Shown: in pieces, positions 1-64,000 of the stretch
Layout: each line of letters starts with the position of its first letter
Numbering within the stretch: position 1 is the first letter of the stretch
DNA from: an uncultured Candidatus Bathyarchaeia archaeon
GTDB lineage: Archaea > Thermoproteota > Bathyarchaeia > Bathyarchaeales > Bathyarchaeaceae
Assembly (NCBI GenBank): GCA_964618695.1
Contig: CAZUDX010000001.1
Span: 73,843 to 137,842, forward strand
Reading direction: 5' to 3'
Length of the DNA: 64,000 nt
The notes under the pieces: model-generated
Told to the model about the DNA's origin: nothing
Seen by the model: the letters and a program-made list of their open reading frames with translations, nothing else
Databases searched by the model: none
Translations under genes and position numbers: made by a program

Positions 1-39
1 CCTAGAACGACCTAATGTGCTGTAAGAGGACACAGATAA

Positions 40-378
40 ATGAGTCGGCTTTCCTTATCAAATCTTGCCATGAAATATTTCCGGCAAAACGGCTATAAAA
101 TCGAAAAAGACGCGATTCTGGAAGGTGTATCTGGGCTTTCGCGAAAGTTTGATTTAATTCTTCGGAAAGGCAGAGAAAAGCGTTCAGTTTGGATTAAAGA
201 TTGGAAGAGAACAGTTGGAGTCAACATGGTCATAAACATCGACAAAGCTTCAGAAGATGTAGGATTTCCCAAACCCATAATCATAGCCGAAAAATTTAGC
301 GGTCACGCCAAAGCCTACGCCAACCGCCGCGGCATCATCTTGCTATCGAAACAGCAGATTCTAAGAATGCTTGGATAA
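40..378 (+). CDS. Small PD-(D/E)XK / Mrr-cat-like restriction-endonuclease-fold protein
   Basis: 112 aa. The pattern FDLIL...VWIKDWK followed by a conserved C-terminal core (IIIAEKFSGHAKAYANRRGIILL) resembles the Mrr catalytic-domain layout (D...(D/E)xK). Motif recognition only. Confidence 0.4.
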   Translation: MSRLSLSNLAMKYFRQNGYKIEKDAILEGVSGLSRKFDLILRKGREKRSVWIKDWKRTVGVNMVINIDKASEDVGFPKPIIIAEKFSGHAKAYANRRGIILLSKQQILRMLG

Positions 379-379
379 T

Positions 380-973
380 TTAGAAATCTCTCAAAAACTC
401 TCCCAATCGTCCTTCATTATCCAATTTTCCTAACCAATCAACTACTCCAGATTGGCATTCTTTCTTTTTCTCCAGCACAAGAATTATCTCTTCAACTACC
501 GCTTCCACTGTTTTTCCGCTAACATCGATTTCGCAAACTTTGTCGTTGCCACAGGCTGATAGGGCGTCAACGAGACAAACATCCAATATTTCGGCGGTTA
601 AATTCTCCCAAAGTTTCTTTCCCTCAAACCCACGCTTCTCTAACACATCCTTGAGTTCAGCGGGGTCACGCCTGAGGACAAAAACATTTTCCACAACTTT
701 CTTCGGCACAACATCAACAACGTAATGCCCCTCAATCACGATGCTGCCTTCTGAATTCTCTAGGATTTCTTGAAGCCGTTTTGACACTTTTTCGGTGTCT
801 GCAACCAAAGTTCTTCTAACATCGTCTATACCGATGATTAACTTCTCTTTCTTAACAAGTTCAGTTACACCGATGTAAATGGCATCAAGTTTAGCGGCTA
901 GAATTTGGGAGATAGTAGTTTTTCCAACGCCTGGAGTGCCTGTTACCAGAATGATTTTCCTGAACTTCTTCAT
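380..973 (-). CDS. Putative adenylate kinase / Fap7 (AK6)-type P-loop NTPase
   Basis: 197 aa. Has an N-terminal Walker A (ILVTGTPGVGKTT). Size and layout are typical of the archaeal Fap7/AK6 family. Confidence 0.7.
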   Translation of the reverse strand: MKKFRKIILVTGTPGVGKTTISQILAAKLDAIYIGVTELVKKEKLIIGIDDVRRTLVADTEKVSKRLQEILENSEGSIVIEGHYVVDVVPKKVVENVFVLRRDPAELKDVLEKRGFEGKKLWENLTAEILDVCLVDALSACGNDKVCEIDVSGKTVEAVVEEIILVLEKKKECQSGVVDWLGKLDNEGRLGEFLRDF

Positions 974-1036
974 GCTTCTTCATCTTGTTCCAGAGAGTTT
1001 AGGTTATTATTATAAACAGATTCTTGTAATAAGTTA

Positions 1037-1681
1037 GTGTGTAGTGGGATTTCGTCTTTGAACTCATTAGAGGTTATTGAGCGAGTTACGCGAAAGATTG
1101 CACCTGGACCTGCTCCAGCGTTTAATGAGGCTCACGTGGTTAAGGCATTGGAGATAATCGGTGATTACCGAACTGTGGGCAGAATAAGGCTGTCGAAAGA
1201 ACTTGGATTGGGAGAGGGCACAACGAGAACCCTTCTGAAACACCTGAAAAAGGAGGGAATAACTGAGAGTTCAAGAAGCGGAATCAGTCTTTCTGAAACG
1301 GGAAAGAAGCTGTTTTCTAATCTGCGAAGTAAACTCAGCGAAGGAGTGGAGGTTCCCAGCAGCCGCCTAACTATTGGAGACTTCAACATTGCTGTCCTTG
1401 TCAGGGACTCAGCTCAATCTGTGAAAAGCGGTATGGAACAACGGGATATCGCGATTAAGAGCGGAGCGTCAGGAGCAACCACACTGATTTTTTCCAGCAA
1501 CAAGCTGTCCATGCCAACCCGTGAGGAAGACATTTCCAGGAGCATGCCTTCTCTCTACAACAAACTGATAACCAAATTTAAACCAAAAGAAAACGATGTC
1601 ATAATAGTGGGAAGCGGAGAAAACAGAGAACTCGCAGAAATCGGAGCAAAAATGGCAGCCATCAAATTACTGAAAAAATAG
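1037..1681 (+). CDS. Winged-helix putative transcriptional regulator (DUF4443-like)
   Basis: 214 aa with a GTG start. wHTH-like segment GRIRLSKELGLGEGTTRTLLKHLKKEGI, followed by a conserved-looking C-terminal domain. Confidence 0.45.
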   Translation: MCSGISSLNSLEVIERVTRKIAPGPAPAFNEAHVVKALEIIGDYRTVGRIRLSKELGLGEGTTRTLLKHLKKEGITESSRSGISLSETGKKLFSNLRSKLSEGVEVPSSRLTIGDFNIAVLVRDSAQSVKSGMEQRDIAIKSGASGATTLIFSSNKLSMPTREEDISRSMPSLYNKLITKFKPKENDVIIVGSGENRELAEIGAKMAAIKLLKK

Positions 1682-1772
1682 CAATTACGCTGACTTTTCC
1701 AGAAAAAATTTTGTTTTCAACAATCTGCTGTTATTAATCTCCTACTATGAACCGAGGTTCGCTTTGCGTGTG

Positions 1773-2123
1773 TTATGGCTTACCGGTCTTTTTTGACAGT
1801 TTTCTGTAGCTGATGACGGCTAGCAGTGTTGATACTATGAATAGTGAGATAAGGAGCCATGATGGAAACTCTGGGATGATTCCTTCCGAGTCTGTTTTGA
1901 TAAGCCACGCGTCATTGTCATATGGAATGTCATCAACTAGTATTATGATTGTGCTTGCTAGCACATAGCCCCCATCGCTGGTTTGAATAACAGCCTCAGC
2001 AATGTCAGTATCAGCTCCTCCATACGTCTTGTCCCACACTACAAAGGACGCCCTAACCGGAATTGCTAACGCAAAAATGAACAAACAAAAAAGAGCAACT
2101 GTGACCGCCACTTTTTTCTTCAT
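1773..2123 (-). CDS. Small secreted protein with PEF-CTERM archaeosortase-type anchor
   Basis: I start it at the internal ATG (2123), which gives the signal peptide MKKKVAVTVALFCLFIFALAIPVRA. The body carries a WDKTYGG...DGGYVLA...DAWLIKTD repeat motif. The C-terminus is PEFPSW + TM + basic tail (RKLSKKTGKP). Confidence 0.6.
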   Translation of the reverse strand: MKKKVAVTVALFCLFIFALAIPVRASFVVWDKTYGGADTDIAEAVIQTSDGGYVLASTIIILVDDIPYDNDAWLIKTDSEGIIPEFPSWLLISLFIVSTLLAVISYRKLSKKTGKP

Positions 2124-2364
2124 CACAGGCACCTGCAACACCTTTTCTAAAATGACTGAAAAAGCGTTTTTGTCAAGAAACATTGACTAAAGAAAAGCGT
2201 ATGTATCATTCATTTGGTCAAAGTTTCTTGACTATCTTTTATCAAAGGTTGTGGTTACAGCAAAATAACTAGAACCAACAAAAAACTGTTTAGCTACTCA
2301 GCTAGCAAAAAGCGTTTCACTCTCCGAAAACGAAGAGGGTTTCCATCTCTTCTTTTTTCAGAGA

Positions 2365-2742
2365 TTATTTCTTTGCTTCTTTCTTCTTTTGATAGTCTTT
2401 TATGGCTTCATGTAAGGCGTCTGCAGCAAGGTTGGAACAGTGCATCTTTATTGGAGGAAGACCCCCAAGATTCTTCGCCACATCAGCCCTAGTGATCTTC
2501 ATCGCTTCTTCAATGGTCTTCCCAATTGCAAGTTCAGTGGTCATGCTGCTAGTGGCTATGGCTGCGCCACAACCAAAAGTTTTGAACTTAACATCCACCA
2601 ACTTGTTGTCTTTAACTTTGATATACATCGTCATGAGATCTCCACAAACCGGATTACCAACGGTTCCAACACCGTCCGCGTCCGGAATCTCACCTACGTT
2701 TCGGGGATGCATGAAATGATCCATTACTTTCTCGCTATACAT
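2365..2742 (-). CDS. iscU: Fe-S cluster assembly scaffold IscU/NifU-like
   Basis: 125 aa. Carries the canonical motifs GNPVCGD, FKTFGCGAAIA and KMHCS. Confidence 0.9.
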   Translation of the reverse strand: MYSEKVMDHFMHPRNVGEIPDADGVGTVGNPVCGDLMTMYIKVKDNKLVDVKFKTFGCGAAIATSSMTTELAIGKTIEEAMKITRADVAKNLGGLPPIKMHCSNLAADALHEAIKDYQKKKEAKK

Positions 2743-2746
2743 TACA

Positions 2747-3922
2747 TCACCTCAAGATTTCCTTTGGGGTTAACGGTGAAAGCGCTCTCAACCTCTTCAC
2801 CACGTCCGGCAACACTTCTAGCACGTAATCCACGTCCTCCTCTGAGTTCTGTTTCCCCATGGTGAACACCAATGACCCGTGAGCCTCTTCGTGGGCTAAA
2901 CCTATGGCCAACAACACATGAGAGGGCTCCAAAGTTTTTGACGTGCACGCGGAACCCGAGGACACCTGAATTCCATACATATCCAGACCTAAAATGAGAG
3001 ACTCACCTTCTATATAACTGAACCTGAGATTGGCGTTGTTGGGAAGCCTTTCAACTGGGTGACCATTCAGAAAAGAATAATCAATCTTGTCCAAAACACC
3101 ATTAATCAGCTTATCCCTCAATCCAGTCAAACGTTTGCCTTCTTTTTTCAACTCTTTTTGGGCAATCTCAGCCGCCTTCGCTATACCAACTATGCCCGGA
3201 ATGTTTTCTGTGCCCGAACGTAATCCCCTCTCTTGACCTCCGCCTTGATTGATTGGCTGAATTTTTGTTCCCTTTCTGACGTAGAGGGCTCCCACACCTT
3301 TTGGTCCATACATGTCATTGGAAGAGAGAGACAAAAGGTCAATGTTTTCCTCTTGAACGTTGATTGGTACTTTTCCTGCTGCAGCCACGGCGTCCACATG
3401 AAAAATGATGTTGTTTTCGCGGGTGATCGTTCCAATCTCCTTTATCGGTTGAATTGTTCCAATTTCGCCATTAGCGTACATGATTGAGATTAGGATTGTT
3501 TGGTCGGTTATTGCGGCTTTGAGTTTTTCGAGGTCAACTACACCTTGTTTGTCCACAGGAACATAAGTTACTTCGAAGCCTTGCTTTTGGAGGTATTTGC
3601 AGATGTTTATCACGGACATATGTTCGATGGCAGTGGTGATTATGTGGTTTCCTTTCTTTTTGTTACGGTAGGCAACCCCTTTTATTGCCAGATTGTTGGA
3701 TTCGGTGCCTCCCGAAGTAAAGGTAATTTCTTGAGATTTCTCTGCCCCCACAAGCTGAGCAACCTTCTCTCTTGAATCCGCCAAAGCTTTTTTGGCGCTG
3801 TTTCCAAAAGAGTGGGAAGAAGAGGGGTTTCCGTAGTTCTCAATAAAATACGGTCTCATGGCTTCTAAGACCCTTGAATCTAGGGGCATTCCAGCTCCGT
3901 AGTCCATATACACTTTTTTCAA
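2747..3922 (-). CDS. iscS: IscS/NifS-family class V aminotransferase-fold protein lacking the PLP lysine (atypical cysteine desulfurase)
   Basis: 391 aa. Has the GGTESNN, HVDAV and SSGSACTS (catalytic Cys loop) motifs. The expected S-G-H-K-x-YGPKG reads S-S-N-D-M-YGPKG (codons AAT GAC at 3319..3314). Confidence 0.85.
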   Translation of the reverse strand: MKKVYMDYGAGMPLDSRVLEAMRPYFIENYGNPSSSHSFGNSAKKALADSREKVAQLVGAEKSQEITFTSGGTESNNLAIKGVAYRNKKKGNHIITTAIEHMSVINICKYLQKQGFEVTYVPVDKQGVVDLEKLKAAITDQTILISIMYANGEIGTIQPIKEIGTITRENNIIFHVDAVAAAGKVPINVQEENIDLLSLSSNDMYGPKGVGALYVRKGTKIQPINQGGGQERGLRSGTENIPGIVGIAKAAEIAQKELKKEGKRLTGLRDKLINGVLDKIDYSFLNGHPVERLPNNANLRFSYIEGESLILGLDMYGIQVSSGSACTSKTLEPSHVLLAIGLAHEEAHGSLVFTMGKQNSEEDVDYVLEVLPDVVKRLRALSPLTPKEILR

Positions 3923-3937
3923 TAGTCAAAATACTTC

Positions 3938-4180
3938 CTATTCAACTTTCTTGATGATGAAATGCAACTGGTCATTTTCTTTACGCATTTTAAGTAGTTT
4001 AAGCCCAAGTCTCTTAACCAGCCGCGGTATGTCTTCCTCAGCAGCCGGATCGTCCGCAATTACCTCTAGAACTTGACCTGCCTCCAATTTGTCAATCTCT
4101 TGGCGGGTCCTGAAAACTGGTTCAGGACAGTAAAGACCTAAACAGTCAAGTTCTCTGTCAGGTTTAATCTGGTCACCCAA
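3938..4180 (-). CDS. tusA: TusA/SirA-like sulfur carrier protein
   Basis: 80 aa. Has the LGLYCPEPV (CPxP) motif with the conserved Cys. Non-ATG start. Lies 15 nt upstream of iscS on the same strand. Confidence 0.75.
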   Translation of the reverse strand: MGDQIKPDRELDCLGLYCPEPVFRTRQEIDKLEAGQVLEVIADDPAAEEDIPRLVKRLGLKLLKMRKENDQLHFIIKKVE

Positions 4181-4342
4181 CTACGAACCTCCAATAAACA
4201 GAAAGATTTCTTCATATAATTAAAATAGTTTCCCCCATATTTATCTATAACGGTGTTATAGATATGATCTTAACTACACTCAAAAAGAGCGCTTGGACGT
4301 CCTCGAGGTCCCCCAGCAGCATCTTTTCCATTTCTCCCTTTT

Positions 4343-5701
4343 TCACAGGTCTTTTGGGGGCGGTGAGATAAGCCCCTTTTTCATCAGCAGATTTGTGGAT
4401 TCGCGAGCATTTTTGATTATGAGTGTTGCCCTGTCCCAGAGTTCTTGTCTACTCAGTTTTACTCTGGCAACTCCTTCCTTGATTGATTCAAGGGCGCAAG
4501 CCACTGCCTCTCTGGGGAAGACCTCCCACTCGTCCATCCTCGGAACTATGTCTTCCTCATGGATACCCCGTTCTTCTGCAAAACTTGCCAACTCGTTTGC
4601 TGCCGCTATGCACATGTCGTCCGTTACAGTCTTGGCTTTCACGTCTAGAACTCCCCTGAAGATAGCTGGGAAACCCAGAGAATTATTTATCTGATTAGCG
4701 AAGTCAGAACGACCAGTGGCTACAATCTTTGCTCCCGCCTCCTTCGCATCCCAAGGCCATATCTCAGGGACAGGGTTCGCGCAGGCAAAAACTATCGAAT
4801 CAGACGCCATACTACTGACCCAAGGCTTCTTGATTGTGTCCGGACCCGGCTTAGCAGCGGCAATACACACATCTGCTCCTGTCAGCGCTTCAGCAACACC
4901 GCCAGTAATCCCTTCACTGTTGGTTTCGAGACAGAAATTCCACTTCCAAGGATTCTCCTCCTTTTCAGCTTCAACGTCCTTCCTGTTTGGTTGAAGAATT
5001 CCTTGCCTATCCACCATAACGATGTTTCCGACTTTGACTCCTGCTCTCATGAGAACCAGAGCCGTTCTAGTGTTTGCTGCGCCCACGCCCAACATAGCTA
5101 TCTTTGTTTGGCTCATCTTTTTTCCAACCAGCTTCAGGGCGTTGATGAGCCCAGCTAAAATGACTGTGGCTGTTCCCTGCTGATCGTCATGCCAGACTGG
5201 AATGTTGAGCTGTTCTCGGGTACGGTTTAGAACATGGAAGCATTTTGGCTTGGATATGTCTTCCAAGTTTATGCCTCCGAAGGTGGGTTCCAGCCATTTA
5301 CATGCTGTGACTAGGTCGTCTTGGTTTTTTGTTGCCAAGCATATTGGGAAGGCGTCTACTCCGCCCAGATATTTGAAGAGCAAAGCTTTTCCCTCCATAA
5401 CTGGCATAGCAGCTTCTGGACCTATGTCACCCAAGCCTAGGACACGGGTTCCGTCGCTCACTATAGCCACGTAATTCCATCGGCTAGTGTGGCTGAAGAC
5501 CAACTCTGGGTCGTCTTTTATGGCTTTGCAGGAGGCAGCAACACCAGGAGTGTACCAAATTGCGAAGTCGTAGGGACCGCGTATTGGACATTTTGGCATA
5601 ACTTGAACCTTGCCTTCGTAGAAGGGATGGTATGCTAACGCCAGTTTGGCGGGTTTTTTTGCTTTTTCAAGAAGTTTTTCCGCAGTTAATTTCTTTGTCA
5701 T
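4343..5701 (-). CDS. NAD(P)-dependent malic enzyme (oxaloacetate-decarboxylating malate dehydrogenase)
   Basis: 452 aa. Motifs: YTPGVA, VSDGTRVLGLGDIG, FGGINLEDI, HDDQQGTA and a GVGAA dinucleotide fold. Confidence 0.85.
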   Translation of the reverse strand: MTKKLTAEKLLEKAKKPAKLALAYHPFYEGKVQVMPKCPIRGPYDFAIWYTPGVAASCKAIKDDPELVFSHTSRWNYVAIVSDGTRVLGLGDIGPEAAMPVMEGKALLFKYLGGVDAFPICLATKNQDDLVTACKWLEPTFGGINLEDISKPKCFHVLNRTREQLNIPVWHDDQQGTATVILAGLINALKLVGKKMSQTKIAMLGVGAANTRTALVLMRAGVKVGNIVMVDRQGILQPNRKDVEAEKEENPWKWNFCLETNSEGITGGVAEALTGADVCIAAAKPGPDTIKKPWVSSMASDSIVFACANPVPEIWPWDAKEAGAKIVATGRSDFANQINNSLGFPAIFRGVLDVKAKTVTDDMCIAAANELASFAEERGIHEEDIVPRMDEWEVFPREAVACALESIKEGVARVKLSRQELWDRATLIIKNARESTNLLMKKGLISPPPKDL

Positions 5702-5895
5702 ATATTTTGGTTTTTAAATCATCGGATTTAAGGGTTGTTAAGGAAATCGGGTTAGTGCTTAGACTATGTTGTTATTTTTGTGAGTCTGATGAGTGTGATT
5801 TGAATATTGGTTAAAGCAAAGCTTAAGAAAGAGTGCGATAAAGGTATCATACCGGGCTAGAAAATTATTCTGGCAAAAGTTTTTAGCCTGAATGT

Positions 5896-5973
5896 AGCGG
5901 GGTGGGGTAGCCAGGTGAACCCGCTGGGCTCATAACCCAGAGATCGGTTGTTCAAATCAACTCCCCGCTACCA
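5896..5973 (+). tRNA. Initiator tRNA-Met (CAU) with encoded CCA
   Basis: Hand-folded cloverleaf: acceptor AGCGGGG/CCCCGCU, D arm GGGU/ACCC, anticodon arm CUGGG-CUCAUAA-CCCAG, T arm GGUUG-UUCAAAU-CAACU, discriminator A, then CCA. The A1:U72 pair and three G:C pairs closing the anticodon stem are archaeal initiator hallmarks. Confidence 0.85.
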
Positions 5974-6218
5974 ATTTATCTTTAGTTGCTATTACTTGTT
6001 TAGATGGGTCATGTTTTGTGTGTGTTTTTTGAATTTTGTTGAATAGTGTGTTCGTAGGTGGTTGTTTGAAGCATAATGGCATGTTTTATTTGTGTATTTT
6101 GATTCTGAATCCGAAGAGATGTTTTTAACGGCAATACAGATTGCACTTTCATATGATTTAAATGCAATAACCAAAAAACATCATCTAGGCAAAAAGTGGG
6201 TAGTGGAAGAAAAGCAAA

Positions 6219-6548
6219 GTGTCCAATCGACTTGACGTCGTGGAAAAAAGTGAAAACTGGAACAGTTTCTTTGCGGAAGTTGTAGACGAGACACTGAAAC
6301 AGATTTTCAAAGAAGAGGGCGCTAAGGCTATTTACGATTTTTTGATGAACAACGCGGAACTAGAGTTAAAAGAGGCTGCTGCCAAACCCGAAGTCTTTTC
6401 CGCTAGCTTAGAGAGGCTAATGGTTTCAGCAGCGCGAGTTATAGAACAAGTGATCCTAAAGAATTTGTACTCTAGGCTAGGAAAAGAGTTTGAAGAAAAG
6501 AAGGGTTACGAATTTCCAGACTACATAAGAGAGCTGAGGGGGAATTGA
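6219..6548 (+). CDS. Hypothetical soluble protein, probably co-transcribed with the sensor kinase
   Basis: 109 aa with a GTG start. Ends 4 nt before the kinase ORF. No motif recognised. Confidence 0.4.
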   Translation: MSNRLDVVEKSENWNSFFAEVVDETLKQIFKEEGAKAIYDFLMNNAELELKEAAAKPEVFSASLERLMVSAARVIEQVILKNLYSRLGKEFEEKKGYEFPDYIRELRGN

Positions 6549-6552
6549 GTGA

Positions 6553-8793
6553 TTGCTCACATTGTTTTCGTGGAGCTTTTTAACTATTCTTGGAATACTT
6601 TTTGCAATAGCCTATGGCTTCGTATATTTTCAGGATAGAGATAAACGTAAACTGATGTTCACGTTGGCTTTCGCTTTCGCATCCTTTGCCTTTCTAAGAG
6701 AGTTGCAACCTAGTTGGGAAGGAATACAGGCTTTAGAAAGATTTTTCACATGGAGTATTATGCCTATGCTGTGTGCAATCTCGATTGCAGTTTTCACCAC
6801 TCTTTTAAAGTTGAAACATTTCGAGAAACCATTCACAATCTTCCTATTCACACTAGCAGGGTCCATAATACTGATGACCGTGCCACTTCCTGTGGACTCC
6901 CTTCACATACTAGTATTCCCAACGATTTCTATTATCGTGATTGCAGTATCAAGTTATTTGTTCATAGCTAGAAGGGAACTTTCAGATTTTATATTCTTAC
7001 TCGCCATGGTATGCTTCACTTCTGCAGGTTTGGGAATGGGGTTCGACTTAGATGTTTCATTCATTGCATTTTCATACACTCTTGCTTACGTATTAATGGC
7101 TCTTGTATTCTTGGCTTCAAAGGTAAGTGTACCCGGCGGTATCGCTACGTTTTTTTCTCTTAGAAAAGAATTTCAAAAGACCCAAAAAGAACTTGAAATC
7201 TCACAGAAGCAATTAGCGAAAGCAGAATACAACTTCAAATCTCTGGTGGACCTCATCGCCGAACCTGTGGTGATTGTTGATAATAAAGGTCGGTTTTTGG
7301 AAATCAACGACAAGGTAGTAGAATTAACTGGATTCAGCAAAGAGGAATTGCTTGGAAAAAACTTTTTGAAATCAGACATTGTCCCGACTAAGAGCAAAGC
7401 GATTCTGATTAAGAATCTGGCAAAAAGAATGATGGGAATCCACGTTAAACCATACGAAATTGAGGTCAACCGAAAAAACGGTGAGCCACTGTATACTGAA
7501 GTGATTGCGAAGAAAATTGAATACGAAAACAAAAGCGCAGATTTAGTCGTATTCCACGACATCACAGAAAGAAAACTGCTTGAAGAGAAACGTGAGAAAT
7601 ACGCTGAGCAGTTAGAGAAAGCGGTGAAAGAACGAACCAAGATTCTGAGAGAAAACGAAGAAAAACTTCGAAGCATATTTAATTCGTCTCCAGATGCAAT
7701 CGCAGTTTCTGACTTGAAAGGAAACATAATTGAATGCAACCAAGCAACCTTAGACCTCCTTGGGCTTTCAACAAAAGATGAAATAATCGGCAAAAACAGT
7801 TTAACTTTCGTTGCAAAAACGGACAGAAAAAAAGTAATAAAAACCATGAAGAACGTTCTCGAAATGGGCTCAGTGACAAACGTAGAATACATGGCTTTAA
7901 ATAAAGAAAGTACCGAATTCCCAGCTGAATTCTCTGCAAGTACAATTGAAGACCCATCAGGCAAACCTATAGGTTTTGTAACTATAATCGAAGACATCAC
8001 CGAACGGAAGAGAATGGAGAATGACCTCAGGAATTATTCTGAACACTTAGAAGAACTAGTAGAGCAAAGAACTAGAGCATTGAAGCAATCCCAAGAACTG
8101 CTTGTCAAATCCGAGAGATTAGCTGCAATCGGGCAAGCAGCAACTATGGTAGGTCATGACCTCAGAAATCCTTTGCAAGCAATAGAAAACGGAATATTCT
8201 TCCTAAACAATGAACTGACAACTTTACCAGTTTCCCAAAAAACCACAGAAACACTGCAAGCCATCCATAATTCGATTGAATACGCAGACCACATAGTAAA
8301 AGACCTGCAAAGATTCGCATCAACAAGAAAACCCCTATTCAAGATGACCGACATCAATGCTACACTTAAAGAAGCTTTCTCACAGGTCAAAACACCAGAA
8401 AACGTGAAAACTATAATAGAAACAGGTCAGCTTCCGAAAATAGAGGTTGACAAAGAGATGGTGAAACGCATTTTTGTGAACCTAGCTATTAACGGAATAC
8501 AGGCAATGGAGGGGAAAGGAGGAATCCTGAAAATCTCAACCAAAAAAACAAAAGGCGCAATTGAGGTCAGCTTCAAAGACACAGGAGTTGGCATAAAAGA
8601 AGAAAACTTAAGAAAGATCTTTACCCCGTTCTTTACAACGAAGGCTCAAGGGATGGGTGTAGGCTTGACAATCTCCAAGAGGTTTGCCGAGCTTCATAAC
8701 GGCGACATCACGGTAGAAAGCAGAGAAGGTGAAGGCTCAGTCTTCACGGTTAATTTACCTATCCAGAGGAATGGAGGTGTAAAACTTGACTGA
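6553..8793 (+). CDS. Sensor histidine kinase (multi-TM N-terminal domain, two PAS domains, HisKA, HATPase_c)
   Basis: 746 aa. About 6-7 N-terminal TM helices and two PAS-like modules, each ending in DITERK. H-box MVGHDLRNPL, N-box NLAINGIQA, and G-boxes DTGVGI / GMGVGL. Confidence 0.85.
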   Translation: MLTLFSWSFLTILGILFAIAYGFVYFQDRDKRKLMFTLAFAFASFAFLRELQPSWEGIQALERFFTWSIMPMLCAISIAVFTTLLKLKHFEKPFTIFLFTLAGSIILMTVPLPVDSLHILVFPTISIIVIAVSSYLFIARRELSDFIFLLAMVCFTSAGLGMGFDLDVSFIAFSYTLAYVLMALVFLASKVSVPGGIATFFSLRKEFQKTQKELEISQKQLAKAEYNFKSLVDLIAEPVVIVDNKGRFLEINDKVVELTGFSKEELLGKNFLKSDIVPTKSKAILIKNLAKRMMGIHVKPYEIEVNRKNGEPLYTEVIAKKIEYENKSADLVVFHDITERKLLEEKREKYAEQLEKAVKERTKILRENEEKLRSIFNSSPDAIAVSDLKGNIIECNQATLDLLGLSTKDEIIGKNSLTFVAKTDRKKVIKTMKNVLEMGSVTNVEYMALNKESTEFPAEFSASTIEDPSGKPIGFVTIIEDITERKRMENDLRNYSEHLEELVEQRTRALKQSQELLVKSERLAAIGQAATMVGHDLRNPLQAIENGIFFLNNELTTLPVSQKTTETLQAIHNSIEYADHIVKDLQRFASTRKPLFKMTDINATLKEAFSQVKTPENVKTIIETGQLPKIEVDKEMVKRIFVNLAINGIQAMEGKGGILKISTKKTKGAIEVSFKDTGVGIKEENLRKIFTPFFTTKAQGMGVGLTISKRFAELHNGDITVESREGEGSVFTVNLPIQRNGGVKLD

Positions 8794-9238
8794 AAGCAAA
8801 CCAAGAATCCTCATAGTGGAGGACGACGAGAACATAAGAGAAACCATGAAGAACATACTTGAACAGAACGGATACAAAACAGATACAGCTAAGACCGGAC
8901 GAGAAGGCGAACATAAAGCCAAGAAAAAATTCTACAACTTGGCTTTACTGGACATTAAATTACCAGACATGGAGGGCACACAACTACTCGTGAAACTGCA
9001 GGAGAAAACGCCAAAGATGGTCAAGATAATGGTCACAGGCTACCCTAGCCTAGAAAACGCCATGGAAGCCCTGAACCAAGGAGCAGACGCCTACGTGACA
9101 AAACCCGTTAAACCAGCGAAACTGCTAGATCTAATAAAAGAGAAACTGGAAGAACAACGCCAAGCAGAGAAGATGACAGAAAACAAAGTCACAGACTGGA
9201 TAAAAACAAGAGCACGCCAACTGGAACCCGAAGAATAG
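8786..9238 (+). CDS. Stand-alone response regulator receiver (CheY-like)
   Basis: 150 aa. Motifs ILIVEDDE, LALLDIKLPDMEG and YVTKP. The TTG start is preceded by GGAGGTG and overlaps the kinase stop. Confidence 0.85.
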   Translation: MTESKPRILIVEDDENIRETMKNILEQNGYKTDTAKTGREGEHKAKKKFYNLALLDIKLPDMEGTQLLVKLQEKTPKMVKIMVTGYPSLENAMEALNQGADAYVTKPVKPAKLLDLIKEKLEEQRQAEKMTENKVTDWIKTRARQLEPEE

Positions 9239-9381
9239 CAAGAAACTTCACCTTCCCCAAAACAACAATTTCTCAATAAAACTCGTTTAACGGGGATAAC
9301 CTTTTACACTATACGAGGATTAAAATGTTCTTCAGTCAATAGGCAAGTCTCTGAAGCCCCCCATAGAAAGGAGAGGAAAAA

Positions 9382-9897
9382 ATGAGTTACGAAGACAAAT
9401 GGAAAGTTTTAGCCGACATCCTCATAGAACTTCAAGAAAGGGGCGAAAAAATTCCGGCAGACGTAATGCATGACTTACGCTCCGCCAAGACCATGATCCA
9501 AGTTCTAAAAGCTGACCCAACACACACAGAAAACATTTCTAGAATCGACACATACCTGAGAACTGTAGAATCATTCGCTATCTTCGCCGCAGAAAAACGT
9601 GGAAAAGAAAATGTGGAAAAGTGGCTGAAAAAACTCAAAATAGAAAAAATAGTTAAGAACAAAGAAAAGGAGACCGCTTCCAGATTTATCCCTGGGATCC
9701 CCCGAGACAAAACTTGGGTGCGAATCCAAATTTCGGAAGATACACCTAAAGAAGATGTGATGAAACTCGTTGAAACGAGTGAACTTTCTTATAAAATGCA
9801 GGAAAACGGGCACATGATTGTTTACGGCAATGGCAAAAACATAAAATCCTTTGTCAAATTGATGACAGCGAAGTTTCGCGGCGCCAGAAATGGGTGA
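9382..9897 (+). CDS. Hypothetical protein
   Basis: 171 aa. The ATG is preceded by AGGAGAGG. Mostly helical and charged. No motif recognised. Confidence 0.45.
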   Translation: MSYEDKWKVLADILIELQERGEKIPADVMHDLRSAKTMIQVLKADPTHTENISRIDTYLRTVESFAIFAAEKRGKENVEKWLKKLKIEKIVKNKEKETASRFIPGIPRDKTWVRIQISEDTPKEDVMKLVETSELSYKMQENGHMIVYGNGKNIKSFVKLMTAKFRGARNG

Positions 9898-10038
9898 AAA
9901 CAGCCTCGAAACTTTTGTACTATTTAGTTTAAACTTCTTTTCTGAGCATAGCTTATTTATAGAAGGTATTATAGAAAAGATGTGAATAGAACGGGTTAAT
10001 TCCTAGCTAAGCAAAAATCTGGGGCAGATCAGAAAAAG

Positions 10039-13000
10039 ATGCCTTGCATTAAGAAAATAGAACTTAAAGGCTTCAAGTCCTTCGGTCCCAAAACCGCCAC
10101 AGTCACTTTAGACAAAGGCTTCACTGCCGTCACTGGACCGAACGGAAGCGGAAAAACCAATATTGCAGACGCGGTCCTCTTTGGTTTAGGCGAACTCAGC
10201 GCCAGAAGAATGCGCGCTGCAAGCCTCTCCAAACTAGTTTATCACGGTTACCCCGAATTAGGAGTAAAAAAAGCGAAGACCGCCAAAGTCGTTATCCAGT
10301 TCGACAACTCTGACAACAGGCTACCCGTAGACACAAGCACAGTAACTGTTTCCCGCGAAATCAACAGGGCAGGTCAAAGCATCTATCGTCTCAATGGAAG
10401 AAGAATTTCAAGAACTAATATTCTTAACATCCTTTCCATGGCAGGAATCAGCCCGACAGGCCACAACGTTGTTTTGCAAGGAGCCATCACACGGCTAGCC
10501 GAAATCTCTTCTCATGAACGAAGAAAAATGATATCTGACCTAGTTGGCATAGCCCAGTACGACGCTGAGAAGGCTGAGGCAGAAGATAAACTTCGGGCGG
10601 CTGAAATTTCTATCCGGACAGCCATGGGTCGAATAGATGAGGTGCAGAAACGGGTTGATGATCTGGAGAGAGAACGCAACGAACTGCTTCGTTACACGTT
10701 TCTTAAAAAAGAGATTAACCGACTCGAAGCTATGAAAATTTTTGGAGAAATCTTGGAAGTCCAGAAGAAAGCAGAGGATGTGACTTCAAAAATCGAGGCG
10801 GTTCGGAGCAAGGTTGAAAAATCAAGACAGCTAAGGGAACAACTTAGGTCTCAACGTCACGTAGTTGAAACAGAGTGGAGAAAACTCGGTTCAGAAATGA
10901 TTGAAGAACGGGGAACACGGCTTCTCGAAGTTCAATACAACATAGGGGAAGTTAGGTCGAAGATAAGCGAACTTTCAACTAAGATTGGAGCCGGAACCGC
11001 AAGTCTCGAAGGTCTCAGAAAAGTGACGGAAAACAACCTGCAAAAATTGGAAGCCATCAAAAACGAGATAAAAGACAACAGAAAAGAAATCCGAAGATCA
11101 AAACGAGACAAAGAACGGCTCTTAGCGGAAATTACCCAGAAACAATCCCAATATGACACGGTTGCAAACGAAGTATCACAAATGCGATCCAACTTGGGAG
11201 AAAACAGCAAAAAAATCAGGAACTTTGAAGAAAAAATAGAAAAGCTTACTCAAGAACTCGTTGAGCTTCGCACCGAGTTTATCCAAACCCGAACATCACT
11301 AAAGGTTCTTACACGGCGCCGAAACGATCTCGAAAGTCGAAAGGAGAAATTCGAGTCCAACCTCACCGCCCTCAAAAAATCATACGCAGACCTCAAGACG
11401 GTTCAACGAGAACAAATAAGCCGCTCCAAAAATCTTGAAAGAACCTTAGAGCGCCGACTCGCACAAAAAGAATCTGTGAAACTAGAGATAGCCCAAGCAG
11501 AAAAGATCGCTGAATCCGCACGCGAGGCAGTAGTAGAGTTTGCCACTCAAAGGGAAATGGCTGAAAAAGTTGCAACCGAAGAAAACGCTCTGCGAAACAT
11601 CGAAGAGTTAGCAGATTTAGGCGTGATTACGGGCGTTCACGGACGCCTCAAAAATCTGATCACAATCGAGAAAGGATATAGGCAAGCCATAGAAGCAACC
11701 GCAGCCGGTTGGCTCGACGCCATGGTTGTTCAGAACTATGACGCAGCCTTCATGTGCGCTGAGACCCTGAAACGGATGAAATTGGGCAGAATCAAAATAA
11801 TCCCCCTTGAAGAAATGTCCGCAATCAAATCCATCAACCCCTCAAACTTTAGAGGATCAAGGGGACCCGCTTCCCATTTTGTCAAACACGCCAAAAAATA
11901 TGAGCCAGCAGTAATCTTTGTTTTCGGAGACACCCTTGTAACAAAAAACGAAAAAACTGCCTTTGCGGGTTCGCGAAGCGGTCACCGAACAGTCACCCTC
12001 AACGGAGACCTTTACGAAGCTCACGGTGGCTTCGAAAGCGGGTATTATCGTGCCCCAGTCGACTATTCTTCAATTATTCCCAGCGAGACAGCTGTTAAGA
12101 GTCTAGACGAAGCCGTGGGAGCTCTTCAGCGACATCTAACAAAAAGGGAGAGCGACATAAGCGGTTTCAGAGAAGAAATCGACCTAACCCGAGTTGAACT
12201 CGCCAGGTTAGCTGAAGCTATCGTAACTCTTGAGGGCGAGATCGGAAGAGTACGACGAAACGTTAAGCAAACAAGACATAATATAAAGCGCATCGAAAAC
12301 CACGTTTCGAGAATAAACGAAAAAAGAGAAGAAGAGAAGACTCATTTAGGGGTTTTAAGGGGACAGCGTAACGCTCTCAAAAAAGAGATGGAAGATTTCC
12401 GCGAGGAATTAGCGGAATTACGTCTGAAAACGGATCCGGCTAGGATTCAAGAGATGGAGATTCAACGGGAAAAATTAGGAGAGGAAATAATTGTGTCCCG
12501 TCAGATGATGGGCAGCACAGAAACAAACCTTGCCACTCTCGAATCCACGTATGGAAACGTTCTCAAAATAGGTGCAGATAACATCAGAATTCAGCTACGA
12601 AAGCTGAAAGGACAAATATCAGCAGTGGAAGAGGAAGTTGAAAAATCCAGTAAAGAAAAGGAAGCCCTTGAAAAGGAGCTTCTGGAACTGGAAAACTCCA
12701 AGAAAGAATTGTCTCGAACCGTTTTGAACGCCAAAGAAGAATCCAAAAAATTCACTTCAGAAATCGATGACATTGACAAAAGGTTGCAACGCTTGGATGC
12801 CGTGTATGAGCGGTCAGACAGGTTGTATAACGAACTGCAGTTTAGCCTCCAAACATGCGAGATGAAACTGGAACAATATTCTCAACGGTTAGAGGAACTA
12901 GGCTACGAAGAGCCTATGCAGATTTCTCCAGAACAGTTAGAGACAACTGAAGCATCTCTAAAGCTGCTACGTTTTGAACTGAACCGCCTAGGCGCTGTAA

Positions 13001-13587
13001 ATCAGTTGGCTCTGGACCACTACATGGAGCAAGCTTCCAGATACAAAGAACTGTCCATACGCATGAATGAACTTGAGAAAGAAAAACAAGCAATACTCTC
13101 CTTCATGGACGAAATCGAGAGGAAAAAACGCGCAGTCTTCATGGAAGCTTTCGACAAGATTCATGAAAGCTTCATCAAATACTTCACCAAGCTAACAGGC
13201 GGCGGAGAAGGTACTCTGATACTGGAGAATCCGGAAGATCCATTCGCAGGAGGAATGGATATGAATGTTCAATTCCGAGGGAAAGCCTCTATCCTCGTAA
13301 GCGGAGCCAGCAGCGGAGAAAGGTCCGTATCTGCGGTTGCCTTCATTTTCGCTCTGCAGGACTTTATGCCCGCTGCTTTCTACCTGTTTGACGAAATCGA
13401 CGCACACCTTGATTCTTTCCACGTATCCCGACTTGGGGACCTTCTTTCTGAGGAGTCCATGAAGTCCCAGTTCGTAGTTATTACATTGAAGCCAGAGATG
13501 ATCAGCAAAGCCAAGAAGGTTTGGGGAATCTACGAACGCGGCGGTTTCTCTCATGTGGTCTCAACCAACATAAAGGAGATTGCATGA
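10039..13587 (+). CDS. smc: Chromosome segregation protein SMC
   Basis: 1182 aa. Walker A GPNGSGKTN, long coiled coils, hinge region (GVHGRLKNLI...AAGWLDAMVV), signature LSGGERS-like SGASSGERS, and Walker B LFDEIDAHLD. Confidence 0.95.
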   Translation: MPCIKKIELKGFKSFGPKTATVTLDKGFTAVTGPNGSGKTNIADAVLFGLGELSARRMRAASLSKLVYHGYPELGVKKAKTAKVVIQFDNSDNRLPVDTSTVTVSREINRAGQSIYRLNGRRISRTNILNILSMAGISPTGHNVVLQGAITRLAEISSHERRKMISDLVGIAQYDAEKAEAEDKLRAAEISIRTAMGRIDEVQKRVDDLERERNELLRYTFLKKEINRLEAMKIFGEILEVQKKAEDVTSKIEAVRSKVEKSRQLREQLRSQRHVVETEWRKLGSEMIEERGTRLLEVQYNIGEVRSKISELSTKIGAGTASLEGLRKVTENNLQKLEAIKNEIKDNRKEIRRSKRDKERLLAEITQKQSQYDTVANEVSQMRSNLGENSKKIRNFEEKIEKLTQELVELRTEFIQTRTSLKVLTRRRNDLESRKEKFESNLTALKKSYADLKTVQREQISRSKNLERTLERRLAQKESVKLEIAQAEKIAESAREAVVEFATQREMAEKVATEENALRNIEELADLGVITGVHGRLKNLITIEKGYRQAIEATAAGWLDAMVVQNYDAAFMCAETLKRMKLGRIKIIPLEEMSAIKSINPSNFRGSRGPASHFVKHAKKYEPAVIFVFGDTLVTKNEKTAFAGSRSGHRTVTLNGDLYEAHGGFESGYYRAPVDYSSIIPSETAVKSLDEAVGALQRHLTKRESDISGFREEIDLTRVELARLAEAIVTLEGEIGRVRRNVKQTRHNIKRIENHVSRINEKREEEKTHLGVLRGQRNALKKEMEDFREELAELRLKTDPARIQEMEIQREKLGEEIIVSRQMMGSTETNLATLESTYGNVLKIGADNIRIQLRKLKGQISAVEEEVEKSSKEKEALEKELLELENSKKELSRTVLNAKEESKKFTSEIDDIDKRLQRLDAVYERSDRLYNELQFSLQTCEMKLEQYSQRLEELGYEEPMQISPEQLETTEASLKLLRFELNRLGAVNQLALDHYMEQASRYKELSIRMNELEKEKQAILSFMDEIERKKRAVFMEAFDKIHESFIKYFTKLTGGGEGTLILENPEDPFAGGMDMNVQFRGKASILVSGASSGERSVSAVAFIFALQDFMPAAFYLFDEIDAHLDSFHVSRLGDLLSEESMKSQFVVITLKPEMISKAKKVWGIYERGGFSHVVSTNIKEIA

Positions 13588-14282
13588 TGCCCCAGCCCAT
13601 GGAAAAGCCTTTCTATTTTCAGCCTCCCTTGAGCATACTCTTTGAGATTCACAGATTAGAAAAGATCATGCCTTGGGACGTTAACATCTCATATCTTTTA
13701 ACCACTTTCTTAGAGGAGATGGAGCACAGAGGAGAAATAGACTTCAGAGCTTCAGGCGTAGCATTAGAGTCCTCCACCACAATTTACCTCATGAAATCCA
13801 AACTATTGCTGAAACTTGAGGAGCCTCCTCCACCACCCAAGAGCACACCAGATTTTCTTCCTCCACCCATGTTCCTTCCTTTGCGTTACGAGTTATCTTC
13901 AACTACCTTAGAAAACCTGTTGAACGTATTGGATGAAGTGTTGAAAGGCGAGCGCCTAAGTCCTATACCACAACCTCCACCACCGCTCTTGCCCACCCCC
14001 GAAATCCTTCCTCCAATCGACCTCTATTTGATGGAAATCGAGAAACGCATGAAATCCCTTTACAGACAGCTCTGCCAACTTGCAGGCAAAGCTGAGTTGA
14101 TAGGATTTTCCAAGCTTGTGGCTGGATTAGAAAGGCTTGAAGCGGTTAAAACCTTTATCATCCTTCTCTTTCTTGCTCAAAGAGGAAAGATAGGGTTGTG
14201 GCAGGAGGACGATATCAGCGAGCTGTACATAACCGTCTCAGGAGACCCTACTTTTGAAGGAAACGGAACAGGAATCATCTAA
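13584..14282 (+). CDS. scpA: Segregation and condensation protein A (kleisin ScpA)
   Basis: Start set at ATG 13584, which forms an ATGA overlap with the smc stop. The N-terminal ScpA-like helix region is followed by two proline-rich linkers and a C-terminal winged-helix-like segment. Confidence 0.8.
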   Translation: MMPQPMEKPFYFQPPLSILFEIHRLEKIMPWDVNISYLLTTFLEEMEHRGEIDFRASGVALESSTTIYLMKSKLLLKLEEPPPPPKSTPDFLPPPMFLPLRYELSSTTLENLLNVLDEVLKGERLSPIPQPPPPLLPTPEILPPIDLYLMEIEKRMKSLYRQLCQLAGKAELIGFSKLVAGLERLEAVKTFIILLFLAQRGKIGLWQEDDISELYITVSGDPTFEGNGTGII

Positions 14283-14850
14283 TGAACCGAAAAAGGAGAG
14301 GCTCACGCGGAAATTAGCTTTACTAGAGGCTGGGCTTTATGTGGCAGGACGTCCCCTTGATCTAAAGACCTTGGGAAGTGTAACTAGAATCCGTTCTAAA
14401 AGAAAAGTAAGAAAACTAGCTCAGGCTCTAGTGGAGAATTATGCGAATCGTGACACAGCCCTTGAAGTCCTTGAACTTGAGGGCGAAAGATTTGTTATGC
14501 AACTGAAAGCTGATTACACCGCTAAAGTCAGAAGGTTGGCGACAAAACCGCTTCTTTCTTCAGGTCCACTGAAAACATTATCGTATATCGCTTTTAGGCA
14601 GCCAGTTTCCCAGCCCCAAGTTATCAATGTTAGAGGTCACCATGCTTACGGGCATCTTAAGCAGCTAGAAGAGATGGAGTTGATTGTTCGCGAAGGAGTT
14701 GGAAGAAAAAAGATGATAAGAACAACAGAATTTTTCGCCGACTTCTTTGGCTTAAGTCACGATTTGCGAGGGATGAAACGACAGCTTAAAAGCGTATTCG
14801 AAGATTTCGCCAAACCCGAAGCAGAGGCTAAAAAGAATACTGAAGAATAA
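14254..14850 (+). CDS. scpB: Segregation and condensation protein B (ScpB)
   Basis: 198 aa. TTG start 9 nt after AGGAG. Motifs LEAGLYVAGRPL, LSYIAFRQPVSQ and GRKKMIRTT..F..FFGL are typical of the ScpB tandem wHTH. Confidence 0.8.
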   Translation: MKETEQESSNEPKKERLTRKLALLEAGLYVAGRPLDLKTLGSVTRIRSKRKVRKLAQALVENYANRDTALEVLELEGERFVMQLKADYTAKVRRLATKPLLSSGPLKTLSYIAFRQPVSQPQVINVRGHHAYGHLKQLEEMELIVREGVGRKKMIRTTEFFADFFGLSHDLRGMKRQLKSVFEDFAKPEAEAKKNTEE

Positions 14851-14910
14851 TTTGTAAAGATAAGCTTATATGTCGAGTTTTGTTAGTCTCATCAGACTCT
14901 ATGAGATGAT

Positions 14911-15312
14911 GTGAGCTTGTCTGTATGGCACGGAGATCAACATAAACGAAAAGATTCGGGCGGAAAGAAACGACGATACCGAAAGAAAAGAAGGTTCGAA
15001 AAAGGCTTTTTCCCAGCGGAAACGACGTTGGGCAAACCTAAGAACAGAATCATTCGGAAACATGGAGGTAACCAAAAGGTCTCTCTTTTATCAGTGAACC
15101 AAGCAAACGTCTCCGATTCTTCTGGAAACACCTCAAAAGTAGAGATACTTCGCGTAATAGAGAACCCAGCTAATGTGGACTATGACAGACGGGGCGTAAT
15201 TACAAAAGGAACAATGATTGCAACACCCTTGGGAACTGCACGTGTAACATCCCGACCTGGGCAAGATGGAATAGTAAATGCGATTCTTGTCTCTAAAGAA
15301 AAAGCTGAGTGA
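14911..15312 (+). CDS. rps8e: 30S ribosomal protein S8e
   Basis: 133 aa. WHGDQHKRKDSGGKKR basic N-terminus and VIENPAN..Y.RRGVITKG motif. Confidence 0.9.
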   Translation: MSLSVWHGDQHKRKDSGGKKRRYRKKRRFEKGFFPAETTLGKPKNRIIRKHGGNQKVSLLSVNQANVSDSSGNTSKVEILRVIENPANVDYDRRGVITKGTMIATPLGTARVTSRPGQDGIVNAILVSKEKAE

Positions 15313-15319
15313 CACTTTT

Positions 15320-15604
15320 TTACTTGCGTAGGTTCGAAAGTTCTTTCGCGATATTTTTCAATGTTTTTCCTTTAGATTCTTTTTTGGGGATAATAAGTAG
15401 CCCAGTTTTTAGCCATGGAGAACTTGGATGCGCAGCGTCAAACACTGCTTCAGGTTGCAAACCAAGCCTTTTTGCTGCTCTGTGAAGTTCCTCCAGTTTT
15501 GGTGCAGATACGGCGAGTTTTTTCGGAACCCTCCGTCCTTCTGTTCGGGTCTTGTTTGCGTCGAAGTAAACTGACCAAAGCAAAATCTTGTTTTGTTTCC
15601 GCAT
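15320..15604 (-). CDS. srp19: Signal recognition particle protein SRP19
   Basis: 94 aa. WSVYFDANKTRTEGRRVPKKLAV motif. Confidence 0.85.
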   Translation of the reverse strand: MRKQNKILLWSVYFDANKTRTEGRRVPKKLAVSAPKLEELHRAAKRLGLQPEAVFDAAHPSSPWLKTGLLIIPKKESKGKTLKNIAKELSNLRK

Positions 15605-15861
15605 TTCAATCTGCTCTGCTATCGATTTAGAGCATTTTATTAGTTGTGGTAGTCGCTTTTTGTCCTCTGAAAATTTTGGGTCAGGTGCGTCGGGTGAGAG
15701 TTTTCTTGCTAAAGATGCAAGTAATTCAATATTTTTAATTTAAAGTTTCATTTACAATTCTTTTACCAGTTTGGAAATTTCAAAAATGGGAATCGTTTGT
15801 GTAAAGTGGGAACATCCTCAGAAACGTTTAAATAAAGCGGCTCGGTTGAACAATAGGTTTT

Positions 15862-16137
15862 GTGAGGGGAAAAGGGGTTTTGCATAGAATAGGTCATGTG
15901 CTACACCTAAGCTCCACTAGAAACATGATTCTTAAAGCTGAAAATATCCCCCGCATAGGCGATAAGGTGATAAACGAAAACTTAAAGCCTGTAGGAACAG
16001 TTTTTGACGTTTTCGGTCCCACATCCGCCCCATATGTGGCTGTGAAACCCTTTGTTCAGAACCCAGAACAGTTTGTTAACAATGTTCTTTACTCAACCCC
16101 CTCTAAAGCCGGTAGAAAAAAGAGGAAGAAAAAATGA
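15862..16137 (+). CDS. gar1: H/ACA RNP protein Gar1
   Basis: 91 aa. The [31 protein letters not shown] core is followed by a Lys-rich tail. The start is uncertain (GTG 15862 or TTG 15880). The stop overlaps the tfb ATG (ATGA). Confidence 0.8.
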
Positions 16138-17069
16138 AAAAAGAAAATCTCCCACAACCTCCGATGATCAGGAGGTGCCCAGAATGTGGCAGCAACCGCC
16201 TCATGCGAGACTATGAATGCGCTGAAATAGTGTGCATGAGCTGTGGCTTCGTCGTCGCCGCCAAACTCGCTGACCAAGGACCAGAATGGCGGGCATTTGA
16301 CGATGAGCAACGCGCTAAACGTGCCAGAGCAGGTGCTCCCCTCACATTCACAATTCATGATAAAGGCCTCTCAACTATGATTGATTGGCATGATCGGGAC
16401 GTTTACGGGAAAAGGCTTTCTCCGGGTCAGAAGGCGCAGATTTACAGGCTACGAAAGTGGCAACGTCGTATCAGGGTTTCTGATGCCACGGAGAGGAACC
16501 TTGCTTTTGCCCTTTCTGAGATTTCTAAGATAGCTAACAACCTTAATTTGCCCAAAAACATTCTTGAGACTGCTTCAGTTATTTATCGTAAAGCGGTTAA
16601 GGAGCGTCTCATTCGGGGAAGATCGATTCAGGGCGTAACTGCTGCGGCTATTTATGTTGCTTGTCGACAGTGCGGTGTAGCTAGGACCTTGGACGAGATT
16701 GCTCAGGCTTCTCCTGTAAACAAAAAAGAGATTGGACGAAGCTACCGGTTTCTGATAAAAGAACTTGACTATTTCATTCCTCCCCTGAAGCCTGGTCAAT
16801 ATATCACGAAGTTTTCTAACCAATTGACCATGCAGGGAAAGGTTGAGGAGATTGCCCACAAAATTCTTGCTTCAGCTAAAGAGTTGAAACTGACATCAGG
16901 AAGGGGGCCGACGGGCATAGCTGCGGCAGCCAGTTACATTGCGTCTGTTTTGACTGGAGAAAGGAAAACGCAGAGAGAGATTGCAGAGATTGCTCAGGTG
17001 ACGGAAGTAACCATACGGAACCGCTATAAAGAACTGGTTGAACGCTTACAGTTCATCATCTTCCTCTAA
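16134..17069 (+). CDS. tfb: Transcription initiation factor IIB (TFB)
   Basis: 311 aa. N-terminal zinc ribbon CPECG...CMSCG, B-finger/linker, and two cyclin-fold repeats (GRS..GV.AAAIY.ACR and GR.P.GIAAAA.YIA). Confidence 0.95.
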
Positions 17070-17179
17070 CACACCCCAAATTTCATTTTTTGCACTGTTA
17101 GTCAAGTCAGAAGTTTTCTAAATTGAACTTTGGACAGTTAAAAACACTTTTAACGATTAGCTTCAATTCATATTGAGGC

Positions 17180-17593
17180 TTGAAGTTGTCAGTGTGCCCC
17201 GGATGCGGAACCGAGGTAACAAACCCGACTAAAAAGTGGGTGATGGTTGGCAAACCCAGCAAAACGGGTGAACGATTCAAGCTTACGTTAGGAATCTTCA
17301 CTTGTCCTCAATGTGGAAGACGATTCCGGGCGGTTGTAGGGAAAGAGAAAGAGAGGGTAACTCTTAAAGGCATGATTGATGAGATTAAAGGAATTGAAAG
17401 GGGGCTTGTGCAGACTTTGGGTGATTTAAAGGAAAAAATTGAGAAACTGAAAAGTGAGAAAGCAGGACTTCTGGATCAGATTGAGAAACTTAAAAAAGCG
17501 GGAGAAAAGAAAGCTCGCGCTCTGGAGAAAGAGATAGCCTCACTAAGAGAAGAAGCAGAGTCACTCAAACAAGTACTAAGCGACCTCGAATAA
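17180..17593 (+). CDS. Zinc-ribbon protein with C-terminal coiled coil (function unknown)
   Basis: 137 aa. CPGCG...CPQCG four-Cys ribbon, followed by about 70 aa of heptad-like K/E-rich helix. Confidence 0.5.
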   Translation: MKLSVCPGCGTEVTNPTKKWVMVGKPSKTGERFKLTLGIFTCPQCGRRFRAVVGKEKERVTLKGMIDEIKGIERGLVQTLGDLKEKIEKLKSEKAGLLDQIEKLKKAGEKKARALEKEIASLREEAESLKQVLSDLE

Positions 17594-17764
17594 CAACAGT
17601 GGAAGGCACCTTAGCCTAATCGTAGGAACACTGGCAATTATTGGTCCAGAGCAACTTTTTCTTTAGTTTAGCTTGTGGATTTCTCGCTGCCAGTTTACTT
17701 TTAAGAAAGCTACGAAAAGACGATAACGTGAAAATTTAGAAAACCAGCCACTGAGTAGCCCAAC

Positions 17765-18019
17765 TTATTTCGGCTTTGAACGCTTTTTGCGACGCTTGTC
17801 CAGCAGGAGATGCTTTTTTATCAGGTCCTTAACCTCTTCATGAAATTGGGCATCCTTTTCCAGTTTGAGGAATTCATTGTATAGGTCTTCGACTCCTGAC
17901 GGAAGCTCCAATTTCAGGGTAATGAAAGGTTTTCCCATAGCCATCTCGAATTTTCTCTTAGCTTCTTCATACTCGGATTCAGGTTTTCTTTTTCTGGACA
18001 CCAACCACTTTTTAACCAA
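17765..18019 (-). CDS. Small basic hypothetical protein
   Basis: 84 aa with Lys/Arg-rich termini. Lies 6 nt downstream of the permease gene on the same strand. Non-ATG start. Confidence 0.3.
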   Translation of the reverse strand: MVKKWLVSRKRKPESEYEEAKRKFEMAMGKPFITLKLELPSGVEDLYNEFLKLEKDAQFHEEVKDLIKKHLLLDKRRKKRSKPK

Positions 18020-18025
18020 ATTTTT

Positions 18026-19303
18026 TCACATCCATAAACCAAATCTTGCAATCAAATAAATGCTGGCGAAGCCTAACTGAAGGAAAGATAGTATCACACC
18101 TGTTTTCGTGAATTCGGCGAAACTCAGAGTGAGCCCTTCACGTTTGAGGGCGCCTATGGCCATAATAGCCACGGTACCACTTAATGGAGTAGTGGCGCCT
18201 CCCAGATTACTTCCAAGGACTAGTGCTGACCACACAGCTGCTGAATTTGAACCGTAAATTCCGCGGATCATTGGAACAAAAGTTAGTGCAACTGCCATGT
18301 TACTTACCACTGCACTTGTGATGCCGCTAAACCATAGGATTACTATACTTGCTGCCAAGGGGCTTCCTCCGAAGGTTTGGAATAGTTGCGTTGATATTTC
18401 GGTTAATATTCCAGTGCTTTCTAGACCGCGAACCACGACCATGAAGGCTGCTAGGAAAAACACTGTCTCCCAGTCTAGTTTTCTGAAGATCTCTGTCGGA
18501 TCAAAACTGCTCAGAGCCAAGGCAAGAATGGCGCAACCCAAAGCTACAGCCTCTGGTCCAATACCGAAGTTCTCCAGCGTCAAAAAGAGCACCATTAGAA
18601 GGACGAGGATTAGTATGGAGCGGTAAAAAATTTTCTTGTCTTCTACGCTCTCCCACGGATTATATTCAGGCAGTTCCGTTTTTTCTCCGAGCCTCGACTT
18701 GAAAAGCATATACAAGACGAAGATGCTTAGTGCCCATAAAGCAATTTCACCAAGGGCTAAGAAGCTGAGGAACGCGTTGAAGCTTATTTCCGCTTCAACC
18801 CCAATTATCATATTCGCCACAGAGCCTATCAGAGTGCTTGTTCCCCCCAGATTTATCATCATCATAGCAGAAATGAAGTAAGGCACCGGATCGTAACGTA
18901 ACAGTTTAGTTATCGTCGCCACGGCAGCGGCTATAAGAAGCATCGCCATCGGGTCACTGAGAAACAATGAAACAGTTGCAGCGACTACGCAAATAAGGAC
19001 GAAGAGCCTACCTGGATTTCCTTTAGAGAGTTTAACGGCATATAGGGCTCCGAAATTAAAGAGTCCGCTACGTCTCGCCACCTCCACCACTATCATGACA
19101 CCCAGCAGCAGACCAAGTAGCCGGAAGTCGATGAAGCCGACAGCTTGATCGTATGAGAACACATTGTAGAGTAGACCGAACGCAACTGTTAGCAAAGCTC
19201 CGATCAATGCACCGACTGACATGGGAACGATTTCAGTGGCTGAAAGGAGAATAGTTAACAGATAGATGAGAAGGAAGAGTATTTGTATTTGGTCCATTTT
19301 CAT
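18026..19303 (-). CDS. ArsB/NhaD-superfamily (CitMHS-like) ion permease
   Basis: 425 aa with about 10-12 TM helices. Internally duplicated hairpin-like segments (GGTSTLIGS / GGATTPLSG) are typical of this superfamily. Confidence 0.65.
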   Translation of the reverse strand: MKMDQIQILFLLIYLLTILLSATEIVPMSVGALIGALLTVAFGLLYNVFSYDQAVGFIDFRLLGLLLGVMIVVEVARRSGLFNFGALYAVKLSKGNPGRLFVLICVVAATVSLFLSDPMAMLLIAAAVATITKLLRYDPVPYFISAMMMINLGGTSTLIGSVANMIIGVEAEISFNAFLSFLALGEIALWALSIFVLYMLFKSRLGEKTELPEYNPWESVEDKKIFYRSILILVLLMVLFLTLENFGIGPEAVALGCAILALALSSFDPTEIFRKLDWETVFFLAAFMVVVRGLESTGILTEISTQLFQTFGGSPLAASIVILWFSGITSAVVSNMAVALTFVPMIRGIYGSNSAAVWSALVLGSNLGGATTPLSGTVAIMAIGALKREGLTLSFAEFTKTGVILSFLQLGFASIYLIARFGLWM

Positions 19304-19881
19304 TCACTGTTTTTTCTTCGCTCAGCCATTTTTGCGAGAATGTTTGCTACGGATTCTGCTTTTCGTTCAACTATTCTGTAGAGGATTCGCCCAATATCGT
19401 AGATTAGGACGAGAATTATTCCGAGAGCAACATATATAGTGACTTTTCCTAAGAGGTCACTGACATTAGGCTCCAGAGTTGTTATCAGAGGCTGAAGCGC
19501 GGTAGTCACCAAGATAATAGCGATAATATAAATAGCGTCTCTCACGGCTCTCTTCGGAGACCTTTCTTGTTTAATCCCCAAGCGTTTCACAAAGACGTCT
19601 GTCAGAATGTCACTCAGCACCAACGCATCCGCCAATACCCGTATCACAAAGATTGCTGTGAAGATTAACGCAATAGTTCCTACTAATGTGCCGGCGTTTA
19701 TGTTGATACCTGGAAGCATTATGTCGCCCATCAATGGCGGGACAAAAATGTTCACCAAATAAAAGATAACCGCTATGACCAAGCTCATCGTTAACCGAGG
19801 AAATCTCTGCCGAATCTCGTCACCAACATGTTTCCCCACCAACCGTCTATCCCTCAATAACTTCGCCGTATGTTTTGACAT
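19300..19881 (-). CDS. Four-TM membrane protein, unknown function
   Basis: 193 aa. Its stop overlaps the permease start (ATGA). No motif recognised. Confidence 0.45.
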   Translation of the reverse strand: MSKHTAKLLRDRRLVGKHVGDEIRQRFPRLTMSLVIAVIFYLVNIFVPPLMGDIMLPGININAGTLVGTIALIFTAIFVIRVLADALVLSDILTDVFVKRLGIKQERSPKRAVRDAIYIIAIILVTTALQPLITTLEPNVSDLLGKVTIYVALGIILVLIYDIGRILYRIVERKAESVANILAKMAERRKNSE

Positions 19882-20334
19882 TTCATAAATATTAACGCTA
19901 CGATGTCATGCGAACGAGTGACTGGTGACTCTCGACAAAAAATTTAAAAAAATGAATACAAATTGCATCTATAGCTTTATCATCAAATACACTTCAACAT
20001 TTATTGATAGAAAAGAAAAATAAAGATTTGGAAGAGAAAACTCCAGCTTTTTCTGTTTTTTATTCTTAGGGGCTAATCAGTGATACATCAGTTTCTCTTC
20101 CATGATATAAAGACAAGATTAAAACTGCATTTAATTGTAGACCCGCCGTTGAAATCGATGAAAATCTTCTCTGGTTTCAGCTAACAAATCGATTTTGACG
20201 GAACCATTTTTGCATAATTTGTTGAAACTTTCTGATGTCAGAATCTTAAAGAGACGATTTTTTGCGCATTTCCAGCGTGTTAAAGCTTTTCTGCTAGAAC
20301 AGCCTTACACTCTACCTTAACATTTGTCAGAAAA

Positions 20335-20685
20335 ATGGGGTTCACTTTGGAACCGAAAGAATTGAAGACTATGGCTGCTGTGCTGCAGGAGTTGGGGCTA
20401 AGTTACACTGAGACTCTTGAAGTTATGAGTGGAGTTTCTAAAGATTTACGCCACACGAAAAAGTTATGGCGGGATGGCCACAAGTCTAAACTCGTCAAAC
20501 TCGCGTTTGCTCTGATAACTTTTCCAGAACCCACTCCCATAAGCGAGAGTTTAGGCGCCACTGTCCTAGCATTGGGGTTGGTCCAGAACAGAATCAAAAA
20601 GTCAAGTTTACATATGGAAGATGTTTGCAGAACGTTCCAAGACATGAACAAGAACCTGCTAAAAATCAGACAAGAACTAATTTAG
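20335..20685 (+). CDS. Hypothetical protein
   Basis: 116 aa with an ATG start. One hydrophobic stretch. No motif recognised. Confidence 0.35.
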   Translation: MGFTLEPKELKTMAAVLQELGLSYTETLEVMSGVSKDLRHTKKLWRDGHKSKLVKLAFALITFPEPTPISESLGATVLALGLVQNRIKKSSLHMEDVCRTFQDMNKNLLKIRQELI

Positions 20686-20724
20686 CAATTTTGTAACGTT
20701 CTTCTGAACAAAACTGTGTTATAG

Positions 20725-21933
20725 TCAAGACTGAGATTTTTCGTCTGGAACTAATTCTTTTAGTTTTTCTTCTGGTGCGCCCAGACAGTATAGGATTCCA
20801 GCTAGGTTTTCTTTTGTTATGACGCCAGCCGCCACTTTCTGCAGAACTTCTTTAGGATAGAGAGCGATTCCTAACCCTGAATTTTGGAGCATAAACCTGT
20901 CGTTCGCCCCATCACCAACCGCAACAACCTGCTCCATCAAAAGATTTTCTTTCTCAGCAATCTCCCTCATCAACTCAGCCTTTCGCTCCGCATCAATTAT
21001 GGGCTCCACCAACTCCCCAGTCAGTTTCCCATCTTTTATCACTAGCTTGTTGGCATAAACATAGTCGATACCAAGTTTTTCTTTTATCTTTTCAACAAAC
21101 TGGATGAAGCCTCCTGAGATCAGGGCAATTTTGTAACCTAGGGCTTTTAGGGCTGTTATTAGTTCCTCCGCGCCTAGAGTCACATCCAAGTTTTCGACTA
21201 TAGACTGGATAACCGTGGCATCTAAGCCCTTCAGGAGTCGTACTCTTTCCTTGAGGGCTTGTTTGAATTCGATCTCTCCATTCATGGCTCGCGAAGTGAT
21301 TTCGCTAACTTTTCTGCCGACCCCAGCAGCCTTTGCCAATTCGTCAATCATCTCAGCGTCGATTAAAGTGCCGTCTACGTCAAAGACTATCAGCCGTTTG
21401 GGTCTTCGGAAAACTGTGTCCTTTTGAAAGACGACGTCTTGTCCAACCTCTTTGCACTCTCTGCTCAATTCTTCCTTGAAATCCTCGATGGGAACGGAGA
21501 CGTCGTTGATGTCGATGAGCAATTCCATGGCGTTCAATTCTCCATAGGCGATCATCCGTATCCGTTCGATGTTTGCGTTGTTCTGGGAAAGAAACCGTGA
21601 AACCTTTGCCACAATTCCTGGTCTATCCTTCCCAAGGGTTGTTAAGAGCACAAGTTTTTTGCCTATCTTTCGTCGTCCGGATTCAATGGAGTCTATGCTG
21701 ACTTCGAGACCTATCTTTTTTCCAAGGGATAGAAGCTGATTTTTGAGGCTTTCAAGGGGTACGGAAATGGTGCAACAATCTAGTATTATGAATATGGCGA
21801 AGAGTCCTCTCATGCTGAATGCTTCAATGTCAACGATGTTGCCGTTTGCTTTGGCTATCATTTCGGTTATTTCAGCTGTCAAACCGGGTTTGTCCTTTCC
21901 GGTGGCGGTGATTACTACGAAGGACGTGGACAT
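20725..21933 (-). CDS. serB: Phosphoserine phosphatase SerB with two N-terminal ACT domains
   Basis: HAD motif I FDVDGTLI, motif III/IV GDGANDRFM, and two ACT-like repeats (GKDKPGLTAEI, GKDRPGIVAKV). Start set at ATG 21933; the ORF track begins at TTG 21984. Confidence 0.8.
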   Translation of the reverse strand: MSTSFVVITATGKDKPGLTAEITEMIAKANGNIVDIEAFSMRGLFAIFIILDCCTISVPLESLKNQLLSLGKKIGLEVSIDSIESGRRKIGKKLVLLTTLGKDRPGIVAKVSRFLSQNNANIERIRMIAYGELNAMELLIDINDVSVPIEDFKEELSRECKEVGQDVVFQKDTVFRRPKRLIVFDVDGTLIDAEMIDELAKAAGVGRKVSEITSRAMNGEIEFKQALKERVRLLKGLDATVIQSIVENLDVTLGAEELITALKALGYKIALISGGFIQFVEKIKEKLGIDYVYANKLVIKDGKLTGELVEPIIDAERKAELMREIAEKENLLMEQVVAVGDGANDRFMLQNSGLGIALYPKEVLQKVAAGVITKENLAGILYCLGAPEEKLKELVPDEKSQS

Positions 21934-22075
21934 GTCAGCATTTCTCCTCAAATGAACAGTTTTTTCAAACAATGTCTTCTTCAATTCAAACTAGCGAATA
22001 GTCTCGCTCGCGCGTTGATATATAACTTTTGGCGATGTAAAAAGTTCCGTATTCTTAAAACTTAACAAGTCAATT

Positions 22076-23020
22076 TTAAACTGGCTGGATTATGGCTTGA
22101 AACAGAATGTATGCCATTATCAAGATTATGCCGCCTGTTTTGGAGATTCCGCCTCTTGTGAGAAAACGCCAGAAGATAACTGTGGTTATCAGCAAGAACG
22201 GAAGAAGCTCTGTGAAGATCGTTATGTCAACTGCGAAGGGAGAAGCGAGAAGCACCAACCCCAAAACGAGAGTTAGATTAGTAAGGTTAGAACCAATAAT
22301 TCCTCCTATTGCCAAGTGAACATGTCCTCGTCTGACGGCTGCAAAATCTGTGGTGAGTTCTGGAAGAGATGTGCCGATTGCAATAACCTTTGCTCCAAGC
22401 AGGATTGGTGGAGCACCCAAAATGACGGCTATATTGACTCCGGAGGAAACAACAAGACGGGCGGCTATGATTACACCGGCTAAGCCGAGGATCAAAAGTC
22501 CGATAACTTTTGTTTTGCTTCCCTTTACAACCACTTCAGAGTTGTTCGCTTCCACTCTAGGCGTTCTCTTTTTTGCCATAAAATACGTGTTCACTACAAA
22601 AGTTCCCAAAAGCATTACGCCAACTAGTGGACTTGCTACGTTGAATACTACAAGGAGCAACGGAATCAAAGATGTGATGACAAGAATGTCGGTGAGGTCT
22701 GTCAAAAGGTCTGTGCAACACGTTTTGAGGTATCCCAGCATTCCTAATAAACCTAAAACTGCGCCTATGTTGAAGACGTTCGAGCCCAGAATGTCTCCTA
22801 CGCTTATTCCAGGCTCCCCCTGAAGAACAGAGAAGAGGGCTACAATTATCTCAGGCGTCGACGTCAACACTGCGAGAAGTATAAACCCAGCAGACATCTC
22901 GCTTAAGCCCGTGACTGCAATCAGTTTCTCTATAGATTTTATAGTGTAATGGCTAGCTGCAGCTAAAATAACTAATGAGGCAGCGAATATCAGCACTTGA
23001 ACTATGAGGTCATCAATCAC
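22076..23020 (-). CDS. CaCA-family Na+/Ca2+ exchanger (YrbG/NCX_Mj-like)
   Basis: 314 aa. Alpha-repeat motifs GDILGSNVFNIG and GTSLPELTT...GSNLTNLT. Confidence 0.85.
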   Translation of the reverse strand: MIDDLIVQVLIFAASLVILAAASHYTIKSIEKLIAVTGLSEMSAGFILLAVLTSTPEIIVALFSVLQGEPGISVGDILGSNVFNIGAVLGLLGMLGYLKTCCTDLLTDLTDILVITSLIPLLLVVFNVASPLVGVMLLGTFVVNTYFMAKKRTPRVEANNSEVVVKGSKTKVIGLLILGLAGVIIAARLVVSSGVNIAVILGAPPILLGAKVIAIGTSLPELTTDFAAVRRGHVHLAIGGIIGSNLTNLTLVLGLVLLASPFAVDITIFTELLPFLLITTVIFWRFLTRGGISKTGGIILIMAYILFQAIIQPV

Positions 23021-23114
23021 TTGGATAAACCCGAGTTATTCTGTTAATTGGAGTTACATATGCTTTGCTAAAACTGATAATCTACAACAAACATACCCAA
23101 AAAAAGGGTGGAGA

Positions 23115-24341
23115 TTAGGTTCTGGCAGCTGCTTTCTCCAGAGCAACAACTCCGGGCAGCTGCTTCCCAATAAGAAACTCTATCAAGGCGCCTCCTGCAG
23201 TGCTGACATAGGACATTTTGTCAGCCAATCCCAATTTTTCCACGGCAGCAACTGTGTGTCCTCCGCCAACCAAGGAGAAACCATCAGAATCGGCTACCGC
23301 CTCAAGAACCATTTGAGAGCCTTTCTTGAACTCCGGATTTTCGAAGACACCCACAGGACCGCTGACAACTATTGTCTTAGCTTTCAGTATTATATCGCCG
23401 AATTTTTTGCCTGTCTCAGTTCCGATGTCAAGGATTGGATTGTTTGTTGGAAGGTCATCAACAGTTATCTCTTGTCTTTTGTCGTTCACTTGCATTGCCA
23501 GATCCACGGGAACAATAATAGCTCCCGGATATTCATTCATTAGCTCTTTTATGCCCGGAACTAAACCCATCAGGTCCTTCTTTTCCAAGAACTGCATGTT
23601 CGGTTCTCCCAAGTCCACATTCTTGGCTACAAGAAAAATGTGACCTATAACCCCGCCAGTTAAAACGTAGTCAGCTATGTCGTTCTTAAGCACATAACGA
23701 GATATATCCAACGAGTCGTCTCCCTTCGCTCCCCCAATCACGAAGACAGAGGGCTTCTCAGGAGCCTCCAGAACCTTCCCAAGAGCTTTGAGTTCGCGTT
23801 CCATGATTCTTCCAGCAGCACTGGGCAAAACAGCTGTGAAACCAACCATTGAAATGTGAGCCCTGTGAGCCGCAGCGAAGGCGTCATTAATGAACAAGTC
23901 TGCTAGAGGGGCTAAGTTCTTCACAAACTCAGTTTTAGAATGCTCTTCAGGTGAAGCTTTCTTTTGCTCGTTTGAGACACTTCTAACGTTTCCTAAGACC
24001 AGAACTTCTCCGCTCTTCAATGCCTTAATGGCTTTCTGCGCTTTCTCTCCAAAAACATCATCCACATATTTCACGGTCATGTTTAATGCTTTGCCGAGAA
24101 GCTTGGCGTGCTGATCGAGGGGAATGAAGTCGGGTTCCCCAGGTCTGCCTTGATGTGCTAAGATCACGGTTTTTGCGCCTTTTTCTACCAGTTCACTGAT
24201 TGTTGCATCTGCGTGGGCACGAATTCTTTTATCATTAATAATCTGCTTAGTTTTCGGGTCAAGCGGCGAGTTAAAGTCTACTCTAACAAGAACCGTCTTG
24301 CCTTTCAAGTCGAAATCATCCATTGTCAAGAATTTTGGCAT
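23115..24341 (-). CDS. pgk: Phosphoglycerate kinase (archaeal type)
   Basis: 408 aa. Motifs RVDFNSP, AHQGRPG, GGAKGDDS and TAGGALIEF. Confidence 0.95.
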   Translation of the reverse strand: MPKFLTMDDFDLKGKTVLVRVDFNSPLDPKTKQIINDKRIRAHADATISELVEKGAKTVILAHQGRPGEPDFIPLDQHAKLLGKALNMTVKYVDDVFGEKAQKAIKALKSGEVLVLGNVRSVSNEQKKASPEEHSKTEFVKNLAPLADLFINDAFAAAHRAHISMVGFTAVLPSAAGRIMERELKALGKVLEAPEKPSVFVIGGAKGDDSLDISRYVLKNDIADYVLTGGVIGHIFLVAKNVDLGEPNMQFLEKKDLMGLVPGIKELMNEYPGAIIVPVDLAMQVNDKRQEITVDDLPTNNPILDIGTETGKKFGDIILKAKTIVVSGPVGVFENPEFKKGSQMVLEAVADSDGFSLVGGGHTVAAVEKLGLADKMSYVSTAGGALIEFLIGKQLPGVVALEKAAART

Positions 24342-24401
24342 TCTATCACCTACTTAGAAAAGGAAAAGGGTTGGATTTGAGATTTTTTGTGGTTTGCCAG
24401 T

Positions 24402-25418
24402 TTAGGCTGCCATCTTGCAGATTTTTTCGATCATCCGCGCCATCTTAGCTGAGTAGCCCCACTCGTTGTCATACCAGGCAAGGACTTTGACTAGGTTTCC
24501 TATGACCATTGTTGAGGTTCCGTCTATGATGGCTGAGTTACTATTGTGTATCAAATCCGATGAAACCAGTGGTTCCTCACTATATTCTAGGATGCCTTTC
24601 AGTTTTCCTTGGGCTGCCTTCTTGAAAGCTGCGTTGATTTCGTCTTTGCTAGCCTCTTTTTTCAGTGTCGCCACCAAGTCAACTATGGAAACGTCTGGTA
24701 TTGGAACACGTAGTGCCAAACCGTTCAGTTTTCCATTAAGCATGGGAAGGGCTAAACCAACTGCTTTGGCTGCGCCGGTCGTTGTTGGAATCATGTTGAA
24801 GGCTGCTGATCTAGCTCGTCTCAGGTCCTTGTGTTGCATGTCAAGAAGTCTCTGGTCGTTGGTTACAGCGTGAACTGTAGTCATGATTCCTTGCTCAATG
24901 CCAAATGTGTCATTAAGAACTTTTGCTGTTGGCGCCAAACAGTTAGTAGTGCACGATGCCAAGGAGATTATGTTATGCTTTTTCGGATCGTAGAGGTCAT
25001 CATTTACTCCGTAAACTACTGTTAAGTCAGCGCTGGTTGCTGGACTCATAGGCGCGGAAACAAGAACCTTCTCTGCCCCGGCTTCCAAGTGTTTTGCGGC
25101 TGCATCTCTGGCTCTGAACCTTCCTGTTGATTCTACCGCTACGTAGACGCCCATTTCTTTCCAAGGTAGTTTTGTGGGGTCTGGTTGTGCCAGAACCTTC
25201 AGTTCTTTTCCGTCGACGATAAGTGCTCCTTCTTTGACTTTTACATCAAACGGGAATTTGCCGTGGGTAGTGTCGTTTTTCAGTAGGTGCGCTAATGTTT
25301 TTGCGTCTGTTAGGTCATTGATTGCTACAAAGTTTATGTCTGCGTTTTCTTCAAGGGCTGCTCGGTAAAGGAGCCTCCCTATTCTTCCAAACCCGTTTAT
25401 AGCTGCATTTACTTCCAT
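24402..25418 (-). CDS. gap: Type I (bacterial/eukaryal-type) glyceraldehyde-3-phosphate dehydrogenase
   Basis: 338 aa. Motifs INGFGRIGR, the active site SCTTNCLAP and WYDNEWGYS. Confidence 0.95.
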   Translation of the reverse strand: MEVNAAINGFGRIGRLLYRAALEENADINFVAINDLTDAKTLAHLLKNDTTHGKFPFDVKVKEGALIVDGKELKVLAQPDPTKLPWKEMGVYVAVESTGRFRARDAAAKHLEAGAEKVLVSAPMSPATSADLTVVYGVNDDLYDPKKHNIISLASCTTNCLAPTAKVLNDTFGIEQGIMTTVHAVTNDQRLLDMQHKDLRRARSAAFNMIPTTTGAAKAVGLALPMLNGKLNGLALRVPIPDVSIVDLVATLKKEASKDEINAAFKKAAQGKLKGILEYSEEPLVSSDLIHNSNSAIIDGTSTMVIGNLVKVLAWYDNEWGYSAKMARMIEKICKMAA

Positions 25419-25534
25419 TCTCTTTCACCTTTCTCCAGATTAACAGCTTTAATTATAGTTAGAGAATATTAATCTTGCGTGATTTAACAACACGAAAAGA
25501 AAAATGGCGAAGAAAAAACGTTAACGGTTTTTGT

Positions 25535-26410
25535 CTATGAAATTTTTTCGAGAATCTTGTCGGTCTTCACCTTGTGGCTTCGAAGCGCTAGCTCTTTAGG
25601 GTCTACACCCAAGGCTAAGGCTAGAAGTTCTGAATAGTGAAGCACTGGTATGTCGTAGACTTCGTTGAACTTCGATTTCACTTGGATTTGCCCAATGTCC
25701 AAGGCGACAAAACAGAAAGGACAGAGAGTTCCGATGCAGTCAGCACCCGCCTTAGTTGTGTTTACGAGTTTGTCTCTAGCGAGACTAAGGGCAAGATCGT
25801 CATCATAACCCCTCAAAAGACCACCACAACACTTCAACTTGTTTCGATACTCAACGCTCTCCGCACCCAGAGCCTCAATGAGGTTTTCCAACATTTGGGG
25901 GCGCTCTGGATCGTCGAATTCTAGCAGTTCGCTTGGTCTGAGGGAGTGACAACCATAGAAGGGCGCCACTTTCAACTTATTCAAAGGCTTAACTACACTC
26001 TCTTTCAGAGATTCAAGTCCGATGTCATCCATCAAAACCTGAAGGAAATGTTTCACCTCTATAGTGCCCTGAAACTCCTTTCCAGCCTTAGACAGGATTC
26101 CATTTACTTTTTCTCTAAGTTTTTTGTCCTTCTTGAGAGCCGCGTTAGTCATGGCGAGCGACTCAAAACAGCCAGTACACAAAGTAACAATATCTAGACC
26201 TGCTTCTTCAGCTAAACAGATGTTGTAAGCAGCTACAGCCTGACTGGTTTCCAAATCTATAGATTGAATAGGTGGAGGACAACAACAAGTCATGTCGTCC
26301 AAGTCGACGAGCCCAATTCCTAGTTTCGTCAGAGCCTTTCTTGCCGACAATTCATAGTTTGGTTGACGCGCGGGTATGGTACATCCTAGAAACAGAGCAT
26401 AGCTTTTCAT
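25535..26410 (-). CDS. hdrB: Heterodisulfide reductase subunit B
   Basis: 291 aa. Two CCG-domain signatures (CCCPPP..., CCGG...). ATGA overlap with hdrC. Confidence 0.9.
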   Translation of the reverse strand: MKSYALFLGCTIPARQPNYELSARKALTKLGIGLVDLDDMTCCCPPPIQSIDLETSQAVAAYNICLAEEAGLDIVTLCTGCFESLAMTNAALKKDKKLREKVNGILSKAGKEFQGTIEVKHFLQVLMDDIGLESLKESVVKPLNKLKVAPFYGCHSLRPSELLEFDDPERPQMLENLIEALGAESVEYRNKLKCCGGLLRGYDDDLALSLARDKLVNTTKAGADCIGTLCPFCFVALDIGQIQVKSKFNEVYDIPVLHYSELLALALGVDPKELALRSHKVKTDKILEKIS

Positions 26411-26949
26411 TGTGACTCCTCCTTCTGTTGTAGCTTATCAAAACCCGTTGCAGACAGAATTTTGCGCAGCGCGTCTATTCCGGTTGGCTTAAGGGGTGGC
26501 AAACCGTAGGCTATTCTCTTCTTTTCCACGAATTTGGAGACTTGAACTATACGTCCATCGTTCATGAGAGCCGACGCGAACTCTGAGTATATGTTCGGGA
26601 TGTACCCCTCAGCTAATGCAATGTTTCTCAGGGCGTAAATCAAATCGGCTATCTCAACCTTCTGCGGACACCTTTCTTGGCAGTTGAAACATGAACAACA
26701 AAGCCATATAGCATCGCCGGAGACCACCTCTTCCTTCTCGCCTAGGAGAGAAAGCTTGATGACTTCTCTGGGATTGAAGTTGGGGGTGATCTTAGCTACT
26801 GGACAGCTGCTAGCGCACGTCCCACACTGATAACATAAGGTTAAAGTTTCGCCGCCATGACGACTTGTAACCTCATCTGAGAATGGCATCTTGGATTTTT
26901 CCACTTTTTGTGTCATTATACTTCCGCCTCTTTTCATCAGAAAACTCAC
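26407..26949 (-). CDS. hdrC: Heterodisulfide reductase subunit C
   Basis: 180 aa. Two 4Fe-4S motifs, CYQCGTCASSCP and CCSCFNCQERCP. The start is ambiguous: GTG 26949, or ATG 26937/26916. Confidence 0.85.
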   Translation of the reverse strand: MSFLMKRGGSIMTQKVEKSKMPFSDEVTSRHGGETLTLCYQCGTCASSCPVAKITPNFNPREVIKLSLLGEKEEVVSGDAIWLCCSCFNCQERCPQKVEIADLIYALRNIALAEGYIPNIYSEFASALMNDGRIVQVSKFVEKKRIAYGLPPLKPTGIDALRKILSATGFDKLQQKEESQ

Positions 26950-29369
26950 ATTAACTTCAGGGGACCCAGTTTAGTTAGCCGCTCGGTCATCATCTGGGCA
27001 GCCTCTGCAAACTGATCGCCTTCAATGAACACCATGTTGAATAACTCTAACCTTTCAGGCTCTATCCCATATTCTTTCAATAATACCTTGGCGAGATCCA
27101 TCTTCTTCTCAGCTTTCTGAATGCCAACTTCGTAGTGGCAACCGTCGCTCTTGCATCCCACCACCATCACTCCTTGGGCACCAGCCTTGAATGCCTCTAG
27201 AATCTGGTGAACTTGAAGTATTCCGGTGCATGGAACCTTCATAACCCTCACGTTGGCGGGATACTGCATTTTAGCCATCCCCGAGGAATCTACAGCTGTG
27301 TGACCACATTCTTGGCAGCAGATAGCTAATACCAGAGGCTTCGATGTTCCGTTCACCGACATAAGGGCTTTCATTTGGGCTAACATCTGGTTTGGTCTTG
27401 AGTGCCTAAGTTCGATGGCGTTCAGAGGACAGGTTCCCACGCAGATGCCACATCCCTCGCATATTATGTCATTAACACGAGCAACGAAGTGATCTTCGGT
27501 TGTGGGTTCTAAACTTATGGCGCCGTAGGGACAGGTGACGGGACAGAATTCACAATCACCACAGTAGTCCTCGTTGATTATTGCTGTTCTTTGATCCTTG
27601 ACAATTTTGCCGTTGGTCAAGAACTTTGCAGCCTTTATAGCTGCCGAATGAGCATGCAGAGAAGATGTCGGTGCATCCTTTGGAAAGGTTGTTCCTCCGC
27701 AGAGGTATACTCCCCTAAGCTTTGTTTCTGTTGGTCTAAGTTTGGCGTTGTATTCCTTGAAGAAACCGTCTGCGTCCAAATCAATACCCAGAATCTCGGC
27801 AAGCTCCTCGGTTCCTTCAGCTGGCACCATGGCAGGAGCCAAGACAACTAGGTCAGCTTCAAGGTCTAAGAATCTTTTGAGAAGGGCGTCCTCAACATCT
27901 ACGAATAATTTGCCTGTTTCCGTGTCCTTCCAGATTTCGGTGGGTCTCCCCTTAACGAACTTTATGCCCATCTCTCTGGCTCTTTCATAGTAGTACTCGT
28001 GTTCCCTTCCTGTGGTCCTTATGTCGATATAACAGATGGAAACATCTGCGTCAGGATTTGCAGATTTAATCAACGAGGCGTGCTTTAGGGAGATCATGCA
28101 ACAGATGCTTGAACACCAAGGATTATATCTCCTGTCTCGCGAACCAGCACATTGAATAAAAACGATTTTCTTAGCGGGCTTGCCGTCTGAAGGTTTAACA
28201 ATCACTCCGCCTGTGGGACCGAAACCGTCAATCATCCTAGCCAGTTCAAGATTGGTTATAACGTCAGGATAATCGTCATAATGGTATTCCTTTATGGCGC
28301 TGGAATCAAATTCTCGGAAGCCCGTGGCGACAACTATGCTCCCCACATTGAGAGTTATCTGCTCAGGTTTCTGATCCAGTTCAATGGCGTTTGTTGGACA
28401 AACTTCAACGCATTTGGCGCAATCATGGAACTTGCAGGCGCTTTCGTCAATGACGTAGACTGGCGGATGAACGTTGGGTACGTTCATGTAGATGGCTTTA
28501 CGGGTCTTCAGCTTTGCATTGTATTCATCAGGTACTTCCACTGGACAAACGGTGGTGCATTTGTCACATAGCACACAATTATCGTTAACGTATCGCGGTT
28601 TCTTCTCTATCGTAACCTTATAGTTTCCAGGAACTCCCTCAACACCAATAACCCTAGCGTTAGTTAAGATGTTCAAGTTTGGAATCTCGCTGAAACCAGA
28701 ACGATACACACACTTTCTGGATGTGTGGGTGATGGTCTTCAAGTCAGAGGACGGAGATTGGATACAAATTGCGCAGTCGTCAGTTGGGAAGAAACGACCA
28801 GCGCGGGCAGCCAAGCCACCGAGAAATGGTGTCTTCTCAACCAAGTTCACTTCGAAACCCAAATCCGCCAAGTCCCCAGCCGCCTGCATACCAGCGATTC
28901 CTCCACCTATAATCAAGGCGGATTTGAGGACTGGAAACTCGAGTTTTTCGACAGGTTCAAGAAGCTTGGCGCGTTCGATGGCTGATAGAAGCATGGCTTT
29001 AGCCTTTTCAGTGGCTTCCTTGGGGGTTTCCCGGTGGGGCCATGCGCAGTGGTCTTTTAGGTCGATTACTTCTACCAAGTAGGAATTGAGACCTGCTTTC
29101 TCAACCGCTTGTGCTATTTTTACTTCGCTTAGTTTAGGAAGGCTCTCAGCGACAACTACTCGATTTATTTTTCCGCTTTTAACGGCATCTAGAATGGTCT
29201 TTAATCCGTTGCCACGCCAGAACTCGCTGCCTCTGCCTATTAATACTACGTTTGAGACAGTTTTCACGAAGCTTGTTAGAGCGTTGAAGTCTAAGATTTC
29301 AGAGAGTTGATTGCCACAGTCAGATAGAAATACTCCGACTTTAGGTTGTTCCATTTTCCATTCGCTCAT
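26946..29369 (-). CDS. hdrA: Heterodisulfide reductase subunit A fused to a C-terminal MvhD domain
   Basis: 807 aa. FAD fold IIGGGIAGMQAA, FPTDDCAICI, several ferredoxin CxxCxxCxxxCP motifs, and a C-terminal MvhD-like LAICCQECG...PCTG...VVGCKSDGCHY. Confidence 0.9.
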   Translation of the reverse strand: MSEWKMEQPKVGVFLSDCGNQLSEILDFNALTSFVKTVSNVVLIGRGSEFWRGNGLKTILDAVKSGKINRVVVAESLPKLSEVKIAQAVEKAGLNSYLVEVIDLKDHCAWPHRETPKEATEKAKAMLLSAIERAKLLEPVEKLEFPVLKSALIIGGGIAGMQAAGDLADLGFEVNLVEKTPFLGGLAARAGRFFPTDDCAICIQSPSSDLKTITHTSRKCVYRSGFSEIPNLNILTNARVIGVEGVPGNYKVTIEKKPRYVNDNCVLCDKCTTVCPVEVPDEYNAKLKTRKAIYMNVPNVHPPVYVIDESACKFHDCAKCVEVCPTNAIELDQKPEQITLNVGSIVVATGFREFDSSAIKEYHYDDYPDVITNLELARMIDGFGPTGGVIVKPSDGKPAKKIVFIQCAGSRDRRYNPWCSSICCMISLKHASLIKSANPDADVSICYIDIRTTGREHEYYYERAREMGIKFVKGRPTEIWKDTETGKLFVDVEDALLKRFLDLEADLVVLAPAMVPAEGTEELAEILGIDLDADGFFKEYNAKLRPTETKLRGVYLCGGTTFPKDAPTSSLHAHSAAIKAAKFLTNGKIVKDQRTAIINEDYCGDCEFCPVTCPYGAISLEPTTEDHFVARVNDIICEGCGICVGTCPLNAIELRHSRPNQMLAQMKALMSVNGTSKPLVLAICCQECGHTAVDSSGMAKMQYPANVRVMKVPCTGILQVHQILEAFKAGAQGVMVVGCKSDGCHYEVGIQKAEKKMDLAKVLLKEYGIEPERLELFNMVFIEGDQFAEAAQMMTERLTKLGPLKLM

Positions 29370-30820
29370 CTTCTCAGTGTCTTTACTAATTGCTTGTCGC
29401 TGTCGAAGATGTTAACCTCTAAGGGCATCTCGCCTATTGCAAAGTGGGTGGCGCAGGCGAAGCATGGATCGTAAGCTCTGAAGGCCATCTCTACCTTGTT
29501 CAACAGACCATCGCTGACCTCACCGTTCTGTATAAGACCTTGCGCGGCGTTCTTTACGGACATGCAGATACTGGGAGCATTATGAGTTGTAGCCACTATT
29601 AAGTTGACTTTCTTCGCCAAAGCATTCTCATCTAACTGGTAATGGTGAATAAGAGTGCCTCTTGCAGCTTCAACTATCCCAACACCTTCGCCAGGCTTTC
29701 CAGGTTTGTTTCTAATGTTTTTGCTTGTAATGTCCTTGTCCGTAATCAGTTCTAATCCTCTTTCGGTTGCGTACATAAGTTCAATCAGCCTAGCCCAATG
29801 GAACGCTAAAGTAGCGTGAACTGGTTTTCCGCCAAGAGTTTTGTACATTCTCTCGTATTCTGCTTGGGCAACTGGTGTTGTCATTCCATCAGCGGCGTTA
29901 AGTCTTCCCAGTGGACCGACTCGGTATAGACTGGTTTCTGGTCCGCTAGTGAGACCTTTCCAACCAATTTTCTTCAAGTAAGGAAGTTTAACGTAAGTCC
30001 ACGGTTCAACATGCTCTTCTATAATGTCCAAATATTCTGTGGGACCAAATTTGACGAATTCTTTGCCCTGCGTATCGACTACACGGACTTTGCCGTCATA
30101 GAAGTTAACCTTGTTGTTCTTGTCTACGGTTCCCATGTAGTAGGTTTCCAAGTTGTAGGGGTCGCTTGTGATCAAGTTCACGTAGTCAGCATTTTTCAGG
30201 ACAATATCATCAAAGAGTTTCAGAGAGAACTTGGCAAACTCGTGACAACTTTTAAGCATATCTTCGATCTCTTGCCGTTCTTCCTCGTTTATTGCCTTTG
30301 CCATACCGCCTGGAAGAGCGCTTACCGGATGGGTTGGTCTTCCACCAAGAATTCCAGTGATCCTTTGTCCAAAAGCACGATGTTTTATGACTTCTCCAGC
30401 GACTTCCAAACCGGCTTTTTCTATTACTCCAAGAATGTTACGTTTAGCAGCGGGAGCGTCAGGTCCTACAACAAAGTCTGGACCGCCCAAGAAGTAGAAG
30501 TGCAGTATGTGGTCATAAATGAAATAACCGCAATACTCTATTTCTCTCAGTTTTTTCGCCGTTTCTGTCGGTTCAACATTCATTGCCATATCTGCAGCTT
30601 TTGCCCCTGCCATATGATGGGCAACTGGGCAGACTCCACAGATTCTGGTTGTTATTATGGGTAGGTCTTCAACCCTTCTTCCTTCGCAGAACCGTTCAAA
30701 GCCCCGCAGTTCGGGAACTTGGAAGTAAGCATTTTCAACGTTTCCAGCGTCATTTAGGAATATGGTTATTTTTCCGTGACCTTCCAGCCGTGTTATTGGA
30801 TCTATCACTATTTCTTTCAT
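29366..30820 (-). CDS. mvhA: [NiFe] hydrogenase large subunit, Mvh (group 3c)-type
   Basis: 484 aa. Has RLEGHG, the N-terminal Ni-Fe ligand motif RICGVCPVAH, the C-terminal DPCFACATH, and a cleavable extension. Confidence 0.9.
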   Translation of the reverse strand: MKEIVIDPITRLEGHGKITIFLNDAGNVENAYFQVPELRGFERFCEGRRVEDLPIITTRICGVCPVAHHMAGAKAADMAMNVEPTETAKKLREIEYCGYFIYDHILHFYFLGGPDFVVGPDAPAAKRNILGVIEKAGLEVAGEVIKHRAFGQRITGILGGRPTHPVSALPGGMAKAINEEERQEIEDMLKSCHEFAKFSLKLFDDIVLKNADYVNLITSDPYNLETYYMGTVDKNNKVNFYDGKVRVVDTQGKEFVKFGPTEYLDIIEEHVEPWTYVKLPYLKKIGWKGLTSGPETSLYRVGPLGRLNAADGMTTPVAQAEYERMYKTLGGKPVHATLAFHWARLIELMYATERGLELITDKDITSKNIRNKPGKPGEGVGIVEAARGTLIHHYQLDENALAKKVNLIVATTHNAPSICMSVKNAAQGLIQNGEVSDGLLNKVEMAFRAYDPCFACATHFAIGEMPLEVNIFDSDKQLVKTLRR

Positions 30821-31779
30821 TTCTTCACCTTCCTTCGGAGGATAGAGTGAGCTAACGAATACTTGTAGAAGGTTCCTATCGGATCCACAATGTCCTTAAC
30901 AACATCCGGATTTGTAGCAATGGAAGCAAGGGCACTAATAGCCGCAGCACCCTGATCGGTCACCCTAGGACCTGGACCGTTGCAGCCAGTGCATGGAATA
31001 TTAACTTTTGGGCATTGGGCGCCGCAACCTGCTCGGGTGGCTGGACCCATACAAATCACGCATTGGTCCAAGAAACATGTTTCTCCGTCATCATCAATCT
31101 CGTAGATTCTTTTTATCTGAGAGAGTTGTTTGTCCTTCTTCTCCCTTGGACACTCATCGCAGATGGATTTGTTTGGCAAGAAACTTGAACCCTTCGGAGG
31201 CAGATTGCCGGTTATAAATGCCATAAACATGTTGAGAATCGCCGGAATCGGCGGTGGACAACCAGAAATAGTGTAATCGACATCCACAGTTTGGGGTAGG
31301 GTTTTTACAGTGTCATAGAATTCTGGAAGTTCAAGCTCTCCTTCTTTGACTTTCAGATGTGTTTTAGGGGTCACATATTCTGGGTTTTGGGTCGATTGAG
31401 TCTCAGAATATGCTCTCTCGAAGATGGTTTTCCTGTCCCAAAGATTTGCGAGACCTTTGACACATCCGTCGTTGGCGCATGAGCCGAAGGCCACAAGTAT
31501 CTTTGATTTTTGTCTCAGGAGTTTTGCCATCTTCTCATTTTCTTCAGTTCTTATTGCGCCGTTGAAGAAGCAGGCGTCTATACTTTTGTCTGGCATAGCT
31601 TTGACATCTTTATATTTTATGTCCATGGCCACAGGCCAGAAGACGATGTCAGCAGCAGCAACGACGTCTAAGATTTTCTCGTTTACATCAAGAACAGCTA
31701 CTTCGCAGCCTCCACAACTAGCCGCCCAATAAAAAGCGATCTTAAGTTTCTCCTTTCCCACAGGAATCACCGTTTGCAA
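30817..31779 (-). CDS. mvhG: [NiFe] hydrogenase small subunit, Mvh-type
   Basis: 320 aa. SCGGCEV proximal-cluster motif and further Cys clusters (GSCA, CDEC, CxxCxGP...CTGC). The start may be GTG 31770 (leaderless) rather than TTG 31779. Confidence 0.85.
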   Translation of the reverse strand: MQTVIPVGKEKLKIAFYWAASCGGCEVAVLDVNEKILDVVAAADIVFWPVAMDIKYKDVKAMPDKSIDACFFNGAIRTEENEKMAKLLRQKSKILVAFGSCANDGCVKGLANLWDRKTIFERAYSETQSTQNPEYVTPKTHLKVKEGELELPEFYDTVKTLPQTVDVDYTISGCPPPIPAILNMFMAFITGNLPPKGSSFLPNKSICDECPREKKDKQLSQIKRIYEIDDDGETCFLDQCVICMGPATRAGCGAQCPKVNIPCTGCNGPGPRVTDQGAAAISALASIATNPDVVKDIVDPIGTFYKYSLAHSILRRKVKK

Positions 31780-31785
31780 GAAACT

Positions 31786-31800
31786 CGATTAATATAAAGC
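31786..31800 (-). promoter_or_regulatory. Candidate TATA box for the mvh-hdr operon
   Basis: The minus strand reads GCTTTATATTAATCG, centred about 24 nt upstream of GTG 31770. This is compatible with a leaderless or very short-leader transcript. Confidence 0.35.
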
Positions 31801-31916
31801 GAGCAAATAAAGCTTTCCTTTCATCACAAAAAAATGATTTATACCCCTGAAATATTTGGAAAAAGGTGCCTAGCCACTTGGGCTAGGAAAGTAAATAATG
31901 ATTTTATTATCAGAAT

Positions 31917-33269
31917 TTAACGAAGTTTCCTTATCACCATTTCTGCAGCTAAAACCATCGGCTCCCACGTTTCGCAAACTGGAGGGGCATAGCATGTCTC
32001 GGCTTTCGCTAGTTCTTTGACAGTCATTTGGTTTTGTATAGCAAAGGACAGAGCGTTTACGCGCTGTGTTACTTCTTCTCCACCAATTATTTGAGCCCCA
32101 ACGAGTTTTCCTGTCTCCTTTTCTGCGACAAGCTTGATTCTGATTGGTAAGGCTCCTGGGAAGTAATCAGCCCTTGTTTTTGATTGTATTGTTCCTGCCA
32201 CAACTTCTATTCCTGCTCGACCAGCCATGAACTCTGTTAGTCCTGTGCCGCCGATTTCAGTGTCAAACAATCTTGTAATCCAAGAACCTAAGGCTCCTGA
32301 AAACGTGGTGTATCCGCCAGCAGCGTTGGTCCCCGCTACCTTTGCCTGTTTCACAGCAGTGGTTCCAAGCTGGCTCATTGTGGGTCTACACGTAACTAGG
32401 TTTATTGTTTCAGCGCAGTCTCCAGCTGCATAAATTCCTTTGATGTTAGTTTCCATTTTAGAGTTAGTTTTTATGCCCTTCTTTTCTCCCAGAGCTACGC
32501 CAGCGTTTTTTGCCAGTTCAGTATTTGCTCTTACCCCAGTGGCTACCACAACCACATCTGCCGAAATCTCTTCTCCAGCAACAAGAACTCCATTAACTTT
32601 GTCAGTTCCAAGGATTTCCTCTGCTCCTTTTCCAACAATAATTCTCATGCCTTTCTCTTCAAGCATCTTCTGAACGCGATCAGCCATATCCTTGTCCAGC
32701 AAGACAGGGAGAACATATGGAAGGAATTCAACGACTGTGGTTTTCAGTCCTCGTTCAAGGCAAGCTACGGCAACTTCAAGACCAATGAGTCCAGCGCCTA
32801 CAATGACGGCTGACTTTGCTGTCTCAAGGGCTTGGTTGATTTTTTCTCCGTCTTTAATGGTTCGGACAACGTACACGCCCTTCTTTTCTCGTCCCTTTAT
32901 CGGGGGCACAAAAGGAGCTGCGCCGGTGGTTATGACTAAACTGTCATACGGAAGAGTTTCTTTCTTTCCAGTTTTGTCTTGTATCTCGACAGTTTTTGCT
33001 TTAGTATCAATGTTTGTTACTGTTGTTTCAGTTTTCAGGTTTAGTTTCATCATTTTGTAGAATCTTTCAGGGAAGACCACTAGATCATCGAAGGTGGGTA
33101 TGTGTCCGCCCAAAACGAAGGGGAGACCGCAGCGGGAGTATGCTGTTTTGGCCTCTTTGGTTATTAGGGTGATTTCGGCGGTTCTATCGGTTTTTCGGGC
33201 AGCAGATGCCGCGTCAACACCTGCGGCGTGTGCTCCAATAATTATAATTTTTCGGGTCATTTTTATCAC
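31917..33269 (-). CDS. FAD-dependent pyridine nucleotide-disulfide oxidoreductase, NADH oxidase / CoA-disulfide reductase family
   Basis: 450 aa. GxHAAG FAD fold, a single redox Cys in YSRCGLP, a second dinucleotide fold VGAGLIGLE, and AAGDCA. Confidence 0.8.
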   Translation of the reverse strand: MIKMTRKIIIIGAHAAGVDAASAARKTDRTAEITLITKEAKTAYSRCGLPFVLGGHIPTFDDLVVFPERFYKMMKLNLKTETTVTNIDTKAKTVEIQDKTGKKETLPYDSLVITTGAAPFVPPIKGREKKGVYVVRTIKDGEKINQALETAKSAVIVGAGLIGLEVAVACLERGLKTTVVEFLPYVLPVLLDKDMADRVQKMLEEKGMRIIVGKGAEEILGTDKVNGVLVAGEEISADVVVVATGVRANTELAKNAGVALGEKKGIKTNSKMETNIKGIYAAGDCAETINLVTCRPTMSQLGTTAVKQAKVAGTNAAGGYTTFSGALGSWITRLFDTEIGGTGLTEFMAGRAGIEVVAGTIQSKTRADYFPGALPIRIKLVAEKETGKLVGAQIIGGEEVTQRVNALSFAIQNQMTVKELAKAETCYAPPVCETWEPMVLAAEMVIRKLR

Positions 33270-33365
33270 TCATTTTTTGGTTGTCAAATTATCAACTGGT
33301 TTTTATCATATTAAGCTTATTCATAGAAAGATGGATACTCGGATTAGGACTATATTAGAGACGCT

Positions 33366-33560
33366 TTAGCTTTGTTCTTTTACAAGTGAGTAAAGGCGAC
33401 TCTTGTTATCGCAGTCGATTGTGCCTTCACTGAAGAGTTTCCGTAAAGCTTTGAAGATTGCTTTCTCTGATTTTCCGATTTTTTCCGCGATTTCAACTAG
33501 ACTGAGAGCTTTTCCTGAGGTTTCTAACAGTGAGATTATTTGTTTATGGATTTTGCCCAT
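33366..33560 (-). CDS. Small winged-helix DNA-binding protein
   Basis: 64 aa. LSLVEIAEKIGKSEKAIFKALRKL HTH-like segment. Confidence 0.45.
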   Translation of the reverse strand: MGKIHKQIISLLETSGKALSLVEIAEKIGKSEKAIFKALRKLFSEGTIDCDNKSRLYSLVKEQS

Positions 33561-33620
33561 TATGGATTCCAGCCTGTTTGTTGGTATCTTATCTGTATGT
33601 TCTTAGATAAATTATCTTTT

Positions 33621-33653
33621 GTTAAAAAAATAGGAGTGTTTAAACAAACTCCT
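33621..33653 (-). terminator. Hairpin plus oligo-U terminator after gcvH
   Basis: The minus strand reads AGGAGT-TTGTTTAAAC-ACTCCT, followed by A and T7. Confidence 0.45.
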
Positions 33654-33709
33654 CCTAAGAGGCTCATTGTTGTTCTTGGAAAGCATCTAGGCACTTGTTT
33701 GTGACTGGT

Positions 33710-34126
33710 TTAACCTTCTTTTGCGACTTTTTTATGCCATTCTACAGCTGCTTCGAAGTTCATGATTGCTTTCAAGTCTGCATCTAGATTTGATGGGGCT
33801 ACGGTTACTACCCATCCCTCGCCATAGGGGTCTTCGTTTAACAGTTCAGGTTTGGACTCAAGCTCTTCGTTCACCGATTCAATTGTACCGCTTACAGGGG
33901 CAACGAGGTCTGAGACTGCTTTCACGGATTCTAAGGTTCCGAAAGGCTCGTTTTGAGTTATAGTGTCACCGACACCAGGAAGTTCAACAAAGACGATGTC
34001 ATGGAGTTGTTTTTGGGCGTAGTCAGAGATGCCGATTCTAACTTTTCCGTTTTCTACTTTTGCCCACAGGTATTCCTTGTGGTAATATAGACCTTCTGGT
34101 ACTTCGTAGTCTTCTACTTTGACCAT
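33710..34126 (-). CDS. gcvH: Glycine cleavage system H protein / lipoyl-carrier protein
   Basis: 138 aa. Canonical lipoyl-lysine motif LESVKAVSDLVAPVSG. Confidence 0.9.
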   Translation of the reverse strand: MVKVEDYEVPEGLYYHKEYLWAKVENGKVRIGISDYAQKQLHDIVFVELPGVGDTITQNEPFGTLESVKAVSDLVAPVSGTIESVNEELESKPELLNEDPYGEGWVVTVAPSNLDADLKAIMNFEAAVEWHKKVAKEG

Positions 34127-34268
34127 ATTTTACACCTCTATCAGATACGGTATTGTGATACCTGTTTATCTTAAAAATGTAACTATCCCATTTTTTATTT
34201 CGCTATTTATGAAAAACTGCGCATCCGCGTTTTACGTTTATTAGAGTGGTTGAATGAATTGTGACTGA

Positions 34269-35348
34269 ATGCGTATGAGGATATTAGCTTTAGACATTGG
34301 AGCAGGAACCGAAGACATTCTGCTATTCGACGACAATAAAGGCAGTTTGGAAAATTGCGTCAAGATGGTTTTGCCTTCACCCAGCAAGATTTACGCCTCA
34401 AAAGTTAAAGAAGCAACCAATCGTCGCCAAGACATTTTCTTGACAGGAGATATTATTGGGGGAGGGCTACTATCGAAAGCGATACGGAACCATCTTCAAG
34501 AAGGTCTCAAGGTATTTGCGAAAGAGAAAACAGCTTTCACAATAAGAAATGATCTGAATGAAGTCAGAGAGTTAGGAATCGAAATTATCCCTGAAAACCA
34601 AGAACCAAAAAATTTTGACGGAATAAAACTACGACTAGAGGAAGTTAACCTTCAGAAACTGGAGAAATTCCTACAAGAATTTAACGAGTCGTTAGTTGGG
34701 GTAGATTTTGTGGCGATTGCTGTTCAGGATCACGGTATTTCTAATCAGGGAATGAGTAATAGACAGTCTCGCATCCAAAACATGAAGGCGCTCTTAAAGA
34801 AGGAGCCTTTGCCTGAAAAACTTGCTTTCAAAGAAGACGAGATTCCTCCATTCTTTTTGAGGATGCAGTCAGCAGTGCAAGCGTCTAAGAGGCAGCTTCC
34901 TGAAGCTCAGGTTTTGTTGATGGATACCGCGCCAGCGGCTTTGTTGGGATGCTTAAAGGACCCGGTGGTTGAAGAAAAAGATCAGGTGATTGCAGTAAAT
35001 ATTGGAAACGGTCACACAATGGGTGCAATAATTTCAAAGGGTAAAATTCAAGGTTTGATGGAGCATCACACTTGTTTGCTTGATCCCAAGAAACTTGAAC
35101 AGCTCGTGGTCGGATTTGCTGATGGAGATGTTACGAACGAAGATGTGTTCAGGGAGGGTGGTCATGGACTATTTTATTTAACAGAGCCTCCGGGATTTTC
35201 ACAGATTGATGTGGTTGCGGTTACTGGTCCTAACAGAAAAATGGCAACAACAACAAAGTTTTCCAGTTATTTTGCGGTCCCCGGCGGAGATATGATGATG
35301 ACTGGACCAATCGGTCTCATCGAAGCAACAAACAGACTGTATTTGTGA
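34269..35348 (+). CDS. ASKHA (actin/sugar kinase/Hsp70)-fold protein, DUF1786-like
   Basis: 359 aa. Phosphate-1-like ILALDIGAGTED and NIGNGHT motifs. Function unknown. Confidence 0.5.
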   Translation: MRMRILALDIGAGTEDILLFDDNKGSLENCVKMVLPSPSKIYASKVKEATNRRQDIFLTGDIIGGGLLSKAIRNHLQEGLKVFAKEKTAFTIRNDLNEVRELGIEIIPENQEPKNFDGIKLRLEEVNLQKLEKFLQEFNESLVGVDFVAIAVQDHGISNQGMSNRQSRIQNMKALLKKEPLPEKLAFKEDEIPPFFLRMQSAVQASKRQLPEAQVLLMDTAPAALLGCLKDPVVEEKDQVIAVNIGNGHTMGAIISKGKIQGLMEHHTCLLDPKKLEQLVVGFADGDVTNEDVFREGGHGLFYLTEPPGFSQIDVVAVTGPNRKMATTTKFSSYFAVPGGDMMMTGPIGLIEATNRLYL

Positions 35349-35430
35349 GCAGCTGATGTGTTTTAGTCAAGGTTTCTTGACAAAAATGCTTTTCAAATTC
35401 CTTGACGAATGATTTTTTGGTGCCCAACGA

Positions 35431-37254
35431 GTGAAAAAAAGTGGGACAACTCTAATTGTATTACTCGTTATTTCTTCCTTATTGGTAATTCTTTCCAACA
35501 TTGAGACTGTTACGGCAGAACCTAGAACAATTGTTGTTCCTGACGATTATTCCACGATTCAAGAGGCAATTGATGGAGCTTCTGAAGGCGACACCGTGTT
35601 TGTGAAGAATGGAATCTACATCGAAAGCGTCACAATTGACAAAGCCTTGGCGCTTGAGGGCGAGAACAAAGAATCAACAGTAATCGACGGAAACAACACT
35701 GGACCAACCATTCTCATACGCCACGACGGAGTCAACGTTACAGGCTTCAAAATAAGAAATGTCGAAGACCCCCCGCCGTTTTCTGATTCACGCGGAAGAC
35801 TTGCAGGAATCCATCTGCTGGATGTTCGTCACTGCAGAATATATGGAAACAATGTGGTAAACTGTGGCAAAGGAGTATGGCTTCACGGGTCATCAGACAA
35901 CAACATAATTACAAACAGTTTTTCAGGCAACAACTACGGTGTCCTCTTAGAGTCATCCAACAACAACATCATCACTGTAAACACGATTTCAGATGGTTGG
36001 GGCGGCATCTGGATTGAAAACTCCGAAAACAACATGCTTAGAGACAACAACATGCTAAATAACGTCCAAAACTTCGGAATCTTAGGCTCTGAGATTTCAC
36101 ACTACAACAATGATGTTGATCTGTCAAACCTGATCAACAGCAACAGAGTATATCGTGTTATTGACGAAACAAACCTGATCATTGATCCCTCTTCCTTTCC
36201 AGATGTTGGCTATTTGCTCGTAATAAACTGCACAGGCATAACAGTTCAAAGCTTGCAAGTAACCAACAACTATGTAGGAATACATTTAGTGGGTTCACCT
36301 AACTGCACACTAACTCAAAACGTTGTATCAAATAACACGTGCGGAATATGGGTTCAACTCTCTCAGGACTGCGTTATTTCCGAGAATGAAGTTGAATCAA
36401 ATAGTGATTGGGGAATCCGAGTTGACAAGTCGGATAACAGCCACATATCCCACAATTATATGGAATATAATCAATTGAATGGGATCGTGATCACTGGTTC
36501 GGATAACAATTTGATAGTTGAAAATAATATAGCACATGGCTTCGACGGTTCTGAGGGATTCAATGGTATCAGTCTACTTTCATCTAGCAATAACCAGATT
36601 GTCGGAAATTCGATATTAGGGAATGAAAATTGTGCTGGAATAAATCTCAAGGATTCTTCAAATAACTTAGTGAAAAGAAATCTAGTCGATCCTGGTGCTC
36701 TAGGAATAAACATTCGAGAAGAGTCCAACTACAATGAAATTTTGGAGAATACTTTACTAACTGACATGGGTAGTTGGGGAATTGTTCTGTTTAGTTCATT
36801 TAATGTGTTGACTGGAAACAACGTTACAAACTTTTACACGGGCATTAAGCTTTCCGGCGAAAACAACACTGTTACGCAGAACATTTTTTACAGTAAGGAG
36901 CGTGCAATTGAAGTTTTTCCGGAAAGCAACAACAACACATTCATTATGAACAACTTTCAGGGGGGGACAGAAATTTTCGATTTCAGTCAAGTCTGGCAGG
37001 AACTCCCAGTGAATATTTGGGACGACGGAGAAAAAGGCAATTACTGGGAGAACTATAAAGGAATAGATAATAACGGTGATGGAACAGGAGATACTCCATA
37101 CATCATAAACGAGAAAAACCAAGACAACCATCCACTCATGGAGCCAGTCATAATCCCAGAGTTCCCACCATGGATACTTTTGCCACTGTTTTTGATTGCC
37201 ACACTGTTTGCGTTGGTTATAAAAAAGAAACTCTCGACTCAACTTCTCCAATAA
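35431..37254 (+). CDS. Secreted right-handed parallel beta-helix (NosD/pectate-lyase-like) repeat protein with PEF-CTERM anchor
   Basis: 607 aa with a signal peptide. More than 15 N-x-I-x-x-N-type beta-helix turns and many NxS/T sequons. The C-terminus is PEFPPW + TM + KKK. Confidence 0.75.
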   Translation: MKKSGTTLIVLLVISSLLVILSNIETVTAEPRTIVVPDDYSTIQEAIDGASEGDTVFVKNGIYIESVTIDKALALEGENKESTVIDGNNTGPTILIRHDGVNVTGFKIRNVEDPPPFSDSRGRLAGIHLLDVRHCRIYGNNVVNCGKGVWLHGSSDNNIITNSFSGNNYGVLLESSNNNIITVNTISDGWGGIWIENSENNMLRDNNMLNNVQNFGILGSEISHYNNDVDLSNLINSNRVYRVIDETNLIIDPSSFPDVGYLLVINCTGITVQSLQVTNNYVGIHLVGSPNCTLTQNVVSNNTCGIWVQLSQDCVISENEVESNSDWGIRVDKSDNSHISHNYMEYNQLNGIVITGSDNNLIVENNIAHGFDGSEGFNGISLLSSSNNQIVGNSILGNENCAGINLKDSSNNLVKRNLVDPGALGINIREESNYNEILENTLLTDMGSWGIVLFSSFNVLTGNNVTNFYTGIKLSGENNTVTQNIFYSKERAIEVFPESNNNTFIMNNFQGGTEIFDFSQVWQELPVNIWDDGEKGNYWENYKGIDNNGDGTGDTPYIINEKNQDNHPLMEPVIIPEFPPWILLPLFLIATLFALVIKKKLSTQLLQ

Positions 37255-37329
37255 TAAAACAATCCAGCTTCATTGGGAGCCGAAAATATCTTATGCTAAT
37301 TAAATAGTCAAAATTTGAGGTTGCTTAGG

Positions 37330-37722
37330 ATGTTTGAGCCGGTTGAAGAGGCAAACGCGTTAGATTGGAAAGAGACAATATTGAAAGCAAAGAAGCTTGT
37401 TGTTGTGGAGTTTTGGTCTCCATACTGTCCTCATTGCCAAGCAATCAAACCAGTTTACGACGAACTTGCATTAGAATACGGAGACAAACTGAAATTCACC
37501 AAACTCAATGTCATGGATAGCCCCGAAAACCAAAAACTTGCAGCAAAACATGGCATAATGGGAACACCAACATTCCTGTTCTTCTGCGGAGGAAGACCAG
37601 TCAACGGTGTTGTTGGAGCATTAGCAAAAGAAGACCTTACACAAGCAATAGAGTTCACAATCCAAAAACACGAAGATTGCTCAAAGAAAAGCACACCTCT
37701 AAGTCTGCCCTACATTAGCTGA
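37330..37722 (+). CDS. Thioredoxin
   Basis: Start set at ATG 37330, 8 nt after GAGGT. Has a WSPYCPHC active site and a Trx fold (GTPTFLFF). Confidence 0.85.
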   Translation: MFEPVEEANALDWKETILKAKKLVVVEFWSPYCPHCQAIKPVYDELALEYGDKLKFTKLNVMDSPENQKLAAKHGIMGTPTFLFFCGGRPVNGVVGALAKEDLTQAIEFTIQKHEDCSKKSTPLSLPYIS

Positions 37723-37836
37723 TTAACTAAACACGTGTTCAGGTTTGATTATACAAGTATTCGTTGTTGCTTCTATGTGACACTCCGTTTGTTTCAAGTC
37801 AAAACGCAACGGTTCTTCTGGACAACAGAACAGTGA

Positions 37837-38877
37837 ATGTCGGCAGTAAATGATAACATATTTGAGGGTACATTTGCTAGTGAGTTTGGATATCAGATGA
37901 AAGTTGAGGAAATTTGGCGCGTTTCTGGAGAAGAATTGGCTTCAATGATTGAAAAGGGACTTTTCCGAAACAATCAGAGAAGAATTCGGTTTTACGCTCC
38001 AAGTTTCATGAACTACAAAACCAGCTACTATTGCTCATCTAAAACTTTTTTTCCATCGATTTCAATCACAGGGTCTTCATGTGCTCTGAAATGCAAACAT
38101 TGCGACGGAAAGGTTCTCAACACTATGTATCCAGTTTCTACTCCAAACGAACTTTTTGAGTTATGCAAGAAATTGAAGGCTAAAGGAGCAGTGGGATGTC
38201 TCATAAGTGGAGGGTGCCTTCCTGATGGTTCTGTTCCCCTTGACAATTTCGTAGACGCCATAGCCAAAGTGAAAAAAGAGTTGGGATTAACCATTGCAAC
38301 CCATACTGGAGTCATAGAGTTGTCCACTGCGAAGAGGCTGAAGGAGGCAGGTGTTGACGCTGCGCTACTTGACATAATTGGTTCCAATCAAACCATACAA
38401 GAGATATACCGACTGAAAATCACTGTTGAAGACTACGATAGGTCTTTGAAGGCTTTGCACAAATCAGGTATTCCTTTCGTTCCTCACTTGCTTGTTGGGC
38501 TTCACTATGGCGAACTGAAGGGTGAACTTCAAGCCCTAAAGATTATTTCTAATCACTCACCCTCAGCGATTATTTTGATAGCTTTCATGCCGATTCATGG
38601 AACACCCATGGAAAAAGTTGTCCCCCCAAGTCCCGAAGACATTGCCAAAGTGCTGGTTACAACTAAACTGCTGATGCCCAATACGCCTGTTGCCTTAGGA
38701 TGCATGAGACCGAAGGGAAAACACAGAACAAAAACAGATACTTTGGCTGTGAAAGCTGGAGTCAACGCCATCGCCTTTCCAGACGAAGAAGCAATAAAGC
38801 TAGCAGAATCGTTAGGTCTAGAGATTTCGTTTTCGCCCATCTGCTGCTCCCAAATCTTCAAAGACCTAATATCATGA
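37837..38877 (+). CDS. Radical SAM protein, biotin-synthase-homolog type; candidate lipoyl synthase component LipS2
   Basis: 346 aa. CALKCKHC (CX3CX2C) preceded by FPSISITG, then GGC.PDG. The pattern matches my memory of the COG1856-type LipS2 family; not verified. Confidence 0.55.
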   Translation: MSAVNDNIFEGTFASEFGYQMKVEEIWRVSGEELASMIEKGLFRNNQRRIRFYAPSFMNYKTSYYCSSKTFFPSISITGSSCALKCKHCDGKVLNTMYPVSTPNELFELCKKLKAKGAVGCLISGGCLPDGSVPLDNFVDAIAKVKKELGLTIATHTGVIELSTAKRLKEAGVDAALLDIIGSNQTIQEIYRLKITVEDYDRSLKALHKSGIPFVPHLLVGLHYGELKGELQALKIISNHSPSAIILIAFMPIHGTPMEKVVPPSPEDIAKVLVTTKLLMPNTPVALGCMRPKGKHRTKTDTLAVKAGVNAIAFPDEEAIKLAESLGLEISFSPICCSQIFKDLIS

Positions 38878-39015
38878 TTCTAGGCAATAGGCAGACGTCT
38901 TTGCAGACATAACAGTTACGTTTTTGTTCGCCAACATACATTTCCAGAAACTATTTGAAGGGCGATTCCAATCACAATTTTTCTGTGTTTCCTTCAAGCA
39001 AACGGAGATTTGTTA

Positions 39016-39360
39016 ATGTCAACTCACCCTCGAATGGTTAGAGAGAGAAAAACAATTGAAGCCATGGTAAAAATTTACTGCCATAACCATCATGAAAGCG
39101 ATGGAGAACTTTGTCAGGAATGCAATGAACTGTTTGAATATGCAATGATGCGACTAGATAAATGTCCCTACCAAGAAAAGAAAACAACCTGCGCCAAATG
39201 CCCAATACATTGCTACAAACCAGAAATGAGAACAAAAGTAAGGGAAGTGATGAAGCATTCAGGACCTCGCATGCTATTCAAGCATCCAATCTTAGCGATA
39301 AAACATCTTTTAGACGGGCGCAAGAAACCAGAAAAACCCAAAAAACGACAAGCCTCCTGA
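39016..39360 (+). CDS. Cys/His-rich YgbA-like (nitrous-oxide-stimulated-promoter family) protein
   Basis: ATG 39016 lies 8 nt after GGAG. Motif string REKKTIEAMVKIYCHNHH...CQEC...CPY...CAKCPIHCYKP. Confidence 0.6.
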   Translation: MSTHPRMVRERKTIEAMVKIYCHNHHESDGELCQECNELFEYAMMRLDKCPYQEKKTTCAKCPIHCYKPEMRTKVREVMKHSGPRMLFKHPILAIKHLLDGRKKPEKPKKRQAS

Positions 39361-39399
39361 GCGCGTAATTTTTATTTCGCTTTCAACTAACAACTAAAC

Positions 39400-40182
39400 A
39401 TGTCAGTGAACGTGGACGCAGAGTCCATCAACCTTAAGGCTCGAACTCGAAAGAAAGTAAAAGAGACAGTTGCTATTGAGGAGCCGTCAAACATCTATTT
39501 GAATGGTGAATATTTGGTCACTCTTTTGTCAACTCCAACAATGAGAAAGGAACTCGCCATTGGTTGGCTCTTAAGCGAAGGCATTATTCACTCTTTCTCG
39601 GAAATAGAAAACATCACAGTTTCAGAAAGTGAAATAGAAGTCGACATAAACCGTTCTTTTGACAGAAAAGATTTGAACATTTTTGGCGTAACCAGACTCT
39701 ACACAACCGCTTGCGGATTATCCACTGCAAAATTCAACCAAGTGATATCCACCAAAGAAACCCAGATGATACAGTCTGATTACCAAGTTAAAGCAAGCCA
39801 ACTCCTGCAAATGATGGAGGAACTGGAAAATAGAGCCGTTTTTTTCCAGACAACTGGAGGAACACATGTGTCAGCCCTGTTTCACAAAGGCAGACTTGTG
39901 GCGTTAGCTGAGGATGTTGGACGTCATAATAGTGTTGATAAAGTGATTGGAAGTGGGGCTCGGTCTGGAATAGAATTTTCTGAGTGTGTTCTCGCTAGTT
40001 CAGGTAGACAACCCGCAGACATGGTGTTGAAAGCTGCAAGAACAGGCATTCCGATAATTGTGTCAAAAGCCGCTCCGATACGTTCAGGGATAATAGCCGC
40101 AGAAAATTGGGGCGTGACGCTTGTCTGTTTTGCCAGAAAAAACAGGATGAACGTGTATACCCATTCCTTTAGAATACAGTAA
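39400..40182 (+). CDS. fdhD: FdhD-family sulfurtransferase-like protein
   Basis: 260 aa. Motifs TTGGTHVSAL and EDVGRHNSVDKVIG. The Cys loop reads TTACGLS, i.e. a single Cys. Confidence 0.85.
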   Translation: MSVNVDAESINLKARTRKKVKETVAIEEPSNIYLNGEYLVTLLSTPTMRKELAIGWLLSEGIIHSFSEIENITVSESEIEVDINRSFDRKDLNIFGVTRLYTTACGLSTAKFNQVISTKETQMIQSDYQVKASQLLQMMEELENRAVFFQTTGGTHVSALFHKGRLVALAEDVGRHNSVDKVIGSGARSGIEFSECVLASSGRQPADMVLKAARTGIPIIVSKAAPIRSGIIAAENWGVTLVCFARKNRMNVYTHSFRIQ

Positions 40183-40214
40183 TAACTCATGAACACGGGA
40201 TAATTTGATGTCAG

Positions 40215-41234
40215 GTGAATGATGTGGGCAAAAATTCCGTTAATGAATTGCCAGACCGTATCCGAGTTTCAATGGGCTCGGCTACTGTGCTTGGGTTGTT
40301 GCGAGGTAGGTTAGATGCCAAACCCACAACCGTTTACCTACTCACTTGTCGAACCGAAAAGTGTTCCGCCAACTGTGGTTTTTGTCCCCAAGCCAGAGAG
40401 AGCAAAGGCAGAGCAGACATGCTGTCCAGAGTGACATGGCCTATCTTCCCGACAAAACAGGTTGTTGATGGAATAGAGAAAGCTGAAAAAACGGGAGATA
40501 TAAAGCGGGTTTGCATCCAGACACTGAACTACCCAGAGGTTTTCAACGATGTTTTGCTTCTGGTTAAAGAAATAAAGTCCCGAGCCCAAGTTCCGGTATC
40601 CGTCTCTTGTCAACCCGCAAGCCCAGAGAGATTGAAGGCTTTGTCAGAGGCTGGTGTTAACCGCATAAGTGTTGCTTTGGATGCTGCCACAGAAGAAATA
40701 TTTGACAAGGTTAAGGGAAGAATCATCGGCGGACCTTACAGATGGGAGAAACAGCATGAGGCTCTAAAGGATGCTGTCAGCGTCCTCGGAGAAGACTCGG
40801 TGAGTACACATCTTATTGTAGGTTTAGGGGAGACAGAGAAGGAGCTTTGTCGAACGATTCAATGGTGTGTTGATTCAGGAGTCTATCCGGGATTGTTCGC
40901 CTTTACACCGATATCGGGAACTGCTCTTGAAAACAACCCTCCGCCATCCCTAAGCCAATATCGAAGAGTTCAAGTTGCCCACTACCTCTTAACCCACAGA
41001 AAAACACGACTGGAAAACATGGAATTTGATGAAGGTGGACGTGTCACCAACTTTGGAATATCTAAGAAACAGTTACGGGAAGTCGTTGAAACTGGCGAAC
41101 CTTTTCTCACTTCCGGATGTTCAGGATGCAACCGACCATACTACAACGAAAGACCCGGCGGTCCAATCTATAACTGTCCTAGGCAACCGAGGTCCGAGGA
41201 AATTGCTGAAGCAAAAAAAATGTTAGAAATCTAG
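40215..41234 (+). CDS. Radical SAM protein, biotin-synthase-related; candidate lipoyl synthase component LipS1
   Basis: 339 aa with a GTG start. CSANCGFC (CX3CX2C), LSRVTWP and IVGLGETE motifs. Matches my memory of the COG2516-type LipS1 family; not verified. Confidence 0.55.
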   Translation: MNDVGKNSVNELPDRIRVSMGSATVLGLLRGRLDAKPTTVYLLTCRTEKCSANCGFCPQARESKGRADMLSRVTWPIFPTKQVVDGIEKAEKTGDIKRVCIQTLNYPEVFNDVLLLVKEIKSRAQVPVSVSCQPASPERLKALSEAGVNRISVALDAATEEIFDKVKGRIIGGPYRWEKQHEALKDAVSVLGEDSVSTHLIVGLGETEKELCRTIQWCVDSGVYPGLFAFTPISGTALENNPPPSLSQYRRVQVAHYLLTHRKTRLENMEFDEGGRVTNFGISKKQLREVVETGEPFLTSGCSGCNRPYYNERPGGPIYNCPRQPRSEEIAEAKKMLEI

Positions 41235-41253
41235 ACCCAGATTGGCTTTTGGT

Positions 41254-41484
41254 TTATCGTATGGAGCGGACGAAACGTTGGTACATGTAAACAAAATAGA
41301 TCATAGCAAAGATTGTTAGACAAATTTCGAAGGACAGTATCAGATGGTTTTGCTCTGTAGCAGTGAAAACCCCTGTTTGGGATATGTCCCAGAAGACTAG
41401 CATTTGCAGAAAGATGGCGCTGCTTACGCAACCCAGACCCAAACTGTGGAACAACAGGCGCCAATGCAACGGTGGTTTGCTCAT
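41254..41484 (-). CDS. Possible small two-TM membrane protein
   Basis: 76 aa with two hydrophobic stretches. Lies downstream of the P-type ATPase on the same strand. No RBS or motif support. Confidence 0.2.
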   Translation of the reverse strand: MSKPPLHWRLLFHSLGLGCVSSAIFLQMLVFWDISQTGVFTATEQNHLILSFEICLTIFAMIYFVYMYQRFVRSIR

Positions 41485-41628
41485 TGTTCGTCTAATAATA
41501 GCTCCAAGTGAGACTTTATTACACTTGTGAAATCGCTATATAGAACGTGTTTACGGATTGAAAAGAACAGATTCAACTAACGATTTCTAATCTGTCATTG
41601 TAATCGAATTATTATTTTTCTTTGGAGA

Positions 41629-44337
41629 CTACTTCCAGCGCCAAATCTTTCGGTCATAGAAGATTTCAGGCAATATTAGCAATCCCGATAGCGATAAGGG
41701 TATAACTATGGCCCATTCCTCAAGGCTTAAGGGTACTGTGTCGAACAAGCCTGTGAAAGGCACAAGCATTGTTGCAATTGCCGAGGCAACTACAGCAAAG
41801 AGTAGCCACTTGTTTGAGGTGAATCCAACCCTGAAGGCATTCTTTCGTTCTGACCTGCAGTTCCAAACAACCATCAATTCACGTATGGTAGCTTGCGTGA
41901 AAGCCATTGTTTGTGCACGATGGAAATCGGGACTTCCTGGAATGCCGTCTCCCACTACATAGAACATTACAAAGAATAGGACTCCTGTTCCAAGGAATTG
42001 GGTTGTGAAGCTCATCAGTATCGAGGCGAATCTTCCATAAAGTATTCCCTCTTTCGGGTCTCGGGGAGGCTTTTCCATCAAGTCTGGCTGTGGTGGGTCC
42101 AAGCTCAAAGCTAAGGCGGGACCTCCGTCGGTTATCAGATTTATCCACAGGATCATGCCAGCCGCTAAAGGCAGTTCTAGACCCAGCAAAGCAAAAAGTC
42201 CTATGACAAGAAGTTCGTCAAAGTTGGAACGCAGCAGGAAGAAGGAGAATTTTCGTATGTTGTCGTATATGGCTCGTCCGCCTTCAACTGCGGTGACAAT
42301 TGTGGCGAAGTTGTCGTCTGCCAGCACCATGTCTGCCGCTTCTCGGGTAACGTCGGTTCCTGTGATGCCCATTGCGACGCCGATGTCTGCCTGTTTGAGG
42401 GCTGGAGCGTCGTTAACTCCGTCTCCGGTCATGGCGACGATGTGCCCTTTATCTTTAAGGGCTTTTACGATTCGAAGCTTGTGTTCCGGAGAGACACGCG
42501 CGTAGACAACTGCTTTTTCCACGATCTTCTCGAATTCTTCGTCGCTCATCTTGTCCAGTTCTGCGCCTGTTAAAGCCAAGTCTCCTTCAGTCATTATGGT
42601 TAATTCTTTAGCTATGGCAACTGCTGTAAGTTTGTGGTCTCCAGTAATCATCACGGTTTTTATGCCTGCTTTTCGGCACAGTTCATTGGCGCCCTTCGCT
42701 TCGTCTCTGGGCGGATCAATCATTCCCGCTAAACCGATGAAAGTTAAGTTGCTCTCCAGTTCGTCTTCGTTGTGTTTTCCAGTTTCAGTTTTTGGTAACT
42801 CTTTGTAGGCTATGGCGAGGACACGGAGAGCCTGCTTTGCCATCTCCTCGTTTGTCTTCAAGATTTTTTCTTTTTCTTTACTGGTTAGCGTAACTGTTTT
42901 GCCATCCTTGAGGATGCTTTCTGAGCGGTCTAAGAGGATTTCGACGGCTCCTTTAACGTATGTGAAGACCTCTCCTTCAGGTGACCTGTGGACTGTCGTC
43001 ATACGTTTTCTCTCGGAGGTGAAGGGGACTTCCTGAAGGCGGGGATAACTGTTATCGAGGTTTGTTTTTGTAATTCCCGCCTTTGCGGCTGCTACGATCA
43101 GCGCTCCCTCAGTGGTGTCTCCGAGTACTTTTTGTCCGTCGTAACTGGCGTTGGAGCATAATGTGCTGGCTTTCAACAGCAGATTAAGATGTATGTCATC
43201 TTTCGGGTCTATGGAAACCCCATTTAGGAGGAAGTCTCCTTTTGGTTCGTAGCCGGCACCTGTCACGTCAATCATTTTATTGTTGACGTAGATTTTGCGC
43301 ACGGTCATTTCGCCCTTTGTTAGGGTGCCTGTTTTGTCGGAGCAGATGATGTCTGTGGCGCCTAAAGTTTCTGCGGATGAAAGTTTTCTTATGAGTGCAT
43401 TACGTTTTGCGAGTTCTCTGGCGCCTAGGGCAAGGGACACAGTTACAACAGCAGGCAAACCTTCTGGAACCGCTGATACAGCAAGTGCGATTGCGACTTC
43501 AAAGGCGTTTATTATCTCACTTATCCCGCTTGTTCCGAGAACAAAAAGTTCATACAATTCAAGAAAGAAGATGATAATACACATAGCCACAATTATTATT
43601 CCCAGTTTTTTGGCGAACTTTGCCAGTTTCTGCTTGAGGGGCGTGTCCACCTTTTCCACGGACTGAACCAGTTTGGCGACTTTGCCGAATTCCGTTCCCA
43701 TGCCAGTGGAGGTGATTACTGCTTTGCCTCTGCCGTAAGTTATGTGGGTTGCCATGAAAACTGAGTTTTTTCTGTCAGCTACAGGCGTTTTTTCGTCAAG
43801 AACGCCGTCCAGTTTGGACACGGCTGTGGATTCACCAGTTAAAATCGCTTCGTCGGTTTTCAGGTCCACAACATTGAGGAGTCGAGCGTCAGCGGGGATA
43901 CGGTCTCCAGCTTCCAAGAGAGCGATGTCTCCGGGCACAACCTCTCGTGAGGGAATAAGCAGTTCTTTCCCGTTCCTCAGAACCCGAGCCTTTGGGGCAG
44001 TAAGTTTTTTCATTGCTTCCATTGCCTTTTCCGATCGGTATTCTTGTACAAAACCGACTAGGGCGTTGAGGACTACTATGGTACCTATGGTTGCGGCGTC
44101 TACGATCTCGTTTATTGCAACTGAGATGACTATTGCGATTAGAAGCATGATAACGAATATGTCCTTGAATTGACCAAAGAATATCTGAATGGGGCTTACT
44201 CCCTTCTTGGTCACAAGCTCGTTGGGTCCGAACTCTTGCAGCCGACGTTCAGCCTCTTCAGTGCTCAAGCCTGCTTCAGTGGCTTTTAGAGATTTTAGGA
44301 GGTTCTCCTTTTCCATGGAGTGCCATTCGTTGCTCAT
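41629..44337 (-). CDS. P2-type cation-transporting ATPase (SERCA/PMCA-like, probably Ca2+)
   Basis: Start set at ATG 44337. Motifs TGES, DKTGTLT, TGDHKLTA, TGDGVNDAPAL, TM4 PEGLP and TM6 NLITDGGPA. Confidence 0.9.
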   Translation of the reverse strand: MSNEWHSMEKENLLKSLKATEAGLSTEEAERRLQEFGPNELVTKKGVSPIQIFFGQFKDIFVIMLLIAIVISVAINEIVDAATIGTIVVLNALVGFVQEYRSEKAMEAMKKLTAPKARVLRNGKELLIPSREVVPGDIALLEAGDRIPADARLLNVVDLKTDEAILTGESTAVSKLDGVLDEKTPVADRKNSVFMATHITYGRGKAVITSTGMGTEFGKVAKLVQSVEKVDTPLKQKLAKFAKKLGIIIVAMCIIIFFLELYELFVLGTSGISEIINAFEVAIALAVSAVPEGLPAVVTVSLALGARELAKRNALIRKLSSAETLGATDIICSDKTGTLTKGEMTVRKIYVNNKMIDVTGAGYEPKGDFLLNGVSIDPKDDIHLNLLLKASTLCSNASYDGQKVLGDTTEGALIVAAAKAGITKTNLDNSYPRLQEVPFTSERKRMTTVHRSPEGEVFTYVKGAVEILLDRSESILKDGKTVTLTSKEKEKILKTNEEMAKQALRVLAIAYKELPKTETGKHNEDELESNLTFIGLAGMIDPPRDEAKGANELCRKAGIKTVMITGDHKLTAVAIAKELTIMTEGDLALTGAELDKMSDEEFEKIVEKAVVYARVSPEHKLRIVKALKDKGHIVAMTGDGVNDAPALKQADIGVAMGITGTDVTREAADMVLADDNFATIVTAVEGGRAIYDNIRKFSFFLLRSNFDELLVIGLFALLGLELPLAAGMILWINLITDGGPALALSLDPPQPDLMEKPPRDPKEGILYGRFASILMSFTTQFLGTGVLFFVMFYVVGDGIPGSPDFHRAQTMAFTQATIRELMVVWNCRSERKNAFRVGFTSNKWLLFAVVASAIATMLVPFTGLFDTVPLSLEEWAIVIPLSLSGLLILPEIFYDRKIWRWK

Positions 44338-44584
44338 GTCAACCGCCTGTCTTACTGACTGGAAGATTTGGAGTTTAAGGTGTTTTGCTATTAAAAAGCG
44401 TTTCTTACTAGTGATGTGAAAATTTTCTGTATCTACAAGAAATATTAGAATCAAGACTCAGAGTTTGAGCTCAGCTGACAAAACTAAGGATGTGAACTGC
44501 GTTCTCCTAACGATGCGGCGAAAAACTTAAAACAAACATGTAAAATTCGTATTAAGTCTAAACACTGGTGTGTGAATTACATTG

Positions 44585-46606
44585 ATGATAGATTGGACAA
44601 TTGCACCAATTGCAGCAACAGCCTCAGTACTAGTTGCAATTTACCTTTACTTCTACATAAACAAGCAAAGTAGCGGAACAGAAAAAATGAAGGAAATCGC
44701 AAGCGCAATACAAGAAGGCGCCAGAGCATTCCTGAAAGTAGAATTCAAATATCTCGCAGCCTTCGTTGCAGTCGTAGCTATCGCATTGGCTATATTTTTA
44801 GACCCAATTATGGGAGTAGCCTACGTTTTCGGCTCAATATGTTCCGCATTGTCAGGCTACTTGGGAATGACAGTTGCATTAAAAGCAAACGTCAAATCAG
44901 CCAATGCAGCAAAAAAGGGACTAAATAAAGCATTTCCCATAGCTTTCCGCGGAGGAGCAGTCATGGGGTTAGCCGTGGTTGGATTAGCCCTTCTTGGCTT
45001 AAGCGCTGTTTACGCGCTCACCGAAGACCCAAACATAGTTTTAGGATTCAGCTTCGGCGCAAGCGCCATGGCACTCTTCGCAAAAGTGGGAGGGGGAATC
45101 TACACAAAAACCGCTGATGTTGGCGCAGACCTTGTGGGCAAGGTGGAAATGAACATTCCCGAAGATGACCCCAGAAACCCTGCGGTAATAGCGGACAACG
45201 TTGGAGACAATGTAGGTGACGTGGCAGGCATGGGAGCCGACCTTTTTGACTCCTACGTAGCCAGCATCGTGGCAGTAATGATATTGGGTGTTATCCCAGG
45301 TTTAGCTTCTTTCGAAAACATTATGGTGAATGTGCCACTGATATTTGCGGGATTAGGAGTTGTGGCATCGATCTTGGGAGTTGCCATAGTTCGAGTCGGC
45401 AAACAAGGCAATCCTGGAAAAGCCCTCAACTGGGGAACATACTTAACATGCATTCTTTTCGGTGTCATAACGCTCGCGGTAACATATTATTTAGACATTA
45501 ATTTCGGCATCTGGGGAGCAGCGGTCATCGGATTAGCTGCAGGAGTCATTATAGGAATCACAACAGACTACTTCACTTCAATAGACAAAGCCCCAGCCAT
45601 AAAAACAGCCGAAGCCTCACAAACTGGCGCTGCCGTCAACATCATAACAGGCTTTTCTTATGGACTTCTAAGCATGTTTCCGCCGCTTCTGGGAATCGCG
45701 TTGGCTTCTTTTGGAGCCTTCACTGTAGCAGAAGCATATGGAGTTTCAGGCGTTTACGGAATTGGCATGGCAGCAGTTGGGATGTTATCTATCGTTGGGA
45801 TGATCGTTGCTGGAGACGCTTACGGTCCCATCGCAGACAACGCAGGCGGAATCGCAGAGCAGGCAGGTTTAGAAGAGGAAGTTCTAGATATTACGGCTAG
45901 GCTTGACGCAGCTGGAAATACAGCTAAAGCCATAACAAAAGGATTCGCGATAGGAGCAGCAGGATTAACAGTAATTGCGTTGCTTGCAGCATTCCAAGAT
46001 ATAGTTCAAGAAGCAACTCAGCAAATAATCAGCTTCAACCTTATGGACCCGTTAGTTTTGACTGGAGCACTTATCGGCATCGCTATACCAGCTGTGTTCT
46101 CAGCTTTGGTTATGCTTAGCGTGGGCAAAAACTCCTTCCGTATGATAGAGGAAATCAGGAGACAGTTCAGAGAGATTCCGGGTCTAAAAGAAGGAAAAGA
46201 GGGAGCGAAACCAGACTACAAAGCGTGCGTAGACATAGCCACAAAAGGAGCATTGAAAGAGCTTCTTATCCCAAGCGTCATGACTATAGTGGTTACGTTG
46301 GCTGTGGGATTCATCGGAGGCATACAAGCTCTCGGTGGTTATCTTGCAGGCAGCATCTTCTCAGGACTAATCTTTGCCCTGTTGATGTCGAACGCTGGTG
46401 GATTATGGGACAACGCCAAAAAATACATAGAAGCTGGAGCTTTTGGAGGAAAAGGTTCAGAGCCCCACAAGGCTGCTGTTGTAGGTGACACGGTGGGAGA
46501 TCCTTTCAAGGACACTGCAGGACCTTCATTGAACACGATGATAACTGTGATGTCTCTGGTAGCCTCGGTGTTTGCTGAGACAATCGTCTTGTATGCCTTA
46601 CTATAG
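44585..46606 (+). CDS. hppA: Membrane-bound proton-translocating pyrophosphatase, K+-independent-type signature
   Basis: About 673 aa. Motifs [29 protein letters not shown] and [19 protein letters not shown] carries Lys/Thr where K+-dependent enzymes have Ala/Gly. Confidence 0.9.
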
Positions 46607-46615
46607 AAGTAGCAG

Positions 46616-47413
46616 TTAGATGGCTGCTTTGCCGGGGAGAGTCCAATCCTCGGTCACAAATCTCTCTTTTCTTAATTTTTTAGCCAGTTTCTGTTCGTAT
46701 TCTGTGAGTTCTTCTTCCACTAGCTGCACGTTTAGCACTTTCTCGAATCCTTTAACTAATGCGTGGTAAGCTTCGTCTGTTGTAAACTGGGACTCAAGCT
46801 CTTGTCTGGCAGAGGTCAATTTTCTCTTAGAGACTTCCAGCACATCGTTGAGTGTTTTTGCCCATGGAACCTTAAGGAAGGTGAACATTTTTTCGTGGTC
46901 TATATCCAGTAGGAATGTTCCGTGCTGTAGCAAGACGCCTTTTTTTACGGATTGAGCGTTTCCAGAGATTTTTTTTCCACCTATAGTGAGGTTGGGACAT
47001 CGTTTCGGGTCTGGGGGCTGGAACTCGGCTTTGGCTCCAAGGATTTTAACCGCTTCGTTGAGTCCACTGCATATTTTTTGGTATGCAGGAAGCATGTTTA
47101 AGGCCCCGCAACCCAAGTCGGCTGTTTTTGCAACTACACAATAGGTTATTTCGCCCTCCGAGTCGTGATATACAGCCCCGCCACCTGAGATTCTTCTCAC
47201 GATGTCTACGCCATGTTTCCTGCAGTTTTGCACGTGAACCTCGTTGTTGAGGTTTTGGAAGCGTCCTATGGAGACGGCTGAAGGCTTCCACATATAGAAA
47301 CGTAGGGTGTTAGGCACTTTACCTTCGATTCTGGCTCTCATGATTGCTTCGTCGACAGCCATGTTTGCGAAAGCGTCCCTAACTTCGAGTTTAAGAAGCC
47401 TCCAAACGCCCAT
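46616..47413 (-). CDS. lplA: Lipoate-protein ligase A / octanoyltransferase catalytic domain protein
   Basis: 265 aa. Motifs [12 protein letters not shown] and the [10 protein letters not shown] catalytic Lys motif. There is no C-terminal accessory domain. Confidence 0.85.
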
Positions 47414-47579
47414 TTCAGTGCCTCAAACAGTAACCAATACAACAATACGCTATTAAACATTAGAGCAACCACGAAAGCTAACGAGATAGCCTCTCCAAAT
47501 TCGGCAATCATAGTAGGAGACTAATAACAGCAGTATGGTGAAAACAAAATTTTTTCAGAAAAACAACCAAAAACAAAAA

Positions 47580-48044
47580 TCATTTTTCAGTTGTCTGTTT
47601 GACTGCTTTGTTTCTCTTGCTTGACACGACGCCTTTGCTGTTTTGGTATGACCCGTTGTAACCTTTCTTGGCTGTGCCCCCGAGTTCATGAAAAACTATC
47701 TGCACTATACGCTCCCCCTTTTCCAAAGTAATCGCCTTTTCGCTAACATTATGCAGATTAAGCGTCAACTGCCCACGAAACCCCGGATCCACAACAGCAA
47801 AACTGCCAACCACACCTTCCCGAGCCAAAGACGACCGAATGAACATATAGGCTGTCACGCTTAACCCCAACTCAACAGTCTCCAACGTAGCCACCAACTC
47901 GTAATCTTTCGGCTTCAACACAACTTTCTTGGAGATTCTCAAATCATAACCTGCAGGATTCAAGCCAGAAAGCTCAAAGGGTTCAAGCTTAACTTCTCCA
48001 GTTTTAATATGTTCCAGTATCTCCTCGTCAGAAAGCACAGTCAA
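47580..48044 (-). CDS. dcd: dCTP deaminase/dUTPase-family protein
   Basis: 154 aa. Motifs GYDLR, VDPGFRG and IVQIVFHEL. Confidence 0.8.
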   Translation of the reverse strand: MTVLSDEEILEHIKTGEVKLEPFELSGLNPAGYDLRISKKVVLKPKDYELVATLETVELGLSVTAYMFIRSSLAREGVVGSFAVVDPGFRGQLTLNLHNVSEKAITLEKGERIVQIVFHELGGTAKKGYNGSYQNSKGVVSSKRNKAVKQTTEK

Positions 48045-48091
48045 CGAACTTCACAGCCTTCCAATAGATAACCGCACAAAAAAGAATCTTT

Positions 48092-49042
48092 CTATAAAAC
48101 ACCAAGCTCCTGCAACAATTCACAGGGTCTGCACAAGTCTCCAACAGTTGGTTCCCCACACAGCTTACAATTCTGCAACTTAATTTCCTCCGCAAAACTC
48201 TCCAACGCTGGTCTGAGCCTCTCCATAGAATTGAAAATAGTGTATAAGGTTCCAGCATGTTTGTGCTCCATAGAATTAAGCATTGACCGTATGTCGTTTC
48301 TCAAGGCAGTTTGAGCGTAAGGACAAGTGATACTCTGAAACTCTATCCCCTTCAAATAAGCATAGAAGGCAATCTCCTTTTCCGGCACCTGACAAAGAGG
48401 CTTCACCCGCTGCACAAGTTTCGGATGAATCACAGTTAAAACAGGCTTTGAACGCGCTATCCGCAGAGGGTCACCGTGAACGATGTTGAGGAGCATAGTT
48501 TGGGTTTCATCGTCTAGACTATGGGCTGTGACAAGCTTGTCCACGCCAGCATCGCGCGCCATCGTGTTGAGAGCTTTCCTTCTGAGTACTCCACAGTAGC
48601 TGCAGGGTGTTAACCCCTTTTCTCCTCTCTTTCGGAGCAACTCCACGATTTCATCCAATTCGTACCCAAACAATTCCTTGAATGACGTGACCACATGGTC
48701 TACTCCAAGCTTTCTGCAGTTCCTCTCAGCAATTCTCAAAGCCTCGTCTCTGTAGCCTTTTACACCCTCATCAACCGTGCCTGCACTCAGAACTACAGCA
48801 GGGAAAGCCCTTTCGATCTTCGCCAGTATGTGAAGCAGAGTGACGCTGTCTTTGCCTCCGGAGACAGCCACCATTATTCTGTCCCTCTGATCCAACATTT
48901 CATATTTGGAGATGGTTCTTCGCACCTTGTCTTCTATGGTTTTGCAGAAGCATCGCCCACAAAGTTTCTCCCCTGAATAACTGCGACCAAAAACAGCGTC
49001 TTTCTTTCCACACAGCGTGCACACGGTCATGTTTTTCATCAA
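48092..49042 (-). CDS. PP-loop tRNA 2-thiolation protein (TtuA/NcsA family)
   Basis: 316 aa. SGGKDS PP-loop, N- and C-terminal CxxC zinc fingers, and a PCSYCG cluster motif. Confidence 0.8.
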   Translation of the reverse strand: MMKNMTVCTLCGKKDAVFGRSYSGEKLCGRCFCKTIEDKVRRTISKYEMLDQRDRIMVAVSGGKDSVTLLHILAKIERAFPAVVLSAGTVDEGVKGYRDEALRIAERNCRKLGVDHVVTSFKELFGYELDEIVELLRKRGEKGLTPCSYCGVLRRKALNTMARDAGVDKLVTAHSLDDETQTMLLNIVHGDPLRIARSKPVLTVIHPKLVQRVKPLCQVPEKEIAFYAYLKGIEFQSITCPYAQTALRNDIRSMLNSMEHKHAGTLYTIFNSMERLRPALESFAEEIKLQNCKLCGEPTVGDLCRPCELLQELGVL

Positions 49043-49307
49043 CTCACGTCTATGAACTAGGTTTATCTTCGCCTTTCTTTTATATTGTGTTTCAATGACT
49101 CACTGGCGAAAGCGGATGAATACGTGTAAAAGTGAGGTAAAAACTTGCCGATTTTTCTCCTTCATGAACATATATTCAATTTTTTTTGCTTTTCATGACT
49201 AAATTTTCATGGTTACGGAAATGTTTATATATGAATCTCCCATTATTTGGATGCTAATTGAACAAAAACTTTCGACACACGTTTGAACTAAAATAGGAGC
49301 TTTGAAG

Positions 49308-49994
49308 ATGAAAGTTGCCGTTTCTTGGAGTGGAGGCATGGAATCATGCTTGGCACTTCACAGGGTATTGAAAGAAGGTTATGATGTCGCCTACCTCGTT
49401 GTTTTCGTCGCCGAAACATGGCCCCGTTTTTGTCACCCACTTCCCATAATGGAACTCCAATCTAAAGCCTTAGGAATCCCTCTGCTGAAACTTAAAGTCA
49501 AAGAACCGTACGAAAAAAGCTACAGAGAAGCCATTTCTGGTTTAATAAAGTCGGAGGGCATCGAGGGCATTGTAACCGGAGACATCTATGTTGTAGATGA
49601 TTTGCATGGACGATGGATGGACAAAGTAACTGAAGGCTTAGACATATCTGTAATCATGCCTCTGTGGGATCAGGACACAAGCAAAGTTTTGAAGGAAGAA
49701 GTGGGTTCAGGATTCAAATCCATCTTCACCTGTTTGGGACAGCAGTGGTTCAGCGAAGAATGGCTCGGACGAGAACTTAATGCAACTTCTGTCAAAGAGT
49801 TGGAGGCATTAGCAAAAGAATCGGGTATGGACCCCTGCGGAGAGAAAGGAGAATACCACACCATGGTCATTGATGGACCACTCTTCAAAGAAGCCATCAA
49901 CATTTCAGAATTCAGCAAAGAAAAACACGACGACCGCTTGTTCATAAAAATCAACAAATTCTCTTTGAAGCCCAAGAAATCTCCAATAAAATAA
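49308..49994 (+). CDS. Dph6/MJ0570-like ATP pyrophosphatase (diphthine-ammonia ligase family)
   Basis: ATG 49308 lies 8 nt after AGGAG. Motifs VAVSWSGGMES, TGDIY and GE.GEYHT. Confidence 0.7.
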   Translation: MKVAVSWSGGMESCLALHRVLKEGYDVAYLVVFVAETWPRFCHPLPIMELQSKALGIPLLKLKVKEPYEKSYREAISGLIKSEGIEGIVTGDIYVVDDLHGRWMDKVTEGLDISVIMPLWDQDTSKVLKEEVGSGFKSIFTCLGQQWFSEEWLGRELNATSVKELEALAKESGMDPCGEKGEYHTMVIDGPLFKEAINISEFSKEKHDDRLFIKINKFSLKPKKSPIK

Positions 49995-50183
49995 GTTAAG
50001 GGAAAGCCCAACTAGTTACGGTGCGATGCTGGACTCGCTAAAAAATTACTTGGAAAAAGTTCTGAGAACAAATTTCCAAGTTTTGCTAATGTAGAGGTTC
50101 CGCAGGTCTTCTCACTCTTCTTTTATTCAAGATTACAGTGACCGCTTCTTTACATTAGTCAGTTATACGGTATCCTAGTTGAG

Positions 50184-50216
50184 AGAAAAAAAGAAAAAGG
50201 GGGGAATTGAGGGGGT
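50184..50216 (-). terminator. Oligo-T terminator of beta-propeller gene A
   Basis: The minus strand reads CCCCCCTTTTTCTTTTTTTCTCTC just after the stop. Nearly the same string follows gene B. Confidence 0.4.
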
Positions 50217-50218
50217 TA

Positions 50219-52672
50219 TTATTTCCTGAGCACTATGATGCCAATTAGGGCTATTATTATGAGTATGATAACAGCCGCTAGGATAGCTAACTCAATAGTG
50301 GTGTAGGCTGCTGGTTCTGGTTCAGGTTCTGCTTCTGCTGGTGCTGGACCAACTATTATGCCAGTTGCTGCGGATGAACTGCCATAGGAGCCGTCACCCA
50401 TGAAGGTGGCGATAAGAGTGTATTGTCCCTCTTCCTCAGGAGTCCATTCGAAGTCGAAGATACCATAGAATCCATCTGTCCATTTTGTGCCGAGGTTAAC
50501 TACTGTTCCATCTTGCTTCATAGCCATCAAATCAACTGGAACACCGTTAACTGCAGCTGGGCATTCTTGTTGCATGTGCAAGTATTCCATCCATGCTGTC
50601 ATGCTTTCTGGAGCAACACATGGAGTTCCTTCCTGAGCTGGTGTCATGTCTAGAACTGTGCCTTCTATAAGCACTTTTTGTCCCACTGCTACGGCAGTCT
50701 TTGGTGCGCTGATTGTTGTTTGGCTTTTTCCTTTACCGAAACAGTATAGTTGGTTGTCGTAGGCGTTGAGTCCTACAAAGTAGCCGTCTGCGACTACGTT
50801 GCCGTGGGATATGAACCATCCAGAGATGTTCCATACGGGTTGTCCGTTTTCGGCGTTAATGACGTGAAGTTTCTCTCCTCGCCATAAGGGTGTTTGTGGA
50901 GAGTGTTCACCGGTGGATGCCCAGATTTTGCCGTCTGCAGCGACGATTCCGCTGTAGTAGGGCCAAGTGCCGTAAGGAGTGTCTGCGCCAGCGTTGCCGC
51001 TAGAGTATACCCAGTCAACGCTACCGTCAGTGGGGTCGTGGGCGTATACTTTTCCGTCAAAACCAGTTATGTAGACGTGGTCGTATGCGATGAGTTGACC
51101 TGATGGGAACTCGCCCCAAGCGTCTTCTCTGGCGGGGCTAACCCATTTCTGTGCTCCAGTATAGATGTCAAAAGCGTAGGTTTTCAGTTGATCTCTCACG
51201 GTGTAAGTGTACATACCAAGGTCTTTCTGTCCGACATGGCTGTAGTCAAGCATTTGCCAAACCAAGTAGGTGCTGCCTTGCATAGTGCGGTTTTGGACCC
51301 ACATTTCTTCTCCTGTTGTTGTGTTGTAACCTACGTTCAAGAACCATCCCAGCCCGTTATAGATGGAAACGGCGAAGTTTGGTTGGTAATAGCGGACAAC
51401 GAGTACATCTGGATGCACTATTCCTTCATTGATGGCTCCTATTCCCGGATGCGCAGGTACTGGAACGCTCCATATGACTCCATCGTTCCAGTCAACCTGT
51501 GATTCACTCCAGGGTCGCCATTGGTCAAATTCAGTTGTGCCTGGCGTATCACCTGCCCTCGGGAGGCATTTGCTTGCGCTCCATAGGGTAAGATTGCCGC
51601 CAGCTAAGGTGTATGTTTGGAGGTCGCCTATGACATACTGTGATTCGAAGGTATATGTTGCGAATCTGGGTGTGCCTGACGTTACGTTAACTATTTCGGT
51701 GACAAGTTCTCCTGTGAACGCGTCGAACAATTTGTACGTCCCACCAAGATTCCATAGAAATGTTTGTCCACCATGTTGGTTAGGTGATTCGAATTGAGGG
51801 ATCCAGCCGCAACTAATCGTATCTTCTTCGTTTCGCCACAGCTCTTCTCCAGTCTGTAGATCTAGACAAGCAAAGCCTGGTCCCTGTCCTGCTGGAAACA
51901 GGTTATAGTAGTATTTTCCATTGATGACTGTCATTCCAGTTAGTTTCATTTCGTATGACATTCCAGTGTAGAAGGATGCGGACCCGTATTCTTCCCCGCC
52001 TATGAGGCCACCATCCGTTATCGGTCGTGTCCACATAATGTGTGGGGTGTCTGGTCCATCGTTGTTTGGAGCATAGGCACTGCCTTGGTCAAAGAATCTG
52101 AACTGGGTTTCGGCGCCTGCCATTAGCCAGTTGCCTGTAGAGTGGTACCAGTCTCTGTTCTCGCCGTATATTGGACGTTCCCAATAGTCGCTTGTAAACG
52201 GTACACCAGCCTCTGGCTCTACCATATCTTCCTGAACCTCAAGATCCTCTACGGTGCTGTCTGCAGGTGGATAGTAATCTCCACTTGCGAGTGTTTGTCC
52301 TGGGAAGTTGCTTTGGAATTTATATGTCCCGAGTTGGTCGGGCGTGTAATAAACGAAAACAAAGCCTACGGGATCAGCTGTGTACGGCCCTAAGGTTTCT
52401 ACGTCGTTGTTAGGCTTTGTTACAGTTATTGTAATGTCTTGCCATTTTTCACCCACACCTGTCCCTGCTGTTGCTGTTGGTGTGTTTTGAGAAACCCATG
52501 TGTAAACTACCGTTTGTTGATTTACTCCTGTTGGATTAGGAGCAATATGAAGGTACATCCAAACCTGAATCTCCCTTGGACTGGCAATAGGCAAAGTTGC
52601 TAGCACAGAAGCAGTCAGAACTAGAAGCAAAGCAATAGTAGTAGCTTTTGATTTGTTTTTTAGAATTTTCAT
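50219..52672 (-). CDS. Large secreted PQQ-like/BamB-like beta-propeller repeat surface protein, C-terminal TM anchor (paralog A)
   Basis: Start set at ATG 52672, about 9 nt after GAGGA. Has a signal peptide and repeated D..TG...W blades. The C-terminal Ig-like region is followed by a PAPAEAEPEPEP stalk, a TM helix and RK. Confidence 0.8.
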   Translation of the reverse strand: MKILKNKSKATTIALLLVLTASVLATLPIASPREIQVWMYLHIAPNPTGVNQQTVVYTWVSQNTPTATAGTGVGEKWQDITITVTKPNNDVETLGPYTADPVGFVFVYYTPDQLGTYKFQSNFPGQTLASGDYYPPADSTVEDLEVQEDMVEPEAGVPFTSDYWERPIYGENRDWYHSTGNWLMAGAETQFRFFDQGSAYAPNNDGPDTPHIMWTRPITDGGLIGGEEYGSASFYTGMSYEMKLTGMTVINGKYYYNLFPAGQGPGFACLDLQTGEELWRNEEDTISCGWIPQFESPNQHGGQTFLWNLGGTYKLFDAFTGELVTEIVNVTSGTPRFATYTFESQYVIGDLQTYTLAGGNLTLWSASKCLPRAGDTPGTTEFDQWRPWSESQVDWNDGVIWSVPVPAHPGIGAINEGIVHPDVLVVRYYQPNFAVSIYNGLGWFLNVGYNTTTGEEMWVQNRTMQGSTYLVWQMLDYSHVGQKDLGMYTYTVRDQLKTYAFDIYTGAQKWVSPAREDAWGEFPSGQLIAYDHVYITGFDGKVYAHDPTDGSVDWVYSSGNAGADTPYGTWPYYSGIVAADGKIWASTGEHSPQTPLWRGEKLHVINAENGQPVWNISGWFISHGNVVADGYFVGLNAYDNQLYCFGKGKSQTTISAPKTAVAVGQKVLIEGTVLDMTPAQEGTPCVAPESMTAWMEYLHMQQECPAAVNGVPVDLMAMKQDGTVVNLGTKWTDGFYGIFDFEWTPEEEGQYTLIATFMGDGSYGSSSAATGIIVGPAPAEAEPEPEPAAYTTIELAILAAVIILIIIALIGIIVLRK

Positions 52673-52720
52673 ATGTGTTTTCCTCAATTAGTCAATACGG
52701 TTTTTATATGTGGAATTTTT

Positions 52721-52740
52721 CTATACTTAAGCATTTCCCC
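52721..52740 (-). promoter_or_regulatory. Candidate BRE/TATA element of paralog A
   Basis: The minus strand reads GGGGAAATGCTTAAGTATAG. It sits at the same distance from the AATTGAGGA RBS block as the equivalent element of paralog B. Confidence 0.4.
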
Positions 52741-53070
52741 GTTACAGTAAAAGTGCAAAAAAGCCTACGTTATCGACACAAGAGCCAAAAGAAGAATCAA
52801 GACTGAAAACGAAAACTAAAAGCCCTACACCTAAACTACAAGTTGATACACAAAACCTTCCTCAAATCCTCTAATACAATTTGAAATTGCACCGCCAATT
52901 AACTCACTGGGTTGGTGAAAATGTGTGCTGAATCCCTCACAATTTTTGTAGAAAAAATGGAAAAACACCAGTTGTTGCCAACGTGAAGGCCTCGCAAGCT
53001 TATTCTTTTTTCATTTCGCAACTTGCGCAATCTCATTTGTTTTCGTTAGTGCTAGCACAGTCAAAATGAA

Positions 53071-53094
53071 AGAAAAAAGAAAAAGGGGAGATTA
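53071..53094 (-). terminator. Oligo-T terminator of beta-propeller gene B
   Basis: The minus strand reads CTCCCCTTTTTCTTTTTTCTTTC immediately after the stop. Confidence 0.4.
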
Positions 53095-53096
53095 TT

Positions 53097-55811
53097 CTAT
53101 TTTCGCCTTCTGAGTACCCAGTAGGCAGCTACACCTATTACGCTGGCAACTGCAACAGCTGCTACGATAGCCATTTCTGTACTGATCAACGGTGCTTCAC
53201 CAGAAGGTTCTTCACCTGTCGGTTGCTCAGTTGGAGTTTCAGTCGGCTGCTCAGTTGGTTGCTCTGTCGGTTGCTCAGTTGGAGTTTCAGTCGGCTGCTC
53301 AGTTGGCTGTTCAGGCTCTAGTGGTCCTGCAGGTGAAGGCGCTTCTTCTACGCCTACGGCGCAATGAGCAGATGAGGCAGCGTATGCTTCGGAACCTTCA
53401 AACATGGCAATTACAGTGTATTCGCCTGGATGTTCTGGTTCCCAAAGTTTCTTGAACATGCCAGTTTCGTCGCTTTTGACCGTGTCGATATCGATCCAGT
53501 TGCCGTTTGGATCAATGGTGGCTAATTTTACTGTGACTCCTTCTATGTCTTGGGGCATTGGTCTTTGCATGTAGAGGTATTCCATCCATTCGTCCATGTC
53601 TGCGTCAGAGATGGCGGGTATCATGCTGAATTTGCCCTCTGCTACTAATCCTTTTGCACCTGCACACTCATCAGTCACATAGCCTTCTATCATTACGCTA
53701 CTTCCATCTTGCACGACTTTAGGTGCTACTGTGACTGTTGTAGCGCTTGGTCCCTTGCCATAGCAGTATATCTGGTTGTCATACAAGTTGAGGTCGACCA
53801 AGTATCCATCTGCGATAACTGGGTCGCTACCCCAGTGGTGTATTTGCCATAATTCCTCTCCGGTGTTTACGTCGATACATCTCAAACCTCTACCACGAGC
53901 CAGAGGCATAGTGGGAGAGTGCTCAGTCGAATACATGAAGAGTTTTTCGTCAGCAATTGCAGCCAGAGAGAGTGGAGAATTTTCGTATGCAGTTTCGAAG
54001 CCGAGCGTCCCACTAGTGTAGTTCCACAAGAGGTCTCCAGTGGTAATGTTGTAGGCTTCAATTACTCCGCCCCAGCCATAGTTAAAGAGCATGCCATAAG
54101 CAACTGATTGGCTCATGCCATAATAGTTCCAGTGTGGTCCGGGATCAGTTTCCCATATCTGTTGCATTGTTCCCATGTCGTAGACATAGAGTTTCCTGTT
54201 CAGTGAATCCGAGAACCAGAAGACAGCACTTCCAACATCCACAATTGGACCAGCTGGCGCTCCAAATCCGAAGACACCGCCGCCTCCTGTTCCTCCAATT
54301 TCATTGTATGGAGGTATAAAGGTGTTGTTCCATAGCAGTGTTCCTTCTTCTCCTGGTGCCAGACTTAAGGCCCATATTGTGCCTGGGACAAGTCCGTTTT
54401 GGTCGTTTTGTCCTGATGTGCTGCCGATTAAGTATTCTCCTTCAATAACAGCTTCGATGCTTCCCGACACATCAGGTATTGAAACGTTTAATGAGTAGCC
54501 ATTGTTGCCGTCGAATGTTGCGCCAAGGTCAGGTCTCCACATCCAATATTCATTAGTTATGAATTGATCTTCGTACCATATGGCTCTGCTTGTGTTCCAG
54601 ATTTGCAGATAAAAGGGAGCTACATCTGGGAAGAACGGGCCCATTGGGTTCGGTGAACCTGCAATGCTGTACCATGTTAGGCTTCCATCTTTGCCGTAAA
54701 CTAGTGTACCGGAAGTGGATGCATTGGCTATGCTGCAGATGTAGTTTCCTGTGAATGCGTCAAACAATCTCATGTTAGTTGGGTCATCTGGCGTATTGGA
54801 CCATAGGTATGGGAAGCCGCCGTGTTGGTTAGGCGATTCATAGTTGTATATTTGACCGAATGAGAGGTAGTCGCCTCTGATAGCGCCTGAGTAGTCGAAA
54901 CCGAAAGGTGGGTTCTCGAACGTTACGTCACCTGTTGTATTGTGGTAGTATAGTTCTTCTCCTGTTCGCAGATCAATTGCGTACCAGCCATACCTAGGAG
55001 GCACCTGAACATTGTAGTAGAGCCTTCCATTCAGAGCTATTAAGCCTGTACCGAAGGGTTCGTATGATCGCCCAGTGTAGTATCCAATTGAACCAAACTG
55101 TCCACCCATGATGCCTCCATCCCAATACTGTCTGGTCCACATTATGTGAGAACTACCGGGTCCATCACTGTAACGATTGAATCGACCCGGATTATCACCA
55201 GCTTGCAACCAGTTTCCTGAAATCTGCCACCAATTCCTGTTAATTCCGCTTATTGGACGGGTCCAGTAACCTTCAGGAAGAGGAGTCTCCCGGTAAGGTT
55301 CTACCGGGTCCGACTGTACGGTAAGGTAAACAGGATCGCTTTGACTGGGCAAATAAGTATCACCGATGTAAGCATCTCCGCCGACATAGTAGCCACCTGG
55401 AGGTACGGGTAAACCAGTATATACGTCTCCTTCAAATCTGAACACTAAAGTATAAACACCAACTTCAGTAGGTGTGAATTGAGTGTAGCATGATCCCACA
55501 GGATCAGACGTATACGGTCCAAGAGTGATTTCATCGTTGGTGGGAGTTGTGATGTCAATATACATGTTGTCCCACCTGTCACCGTAAGCGCCAACTGCCG
55601 TAATCGGGTAGTCATTAAGCCAAAAGACGATTAAGGCTTCCTGATTGACACCTATGGGGTTTGGTGAAACGCTCATGTATGCCCATGAAGGAATCTCCCA
55701 TGGGGGGTCATGCGCACTAACAATAGGCAAAATTGCAATCACAGTAGCGAAAGTCAACAACAGAACGAAAGCAATAGCAGTAGCTTTGGATCTTTTTTTC
55801 CAAACGTTCAT
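53097..55811 (-). CDS. Large secreted PQQ-like/BamB-like beta-propeller repeat surface protein, C-terminal TM anchor (paralog B)
   Basis: Start set at ATG 55811, 10 nt after GAGGAG. Shares sequence blocks with paralog A: GPYT.DPVG, HIMWTR, ESPNQHGG, LFDAFTG, YDNQ.YC.GKG and W.EYL.MQ. Has an (E/T)QPT repeat stalk and a TM anchor. Confidence 0.8.
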   Translation of the reverse strand: MNVWKKRSKATAIAFVLLLTFATVIAILPIVSAHDPPWEIPSWAYMSVSPNPIGVNQEALIVFWLNDYPITAVGAYGDRWDNMYIDITTPTNDEITLGPYTSDPVGSCYTQFTPTEVGVYTLVFRFEGDVYTGLPVPPGGYYVGGDAYIGDTYLPSQSDPVYLTVQSDPVEPYRETPLPEGYWTRPISGINRNWWQISGNWLQAGDNPGRFNRYSDGPGSSHIMWTRQYWDGGIMGGQFGSIGYYTGRSYEPFGTGLIALNGRLYYNVQVPPRYGWYAIDLRTGEELYYHNTTGDVTFENPPFGFDYSGAIRGDYLSFGQIYNYESPNQHGGFPYLWSNTPDDPTNMRLFDAFTGNYICSIANASTSGTLVYGKDGSLTWYSIAGSPNPMGPFFPDVAPFYLQIWNTSRAIWYEDQFITNEYWMWRPDLGATFDGNNGYSLNVSIPDVSGSIEAVIEGEYLIGSTSGQNDQNGLVPGTIWALSLAPGEEGTLLWNNTFIPPYNEIGGTGGGGVFGFGAPAGPIVDVGSAVFWFSDSLNRKLYVYDMGTMQQIWETDPGPHWNYYGMSQSVAYGMLFNYGWGGVIEAYNITTGDLLWNYTSGTLGFETAYENSPLSLAAIADEKLFMYSTEHSPTMPLARGRGLRCIDVNTGEELWQIHHWGSDPVIADGYLVDLNLYDNQIYCYGKGPSATTVTVAPKVVQDGSSVMIEGYVTDECAGAKGLVAEGKFSMIPAISDADMDEWMEYLYMQRPMPQDIEGVTVKLATIDPNGNWIDIDTVKSDETGMFKKLWEPEHPGEYTVIAMFEGSEAYAASSAHCAVGVEEAPSPAGPLEPEQPTEQPTETPTEQPTEQPTEQPTETPTEQPTGEEPSGEAPLISTEMAIVAAVAVASVIGVAAYWVLRRRK
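53217..53312 (-). repeat. 2 x 48-bp tandem duplication built from 12-bp units, encoding the (E/T)QPT stalk
   Basis: Units 53217..53264 and 53265..53312 differ at 2 positions. The translation is EQPTEQPTETPTEQPT repeated twice. Confidence 0.9.
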
Positions 55812-55862
55812 CTTTTTTTCTCTCCTCAATTTTTTGAGGCGGTTCTAAGTAATGTCCATTTG

Positions 55863-55881
55863 TCTACTTAAACATTTTCCC
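55863..55881 (-). promoter_or_regulatory. Candidate BRE/TATA element of paralog B
   Basis: The minus strand reads GGGAAAATGTTTAAGTAGA. It matches the paralog A element at about 15 of 17 core positions. Confidence 0.4.
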
Positions 55882-56170
55882 AAAACCAAAAAAACGTGAA
55901 AATAATCCTTCAAATGATGTTTGGAATATAATTCAATAGAAACAGAACAAAAAATTCAGAGGTTTTAGTTGATAAACGGTTAACATATTATGCTTATATA
56001 TATCTGAACCCGAATATTTCCAGTGGAACGCACATAACATCGAATTTCTTATATGAACAAGTTTCGATGGAATATCTTTTATACTCAACATGCGAAATAG
56101 CTTTTCTGGGATGTTACAGCCTCCAGCATTATTGGATGGATTGTAAAAGAGATAGGTAATGGTGAAGATA

Positions 56171-56479
56171 ATGGTTTATTGTACTAAGTGTGGTACCAAA
56201 AACGATGAGGACGCAACTGTTTGTGTTAAATGCCAACAACCGCTAGGCAGTTATCAACCTACTAGACGTGAACGACGTCGAAAAGAGGATGAGTGCTTCG
56301 GATTACCCCATGGCGGCTCAATTGTAGGCTTAATTATCGGCATAATAATTATCCTTTGGGGCGTATCTCATTTTGTTGAAGAAATAGACTTTGGAGAATA
56401 CTTCTGGCCTCTCATAGTAATTATCTTTGGAACCCTGATAGTTGCCGGAGCCATATACCAAGTCAGTCGTAGACGCTAA
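56171..56479 (+). CDS. Zinc-ribbon / two-TM membrane protein (paralog 1)
   Basis: Start set at the ATG giving MVYCTKCG. Has CTKCG...CVKC, a basic linker, ECFGLPHGG, two TM helices, and ends in RRR. Confidence 0.6.
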   Translation: MVYCTKCGTKNDEDATVCVKCQQPLGSYQPTRRERRRKEDECFGLPHGGSIVGLIIGIIIILWGVSHFVEEIDFGEYFWPLIVIIFGTLIVAGAIYQVSRRR

Positions 56480-56497
56480 ACTTCCCTTCTCTCTTTT

Positions 56498-57226
56498 TTA
56501 GCCAGCAAATTCACAGCCAACAACATTGCATTTTGAACAAATCTGTTCATGATCCCACTGGGAAAGAGAGATTCTAGTGAAAAGCCAAAAGAGAATCAAA
56601 CTAACTACGAACAAATCAACCATTAAACTGTAAACAAATTCATCGATCCCAACCAAGATAAAAAAAGTTCCCAGAACAAAGAAAGTGTTCAGAGACAGGC
56701 GCACAAGATTCCTGAATTTGAACTGGAACAATCCAAGACCAACCCCTAGAATGCCGACTAACACCATCAAAGAACTGTTTTGCCCAAAAATACGCCAGTT
56801 ACCGAAGAAGTATAGGAGTGATCCAGTTAAGGCTATGAGTCCTCCGAGCAGCAGACCTACACACGCAGCACAGAATGTCTTGTTTCTTATTTGAAAAATG
56901 TGGGCAGAGTATTTTCCACAGTTGGGATGGTGTCCCTGCAGAGAAGAAGACATGCCATGAGAAATAAGCTTGGCTGAAATGGACTTGTTGAGGCTCTCTT
57001 TTTTTCCGAGTTTAAGGATTTTTGAGCATTGAGCAGGGGAAAAAACTGCAAGAATTCCTAAGACGCAGATCGAGCTGAAGATTGAACCGATTAATGGTTT
57101 TCGCCAAGGAAGGTTTCCAGTGGCTGCTGGTGGAAATATTGTCAGAAGCGCAATGAGAAGTAAGCCTAGGAATGAGATGATAACTAGATAAGTCACGTTA
57201 GAGTTGCGATAATTTTCGGGGGACAT
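56498..57226 (-). CDS. Polytopic membrane protein with Cys/His motifs (DUF2085-like)
   Basis: 242 aa with about 6 TM helices. The loop GHHPNCGKYSAHIF...FCAACVGLLLG and a C-terminal CSKCNVVGC are present. Lies 12 nt downstream of the radical SAM gene. Confidence 0.5.
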   Translation of the reverse strand: MSPENYRNSNVTYLVIISFLGLLLIALLTIFPPAATGNLPWRKPLIGSIFSSICVLGILAVFSPAQCSKILKLGKKESLNKSISAKLISHGMSSSLQGHHPNCGKYSAHIFQIRNKTFCAACVGLLLGGLIALTGSLLYFFGNWRIFGQNSSLMVLVGILGVGLGLFQFKFRNLVRLSLNTFFVLGTFFILVGIDEFVYSLMVDLFVVSLILFWLFTRISLSQWDHEQICSKCNVVGCEFAG

Positions 57227-57238
57227 GTTGACCGCTAC

Positions 57239-58684
57239 TCAGAATAATGTTTTAACCTGCTTTACGATGCCTTGGGAAGCCATGTAACGGTAGAGTTTTC
57301 TTTTCAGTGCTTTCCTTGAGAAGATTCCACCGAGTCTTCTGCTCCAAGAACCGAAGAAGCTTCTGTAGCAATTGTACAGTTCCTCTTGCACTTCTTTTGT
57401 GGACAGAGTTTCCGTGGGCATGATTGCGTGAACCATGTCATAGTTTGCCCAATTCCAGTCTTCTATCCACCCGTTCCGTTTAGCTTCCTCATACACGGCT
57501 GTTCCAGGAAATGGAGTGAGAATCGCAAAAATCGCCAAGCCAGGGTCCAAGTCATTTGCGAACTCCCTCAGGTTCGCTATAGATTGTGCAGTGTCTTTCC
57601 GTTCTCCGATGATGAACATGGCTTGGGCAAAGATGTCATTCTCTTTCAATAGCTTCACTGCTTTTTTTGCCTCTTCAGGGGTTGTCTCTTTTTTGAATGA
57701 TTCTAGGGTAGATGAACTGTGGCTCTCCACTCCCAATAGCACCCAGCGGAGTCCAGCCTTTCGCATCTTAGGCAAAACATCAGGATTTTTCACCACATCA
57801 TCACATCTAACCTGCATAAACCACATAATATCCTCTGAGAAACCACGCTGAATAAGTTCATCAGCTAGACTGCTTGCACGCTTGCCTAATCCATAGTTGT
57901 CGTCCGTGAGCCAGAGGAATTTGCTGCCATAATTTTCGTAACAGAATTCAAACTCGTCTGCAATTCGTTTCGGCGATTTGATTCGCCACTTCCCCTGCCA
58001 GTGCCTCCATTGAGTACAAAAGACACAACGGTGAGGACAACCTCTAGACCCTTCAACTAATGCATATCTGGTTTTGGAACCTGCCATGGCAGTGAAGTGA
58101 TATTTCTGAACCAGATTCTCAACATATTTGTATCCGGGAAAAGGTAGGTTGTCAAGGTTTTGGATCAGAGGTCTCGGAGGGTTGTGTCTGATTCTTCTCC
58201 TTTTTCTAAATGATATTCCATCCACAGATGAAAACGGCATTCTGTCAGCTGATCTTTGCACCAGTTCTACAAGAGTCTCTTCTCCTTCTCCCCGAACAAT
58301 TACGTCTATCTCGGGATATGCCTCTAAACTCTCTTGAGCCATAACAGTGAAGTGTTGTCCCCCAGCAACAGTTAAGATGTCTGGGTTCACTTTTTTTGCA
58401 ATCTCCAAGGTTCTGGCGGCAGCGTAGGTGTTGCAGGTGGCAAGAGCGCTTGAAGCCACCACATCTGGGTTAAATGATGCTAGGCGTTTTTCTAATCCTT
58501 TCCAGTCTAGTTCCTCTGCGTTGCAATCTAAAACTTGGATTTCTGCGTTCTTGTTTCTTTGTTCGAGATAAGCGGCTAGTTGAAGAATTCCGTATGGGGG
58601 TGGCAAATATTCTCCCATTACAAACCAGTAGTCCTTTGGAGGCTCCACAAAGAGAATTTTCAGCTGTAACCACCGTCTAAACAA
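57239..58684 (-). CDS. B12-binding-domain radical SAM protein (class B type)
   Basis: 481 aa. N-terminal cobalamin-binding-like domain (KILFVEPP...VVASSA...TVAGGQH), then CPHRCVFC (CX3CX2C). The start codon is uncertain (TTG). Confidence 0.8.
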   Translation of the reverse strand: MFRRWLQLKILFVEPPKDYWFVMGEYLPPPYGILQLAAYLEQRNKNAEIQVLDCNAEELDWKGLEKRLASFNPDVVASSALATCNTYAAARTLEIAKKVNPDILTVAGGQHFTVMAQESLEAYPEIDVIVRGEGEETLVELVQRSADRMPFSSVDGISFRKRRRIRHNPPRPLIQNLDNLPFPGYKYVENLVQKYHFTAMAGSKTRYALVEGSRGCPHRCVFCTQWRHWQGKWRIKSPKRIADEFEFCYENYGSKFLWLTDDNYGLGKRASSLADELIQRGFSEDIMWFMQVRCDDVVKNPDVLPKMRKAGLRWVLLGVESHSSSTLESFKKETTPEEAKKAVKLLKENDIFAQAMFIIGERKDTAQSIANLREFANDLDPGLAIFAILTPFPGTAVYEEAKRNGWIEDWNWANYDMVHAIMPTETLSTKEVQEELYNCYRSFFGSWSRRLGGIFSRKALKRKLYRYMASQGIVKQVKTLF

Positions 58685-58753
58685 GATTCGGACTTTATGT
58701 AGATTACATTTTCGTTAGTCTTCAAGATATTAATGGAAGGAATATGTGAATGG

Positions 58754-59173
58754 TTAGCGTCTTCGGGTTAAGCTGTATATTGCTCCGGCAGTGATTAGCA
58801 CTCCAAAAACGATTATTATTAGTGCCCAAAATAACGACCAGAAATAACGTATTAGTTCTGTTCCCGTCAGTAACGCGGTGACTCCGACCAGAAGTATTAC
58901 TACACCAATGAGTAGCCCGAAGATCAATCCTCCATTAGGTAGCCCAAAACACTCGTTTTCCACTCGCTTGCCTAAATCCTTTCCCCATTCTTCAGCACGT
59001 TTCCCAACTTCTTCGCCCCACTCTTCAGCATGTTTTCCTAATTCTTCTCCCCATTTCTCCATGCGTTTATCCCAAGTTTCTTTTTTGGGAACTTCTTCAA
59101 GTTTTGCGCCACATTGGATACAATACACCGCAGCATCAGCATTTTTTGTGCCACACTTAGTACAGTACACCAC
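58754..59173 (-). CDS. Zinc-ribbon / two-TM membrane protein (paralog 2, with EEWG repeat insert)
   Basis: 139 aa with a GTG start. MVYCTKCG...CIQCG, three 11-aa (E)EWGxxxGKxx repeats, ECFGLPNGG, two TM helices, and ends in RRR. Confidence 0.6.
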   Translation of the reverse strand: MVYCTKCGTKNADAAVYCIQCGAKLEEVPKKETWDKRMEKWGEELGKHAEEWGEEVGKRAEEWGKDLGKRVENECFGLPNGGLIFGLLIGVVILLVGVTALLTGTELIRYFWSLFWALIIIVFGVLITAGAIYSLTRRR

Positions 59174-59370
59174 ACTTCCCCCACTCCATAAACGCTTTCA
59201 ACAATTTAGCTATAAAAGCCATTCTACAACTATTGACGGGTTTATCCTCTTTTTCGGCGAGCCAAGCAACATTCAGGGAAGTTGAATATTCTGAATTCGT
59301 GAAACTTATTCTTAATTCATCAAAACTAAATAGATGTTAAAACAAAGTTTAAGCATCCGAAGAAAGAGCA

Positions 59371-59955
59371 GTGGGACAGTTGCCAAAGAAAATACACCAT
59401 TCACAATTAGGTCTTGCTCGTTTCATACCGAACTTAATTGTTTTGGCTCTATTCGCCTCAGCGGTGATCATTCTTGGATGGGTCGGCTGGCTCACATGGT
59501 ATGATCTGGCGGAATGGAACAAGGATATCGGCAGCATATTTTTCGGCGCAAGGACAGGTGAAGGGCTGAGCTTAGGAATAGGGATGAGAATCATCTACTA
59601 CTTCGTAATCGGCATAGTACTCCTTGCCTCGGCGTTATTCCTCTTTCTAAGAAAACGTATCACTCTAAGAAAACGTATCGAAACTACGAAACCAAGACAT
59701 TTCACGTCGATACAACCCCAAAGAGCAAATGAAAAAGAAGGGATGGAAGCAGATTTCACAGTCAAATCTTTAGAGAGGAGCGAGAACGAGGAGGCACCTA
59801 AAGAAAGCCTCACTAAAGGAGGATGCCCTTACCATTTTGGGTATTTGGCAAGTCGTCCCAAGGATTCTCCCGTTCCTCAGGAGTGCTTTGTTTGCCGAAG
59901 ATTGGGAGATTGTATGGTGGCATCGATTCACGTGGAAAATGCTGAAGAAGGATAA
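59371..59955 (+). CDS. Membrane protein with C-terminal Cys-rich domain
   Basis: 194 aa with a GTG start. Two to three TM helices and a C-terminal GGCPYHFGYL...PQECFVCRRLGDC. Confidence 0.45.
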   Translation: MGQLPKKIHHSQLGLARFIPNLIVLALFASAVIILGWVGWLTWYDLAEWNKDIGSIFFGARTGEGLSLGIGMRIIYYFVIGIVLLASALFLFLRKRITLRKRIETTKPRHFTSIQPQRANEKEGMEADFTVKSLERSENEEAPKESLTKGGCPYHFGYLASRPKDSPVPQECFVCRRLGDCMVASIHVENAEEG

Positions 59956-60053
59956 CGAAACAGGATCGATTAGACGATGTCGCCTCAACCCTACTATACT
60001 TTATTTTGATAACTTCATTTAACTCTGCAAATACTCTCGATAGCTCTAAACTG

Positions 60054-61082
60054 TTAACCGGAGAACACTTTAGCTATTTCGTAGAGTTCCAAATCCACAG
60101 TCTTTCGTTTACCAATTACATCCTTCAATAGGAAAGAAACAATCTTGTTTCCCTTGAGGGCAACCATCTTTCCGAACTGACCTTCATGAACCAAGTCTAT
60201 GGCAGCGATTCCGTATCTTGTTGCCAACACTCTATCGTAGGCTGTTGGCGAGCCACCACGTTGAAGATGCCCAAGAACGACAACCCGCGTTTCAATATCT
60301 AGACACCTTTCAATCTCCTTTCCAAGATAGTAACCTACGCCACCGAGCCTAGGATGTCCAAACTCGTCTACACCGGTTCCATAAACGATTTTGTTGGCGC
60401 CTTTGGGCTTTGCTCCCTCTGCAACAATCACAAGACTGAAGGTTTTGCCGCTCTCCAGCCTTTGCTCAATATACTTGCACACTTCATCTATTCCGAAGGG
60501 TTCCTCTGGAATCAAGACAACATCTGCTCCTCCTGCGATTCCAGCTTCTAGGGCAATCCATCCGGTATACCTGCCCATTACCTCAAGTATTATTACCCTG
60601 TGGTGAGACTCCGCTGTGGTGTGAAGTCTGTCGATAGCTTCACACGCTATGTCAACAGCAGTGTGGAAACCGAAAGTATAGTCGGTTAATCCCAAGTCGT
60701 TATCGATTGTTTTAGGCACTCCGACACATTGGAGTCCAATTTCACCCATTTTGTGGGCTACTCCCAACGTGTCATCTCCTCCTATAACAACCACAGCATC
60801 TATGCCTGTCTCTTTGACATTGTCTAAGACCTGTTGGGGACCTCCTTCACGTTTAAAAGGATTAGTTCTAGAGGTTCCTAGAATTGATCCGCCACGAGGA
60901 AGTAACCCAGAAATTGTTTCCAAATTCAGCGGCATATATGAGCCTTCAACTAGTCCCCGCCACCCGTCTCGTATCCCGATCATCTCGTAGCCGTAAATTT
61001 TGATGCCCTTTCTCACGACCGCTCTGATTACGGCGTTGATTCCCGGAGCATCGCCTCCCCCACTTAATACTCCAATCTTCAA
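60054..61082 (-). CDS. pfk: 6-phosphofructokinase, PfkA family, with PPi-dependent signature residues
   Basis: 342 aa. TTG start after AGGGAG. Motifs SGGGDAPGINA, GGDDT (Asp104) and PKTIDND (Lys124). Confidence 0.9.
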   Translation of the reverse strand: MKIGVLSGGGDAPGINAVIRAVVRKGIKIYGYEMIGIRDGWRGLVEGSYMPLNLETISGLLPRGGSILGTSRTNPFKREGGPQQVLDNVKETGIDAVVVIGGDDTLGVAHKMGEIGLQCVGVPKTIDNDLGLTDYTFGFHTAVDIACEAIDRLHTTAESHHRVIILEVMGRYTGWIALEAGIAGGADVVLIPEEPFGIDEVCKYIEQRLESGKTFSLVIVAEGAKPKGANKIVYGTGVDEFGHPRLGGVGYYLGKEIERCLDIETRVVVLGHLQRGGSPTAYDRVLATRYGIAAIDLVHEGQFGKMVALKGNKIVSFLLKDVIGKRKTVDLELYEIAKVFSG

Positions 61083-61094
61083 GTTTTCTCCCTT

Positions 61095-62012
61095 CTATAG
61101 AGCTCTCCCCGAGCTTCCGAAGAGGCGCATCTTGGCTTTAACAACCTCTTCCATCGTCTCTTTTGCTGGTCCCAAAATCTTTCGTGGATCATACACTTCA
61201 GGTGATGTGGCTAAGACTTCGCGAACTGCGCCTGTGAATCCCAATCTTAGGTCAGTGTCAATGTTGATTTTTGCTATTCCCATAGAAACTGCTTTTTTGA
61301 TGTGTTCATCTGGAATTCCTTTGGCTCCCTTCCATTCTGCACCATATTTTGTGGCTTTTTCAACTATCCACTGGGGGACTCCGGAAGCTCCGTGCAAAAC
61401 TAATGGAATGTTGACCTTTTTTCTGATGATTTTTAACCTTTCAAAATCTAGTTTCGGTTCTCCCTTGAATTTGTATGCACCATGAGATGTGCCTATGGCA
61501 ACGGCTAAAGAGTCTACACCAGTTCGGTCAACAAACTCCACGGCAGAGTCAGGGTCAGTGTAAGGGTCTTCCGTTCCTTGGGCAGCGGATTCTTGCGAGA
61601 CAAGTTTTCCAAGTTCTGCTTCAACAGAAACTTCTTTGGGACGCGCTAGTTCTACAACATGTTTTGTCATGGAAATGTTTTCTTCATAACTTAAGTGGGA
61701 CCCGTCGATCATGACGGAGGTGAACCCGCCGTTAATGCACATTGCGGCTGTTTCTATGTCTTTTCCATGGTCTAGGTGTAGGGTTATGGGTATGGGGTTT
61801 GTTTTAGCAGCGGCTTTAACCATGGCAGTTAAGTATTCTAGGCCAGCATATTTGATGGCGCTTGGGCTTGCGGATATTATTACTGGTGACTTTTCTTCTG
61901 TGGCTGTCTCTACAATTGCCTGCAAAATTTCCATGTTGTTGATGTTGAATGCTCCAACTGCATAGCCTTCAGCCGCAGCAACGGTTAAAACTTCCTTATT
62001 TGTGACAAGCAT
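61095..62012 (-). CDS. fba: Class II fructose-bisphosphate aldolase
   Basis: 305 aa. Motifs GAFN.NN.E, LHLDHG, GFTSVMIDGS, LVLHGASG and INIDTD. Confidence 0.9.
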   Translation of the reverse strand: MLVTNKEVLTVAAAEGYAVGAFNINNMEILQAIVETATEEKSPVIISASPSAIKYAGLEYLTAMVKAAAKTNPIPITLHLDHGKDIETAAMCINGGFTSVMIDGSHLSYEENISMTKHVVELARPKEVSVEAELGKLVSQESAAQGTEDPYTDPDSAVEFVDRTGVDSLAVAIGTSHGAYKFKGEPKLDFERLKIIRKKVNIPLVLHGASGVPQWIVEKATKYGAEWKGAKGIPDEHIKKAVSMGIAKINIDTDLRLGFTGAVREVLATSPEVYDPRKILGPAKETMEEVVKAKMRLFGSSGRAL

Positions 62013-62254
62013 GTGTCTTCACACAGTATTACCTGTTTTGTATGTATATTGGCTTTGCTGAGCTTAAAACAGTTGATGTGTAATCGGATGGTACAAAAAG
62101 TGACTGAACGCTGTTGATTCATTGGAGTGCGTATATTCTGATTCCGAATTACTTGATTGTTGATTCATACTTCAAGTCCATAATCGTTAAATGTTTTATT
62201 CGCAAACCTCAAAGGCAAAAATCATTAACAGGGGAAGATAGAGGCATACTCAAC

Positions 62255-64000
62255 ATGGCAACTCCAGTTGCGAAATTGAAACCCAAACCAACATCAGCCA
62301 CTCCAGAGGAAACTTTAATTCGTGTTTTGCATGTGGATGACGAACCTGGGTTGCTAAAAACCACGAAACAAATCTTGGAAGCAATGGGTTCTTTCCAAGT
62401 TGAAACAGCGTTGTCGGTTAAGGAGGCTATGCAGAAATTAGAGGAAAAAGAGTTTGATGCCGTTGTTACTGATTATCAGATGCCTAGAAAGAATGGTTTA
62501 GATTTTCTGAGAGAACTGCGGGAAAACGAAAACAACATTCCTTTAATTCTGTTCACTGGGAAAGGCAGAGAAGAAGTGGCGATTGAAGCCTTGAACCTTG
62601 GCGCTAGCTTGTATTGCAACAAGACGGGCAAACCTCAAACTGTGTATGGAGAACTGGCGTATAGCATACAACAAGTTTTTGAAAAGAAAAGGGCAGAGGA
62701 AGCGCTCCGCAGAGAAACAGAAATGCTTGAAGTTGTTACACAAAATGTTAGCGCTGGGCTCGTAGTTATTTCAAGAGATTACAAGATTTTATGGACAAAC
62801 AAGCTTCTCAAAGACTACCTAGGCAACGTAAAAGGAAAGGACTGCTACTCAACCCTCAATCACCTATCCCATCGTTGCCCGGGATGCGGAGTCAAAGAAA
62901 TTTTTGAAAAAGGAGAGAACAGGGTTGTTCACGAACAATTAGTCCTGAGGGCAGATGGTGAGCCCGCATGGTTAGAGATAACTGCTACTCCAATCAGAGA
63001 CAAAAAAGGAAACGTCACAGCCGCCTTGGAACTGTCAACAGACATAACTGAACGCAAAAAGGCAGAAAAAGCGTTGAAAGAGGCGAAGAACAGGTTTGAG
63101 ACTTATCTGAATCTTGCGGGCGTCATTATGGTCGCTCTAGACACTAACGGCACGATTACGTATGCTAACAAAAAATGCTGTGAAGTACTGGAAAGTAAGG
63201 AAGAGGAGATAGTTGGAAAGAATTGGTTCTCAAAGTTCCTTCCAAAACGAATTAGATCAAAAACAGAAGCGGTTTTCAAGAAACTGATGTCGGGGAACGT
63301 CAAACCAGTGGAGCGGTATGAAAATCCGATCTTAACCAAGCAGGGAGAAGAACGGATTATAGCTTGGCACAATATTCTCCTGAAAGACGAAAACGGAAAG
63401 ATCATTAGAACCCTCAGCTCAGGAGAAGACATCACAGAACGCAAGAAAGCAGAAGAAGCTTTAGAAAAATCTGAGGAAGAGTATAGAACTATTGTGGAGC
63501 TTTCGCCTGACGGCATTATAACTATGAACATGCAAGGCACCGTAACTTCAATCAATAAGGCGTTCTTGGACTTGACGGGCTTCTCTGAAGCTGAAATTGT
63601 TGGGAAACACTTCTCAAAGCTTGGAACTCTTAGAGCCAAGGACCTTCCCAAATACACGAAACTCTTTGCAGGATTTCTCACTGGGAAACCACCCTCCATT
63701 GACGAATTTGCTTATGTACGAAAAGATGGAAGCCATCGTTGGGGTGACGCACACTTCAGTTTTATTAAAAAGGATGGAAAGAATGTTGGAATTCAAGCCG
63801 TTCTAAGAGACATAACTGAACGCAAGCGGATGGCGGAACGGCTCAAGGAATCTGAGGAGAAATACCGGATGCAGTTTGAGCAGTCGCTGGACGCTATTTT
63901 CGTGGCTGATGCTGAAACAGGAATAGTGGTTGACTGTAACCTTGCAGCAACAGAATTGGTTGACAGAAAGAAATCAGAGATAGTTGGTAAACATCAGCGG
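62255..64000 (+). CDS. Response-regulator receiver fused to multiple PAS domains (5' partial; continues past the window end)
   Basis: The frame is open from ATG 62255 to the window edge; I translated the first ~900 nt by hand without meeting a stop, and no stop-terminated plus-strand ORF is listed for this frame. Receiver motifs HVDDE, VVTDYQMP and LFTGKG. At least four PAS-like modules are separated by DITERK(K/R) linkers. Confidence 0.8.
   Translation, partial: MATPVAKLKPKPTSATPEETLIRVLHVDDEPGLLKTTKQILEAMGSFQVETALSVKEAMQKLEEKEFDAVVTDYQMPRKNGLDFLRELRENENNIPLILFTGKGREEVAIEALNLGASLYCNKTGKPQTVYGELAYSIQQVFEKKRAEEALRRETEMLEVVTQNVSAGLVVISRDYKILWTNKLLKDYLGNVKGKDCYSTLNHLSHRCPGCGVKEIFEKGENRVVHEQLVLRADGEPAWLEITATPIRDKKGNVTAALELSTDITERKKAEKALKEAKNRFETYLNLAGVIMVALDTNGTITYANKKCCEVLESKEEEIVGKNWFSKFLPKRIRSKTEAVFKKLMSGNVKPVERYENPILTKQGEERIIAWHNILLKDENGKIIRTLSSGEDITERKKAEEALEKSEEEYRTIVELSPDGIITMNMQGTVTSINKAFLDLTGFSEAEIVGKHFSKLGTLRAKDLPKYTKLFAGFLTGKPPSIDEFAYVRKDGSHRWGDAHFSFIKKDGKNVGIQAVLRDITERKRMAERLKESEEKYRMQFEQSLDAIFVADAETGIVVDCNLAATELVDRKKSEIVGKHQR

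Follow-up and report, generated by a model that had tools for sequence, protein, structure and literature searches.

A lysine-less IscS homolog encoded between tusA and iscU in a Bathyarchaeia-like archaeon suggests possible carrier-fed sulfur delivery to IscU

The closest described relative of the protein analyzed here is IscS2 of Archaeoglobus fulgidus (AF0564; PDB 4EB5, 4EB7 and 4HVK; D199K variant 4R5F), with which it shares 58% identity over its full length. As described in two published accounts (PMC7585200, PMC8918507), the A. fulgidus protein has Asp199 in place of the lysine (the numbering used in the latter account), lacks desulfurase activity and forms a complex with IscU in which a cysteine of IscS ligates a [2Fe-2S] cluster. 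PMC8918507 also reports that IscS was found with non-covalently bound PMP, and that PLP was modelled in the IscS–IscU(D35A) complex. The initial annotation of our locus, which cited this precedent, was therefore right about the lysine-to-aspartate replacement, the missing activity and the IscS–IscU complex, but not in describing the protein as free of PLP. The sulfur source of the A. fulgidus pair was listed as an open question in a 2022 review, and the published in vitro work, as far as reviews relate it, mentions neither the neighbouring DsrE-family protein nor TusA. The IscS1 protein of Methanosarcina acetivorans (MA0808), insoluble on its own, is also Lys-less, and its gene shares a cluster with four others whose function is unknown. 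The Asn-Asp replacement alone is a new Bathyarchaeial case of a substitution that has been known in A. fulgidus for more than ten years.

In the 64-kb window (the whole stretch of DNA analyzed, whose numbering is used throughout), a tight operon on the minus strand of a Bathyarchaeia-like archaeon consists of tusA, a Lys-less iscS homolog (iscS* or misS*) and iscU. Only 15 nt lie between the tusA stop and the iscS* start, and 4 nt between the iscS* stop and the iscU start. Upstream of tusA (4181..4342, minus strand), the sequence itself shows an AT-rich, TATA-like stretch at ∼4224..4214 and a GGAGG at 4192..4188, 7 nt ahead of the tusA TTG start; the operon's promoter and ribosome-binding site are likely to lie here. 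The tusA-like gene (3938..4180, minus strand) encodes an 80-residue member of the sulfur-carrier family that scores 87.8 bits against Pfam PF01206 (cut-off 28.6) and has a YCPEPV motif; its active-site motif, LDCLGLYCPEPV, contains the CPxP cysteine and a second cysteine five residues upstream. With 69.8 bits against the NCBIfam TusA model NF001423, the product falls below the equivalog cut-off of 78 and is not assigned as an equivalog of E. coli TusA, which acts in the tRNA 2-thiouridine relay. The iscU/misU scaffold gene (2365..2742, minus strand) encodes 125 residues that match Pfam NifU_N at 1e-50. The same triad recurs with different flanking genes in another Bathyarchaeota genome (L001). 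An exact-sequence search with the 386-residue NCBI version of the IscS* protein (P0001) matched no record, and the 84%-identical IscS* ortholog of that genome (P0081) was the source of the database gene context. Within the 64-kb window we found no second desulfurase and no SufBC/SmsBC. Other sulfur users encoded there are FdhD (39400..40182) and a PP-loop ATPase (48092..49042).

The iscS* gene (2747..3922, minus strand) encodes 391 residues from a TTG at 3922, whereas the NCBI record begins at ATG 3907 and gives 386. The product has the aminotransferase class V fold (Pfam Aminotran_5, PF00266, 4e-80 over its full length) and scores 559 bits against TIGR03402 NifS (cut-off 530.75). Its PDB matches include IscS, NFS1 and NifS, all with E < 1e-90, the best being A. 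fulgidus IscS2 (4EB5/4HVK, E = 4e-146). Both DLLSLSSNDMYGPKGVGALYVR and SSGSACTS are present in the translation. In a MAFFT alignment with A. fulgidus IscS2 and E. coli IscS (reference sequence from NC_000913.3), Asn202 and Asp203 occupy the columns of E. coli His205 and Lys206, the latter being the Schiff-base lysine of the S-x-H-K motif, and of A. fulgidus Asn198 and Asp199. The two codons (3314..3319, minus strand) are AAT at 3319..3317 and GAC at 3316..3314, in the minus-strand reading tct tcc AAT GAC atg tat gga cca aaa ggt. The motif region is gap-free in a HMMER alignment with the crystal-structure sequence 4EB5/4HVK, and its placement is fixed by the crystal structure of this ortholog, which shares 58% identity and the motif itself. 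Codons and alignments thus agree with the initial annotation that Asn-Asp replaces His-Lys, with aspartate in the Lys206-equivalent column. The annotation was equally accurate in describing the catalytic loop as intact: SSGSACTS spans residues 321–328 (2939..2962, minus strand), and Cys326 (codon 2947..2945) aligns with E. coli Cys328 and A. fulgidus Cys321.

The differences from active desulfurases extend well beyond the lysine. The columns that best separate Lys-less from Lys-containing homologs are E. coli 206, 183, 354, 12/13, 106, 205 and 155. In 184 Lys-containing homologs the Arg354, Gln183, His205 and Asn155 columns are 91–99% conserved; the iscS* product has Val352 (2867..2869, minus strand), Ala180 (3383..3385, minus strand), Asn202 and Gly152 at these positions, so that the substrate and cofactor contacts are lost. 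Gln183, which contacts O3' of PLP in the E. coli enzyme, is found in 97% of the homologs that have the lysine and in 6% of those that lack it, and Arg354, which binds the carboxylate of the cysteine substrate, in 99% and 14%, respectively. By contrast, the loop cysteine is retained in every Lys-less sequence examined, and in the iscS* product Cys326 and the residues around the cofactor ring and phosphate persist under strong purifying selection. Because the Schiff-base lysine, the histidine, Gln183, Asn155 and Arg354 are all replaced, PLP-dependent cysteine cleavage is not expected. As judged from these alignments, the iscS* product is a pseudoenzyme with a degenerate cysteine-binding site rather than a point variant.

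The tusA gene next to iscS* turned out to be part of a general pattern. Of 18 Lys-less genes, 16 have a TusA and/or DsrE gene no more than 1.5 kb away, as against none of 67 Lys-containing genes (Fisher p = 2e-15); a second control set gave 0/83 for Lys-containing genes. In total, 20/23 Lys-less loci are carrier-linked versus 0/150 Lys-containing loci (p = 2e-23), a comparison among loci that are phylogenetically non-independent and of which three were hand-picked by the analyst. When each lineage is counted once, 12 of 15 Lys-less entries are carrier-linked (p = 8e-16). The arrangement TusA-DsrE-IscS*-IscU is found in Hadesarchaea and in a 'Thaumarchaeota' MAG, as well as at both loci (2/2) of a Clostridia lineage with a K-to-T replacement, which was examined after the linkage had been predicted. 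The A. fulgidus locus reads DsrE-IscS2-IscU, that of Ferroglobus TusA-IscS*-IscU, and that of Geoglobus ThiI-TusA-IscS*-IscU. The carrier cysteines are conserved, with the CPxP cysteine present in all 13 TusA neighbours (13/13). We found no carrier gene near three Lys-less loci, from Bathyarchaeia (L091), Dehalococcoidia (L065) and Rokubacteria (L053). The linkage of Lys-less IscS genes to TusA/DsrE is new in this analysis; no description of it was found in the literature searched, and an earlier one may exist.

By motif, the Lys-less proteins fall into ND, xQ and HT lineages, the last being the Clostridia K-to-T group. An ND clade of 10 loci, including iscS* and A. fulgidus IscS2, has a bootstrap value of 97/100 in a neighbour-joining tree built with the signature columns removed, and the xQ clade has 84/100 in a distance tree. 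The tree did not support one common origin for the Lys-less proteins, with joint monophyly in 12/100 bootstraps compared with 97 for ND and 84 for xQ. Because joint monophyly is so rarely recovered, the distance tree suggests two or three Lys-less lineages. Their members come from Bathyarchaeia, Archaeoglobi, Hadesarchaea, Asgard archaea, Actinomycetota, Nitrospirota, Dehalococcoidia, Saganbacteria and Clostridia.

The best reading of these results is that the sulfur used by IscU would be delivered by a persulfide carrier or arrive as sulfide, and would not be cleaved from cysteine. The initial annotation had proposed as much from the motif; the case is strengthened by the loss of Arg354 and Gln183, by a tusA gene 15 nt upstream and by the general TusA/DsrE linkage. 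Between the two routes we lean, by a modest degree, toward a carrier: a catalytically dead type I desulfurase relative, orthologous to A. fulgidus IscS2 and co-transcribed with TusA and IscU, in which carrier-fed persulfide would replace cysteine cleavage. By analogy with the crystal structures and biochemistry of the A. fulgidus proteins, IscS* would still dimerize and dock IscU, might retain a non-covalent PMP or PLP in a structural role, and could contribute Cys326 to the assembly site on IscU, either as a ligand or as a relay. Gene context suggests that the co-encoded TusA would deliver sulfane sulfur, a role that in other lineages may fall to TusA together with a DsrE-family protein or to DsrE alone, and that the carrier would hand its persulfide to Cys326 or straight to IscU. 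The loss of activity is known for the A. fulgidus ortholog only, and gene adjacency does not say which way sulfur moves; in E. coli it passes from IscS to TusA. Counting against a relay, a persulfide route in sulfidic anoxic habitats needs an oxidant or another source of sulfane sulfur, and neither was identified within the 64-kb window.

The same dead IscS*–IscU pair could instead receive free sulfide, with IscS* stabilizing IscU and lending a cysteine ligand while TusA serves tRNA thiolation or the molybdenum cofactor, or removes sulfur. The anoxic and often sulfidic habitat of Bathyarchaeia in sediments, the three Lys-less loci that lack a neighbouring carrier gene and the other sulfur users encoded in the window, FdhD and the PP-loop ATPase, all favor this explanation. 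Sulfide use without a carrier has been hypothesized for A. fulgidus IscS, according to PMC8918507, and a 2026 review states that sulfide can be used by MIS and SMS systems. We nevertheless consider the free-sulfide route rather unlikely, as it leaves unexplained both the invariant loop cysteine and the adjacency of TusA/DsrE genes in three Lys-less lineages but at 0/150 genes of the active type.

It is also conceivable, with a distinctly smaller chance, that the triad acts as a hub relaying sulfur to thio-cofactor synthesis or tRNA thiolation instead of serving Fe-S assembly, and that the IscU-like protein is a SufU-like acceptor. The Geoglobus locus, where ThiI and a gene for a SepCysS-like PLP enzyme lie directly upstream of TusA-IscS*-IscU, would fit such a function, and SufU is thought to derive from MisU-like scaffolds (PMC13066941). 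However, the IscU encoded here retains the cluster ligands of a scaffold (three cysteines, an aspartate and a histidine, in NPVCGD, FGCGAAIA and KMHCS) together with an LPPIK motif. It scores 210.9 bits against TIGR03419 (cut-off 187.9), whereas its match to the SufU model TIGR01994 falls below that model's cut-off. The [2Fe-2S] cluster bound by the A. fulgidus complex likewise argues for a role in Fe-S assembly.

That the iscS* product is still an active desulfurase, using another lysine or non-covalent PLP, is very unlikely. The residues that contact the cofactor ring and phosphate (Thr73, His101, Asp177, Ser200 and Thr238) are retained in the alignment, and PLP was modelled in the A. fulgidus IscS–IscU(D35A) complex (PMC8918507), two points in favor of this reading. 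Gln183, His205, Asn155 and Arg354 have nonetheless disappeared along with the lysine, and the motif lines up gap-free with the crystal-structure sequence. Moreover, A. fulgidus IscS is inactive, and even its D199K variant still carries PMP rather than lysine-bound PLP, as reported in PMC8918507. A substitute lysine elsewhere in the protein was rejected because the remainder of the site is also lost.

Sequence conservation bears on whether the gene is functional at all. Among the best 120 database homologs of iscS*, 119 have ND, one has SD and none has the lysine. For A. fulgidus IscS2, 119/119 naturally occurring relatives carry ND, the lone NK sequence in that list being the engineered D199K protein. 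Close natural homologs numbering about 240, of 58–100% identity and from many samples, are thus Lys-less throughout (238 ND, 1 SD). Compared with the 84%-identical ortholog in the other Bathyarchaeota genome, dN/dS is 0.09 for iscS*; the values for tusA and iscU are 0.15 and 0.03. With so many Lys-less homologs and a dN/dS of 0.09, iscS* is a maintained pseudoenzyme and not a decaying one. A decaying pseudogene or an Asn-Asp arising from sequencing error, assembly error or chance, for which only the loss of catalytic residues speaks, was rejected and deserves practically no credence, given the intact reading frame, the dN/dS value, the retention of ND among relatives and the tight coupling of the operon.

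The Lys-less family is large, has members among both archaea and bacteria and evolves under strong selection. Lys-less IscS/MisS proteins could, more tentatively, form the core of a widespread, undescribed form of the minimal ISC/MIS system, in which a TusA/DsrE persulfide relay would have taken the place of cysteine cleavage and would feed the loop cysteine and IscU, and in which the lysine would have disappeared on at least two or three occasions, always in company with carriers. Such a relay, if true, would answer how the A. fulgidus IscS–IscU pair obtains its sulfur. For many uncultured anaerobes, among them Asgard archaea and Bathyarchaeia, which are important for sediment carbon cycling, the gene linkage points to a concrete candidate for the missing sulfur donor that can be put to the test.

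The system described here most closely resembles that of A. fulgidus. The two IscS proteins share the SSND[IM]YGPKG motif, with aspartate replacing lysine within SSND-x-YGP, as well as alanine at the Gln183 position, the loss of Arg354, the Cys loop, the PMP/PLP-contact residues and an iscU gene directly downstream. They differ in that Asn155 is retained in A. fulgidus IscS2 and is glycine in the iscS* product, and in that a DsrE-family gene precedes the A. fulgidus iscS2 in place of tusA, with a TusA gene ∼6 kb away. Loss of activity and an (IscS–IscU)2 complex with a cysteine cluster ligand are established for the A. fulgidus protein, whereas iscS* is known from its sequence. Like the MIS system (MisS–MisU, e.g., IscS2–IscU2 of M. 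acetivorans), the operon has an iscS-iscU core without HscAB, ferredoxin or IscA, and its IscU contains LPPIK. M. acetivorans IscS2, however, has the lysine, binds PLP and is active, and MIS is described in the 2026 review without a carrier protein, whereas here tusA belongs to the operon.

The E. coli IscS–TusA complex (PDB 3LVJ) similarly pairs a CPxP TusA-family protein with a type I IscS fold bearing a mobile Cys loop. There, an active IscS generates the persulfide that TusA receives, and their genes are not neighbours. As IscS* is not expected to form a persulfide from cysteine, sulfur flow would be reversed relative to E. coli or would start elsewhere. The two carrier families reportedly also occur as neighbouring genes, their active cysteines conserved, in the sulfur oxidizers Allochromatium vinosum (Rhd-TusA-DsrE2/DsrEFH-DsrC) and Metallosphaera cuprina (DsrE3A-TusA). 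Those relays feed dissimilatory sulfur oxidation through DsrC or Hdr-like complexes, whereas in the anaerobes described here the carrier genes accompany those of an Fe-S scaffold pair.

The minus-strand codons AAT GAC at 3319..3314 lie in a 391-aa ORF (2747..3922, minus strand) that encodes both DLLSLSSNDMYGPKGVGALYVR and the SSGSACTS loop. The protein has a full-length class V aminotransferase fold (PF00266, 4e-80), and its match to the NifS model TIGR03402 exceeds that model's curated cut-off (559 versus 530.75 bits). Its start is ambiguous (3907..3922, minus strand): TTG at 3922 gives MKKVYMDY and 391 aa, as in many homologs, and the NCBI protein begins at ATG 3907 (386 aa). When aligned with E. 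coli IscS (taken from NC_000913.3) and A. fulgidus IscS2, window residues Asn202-Asp203 correspond to E. coli His205-Lys206 and to A. fulgidus Asn198-Asp199, a register that is validated by the literature's use of Asp199 for the Lys-replacing residue. The initial annotation was therefore correct in reading Asn-Asp in place of the PLP-binding His-Lys and an intact catalytic Cys loop, and the alignment it proposed as a check puts Asp203 in the Lys206 column. Among solved structures, the closest match is to A. fulgidus IscS2 (4EB5, 4EB7 and 4HVK; E = 4e-146; motif SSNDIYGPKG), with a HMMER alignment to the crystal-structure sequence that is gap-free around the motif; the solved entry that comes next, 4R5F, is the D199K variant of the same protein.

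The changes extend beyond the lysine. By alignment, Gln183 of E. coli IscS, which contacts PLP O3′, is Ala180 in the window protein; the substrate/cofactor contact Asn155 is Gly152; Arg354, which binds the substrate carboxylate, is Val352; and the Schiff-base Lys206 and its neighbor His205 are Asp203 and Asn202. Ring and phosphate contacts are kept (Thr73, His101, Asp177, Ser200 and Thr238, equivalent to E. coli T76, H104, D180, S203 and T243), as is Cys326. Among 220 homologs, the split between Lys-less and Lys-containing proteins is sharpest at columns 206, 183, 354, 12/13, 106, 205 and 155, which together make up the cysteine/PLP site. Read from these columns, the pattern is the signature of a pseudoenzyme, and, as judged by alignment, the window protein has lost the catalytic site that would cleave cysteine. 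In the tests applied, the gene classed with A. fulgidus IscS2 and not with active desulfurases.

The gene is maintained and is not decaying. Its 120 nearest database matches (83-100% identity; named members mostly Bathyarchaeota) carry ND at the two columns in 119 cases and SD in one, and all 120 keep SSGSACTS. Likewise, ND occurs in 119 of the 120 proteins nearest to A. fulgidus IscS2, the sole NK being the engineered D199K sequence. Against the 84%-identical ortholog of a second Bathyarchaeota genome (L001), dN/dS is 0.09 for iscS, 0.15 for tusA and 0.03 for iscU; selection has preserved the loop cysteine, the fold and the IscU partner. A neighbour-joining tree built with the signature columns removed recovers an ND clade of Bathyarchaeia, Archaeoglobi, a 'Thaumarchaeota' MAG, Thor- and Promethearchaeota and Actinomycetota (bootstrap 97), and a clade with Gln at the Lys206 column from Actinomycetota, Saganbacteria, Dehalococcoidia and Nitrospirota (bootstrap 84). 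The two are sisters in 12 of 100 bootstraps, a grouping that is not reliable by neighbour-joining.

The iscS homolog is the middle gene of a compact minus-strand operon. A tusA-like gene (3938..4180; PF01206, 87.8 bits; motif LDCLGLYCPEPV) precedes it by 15 nt, and iscU (2365..2742), with all cluster ligands present, follows after 4 nt. Upstream of tusA is an AT-rich spacer of 162 nt, with GGAGG ahead of the TTG start. The same triad occurs in L001 with different genes on both sides. The window TusA has an extra cysteine five residues ahead of the CPxP cysteine (DCxGLxCP), common to most ND-clade TusA genes and missing from the Nitrospirota, Saganbacteria and Promethearchaeota (L008) neighbors; to our knowledge, E. 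coli TusA also lacks it. The window iscU encodes LPPIK, a variant of the HscA-binding LPPVK motif (2440..2454, minus strand), in an operon lacking an HscA/HscB gene, a puzzle already noted in M. acetivorans. A Pfam scan of ORFs of at least 120 aa in the 64-kb window found no second desulfurase or SufBC-type scaffold.

Elsewhere in the window, a heterodisulfide reductase/hydrogenase cluster (25535..31779, minus strand) encodes an HdrB-like CCG protein, an HdrC-like ferredoxin, NiFe hydrogenase large and small subunits and an 807-aa HdrA-like protein fused to an MvhD (FlpD) domain. A lipoate- and sulfur-related group (31917..41234 and 46616..47413) comprises a dihydrolipoamide-dehydrogenase-like flavoprotein, a GcvH-type lipoyl carrier (33710..34126), DUF1786, thioredoxin, two radical SAM genes flanking an FdhD sulfurtransferase gene (39400..40182) and an LplA/B-type ligase, and recalls lipoate assembly sets that contain radical SAM lipoyl synthases. 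A PP-loop ATPase (48092..49042, minus strand; ATP_bind_3, weak tRNA_Me_trans match) may be a tRNA thiolation enzyme of the TtuA/Ncs6 type, in which case activated sulfur would have a further user close to the dead IscS. Two very large proteins with PQQ-like beta-propeller repeats (50219..52687 and 53097..55829, minus strand; 822 and 910 aa) and a 607-aa NosD/beta-helix protein (35431..37254, plus strand) are likely surface proteins. A NosD-type gene is found close to the operon in L001 too, and in L091, a Bathyarchaeia genome at greater distance.

Loss of the lysine recurs in the family, since 22 of 158 aligned sequences lack it and 136 retain it in a census that drew on 150 representatives of 50%-identity clusters. 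For linkage, IscS homologs from 80 loci of species-representative genomes and three individually chosen contexts (L084, L086 and L087) were sorted by aligning them with E. coli IscS, and their flanks were searched for TusA, DsrE-family proteins and IscU with phmmer and HMMs. TusA and/or DsrE lie within 1.5 kb of 16 of the 18 Lys-less genes, almost always as the immediate neighbor on the same strand, and in none of the loci of the 67 Lys-containing genes (Fisher p = 2e-15). All 67 are canonical at K206, C328 and R354, and all but two at N155, Q183 and H205 (one Q183I, one H205Q). A closer control, 80 metagenome loci related to a canonical Lys-containing Bathyarchaeota MisS, likewise has neither carrier near any of 83 Lys-containing genes. 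In a third Lys-less lineage, from Clostridia, where Lys is replaced by Thr (HT in 115, HN in 4 and QI in 1 of 120 members), carriers were predicted before the loci were inspected, and both loci have the order TusA-DsrE-IscS-IscU. Among ND-clade loci, the same order is found in the 'Thaumarchaeota' MAG (L087) and Hadesarchaea (L090); Ferroglobus (L086) has TusA-IscS-IscU, A. fulgidus (L084) DsrE-IscS2-IscU, Geoglobus (L092) SepCysS-like-DUF169-ThiI-TusA-IscS-IscU, and L091 IscS-IscU only. Overall, linkage is 20/23 for Lys-less versus 0/150 for Lys-containing genes (p = 2e-23) across archaea and bacteria, or 12/15 with one count per lineage (p = 8e-16); the loci listed for it are L001, L004, L006, L008, L015, L019, L026, L042, L051, L052, L057, L077, L084, L086-L090 and L092. 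The TusA CPxP cysteine and a DsrE-family cysteine (VC[ED]/ACT) are conserved in all neighbors.

Several of these loci have further features. The IscU partner is often enlarged: in Clostridia, NifU_N is fused to a DUF59-type FeS_assembly_P domain (L088 6178-6813, L089 6179-6817; ~212 aa, matching the reported size of M. acetivorans IscU1), and Asgard and Actinomycetota ORFs are ~260-270 aa long (L006 3457-4236, L008 5183-5980, L015 5159-5968). The Geoglobus acetivorans cluster (CP087714.1, L092 482-5612) groups several sulfur-inserting functions with a dead IscS, and its SepCysS-like PLP enzyme has a GSGHK motif and no Cys loop. In a Rokuibacteriota MAG (L053 2208-3497), an IscS with Leu for Lys keeps Q183, H205 and R354 in an otherwise canonical site and is not accompanied by nearby carrier genes. 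Set against the degenerate clades it acts as an internal contrast, and it may reflect recent inactivation or an assembly error.

The carrier genes are co-encoded with the Lys-less IscS. By homology, the window proteins would form an (IscS-IscU)2 complex in which, as in 4EB5, Cys326 extends to the assembly site. Gene context suggests that TusA, joined by DsrE in other lineages, would deliver sulfane sulfur to Cys326 or IscU, and that carrier delivery would replace the desulfurase half-reaction. The main rival, a published idea, takes free sulfide as the source and IscS merely as ligand and scaffold; it accounts for the three carrier-less Lys-less loci, but leaves the exclusive carrier linkage unexplained. 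The broader proposal of the initial annotation, that sulfur comes from sulfide or a carrier rather than from cysteine, is supported by the lost cleavage site and the carrier linkage.

The Lys replacement itself is already known, and hence of modest interest. According to the literature, A. fulgidus IscS owes its lack of cysteine desulfurase activity to the Asp that stands in for the lysine (PMC7585200, PMC8918507); the initial annotation's account of that protein holds, except that it is not cofactor-free, because non-covalent PMP was found and the IscS-IscU(D35A) complex was modelled with PLP (PMC8918507). M. acetivorans IscS1 is another noted, unstudied Lys-less case (PMC7585200), and a 2026 review describes the minimal iron-sulfur (MIS) system without a carrier protein. 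We found no paper linking Lys-less IscS with TusA or DsrE in the searchable part of the literature, and the link is apparently undescribed so far. It raises the interest of these proteins by making a mechanistic question, the sulfur source of A. fulgidus IscS-IscU (still open in a 2022 review, PMC8918507), accessible to a defined experiment. Available accounts of IscS2-IscU biochemistry do not mention the carrier genes of A. fulgidus, where a DsrE-family gene lies directly upstream of AF0564, encoding IscS2 (L084 5707-5991, AE000782.1), and a TusA gene lies beside a pyridine-nucleotide disulfide oxidoreductase ~6 kb from the IscS2-IscU pair.

Follow-up and report, generated by a model that had tools for sequence, protein, structure and literature searches.

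An Mvh-Hdr-type operon with an HdrA-MvhD fusion in a non-methanogenic Bathyarchaeum, probably acting on a disulfide other than CoM-S-S-CoB

Among the closest described relatives of the operon analysed here is the MvhAGD-HdrABC complex of hydrogenotrophic methanogens, with structures from Methanothermococcus thermolithotrophicus (PDB 5ODC), Methanothermobacter marburgensis (8RVU and 9SW2) and M. maripaludis (9SFI). The N-terminal domain of its HdrA carries a [4Fe-4S] 'shuttle' cluster, described as accepting the low-potential electron, whose four cysteines are invariant. It has been suggested that E356 distinguishes bifurcating HdrA and that proteins without it are non-bifurcating; it is also absent from 21.7% of the HdrA of methane-metabolising archaea. 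In HdrB, Gly46 and Gly198 are located in loops and hold the CoM sulfonate. Fusions of HdrA with MvhD have already been classed as type Ia. HdrA2B2C2 of Methanosarcina acetivorans is of this type; its genes are not accompanied by those of a hydrogenase, and it reduces CoM-S-S-CoB with ferredoxin or F420H2. The electron-bifurcating NiFe-HydABCSL of Acetomicrobium mobile (PDB 7T2R) is built with NuoEF-like HydABC, and the sHdr-LbpA sulfur-oxidation system combines HdrC1B1AHC2B2 with the lipoate-binding protein LbpA, LplA and LipS1/S2.

Earlier studies describe Mvh/Hdr gene sets from Bathyarchaeia that have no mcr and from further archaea that are not methanogens (Bathy-6-A, CR_14, and the Polar Fox Lagoon and Lake Towuti MAGs). 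These share with our locus the phylum-level context, the annotation as group 3c hydrogenase plus HdrABC, and the question of the disulfide. Both such gene sets and the HdrA::MvhD fusion are thus already published and the situation is not new. The original prediction regarded the physiological disulfide of such complexes in non-methanogens as unresolved, and the same is stated for Bathyarchaeia in the literature. Unlike the present analysis, those reports are at the level of annotation, and the ones examined do not discuss the features of start codons, ligands and loops or the presence/absence polymorphism described below.

The window is a 64-kb stretch of DNA from a sediment archaeon of the Bathyarchaeia, genus Ca. 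Bathyarchaeum (MvhA is 93% identical to that of Bathyarchaeum bin115 and 90% to that of B. tardum). Five consecutive minus-strand ORFs (31779..30817, 30820..29366, 29369..26946, 26949..26407 and 26410..25535) encode, in order, mvhG, mvhA, hdrA with a C-terminal MvhD domain, hdrC and hdrB. All are intact, and the predicted gene set was borne out by the exact coordinates and by family and structure matches for each ORF. There is no separate mvhD or second hdr gene in the window. The neighbours encode GAPDH, PGK, a flavoprotein resembling CoA-disulfide reductase/NADH oxidase, GcvH, PFK and aldolase, among others. No mcr, CoM/CoB or methanogenesis genes were found among ORFs of at least 150 aa, so that at this length the expectation of glycolytic and redox neighbours without methanogenesis genes holds. 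Neither mvhB polyferredoxin nor fwd/fmd genes occur near the operon, unlike the situation in methanogens. McrA is absent from the cultured relative B. tardum, which has the archaeal Wood-Ljungdahl pathway, and from complete-genome relatives; the host lineage is non-methanogenic. We regard the operon as an unremarkable example of a type already described that has some variant features still to be explored.

The best overall interpretation, to which we assign a probability of roughly 0.55, is of one transcription unit in a non-methanogenic Bathyarchaeum, encoding a soluble Mvh-type hydrogenase plus Hdr module that probably bifurcates electrons and most likely acts on a disulfide other than CoM-S-S-CoB. 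The analysis shows which genes and cofactor ligands are present, that two domains are fused, that the locus is conserved and under purifying selection, and where the boundaries of the operon lie. Which way the electrons flow, whether they are bifurcated and what the substrate is are matters of inference. The soluble complex would comprise the Mvh-type [NiFe]-hydrogenase (MvhA and MvhG), HdrA with its fused MvhD, HdrC and HdrB. H2 would be split at the NiFe site, and electrons would reach the HdrA FAD by way of the three MvhG clusters and the [2Fe-2S] cluster in the MvhD domain. Ferredoxin would probably be reached by a second path, out through HdrA's ferredoxin-like domains; bifurcation of this kind would be flavin-based and would supply the Wood-Ljungdahl pathway. 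Run in reverse, the overall reaction may also get rid of reductant as H2.

The six polypeptide modules of MvhAGD-HdrABC are all present and align over their full length, yet every subunit falls below its curated NCBIfam equivalog cut-off. The hydrogenase small subunit MvhG (30817..31761) is of the Mvh/Vhu type. It matches Pfam Oxidored_q6 and NCBIfam VhuG (220.9 bits, cut-off 450), and aligns with PDB 5odc_E over its full length (219.8 bits) with 12 of 12 cluster cysteines, corresponding to three clusters. The large subunit MvhA (29366..30820) matches Pfam NiFeSe_Hases and VhuA (408.4 bits, cut-off 800), and contains the NiFe motifs L1 (RICGVCPVAHH) and L2 (DPCFACATH). It is as similar to HydL of NiFe-HydABCSL (7t2r_D, 398.7 bits) as to MvhA (5odc_F, 389.5 bits). 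In contrast the small subunit is Mvh-type, scoring only 83.8 bits with HydS against 219.8 with MvhG, and the partner genes are of Hdr type, unlike NiFe-HydABCSL.

HdrA (26946..29354) aligns with 5odc_A over residues 6-669 (552.9 bits), and its best NCBIfam match is HdrA2 (768.9 bits over residues 10-804), under the cut-off of 1100. As predicted, MvhD is not a gene of its own but is fused to the C terminus of HdrA. The [2Fe-2S] domain occupies residues 680-802 of 807 (26964..27332), matches Pfam FlpD over all 123 profile positions (1-123; 130.6 bits) and scores 84-105 bits with the MvhD/VhuD chains of the PDB. All 61 full-length hdrA sequences from Bathyarchaeia carry the fusion, an architecture shared with HdrA2B2C2 and distinct from the methanogen complex. 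The FAD-binding region, K409, the cluster cysteines C386, C399, C403 and C404, the pair C194/C197 and the 16 cysteines of the two ferredoxin domains are all retained, as are the ligands of the MvhD [2Fe-2S] cluster.

The N-terminal cluster is different. Cys11, Cys46 and Cys71, three of the four ligands of the shuttle cluster, are lost throughout the class (C11S, C46W and C71S/T), and the position of E356 is alanine in all 61 sequences. The four cysteines and E356 are kept by the methanogen complex and by HdrA2 of M. acetivorans. Because the shuttle cluster is without its ligands, the low-potential branch must differ from that of the methanogen enzyme. Judged from these substitutions bifurcation is doubtful, and its canonical form is not assured. 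A 15-aa insert (28704..28757) follows the C194/C197 pair and includes a conserved cysteine, C220; this and C446 and C557 are new cysteines conserved across the class.

The same substitutions could indicate a non-bifurcating H2:disulfide oxidoreductase, in which the disulfide receives all electrons from H2 by way of FAD, HdrC and HdrB. The ferredoxin-like domains would then do no more than provide the wiring to MvhD, or would give reduced ferredoxin another way in, as happens in HdrA2B2C2, which carries out plain ferredoxin-dependent heterodisulfide reduction. However, K409 and both ferredoxin domains have been kept, among them the inserted domain through which electrons leave for ferredoxin in methanogens; E356 is also missing from 21.7% of the HdrA of methane-metabolising archaea, and C220, C446 and C557 could build a replacement site. 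This alternative is possible but rather unlikely.

HdrC (26407..26916) is the 2x[4Fe-4S] subunit, with the motifs CYQCGTCASSCP and CCSCFNCQERCP; it scores 116.6 bits with TIGR03290 (cut-off 160) and 113.6 bits with 8rvu_c. HdrB (25535..26410), the catalytic disulfide-reductase subunit, has two Pfam CCG domains, scores 288.7 bits with 8rvu_b, and keeps all ten ligands of its two non-cubane clusters. The loops at 26261..26287 and 25811..25834 are unlike those of methanogen HdrB. The six characterised CoM-S-S-CoB reductases all have CCPAPG(V/A)F(G/K)S and CCGAGGGVR here, and HdrB2 of M. acetivorans keeps loops of this type. In 59 of 59 Bathyarchaeia HdrB these are replaced by CC(A/C)PPP(L/I/V)QS and CC--GGLLR, so that the loops near Gly46 and Gly198 are shortened and the glycines gone. 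The long loop was found in just 6 of 150 family representatives. Taken with the ligand losses and the alanine at E356 in HdrA, the altered loops suggest a complex of Mvh-Hdr type that probably acts on a disulfide other than CoM-S-S-CoB, with canonical bifurcation not assured. The description of the locus as the bifurcating enzyme of methanogens is thus sound in that full-length homologues of every MvhAGD-HdrABC subunit are present, but with cut-offs missed and HdrA ligands and HdrB loops absent this is not simply the methanogen enzyme.

The CoB-binding Arg14 and Arg201 of HdrB are retained, and its score with the CoB-CoM equivalog TIGR03288 (343.6 bits) is just 1.5 bits short of the cut-off of 345.15; a CoM/CoB-like substrate is therefore still conceivable. 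A canonical CoM-S-S-CoB reductase would work as in hydrogenotrophic methanogens, with CoM and CoB made for an undetected Mcr/Acr or another use. The top-scoring solved relatives are methanogen enzymes throughout, and some Bathyarchaeota (BA1 and BA2) carry mcr. Yet in addition to the absence of both pocket loops, and of methanogenesis genes among ORFs of at least 150 aa in the window, McrA is absent from B. tardum and many Bathyarchaeia MAGs, and sister lineages dispense with the hdr module. We consider the canonical function improbable.

Identical gene order and fusion occur at about 60 other Bathyarchaeia loci. Across 59-61 Bathyarchaeia sequences, the NiFe L1 and L2 motifs and all cluster cysteines of MvhG, HdrC and HdrB are conserved, and so in HdrA are K409, C386/399/403/404 and the two ferredoxin domains. 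All five genes are under strong purifying selection (dN/dS 0.03-0.14), similar to the adjoining gap and pgk. At the equivalent locus in at least five sister genomes, including B. tardum, hdrACB is deleted or decayed while mvhGA remains under selection, so the hydrogenase has no strict need of the Hdr module.

The substrate might instead be a protein- or cofactor-bound disulfide encoded next door, either the lipoyl group of GcvH or a CoA-type disulfide or persulfide of the CoADR/Nox-like flavoprotein, much as sHdr systems use a lipoate-binding protein. Directly upstream on the same strand are the CoADR/Nox-family gene (cdr) and a gcvH whose product is lipoylatable (ESVKA motif). Pairs of this kind are found beside mvh-hdr in three layouts that involve two paralogous pairs; in L001, L014 and L018 an additional, divergent hdrC'-hdrB' comes after the pair. 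LipS1, LipS2 and LplA are encoded within 16 kb, sHdr systems need a GcvH-like LbpA and are linked to dihydrolipoamide dehydrogenase in archaea, and the E0' of lipoamide (-0.29 V) would permit near-reversible bifurcation with H2. As in sHdr-LbpA, an Hdr-type CCG enzyme is thus found near a lipoylatable GcvH-like protein, a pyridine-nucleotide disulfide oxidoreductase, LipS1, LipS2 and LplA. The genes do not follow the order hdrC1B1AHC2B2, however; no dsrE/tusA was seen, a hydrogenase is present and HdrB is closest to the CoB-CoM type. This is the least probable of the interpretations, since gcvH and cdr are transcribed apart from the operon, as judged from a terminator-like hairpin and a separate promoter, and stay where hdrACB is deleted (L002, L007, L010 and L011), L012 and L013 are without gcvH, GcvH scores 137.2 where the equivalog cut-off for bona fide GcvH is 115.85, the dispersed LipS1/S2 and Lpl genes are the general archaeal lipoylation route, and the 'gcvH' downstream of hdrB in hot-spring lineages is without the lipoyl lysine.

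It was also claimed that every junction of the operon overlaps by 4 nt. Four such overlaps arise if each ORF is opened at the first ATG, GTG or TTG past the upstream stop; on comparison of start codons among 80 related loci, two persist. The ATGA of mvhG/mvhA (30817..30820), with the SD-like GGAAGGTGA upstream, is kept in about 60 of 66 loci, and that of hdrC/hdrB (26407..26410), preceded by GGAGGAG, in nearly all. ATGA is the commonest overlap type in prokaryotic operons and another occurs in the window at 19300..19303, so the overlaps are not unusual in themselves. The other two do not hold. The overlapping ATG of hdrA (29369) is missing from most loci, and in the close relatives L001, L012, L015 and L080 an in-frame stop follows the matching ATG. 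The conserved start is ATG 29354 (MEQPKVGV...), aligned with residue 1 of solved HdrA and leaving an 11-nt spacer after mvhA. Similarly the overlapping GTG of hdrC (26949) is not conserved; relatives open at MTQK (ATG 26916 in the window) or 15-23 nt past the stop, behind an AGGAGG-like motif, and the start at 26916 follows from L003 and L004 and the spacers at other loci. The true starts of hdrA and hdrC are thus most likely 15 and 33 nt later than called, behind short spacers. At the 5' end of the operon, mvhG starts not at TTG 31779 but at GTG 31761, where relatives have ATG and which GGTGA precedes by 5 nt.

Roughly 45 nt ahead of the mvhG start codon, a purine-rich BRE-like stretch and the TATA-like CTTTATTT form an archaeal promoter-like element (31805..31820, minus strand) that we infer to be the promoter; the position of this sequence, aaagCTTTATTT, is conserved among loci of the genus. 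Beyond it, following the cdr-like gene, a terminator-like hairpin (CCTAGCC-N5-GGCTAGG, then a T-run; 31869..31887, minus strand) marks the upstream boundary. It forms in the computed fold and is conserved in the genus loci. At the other end, the T-rich stretch after hdrB (25490..25534, minus strand; cgttttttcttcgccatttttcttttcg) is a probable archaeal terminator whose outline is conserved in relatives; beyond it, gap has a TATA-like element of its own, ATTAATAT.

The mvh-hdr operon is real, intact and well conserved, and its original interpretation is partly supported. It comprises five genes on the minus strand. The mvhG ORF (31779..30817) encodes an Oxidored_q6/VhuG protein of the three-cluster small-subunit type, which aligns over its full length with MvhG of 5ODC (5odc_E) and with 9sw2_E, every cluster cysteine being aligned. 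The mvhA ORF (30820..29366; 484 aa) encodes a [NiFe] large subunit, aligned full-length with 7t2r_D (399 bits) and 5odc_F (390 bits). Its top NCBIfam match is VhuA (408 bits), and its L1 (RxCGxCxxxH) and L2 (DPCxxCxxH) motifs read RICGVCPVAHH and DPCFACATH respectively; Bathyarchaeota MvhA homologues have been typed as group 3c in published work. The third ORF (29369..26946) is a single uninterrupted reading frame, based upon an HdrA region (about aa 6-670; 553 bits with 5odc_A) that passes into a complete FlpD/MvhD domain (about aa 676-806; FlpD match at aa 680-802, profile positions 1-123 of 123, E = 4e-38). The MvhD cysteines are kept in 61/61 sequences. One polypeptide with MvhD C-terminal to the HdrA core is the arrangement that defines type Ia HdrA. 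No second mvhD, hdrA, hdrB or hdrC occurs within the 64-kb window, confirming that MvhD is fused to HdrA and is not a separate gene there. The strand continues with hdrC (26949..26407) and hdrB (26410..25535). All subunits miss their NCBIfam equivalog cut-offs in the seven profiles compared, with scores (cut-offs) of 220.9 (450) for VhuG, 408.4 (800) for VhuA, 136.8 (215) for VhuD, 593.7 (1400) for HdrA, 768.9 (1100) for HdrA2, 116.6 (160) for HdrC and 343.6 (345.15) for HdrB (TIGR03288).

Scanning one genome per species with MvhA gave 80 loci (L001 to L080), every one from Bathyarchaeia. The best identity (93%) is with Ca. Bathyarchaeum sp. bin115 and an uncultured Bathyarchaeia MAG, followed by 90% with the complete genome of Ca. 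Bathyarchaeum tardum M17C-01. The latter is a cultivated Bathy-8 representative with the archaeal Wood-Ljungdahl pathway and without McrA, and neither Hdr nor Mvh is mentioned in the main text or supplement of the paper describing it. Most of the 80 loci have the gene order mvhG-mvhA-hdrA(mvhD)-hdrC-hdrB, and wherever hdrA is full-length (61 loci) it carries the MvhD fusion.

Genes for Mvh and Hdr in mcr-less Bathyarchaeia have been reported repeatedly, and their role has been called unclear or the heterodisulfide unidentified, in agreement with the original prediction that the disulfide of such complexes in non-methanogens is an open matter. HdrA::MvhD fusions were defined for M. acetivorans HdrA2B2C2 by Yan et al. 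(2017), with homologues also in non-methanogens; the fusion has since been classified as 'type Ia', and the genes listed for one complete Bathy-6 genome include a fused 'MvhD/hdrA'. The operon type and the question of its disulfide are therefore already acknowledged. By itself the operon adds nothing new to the catalogue, and its interest comes from the class-wide variants of HdrA and HdrB and from the repeated loss of Hdr.

Every junction had been read as a 4-nt overlap, and this is confirmed only in part, since two of the four are artefacts of ORF calling. At mvhG/mvhA the ATGA overlap is kept in about 60 of 66 loci, and at hdrC/hdrB in nearly all; an SD-like motif precedes both. At mvhA/hdrA, however, the overlapping ATG at 29369 is absent from most loci, and in the close relatives L001, L012, L015 and L080 an in-frame stop lies between its equivalent and the next ATG. 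The conserved hdrA start is ATG 29354; the protein then begins MEQPKVGV..., in line with residue 1 of the crystallised HdrA, and an 11-nt spacer remains after mvhA. The overlapping GTG at 26949 (hdrA/hdrC) is similarly not conserved: hdrC of the close relatives L003 and L004 begins at MTQK, equivalent to window ATG 26916, and in distant loci an AGGAGG-like motif lies in a spacer of 15-23 nt. The mvhG start is GTG 31761 and not TTG 31779; it is ATG in relatives, with GGTGA 5 nt upstream. A further 4-nt start/stop overlap joins a 193-aa ORF without a family match (19881..19300) to an ArsB/MamN-like permease (19303..18026), so the mvh-hdr operon is not alone in having such overlaps (here 19300..19303).

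A conserved BRE/TATA-like element (aaagCTTTATTT, 31816..31805) is located about 45 nt upstream of the mvhG start, and a conserved hairpin with a T-run (31887..31869) follows the upstream gene. T-runs lie 3' of hdrB, and the downstream gap gene has a TATA-like element of its own. With promoter-like and terminator-like sequences on its flanks, the five-gene set therefore forms its own transcription unit. A sigma-70 promoter scan, based on a bacterial model and uninformative for an archaeon, gave 7 sites against 8.2 expected; from the combined sigma-70/terminator scan the terminator-like match alone was used.

In the best-supported reading, electrons from the Mvh-type hydrogenase would reach the FAD of HdrA by way of MvhG and then of the MvhD domain fused to HdrA. 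One branch, of high potential, would continue through HdrC and HdrB to a disulfide, and a second would lead to ferredoxin via the ferredoxin-like domains that HdrA carries. Most of the ligands for this path are in place. [quoted passage not shown] In HdrA, none of the 61 Bathyarchaeia sequences departs from the C386/C399/C403/C404 cluster, from C194/C197 or from K409, and the sixteen cysteines of its two ferredoxin domains, one inserted and one C-terminal, are likewise invariant.

The likeness to the methanogen complex extends to the subunits and most ligands, but fails at E356, at the shuttle-cluster cysteines and at the NCBIfam cut-offs. C11, C13, C46 and C71 (M. thermolithotrophicus numbering) are invariant in the three methanogen HdrA sequences compared (those of M. 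thermolithotrophicus and M. thermautotrophicus, and the fused HdrA2 of M. acetivorans). In Bathyarchaeia HdrA only C13 is kept, and the other positions are Ser, Trp and Ser/Thr. These four cysteines belong to the 'shuttle' [4Fe-4S] cluster of the mobile N-terminal domain, which recent cryo-EM papers describe as receiving the low-potential electron on its way to ferredoxin, and E356 together with K409 has been proposed as a marker of bifurcating HdrA. Position 356 is Glu in all three methanogen proteins, including HdrA2, and Ala in the window and in 61/61 Bathyarchaeia sequences. Canonical bifurcation is consequently not assured, and the alternative of an enzyme acting simply as an H2:disulfide (or ferredoxin:disulfide) oxidoreductase has to be taken seriously; the invariance of K409 and of the ferredoxin-domain cysteines speaks against it. 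A 15-aa insert (the SDLKTITHTSRKCVYRSG region; window 28757..28704, aa 205-222) directly follows the C199/C202 pair (C194/C197 in methanogen numbering); it is absent from methanogen HdrA, and the cysteine within it is kept in 60/61 Bathyarchaeia sequences. Cys446 and Cys557 of HdrA are also class-specific.

The second class-wide difference is located in the HdrB pocket, where the backbone amides of Gly46 and Gly198 hold the CoM sulfonate and Arg14 and Arg201 bind CoB. In six of six characterised CoM-S-S-CoB reductases (five solved structures and M. acetivorans HdrB2) the two glycine loops read CCPAPG(V/A)F(G/K)S and CCGAGGGVR. In all 59 Bathyarchaeia HdrB sequences they are shorter, CC(A/C)PPP(L/I/V)QS and CC--GGLL(R/K). 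Arg14 and Arg201 are kept; the Arg240 position is Ile in the window and hydrophobic in the class, and was rejected as a marker of CoB binding because M. marburgensis HdrB has Val there. No mcr, CoM/CoB biosynthesis or methanogenesis genes were found among the scanned ORFs of the 64-kb window, as originally noted, and McrA is absent from B. tardum, the closest cultured relative. Judged from these loops, HdrB probably has a pocket adapted to a different disulfide. Across the proteins compared, the six characterised reductases and the Bathyarchaeia HdrB, the difference may instead be a lineage effect. A word-indexed homologue search with HdrB gave matches that are all close and of the Bathyarchaeia type (at least 78% identity). 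An exhaustive HMMER search, whose results carry no taxon labels and served solely for counting loop types, found the long CCGAGGGVR-type loop in 6 of the best 150 cluster representatives of the HdrB family.

The three genes directly upstream of the operon, all on its strand, offer a candidate substrate. They are gcvH (34126..33710), encoding a lipoylatable GcvH with an ESVKA motif, a 64-aa wHTH-like ORF for a small putative DNA-binding protein (33560..33366), and cdr (33269..31917), encoding a single-Cys flavoprotein of the CoADR/Nox family (SRCGLP) whose best PDB match is A. fulgidus NoxA-3. GcvH, 1.9 kb upstream, scores 137.2 against a cut-off of 115.85 for bona fide GcvH, and a lipoylatable gcvH and a cdr lie alongside mvh-hdr in three arrangements. 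It is conceivable that the Bathyarchaeal Mvh-Hdr is a distinct enzyme class, with an HdrB pocket for a disulfide other than CoM-S-S-CoB, for which the lipoyl group of the neighbouring GcvH would be the best local candidate, with the adjacent CoADR/Nox-like flavoprotein recycling it to NAD(P); HdrA of this class would pass on the low-potential electron with no need of the N-terminal shuttle cluster. A probability of somewhat under one in ten is given to this combination. If true, it would link H2, ferredoxin and the lipoyl-protein pool, making the system a hydrogen-dependent counterpart of sHdr-LbpA.

The likeness to sHdr-LbpA lies in gcvH and cdr beside mvh-hdr, with LipS1, LipS2 and LplA genes nearby; the window differs, however, in having a single hdrC and a single hdrB after hdrA, and not hdrC1-hdrB1-hdrA-hyp-hdrC2-hdrB2. 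No dsrE/tusA-type sulfur-transferase family was found among the window ORFs scanned. The genes gcvH and cdr are transcription units separate from the operon and both remain in genomes that have lost hdrACB, and the genes for lipoylation belong to the general archaeal pathway; for these reasons a lipoyl link to Hdr is kept at low probability. LipS1 (37837..38877) and LipS2 (40215..41234), each above its NCBIfam equivalog cut-off, form a two-subunit radical-SAM lipoyl synthase, with the sulfurtransferase gene fdhD (39400..40182) between them. The gene for the LplA large subunit (47413..46616) lies 5 kb beyond LipS2, and the lipoylation genes fall within 16 kb of the hdr genes. As part of that general pathway, LipS1, LipS2 and LplA were rejected as sHdr-like maturation genes. 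The 'gcvH' found 3' of hdrB in many hot-spring Bathyarchaeia was likewise rejected as support for a lipoyl link, since it lacks the lipoyl Lys and has an RHH-like N-terminus.

Extra genes occur at some of the related loci. In L001, the closest relative of the window by MvhA, the region upstream of mvhG (282-3650) contains paralogues of cdr and gcvH, namely cdr' (52%) and gcvH' (40%, lipoylatable). After them comes an additional, divergently oriented hdrC'-hdrB' pair, whose genes overlap by an ATGA of their own; L014, L018 and L029 have the same arrangement. The hdrB' of this pair has a further loop type, CCGFPIKS / CCGGVIL. On the upstream side L050 has another hdrA::mvhD, with 37% identity, and a gene that fuses an ADP-forming acetyl-CoA synthetase to GNAT (3678-8924). 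Downstream (17674-20876) are three genes, for an RHH-GcvH-like protein without the lipoyl Lys, for an Fe-S flavoprotein resembling GltD/NfnB and for an MvhD-domain protein of 255 aa. Genes of the L050 type are found in about 22 loci from hot-spring and other Bathyarchaeia (e.g. L033, L042, L046 and L048-L053).

The syntenic locus is gcvH-cdr-mvhG-mvhA-[hdrA-hdrC-hdrB]-gap-pgk, in which hdrACB corresponds to window 29366..25535. The bracketed genes are cleanly missing between mvhA and gap in L002 (the bin115 chromosome; 11452-11616), L007 (the B. tardum complete genome; 11455-11631), L010 (11455-11611) and L011 (11455-11826). In L047 (11452-14422) there are six frameshifts in hdrA and hdrC versus none in 7.25 kb of neighbouring genes, a clustering that a uniform spread of frameshifts would give with a probability of about 6e-4. 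The genomes lacking hdrACB do not share one junction sequence, which suggests at least three independent losses. In the lineages without a functional-looking hdrACB, mvhGA is intact and under strong purifying selection (dN/dS 0.04-0.07). With hdrACB lost and mvhGA kept, the genus can therefore dispense with the Hdr module, and the hydrogenase has another partner or an Hdr encoded elsewhere. The window operon itself is functional, as indicated by the conserved gene order and fusion and by pairwise dN/dS of 0.03-0.14 for all five genes against nine relatives, a range equal to that of gap and pgk next door; its reading as a decaying relic is ruled out by the intact ORFs and these low values.

Bathyarchaeia are among the most abundant archaea of anoxic sediments. 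On the question of how hydrogen, ferredoxin and thiol redox are balanced in them, the altered HdrB pocket, the HdrA without shuttle-cluster ligands and E356, and the repeated loss of hdrACB could direct experiments, and these three points speak against showing the enzyme in metabolic maps as a bifurcating complex that depends on CoM-S-S-CoB. As a handle for phylogenetic profiling, genes lost together with hdrACB may reveal the real substrate.

Elsewhere the window encodes SMC/ScpAB, TFB, a histidine kinase and response regulator, NifS, malic enzyme, GAPDH, PGK, PFK, aldolase, SerB, ion transporters and an H+-pyrophosphatase, together with PQQ-repeat and B12-radical-SAM proteins, FdhD, LipS1, LipS2, LplA, GcvH and the CoADR/Nox-like flavoprotein. 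An Rfam search of the window returned one tRNA and nothing else. Two large PQQ/beta-propeller-repeat proteins of 822 and 910 aa (52687..50219 and 55829..53097), one with a PT-rich tail, adjoin a B12-binding radical-SAM protein (58684..57239); lignin has been proposed as the target of similar PQQ-domain proteins in Bathy-6.

Follow-up and report, generated by a model that had tools for sequence, protein, structure and literature searches.

In a Bathyarchaeum-like archaeon, the gene for a lipoyl-carrier H protein (GcvH) appears to mark the carrier-protein side of an archaeal lipoate-assembly neighbourhood (LplA-LipS1/LipS2), in which an adjacent flavoprotein is a candidate surrogate for lipoamide dehydrogenase (Lpd) and from which the nearby mvh-hdr genes are separate; we assign this reading a probability of about 45%. 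The window, by which we mean the whole 64-kb stretch of DNA that was analysed, carries gcvH (33710..34126), a gene for a 64-aa winged-helix (wHTH) protein (33366..33560) and a gene for a flavoprotein with the motif YSRCGLP (31917..33269), all on the minus strand. The sequence-only reading had placed these three genes upstream of mvh-hdr and on the same strand, and both the open reading frames and the profile matches agree with it.

The 138-aa product of gcvH matches PF01597 (E = 9e-39; 132.6 bits > 22.2) and scores above the NCBIfam cutoffs of TIGR00527 (137.2 > 115.85) and NF002270 (149.4 > 117). Its lipoylation site had been described as a canonical ESVKAVSD, and this was borne out by the alignment with M. 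tuberculosis GcvH (PDB 3ift; E = 4e-30), in which TLESVKAVSDL pairs with VESTKSVSDL and the lipoyl-lysine, K69, matches its counterpart. The protein is 78-86% identical across 13 related genomes and 50% identical to the GcvH of a complete gcv operon (L039, Desulfofervidaceae). A parallel with the sHdr systems and their lipoate-binding protein LbpA had also been drawn. LbpA has a conserved cysteine in both its N-terminal and its C-terminal part (PMC6067878), and GcvH has neither; there is no cysteine in its 138 residues and no shdr cluster alongside its gene. By its sequence, the carrier is a GcvH of the true type rather than of the LbpA type, and the Hdr encoded nearby is a methanogen-type HdrABC rather than an sHdr; the parallel is not supported.

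The H protein had been regarded as an orphan. This remained correct with respect to gcvT, gcvP, lpd and E2, none of which was found in the window or in 18 related loci, but not with respect to lipoate assembly, for LipS1, LipS2 and LplA are encoded in the same window. The two radical-SAM lipoyl synthase subunits, LipS1 (37837..38877, plus strand; NF053742, 254.4 bits > 230) and LipS2 (40215..41234, plus strand; NF053743, 355.7 bits > 270), both contain CX3CX2C motifs and lie 3.7 and 6.1 kb from gcvH, respectively. At a distance of 12.5 kb, an LplA-type lipoate/octanoate:protein ligase with the catalytic domain only is encoded on the minus strand (46616..47413; PF21948, E = 1.5e-46, 159 bits > 27); it falls below the NCBIfam cutoff of NF053750 (191 bits < 480), and no LplB ORF was found in the window. 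The plus strand of the same region encodes a thioredoxin with a CPHC motif (37315..37722; PF00085, E = 1.5e-24) and a Cys-rich YgbA_NO protein (39010..39360; PF11756, E = 7e-46), whose gene is kept between lipS2 and lipS1 in relatives. Between gcvH and trx, DUF1786 and NosD-like beta-helix genes identified with Pfam (34269..37254, plus strand) form a strain-specific insertion, which was found in L001 (the same strain) alone among related loci and is probably not part of the lipoate system.

In most relatives, lipS2-ygbA-lipS1-trx immediately adjoins gcvH. Of the 14 genomes with enough upstream sequence, 11 have the arrangement lipS2-(ygbA)-lipS1-(trx) no more than 5 kb upstream of gcvH; nine related genomes have lipS1 on that side of gcvH and ten have LipS2 in the lipS block, and trx divergently adjoins gcvH in L006, L007, L012, L013, L022 and L023. 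Archaeal LipS1 genes have been reported to cluster with those of an H protein and a lipoate ligase (PMC9585515), and the data of PMC10332631 include Bathyarchaeia B26-1/UBA233 genomes in which a single contig carries LipS2, LipS1 and LplA. By analogy with the characterised homologues of Thermococcus kodakarensis and of sulfur oxidisers, LplA and LipS1/LipS2 very probably lipoylate this GcvH.

The absence of gcvT, gcvP, lpd and E2 genes from the 64 kb, noted previously, was upheld by two kinds of search. Pfam and NCBIfam profiles, applied to nearly every window ORF of 80 aa or more, detected no GcvT, GcvP, Lpd or E2 (a P-type ATPase ORF at 41629-44454 was identified by eye only), and tblastn of the window with a canonical GcvT/PA/PB/LipA/Lpd set returned only the flavoprotein, as the sole match to Lpd with 30% identity. 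No gcvT, gcvP, lpd or E2 gene was found in the 18 related Bathyarchaeia loci (352 kb including overlaps), and the flavoprotein is the sole pyridine-nucleotide disulfide oxidoreductase in the window or in these 352 kb. A glycine cleavage system has been reported for two other Bathyarchaeia orders only (PMC10321748), and the Bathyarchaeum tardum paper and its supplement do not mention glycine, lipoate or heterodisulfide. No glycine riboswitch was detected, a tRNA being the only Rfam match in the window.

The flavoprotein ORF spans 450 aa and matches Pyr_redox_2 (E = 5e-63), Pyr_redox and Pyr_redox_dim; the ATG at 33260 is likely to be the true start, judging from the 447 aa of its homologues. 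It is assigned to the single-Cys NOX/CoADR/persulfide-reductase family (FAD, NAD(P)H, Cys47), and its PDB relatives are NoxA-3 (6pfz; E = 7e-91), NOX (6ruz) and CoADR (4fx9). Cys47, in the YSRCGLP motif, pairs with the cysteines of 6pfz and 6ruz in alignments and does not vary across the best 120 orthologues and six outgroups (126 sequences). The protein falls below every NCBIfam equivalog cutoff (CoADR TIGR03385, 374 < 578.8; NF007123, 346 < 458; NF046103, 247 < 600), and the JGI name of its homologues is 'NADH oxidase (H2O2-forming)'. It also fails the Lpd model TIGR01350 (139 < 408.8): there is no CxxxxC disulfide, Cys47 stands alone in the active-site segment, and the match covers residues 89-439 only, missing that N-terminal segment. 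The C-terminal Cys pair of the CYAPPVC motif was considered as a second redox centre and rejected, because Cys432 is present in only 54 of the best 120 orthologues. We do not equate His14 with His10 of NADH peroxidase, as the motif register appears to be one position off that of the peroxidase.

The putative regulator encoded between this gene and gcvH passes the HTH_24 threshold (22.9 bits > 21.9). In each of the 16 related loci that span this stretch, the wHTH gene immediately precedes the flavoprotein gene, and gcvH adjoins the pair in 13 of them. The nearest outgroup flavoproteins, in L017 and L027 (46% and 42% identity), have unrelated neighbours.

Downstream, mvhG, mvhA, an hdrA-mvhD fusion, hdrC and hdrB (25535..31779, minus strand; NCBIfam VhuG/VhuA/HdrA2/HdrC/HdrB) are joined by a 4-bp overlap at each junction, with mvhG starting at 31779, and together they encode all six of MvhA, MvhG, MvhD, HdrA, HdrB and HdrC. 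Methanogen structures are matched by HdrB (E = 8e-85) and, over its full length, by HdrA (E = 1e-164). Full-length comparison of HdrB with CoM-S-S-CoB reductases gives about 50% identity (TIGR03288, 343.6 against a cutoff of 345.15), and the 807-aa HdrA carries the fused MvhD; the match of sHdrA (6tjr) is limited to residues 339-581, and there is a single hdrC and a single hdrB. The 137-bp gap between the flavoprotein gene and mvhG contains a terminator-like hairpin past the flavoprotein stop, CCTAGCC-N5-GGCTAGG followed by a T-run (31869..31887, minus strand; terminator scan), and then a conserved BRE/TATA-like promoter block. In 10 related loci, the same or an equivalent hairpin or a T-rich tract precedes the mvhG promoter block 'AAAGCTTTATTTG..TTAATCGAG'. 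A conserved 'AAAAGATTTTTTATC' block lies upstream of the wHTH gene; TATA-like blocks are conserved before gcvH, wHTH, the flavoprotein gene and mvhG, and there are T-runs or hairpins downstream of gcvH and of the flavoprotein gene. No operator shared by these four promoters was found by eye, and a sigma-70 scan (13 sites against 12.8 expected) used a bacterial model that is uninformative for an archaeon.

In four relatives, genes of the downstream unit have been lost while the trio of gcvH, wHTH and flavoprotein genes is kept: hdrACB is missing at the locus in L004, L009 and L013, and mvh and hdr are both missing in L023. Because of this loss, and of the hairpin, T-run and conserved promoter block in the 137-bp gap, we predict that gcvH, wHTH and the flavoprotein gene are not in one operon with mvh-hdr. 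The sequence-only reading had named a lack of conserved linkage to hdr in relatives as part of a refuting outcome. The flavoprotein gene adjoins mvhG in 14 of 15 loci, but the linkage is broken in the four relatives above and in L010, L011 and L015, where gcvH is detached; gcvH and lipS have come away in one to three relatives, and L011 has a wHTH-flavoprotein-mvh-hdr block with neither gcvH nor lipS within 10 kb. Neither the best 120 clusters nor the members inspected (those of the multi-member clusters at 84% identity or more, and part of a 251-member cluster at 81%) included an orthologous HdrB from contig CP070820.1, so we conclude with moderate confidence that this contig has no orthologous hdrB. 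All syntenic genomes are close relatives (at least 80% identity), in which the housekeeping genes gapdh and pgk are equally syntenic, and the adjacency may therefore be inherited rather than selected. With mvh-hdr being a separate and dispensable unit, the link to Hdr is weak, and a functional connection between GcvH and Hdr is only a possibility.

In the mechanism that we propose, LplA would load octanoate or lipoate onto Lys69 of GcvH, LipS1 and LipS2 would together insert two sulfurs, and the resulting lipoyl-GcvH would alternate between dithiolane and dithiol. The flavoprotein, which would be made from its own transcript and is always accompanied by the wHTH, would be the likeliest candidate for an NAD(P)(H)-linked partner of lipoyl-GcvH; it would use FAD and Cys47 to oxidise or reduce the lipoyl arm, with a mixed disulfide as intermediate like that of CoADR, and would replace the two-Cys Lpd. 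The mvhGA-hdrACB operon would be an independent, separable transcription unit outside the lipoyl module. That the flavoprotein acts on lipoyl-GcvH is a tentative proposal suggested purely by its position; a role as stand-in for the L protein is plausible because it holds the place of lpd in the canonical operon of L039. Lipoyl-GcvH may take part in glycine cleavage, using T and P proteins from genes elsewhere, or in a thiol relay that does not involve glycine. Against a surrogate role, among solved structures the flavoprotein most resembles NADH oxidases and CoA-disulfide and persulfide reductases, not lipoamide dehydrogenases. The unrelated neighbours of the outgroup flavoproteins, the L011 pair without gcvH, and an LplA below its cutoff with no LplB count against the reading as a whole.

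Several of these points also suit a different explanation, in which the wHTH and the flavoprotein are a self-contained stress or detoxification pair (NADH oxidase/peroxidase, CoADR or persulfide reductase), GcvH is a normal H protein that works with T, P and L proteins whose genes lie in other parts of the genome, and the adjacency has been inherited within a genus-level clade. The top PDB relatives (NoxA-3, NOX, CoADR and CoA-persulfide reductase), the JGI name, the promoter and terminator signals that each gene has of its own, the distance of gcvH from the outgroup flavoproteins and from the L011 pair, the equal synteny of gapdh and pgk, and an equivalog-level GcvH with 50% identity to that of a full gcv operon are all in keeping with it. 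However, gcvH has stayed beside the wHTH-flavoprotein pair in 13 of the 16 loci despite frequent rearrangement around them, no gcvT, gcvP or lpd occurs in any sampled Bathyarchaeum sequence, the one comparative study found reports glycine cleavage for the two other orders only (PMC10321748), and the flavoprotein lies under all the equivalog cutoffs; we regard this explanation as somewhat unlikely. The flavoprotein could also serve lipoate assembly, either by passing NAD(P)H electrons to LipS1/LipS2 or by keeping the thiols or persulfides of sulfur insertion reduced, possibly with thioredoxin. Of the solved structures, the one nearest to it is a member of the persulfide/CoA-disulfide reductase group, gcvH is flanked by trx and the flavoprotein gene beside lipS1 in relatives, and bacterial lipS clusters contain an FAD/NAD(P)H oxidoreductase, LipT, proposed as the electron donor to LipS1/S2, although LipT as described has no demonstrated kinship to this flavoprotein (PMC10332631). 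Where the blocks have separated (L011, L004 and L009), however, the flavoprotein stays with mvh-hdr and not with lipS. LipT presumably belongs to a different flavoprotein family, and we know of no single-Cys disulfide reductase that reduces radical-SAM clusters. An assembly role seems very improbable.

Lipoyl-GcvH might instead be the physiological disulfide of Mvh-Hdr, such that H2 is bifurcated to ferredoxin and, at HdrB, to the lipoyl disulfide, and the flavoprotein re-oxidises dihydrolipoyl-GcvH with NAD(P)+. Together, the proteins would then make up a bifurcating hydrogenase with a lipoyl shuttle, dependent on ferredoxin and NAD(P). The parts match those of sHdr systems (Hdr, a lipoate-binding protein, an NAD-linked disulfide oxidoreductase, LplA and LipS1/S2), whose genes in Sulfolobaceae are also spread across a number of operons, lpd being closely linked (PMC6067878), and mvhG is next to the flavoprotein gene in all but one of 15 loci. 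The disulfide of the non-methanogen Mvh-Hdr has been termed unidentified (PMC11291895). In Culexarchaeia, gcvH lies inside a hydrogenase-HdrBC-HdrA2B2C2 cluster and the same speculation has been made (PMC9723716); a lipoyl-protein link to an Mvh-type Hdr had been put forward as new, but a GcvH-Hdr disulfide link had already been considered for a non-methanogen. Against this proposal stand the separate transcription signals, the relatives that have lost hdrACB (three) or mvh and hdr (one) and kept gcvH and the flavoprotein gene, the failure to trace an orthologous HdrB to CP070820.1 among the best 120 clusters or inspected members, and the mvh-hdr genes of L011 without gcvH nearby; HdrB resembles CoM-S-S-CoB reductases over its full length (about 50% identity), and GcvH lacks the two cysteines typical of LbpA. 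The midpoint potential of lipoamide (E0' of about -290 mV) would, by our own estimate, leave little driving force for bifurcation from H2. To our knowledge, no Bathyarchaeum-type archaeon makes CoM or CoB. We consider the proposal improbable. If it were true, a protein-bound lipoyl shuttle would join an Mvh-type Hdr to the pyridine-nucleotide pool, and this would be the third independent association of Hdr with a lipoyl protein, after sHdr-LbpA and the Culexarchaeia Ehe cluster.

The locus bears on two questions: the use of lipoic acid in anaerobic archaea that have LipS1/LipS2 but no 2-oxoacid dehydrogenase E2 (PMC9585515), and the disulfide reduced by Mvh-Hdr in non-methanogens, 'unidentified' in PMC11291895 and PMC9723716. 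Few sediment archaea are as abundant as the Bathyarchaeia, and this gene set is present in hundreds of metagenomic contigs. GcvH, LplA, LipS1/S2, the flavoprotein and Mvh-Hdr form a compact, cloneable set that makes both questions testable in vitro. Should the ordinary reading hold, the gain would be a corrected annotation, as a lipoate-assembly neighbourhood rather than an orphan gene, and a candidate non-canonical L protein.

Among known systems, the sHdr-LbpA loci (Cao 2018, PMC6067878; scattered Group II, Sulfolobaceae) share with this one the co-localisation of Hdr, a GcvH-family carrier, LplA, LipS1/LipS2 and an NAD-linked disulfide oxidoreductase. They differ in that LbpA has its two conserved cysteines whereas the carrier here has none, and in that a bifurcating, full-length HdrA-MvhD/HdrC/HdrB with MvhAG takes the place of hdrC1B1A-hyp-C2B2, in a host that is not a known sulfur oxidiser. 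The Culexarchaeia Ehe cluster (group 4 [NiFe] hydrogenase, HdrBC, HdrA2B2C2 and GcvH; Kohtz 2022, PMC9723716) likewise has gcvH beside a hydrogenase and Hdr in a non-methanogenic TACK archaeon, and its authors suggest that the unknown disulfide is the lipoyl arm; here, however, the hydrogenase is a soluble group 3c Mvh, gcvH lies outside the operon with two genes and a terminator between, and the gcvH-hdr linkage has been lost in some relatives. The single-Cys CoADR/NOX/Npsr flavoproteins (PDB 6pfz, 6ruz, 4fx9 and 8a56; E = 1e-69 to 1e-91) have the same domain architecture, xSxCGLP redox Cys and NAD-binding motif, whereas the present enzyme is below all equivalog cutoffs, has His14, Cys170 and Cys426 invariant in its own clade only, and is partnered with the 64-aa wHTH and usually also with gcvH.

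The canonical operon gcvT-gcvH-gcvPA-gcvPB-lplA-lipA-lpd of L039 (Desulfofervidaceae) similarly combines an equivalog-grade GcvH with lipoylation genes and a pyridine-nucleotide disulfide oxidoreductase. L039 was discarded as an independent case of a GcvH-Hdr association, as it consists of this operon with a convergent hdrA cluster. Unlike in L039, neither the window nor the related loci contain T or P genes, LipS1/S2 stand in for LipA and a single-Cys NOX/CoADR-family enzyme for the two-Cys Lpd, and the genes are monocistronic. Compared with the archaeal LplA(B)-LipS1/LipS2 clusters (T. kodakarensis; Neti 2022, PMC9585515; Tanabe 2023, PMC10332631), the window yielded no LplB, neither gcvT nor gcvP was seen nearby, and thioredoxin, a YgbA-like protein, the wHTH and the NOX/CoADR-type flavoprotein are interleaved; shared with those clusters are LipS1 and LipS2 above their cutoffs, an LplA catalytic subunit, a GcvH nearby and no nearby E2, in line with the published remark that few archaea with LipS1/S2 have an E2.

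We would classify this locus as an archaeal LplA-LipS1/LipS2-GcvH lipoate neighbourhood with an unusual pair of genes, encoding a winged-helix protein (wHTH) and a NOX/CoADR-type flavoprotein; this neighbourhood adjoins the Mvh-Hdr operon and is not part of it. On the minus strand, gcvH (33710-34126, 138 aa), the wHTH gene (33366-33560, 64 aa) and the flavoprotein gene (31917-33269, 450 aa) are followed by mvhG (30817-31779), mvhA (29366-30820), an hdrA-mvhD fusion (26946-29369, 807 aa), hdrC (26407-26949) and hdrB (25535-26410), and then by gapdh and pgk. The sequence-only reading had described the gcvH, wHTH and flavoprotein genes upstream of an mvh-hdr operon, with which the coordinates, family scores and structure matches agree; we consider it confirmed because of the GcvH score above the family threshold, the wHTH fold, the flavoprotein architecture with its Cys47, and the structural relatives. 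The HTH_24 match of the 64-aa protein is to a winged helix, with a score barely over the threshold. HdrB aligned with methanogen HdrB over its full length (E 8e-85, ~50% identity), and HdrA aligned end to end with methanogen HdrA and carries a fused MvhD, whereas the short sHdrA of sulfur oxidisers covers only one segment of it; by these alignments, the Hdr is of the Mvh-type bifurcating kind, not sHdr. Bacterial-type glycolytic genes occur in this archaeon at 24402-25418 and 60054-62012 (type I GAPDH, ATP/PPi-type phosphofructokinase (TIGR02483) and class II fructose-bisphosphate aldolase). Two large paralogues with PQQ-like beta-propeller repeats (822 and 910 aa; 50219-55829), one with a C-terminal PT-repeat, are probably surface proteins.

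GcvH scored 137 bits against the curated family TIGR00527 (cutoff 115.85), and the lysine of its ESVKAVSD motif, already proposed as the lipoylation site, aligned with VESTKSVSD, the lipoyl-lysine motif in a GcvH of known structure. Divergent from gcvH on the opposite strand are genes for a thioredoxin (37315-37722), LipS1 (37837-38877; NF053742, 254 bits, cutoff 230) and LipS2 (40215-41234; NF053743, 356 bits, cutoff 270), as well as a DUF1786 protein, a NosD-like beta-helix protein, a YgbA-like Cys-rich protein and FdhD; an LplA catalytic subunit is encoded at 46616-47413. LplA and LipS1/LipS2 constitute the archaeal lipoate-assembly pathway, characterised in Thermococcus kodakarensis and sulfur oxidisers (PMC9585515, PMC10332631). 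Clustering of archaeal LipS1 with an H protein has been reported (PMC9585515), and among the genomes in Tanabe's supplementary data are Bathyarchaeia that carry LipS2, LipS1 and LplA on a single contig (PMC10332631). Family scans of nearly all window ORFs of >=80 aa, in which a P-type ATPase ORF was assigned by eye only, found no GcvT, GcvP, Lpd, LipA or E2, and neither did a tblastn search of the window and 18 related loci with a set of canonical genes. The description of GcvH as an orphan therefore holds for gcvT, gcvP, lpd and E2 in these loci but not for its context, because the cofactor-making enzymes adjoin it.

The LplA homologue (265 aa) comprises a catalytic domain alone, and no LplB-type accessory ORF was seen in its vicinity; the protein may be a ligase of one domain or an octanoyltransferase resembling LipM. 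A compact sulfur-mobilisation cluster (2365-4180), some 30 kb away from lipS1 and lipS2, contains tusA (80 aa), a NifS/IscS-like cysteine desulfurase gene and nifU, a possible source of sulfur or Fe-S for LipS1/LipS2. In eight or more genomes (the window, L003, L006, L007, L013, L016, L022 and L023), the gene for the Cys-rich YgbA_NO ('nitrous oxide-stimulated promoter') protein (39010-39360) keeps its place between lipS2 and lipS1, which suggests that this protein has an accessory function, as yet unrecognised, in the lipoyl synthase system; fdhD occupies this interval only in the window.

The flavoprotein consists of two dinucleotide folds and a dimerisation domain, with one conserved active-site cysteine, Cys47 (YSRCGLP), that is invariant in the best 120 orthologues listed and in six outgroups. 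Its best solved relatives, 6pfz (E 7e-91) followed by 6ruz, 4fx9 and 8a56, are NADH oxidases, CoA-disulfide reductases and CoA-persulfide reductases. It fell under all substrate-level NCBIfam cutoffs, and its score against the Lpd model TIGR01350 (139 bits) was far below 408.8. Among the best 120 Bathyarchaeia orthologues listed, none deviates at His14 (in GAHAAG, where GGxAGG is usual) or at Cys170, and 116 have Cys426, which adjoins the YAPP motif; all three residues are substituted in each outgroup (L017-L021). The nearest outgroup flavoproteins (46% identity in L017 and 42% in L027) have unrelated neighbouring genes.

From mvhG to hdrB, each gene overlaps the next by 4 bp, the mark of a tight operon. 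The gaps upstream are 149 bp (gcvH/wHTH), ~100 bp (wHTH/flavoprotein) and 137 bp (flavoprotein/mvhG). A hairpin (CCTAGCC-N5-GGCTAGG) and a T-run lie 3' of the flavoprotein stop codon, and at the same place relatives have the same hairpin, a replacement hairpin or a T-rich tract. Between this element and mvhG, immediately 5' of the latter, is a strongly conserved AAAGCTTTATTTG...TTAATCGAG block, the predicted BRE/TATA promoter of mvhG. Between gcvH and the wHTH gene are a T-run and a conserved AAAAGATTTTTTATC block; AATAAGATTAATATG is found upstream of the flavoprotein gene and TTTTTAAGATAAAC upstream of gcvH. No shared operator-like motif was evident by eye in the promoters of gcvH, the wHTH gene, the flavoprotein gene and mvhG, and an Rfam search of the window returned no riboswitch. 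Upstream of gcvH (34127-34175 on the minus strand) is TATCACAATAnCGTAnCTGATAG, a segment that has TATCA/TGATA as inverted ends and is conserved in 12/12 related loci; it lies 3' of a TATA-like box and 5' of the ribosome-binding site GAGGTG, and is possibly an operator or a 5'-UTR element.

The closest proteins listed bear the names Candidatus Bathyarchaeum or Bathyarchaeota, the nearest long record is CP070820.1 (1.56 Mb), and the flavoprotein occurs at 80-90% identity in 16 GTDB species. Adjacency was counted by tblastn of window proteins against related loci: the wHTH gene adjoins the flavoprotein gene in 16/16, gcvH lies immediately upstream of the wHTH gene in 13/16 (at 2.5 kb in L015; none seen at the locus in L010 and L011), mvhG comes straight after the flavoprotein gene in 14/15, and lipS genes lie within 5 kb upstream of gcvH in 11/14. 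The usual upstream order in relatives is lipS2-ygbA-lipS1-trx-gcvH, with ~150 bp between trx and gcvH; the insertion between them in the window (34269-37254) is confined to its strain (also L001, the same strain). It encodes the DUF1786 protein, which is ASKHA-like and annotated as a 'putative PFL-activating enzyme', and the NosD-like protein (607 aa), which has hydrophobic segments at both termini. In L011, genes for a cation-efflux protein, SerRS and ribosomal protein S3Ae precede wHTH-flavoprotein-mvh-hdr. L023 is without mvh and hdr, with gapdh-pgk in their place, and hdrACB is absent behind mvhGA in L004 (CP070820.1), L009 and L013. Because these three are interspersed in identity with hdr-containing genomes, the hdr losses look several and independent. 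These losses and detachments describe a chain of separable modules: lipS2-ygbA-lipS1-trx, gcvH, wHTH-flavoprotein, mvhGA, hdrACB and gapdh-pgk. Conservation alone is weak functional evidence here, since the genomes compared are all closely related and the housekeeping genes show just as much synteny.

In L004 (11501-14069), L009 and L013, mvhG-mvhA are followed after 160-370 bp by gapdh, which leaves a group 3c-type hydrogenase dimer lacking its MvhD/HdrA partner. The CP070820.1 locus keeps gcvH-wHTH-flavoprotein-mvhGA. Among the matches listed for window HdrB in the protein collection there was no representative from CP070820.1, nor did any member of the multi-member HdrB clusters at >=84% identity come from it; the flavoprotein of this genome is present in the collection (P0006, 90% identity). 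An orthologous hdrB thus seems to be missing from this genome, which may have a divergent HdrB paralogue.

The sequence-only reading proposed that lipoyl-GcvH is the disulfide of the Mvh-type Hdr and is re-oxidised by the flavoprotein. This model parallels the published sHdr model with LbpA and Lpd (PMC6067878), and in Culexarchaeia, where a GcvH is encoded within a hydrogenase-Hdr cluster, a lipoyl link has been put forward as well (PMC9723716); the idea, which the sequence-only reading took to be new, is therefore not new. Published work calls the disulfide that Mvh-Hdr uses in archaea other than methanogens unidentified (PMC9723716, PMC11291895). The transcription units of the trio and mvh-hdr are separate, hdr has repeatedly disappeared from loci that retain gcvH and the flavoprotein, and mvh-hdr was kept in a genome where gcvH is detached. 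This evidence weighs against an obligate GcvH-Hdr link, and we regard the model as improbable. That interpretation is partly supported: the gene identities and the local absence of gcvT, gcvP, lpd and E2 hold, and a flavoprotein in the place of the L protein is plausible; the orphan status of GcvH is overstated, given the adjacent lipoate-assembly genes, and the trio lies outside the Mvh-Hdr operon.

The equivalog-grade match of GcvH points towards glycine cleavage, for which the T and P genes would lie at other sites in the genome. A glycine cleavage system was reported for two other Bathyarchaeia orders in a comparative study (PMC10321748); the genome paper on B. tardum is silent on such a system. 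The use of lipoate in LipS1/LipS2 archaea without E2 is a question raised in the literature (PMC9585515). Judging from characterised homologues, LplA would most likely load octanoate or lipoate onto Lys69 of GcvH, and LipS1/LipS2 would most likely insert the sulfurs. The position of the flavoprotein suggests that this enzyme, expressed from its own predicted promoter and perhaps under wHTH control, would pass electrons between the lipoyl arm and NAD(P)(H) via FAD and Cys47, thus standing in for a two-Cys Lpd; the divergent thioredoxin may join the thiol exchange.

Two conserved cysteines are the hallmark of LbpA and are absent from GcvH (PMC6067878); the window GcvH contains no cysteine, unlike LbpA. 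A Desulfofervidaceae locus, L039 (3173-18452), has a complete gcvT-orf104-gcvH-gcvPA-gcvPB-lplA-lipA-lpd operon, in which the 104-aa ORF has no family match; it ends 80 bp from a convergent cluster encoding one MvhD-like, two ~1010-aa HdrA-like proteins and one HdrC-like protein. We rejected it as a second GcvH-Hdr case, given this canonical operon beside a convergent hdrA cluster. L039 serves as a reference for the usual place of lpd, which in the window is taken by the single-Cys flavoprotein.
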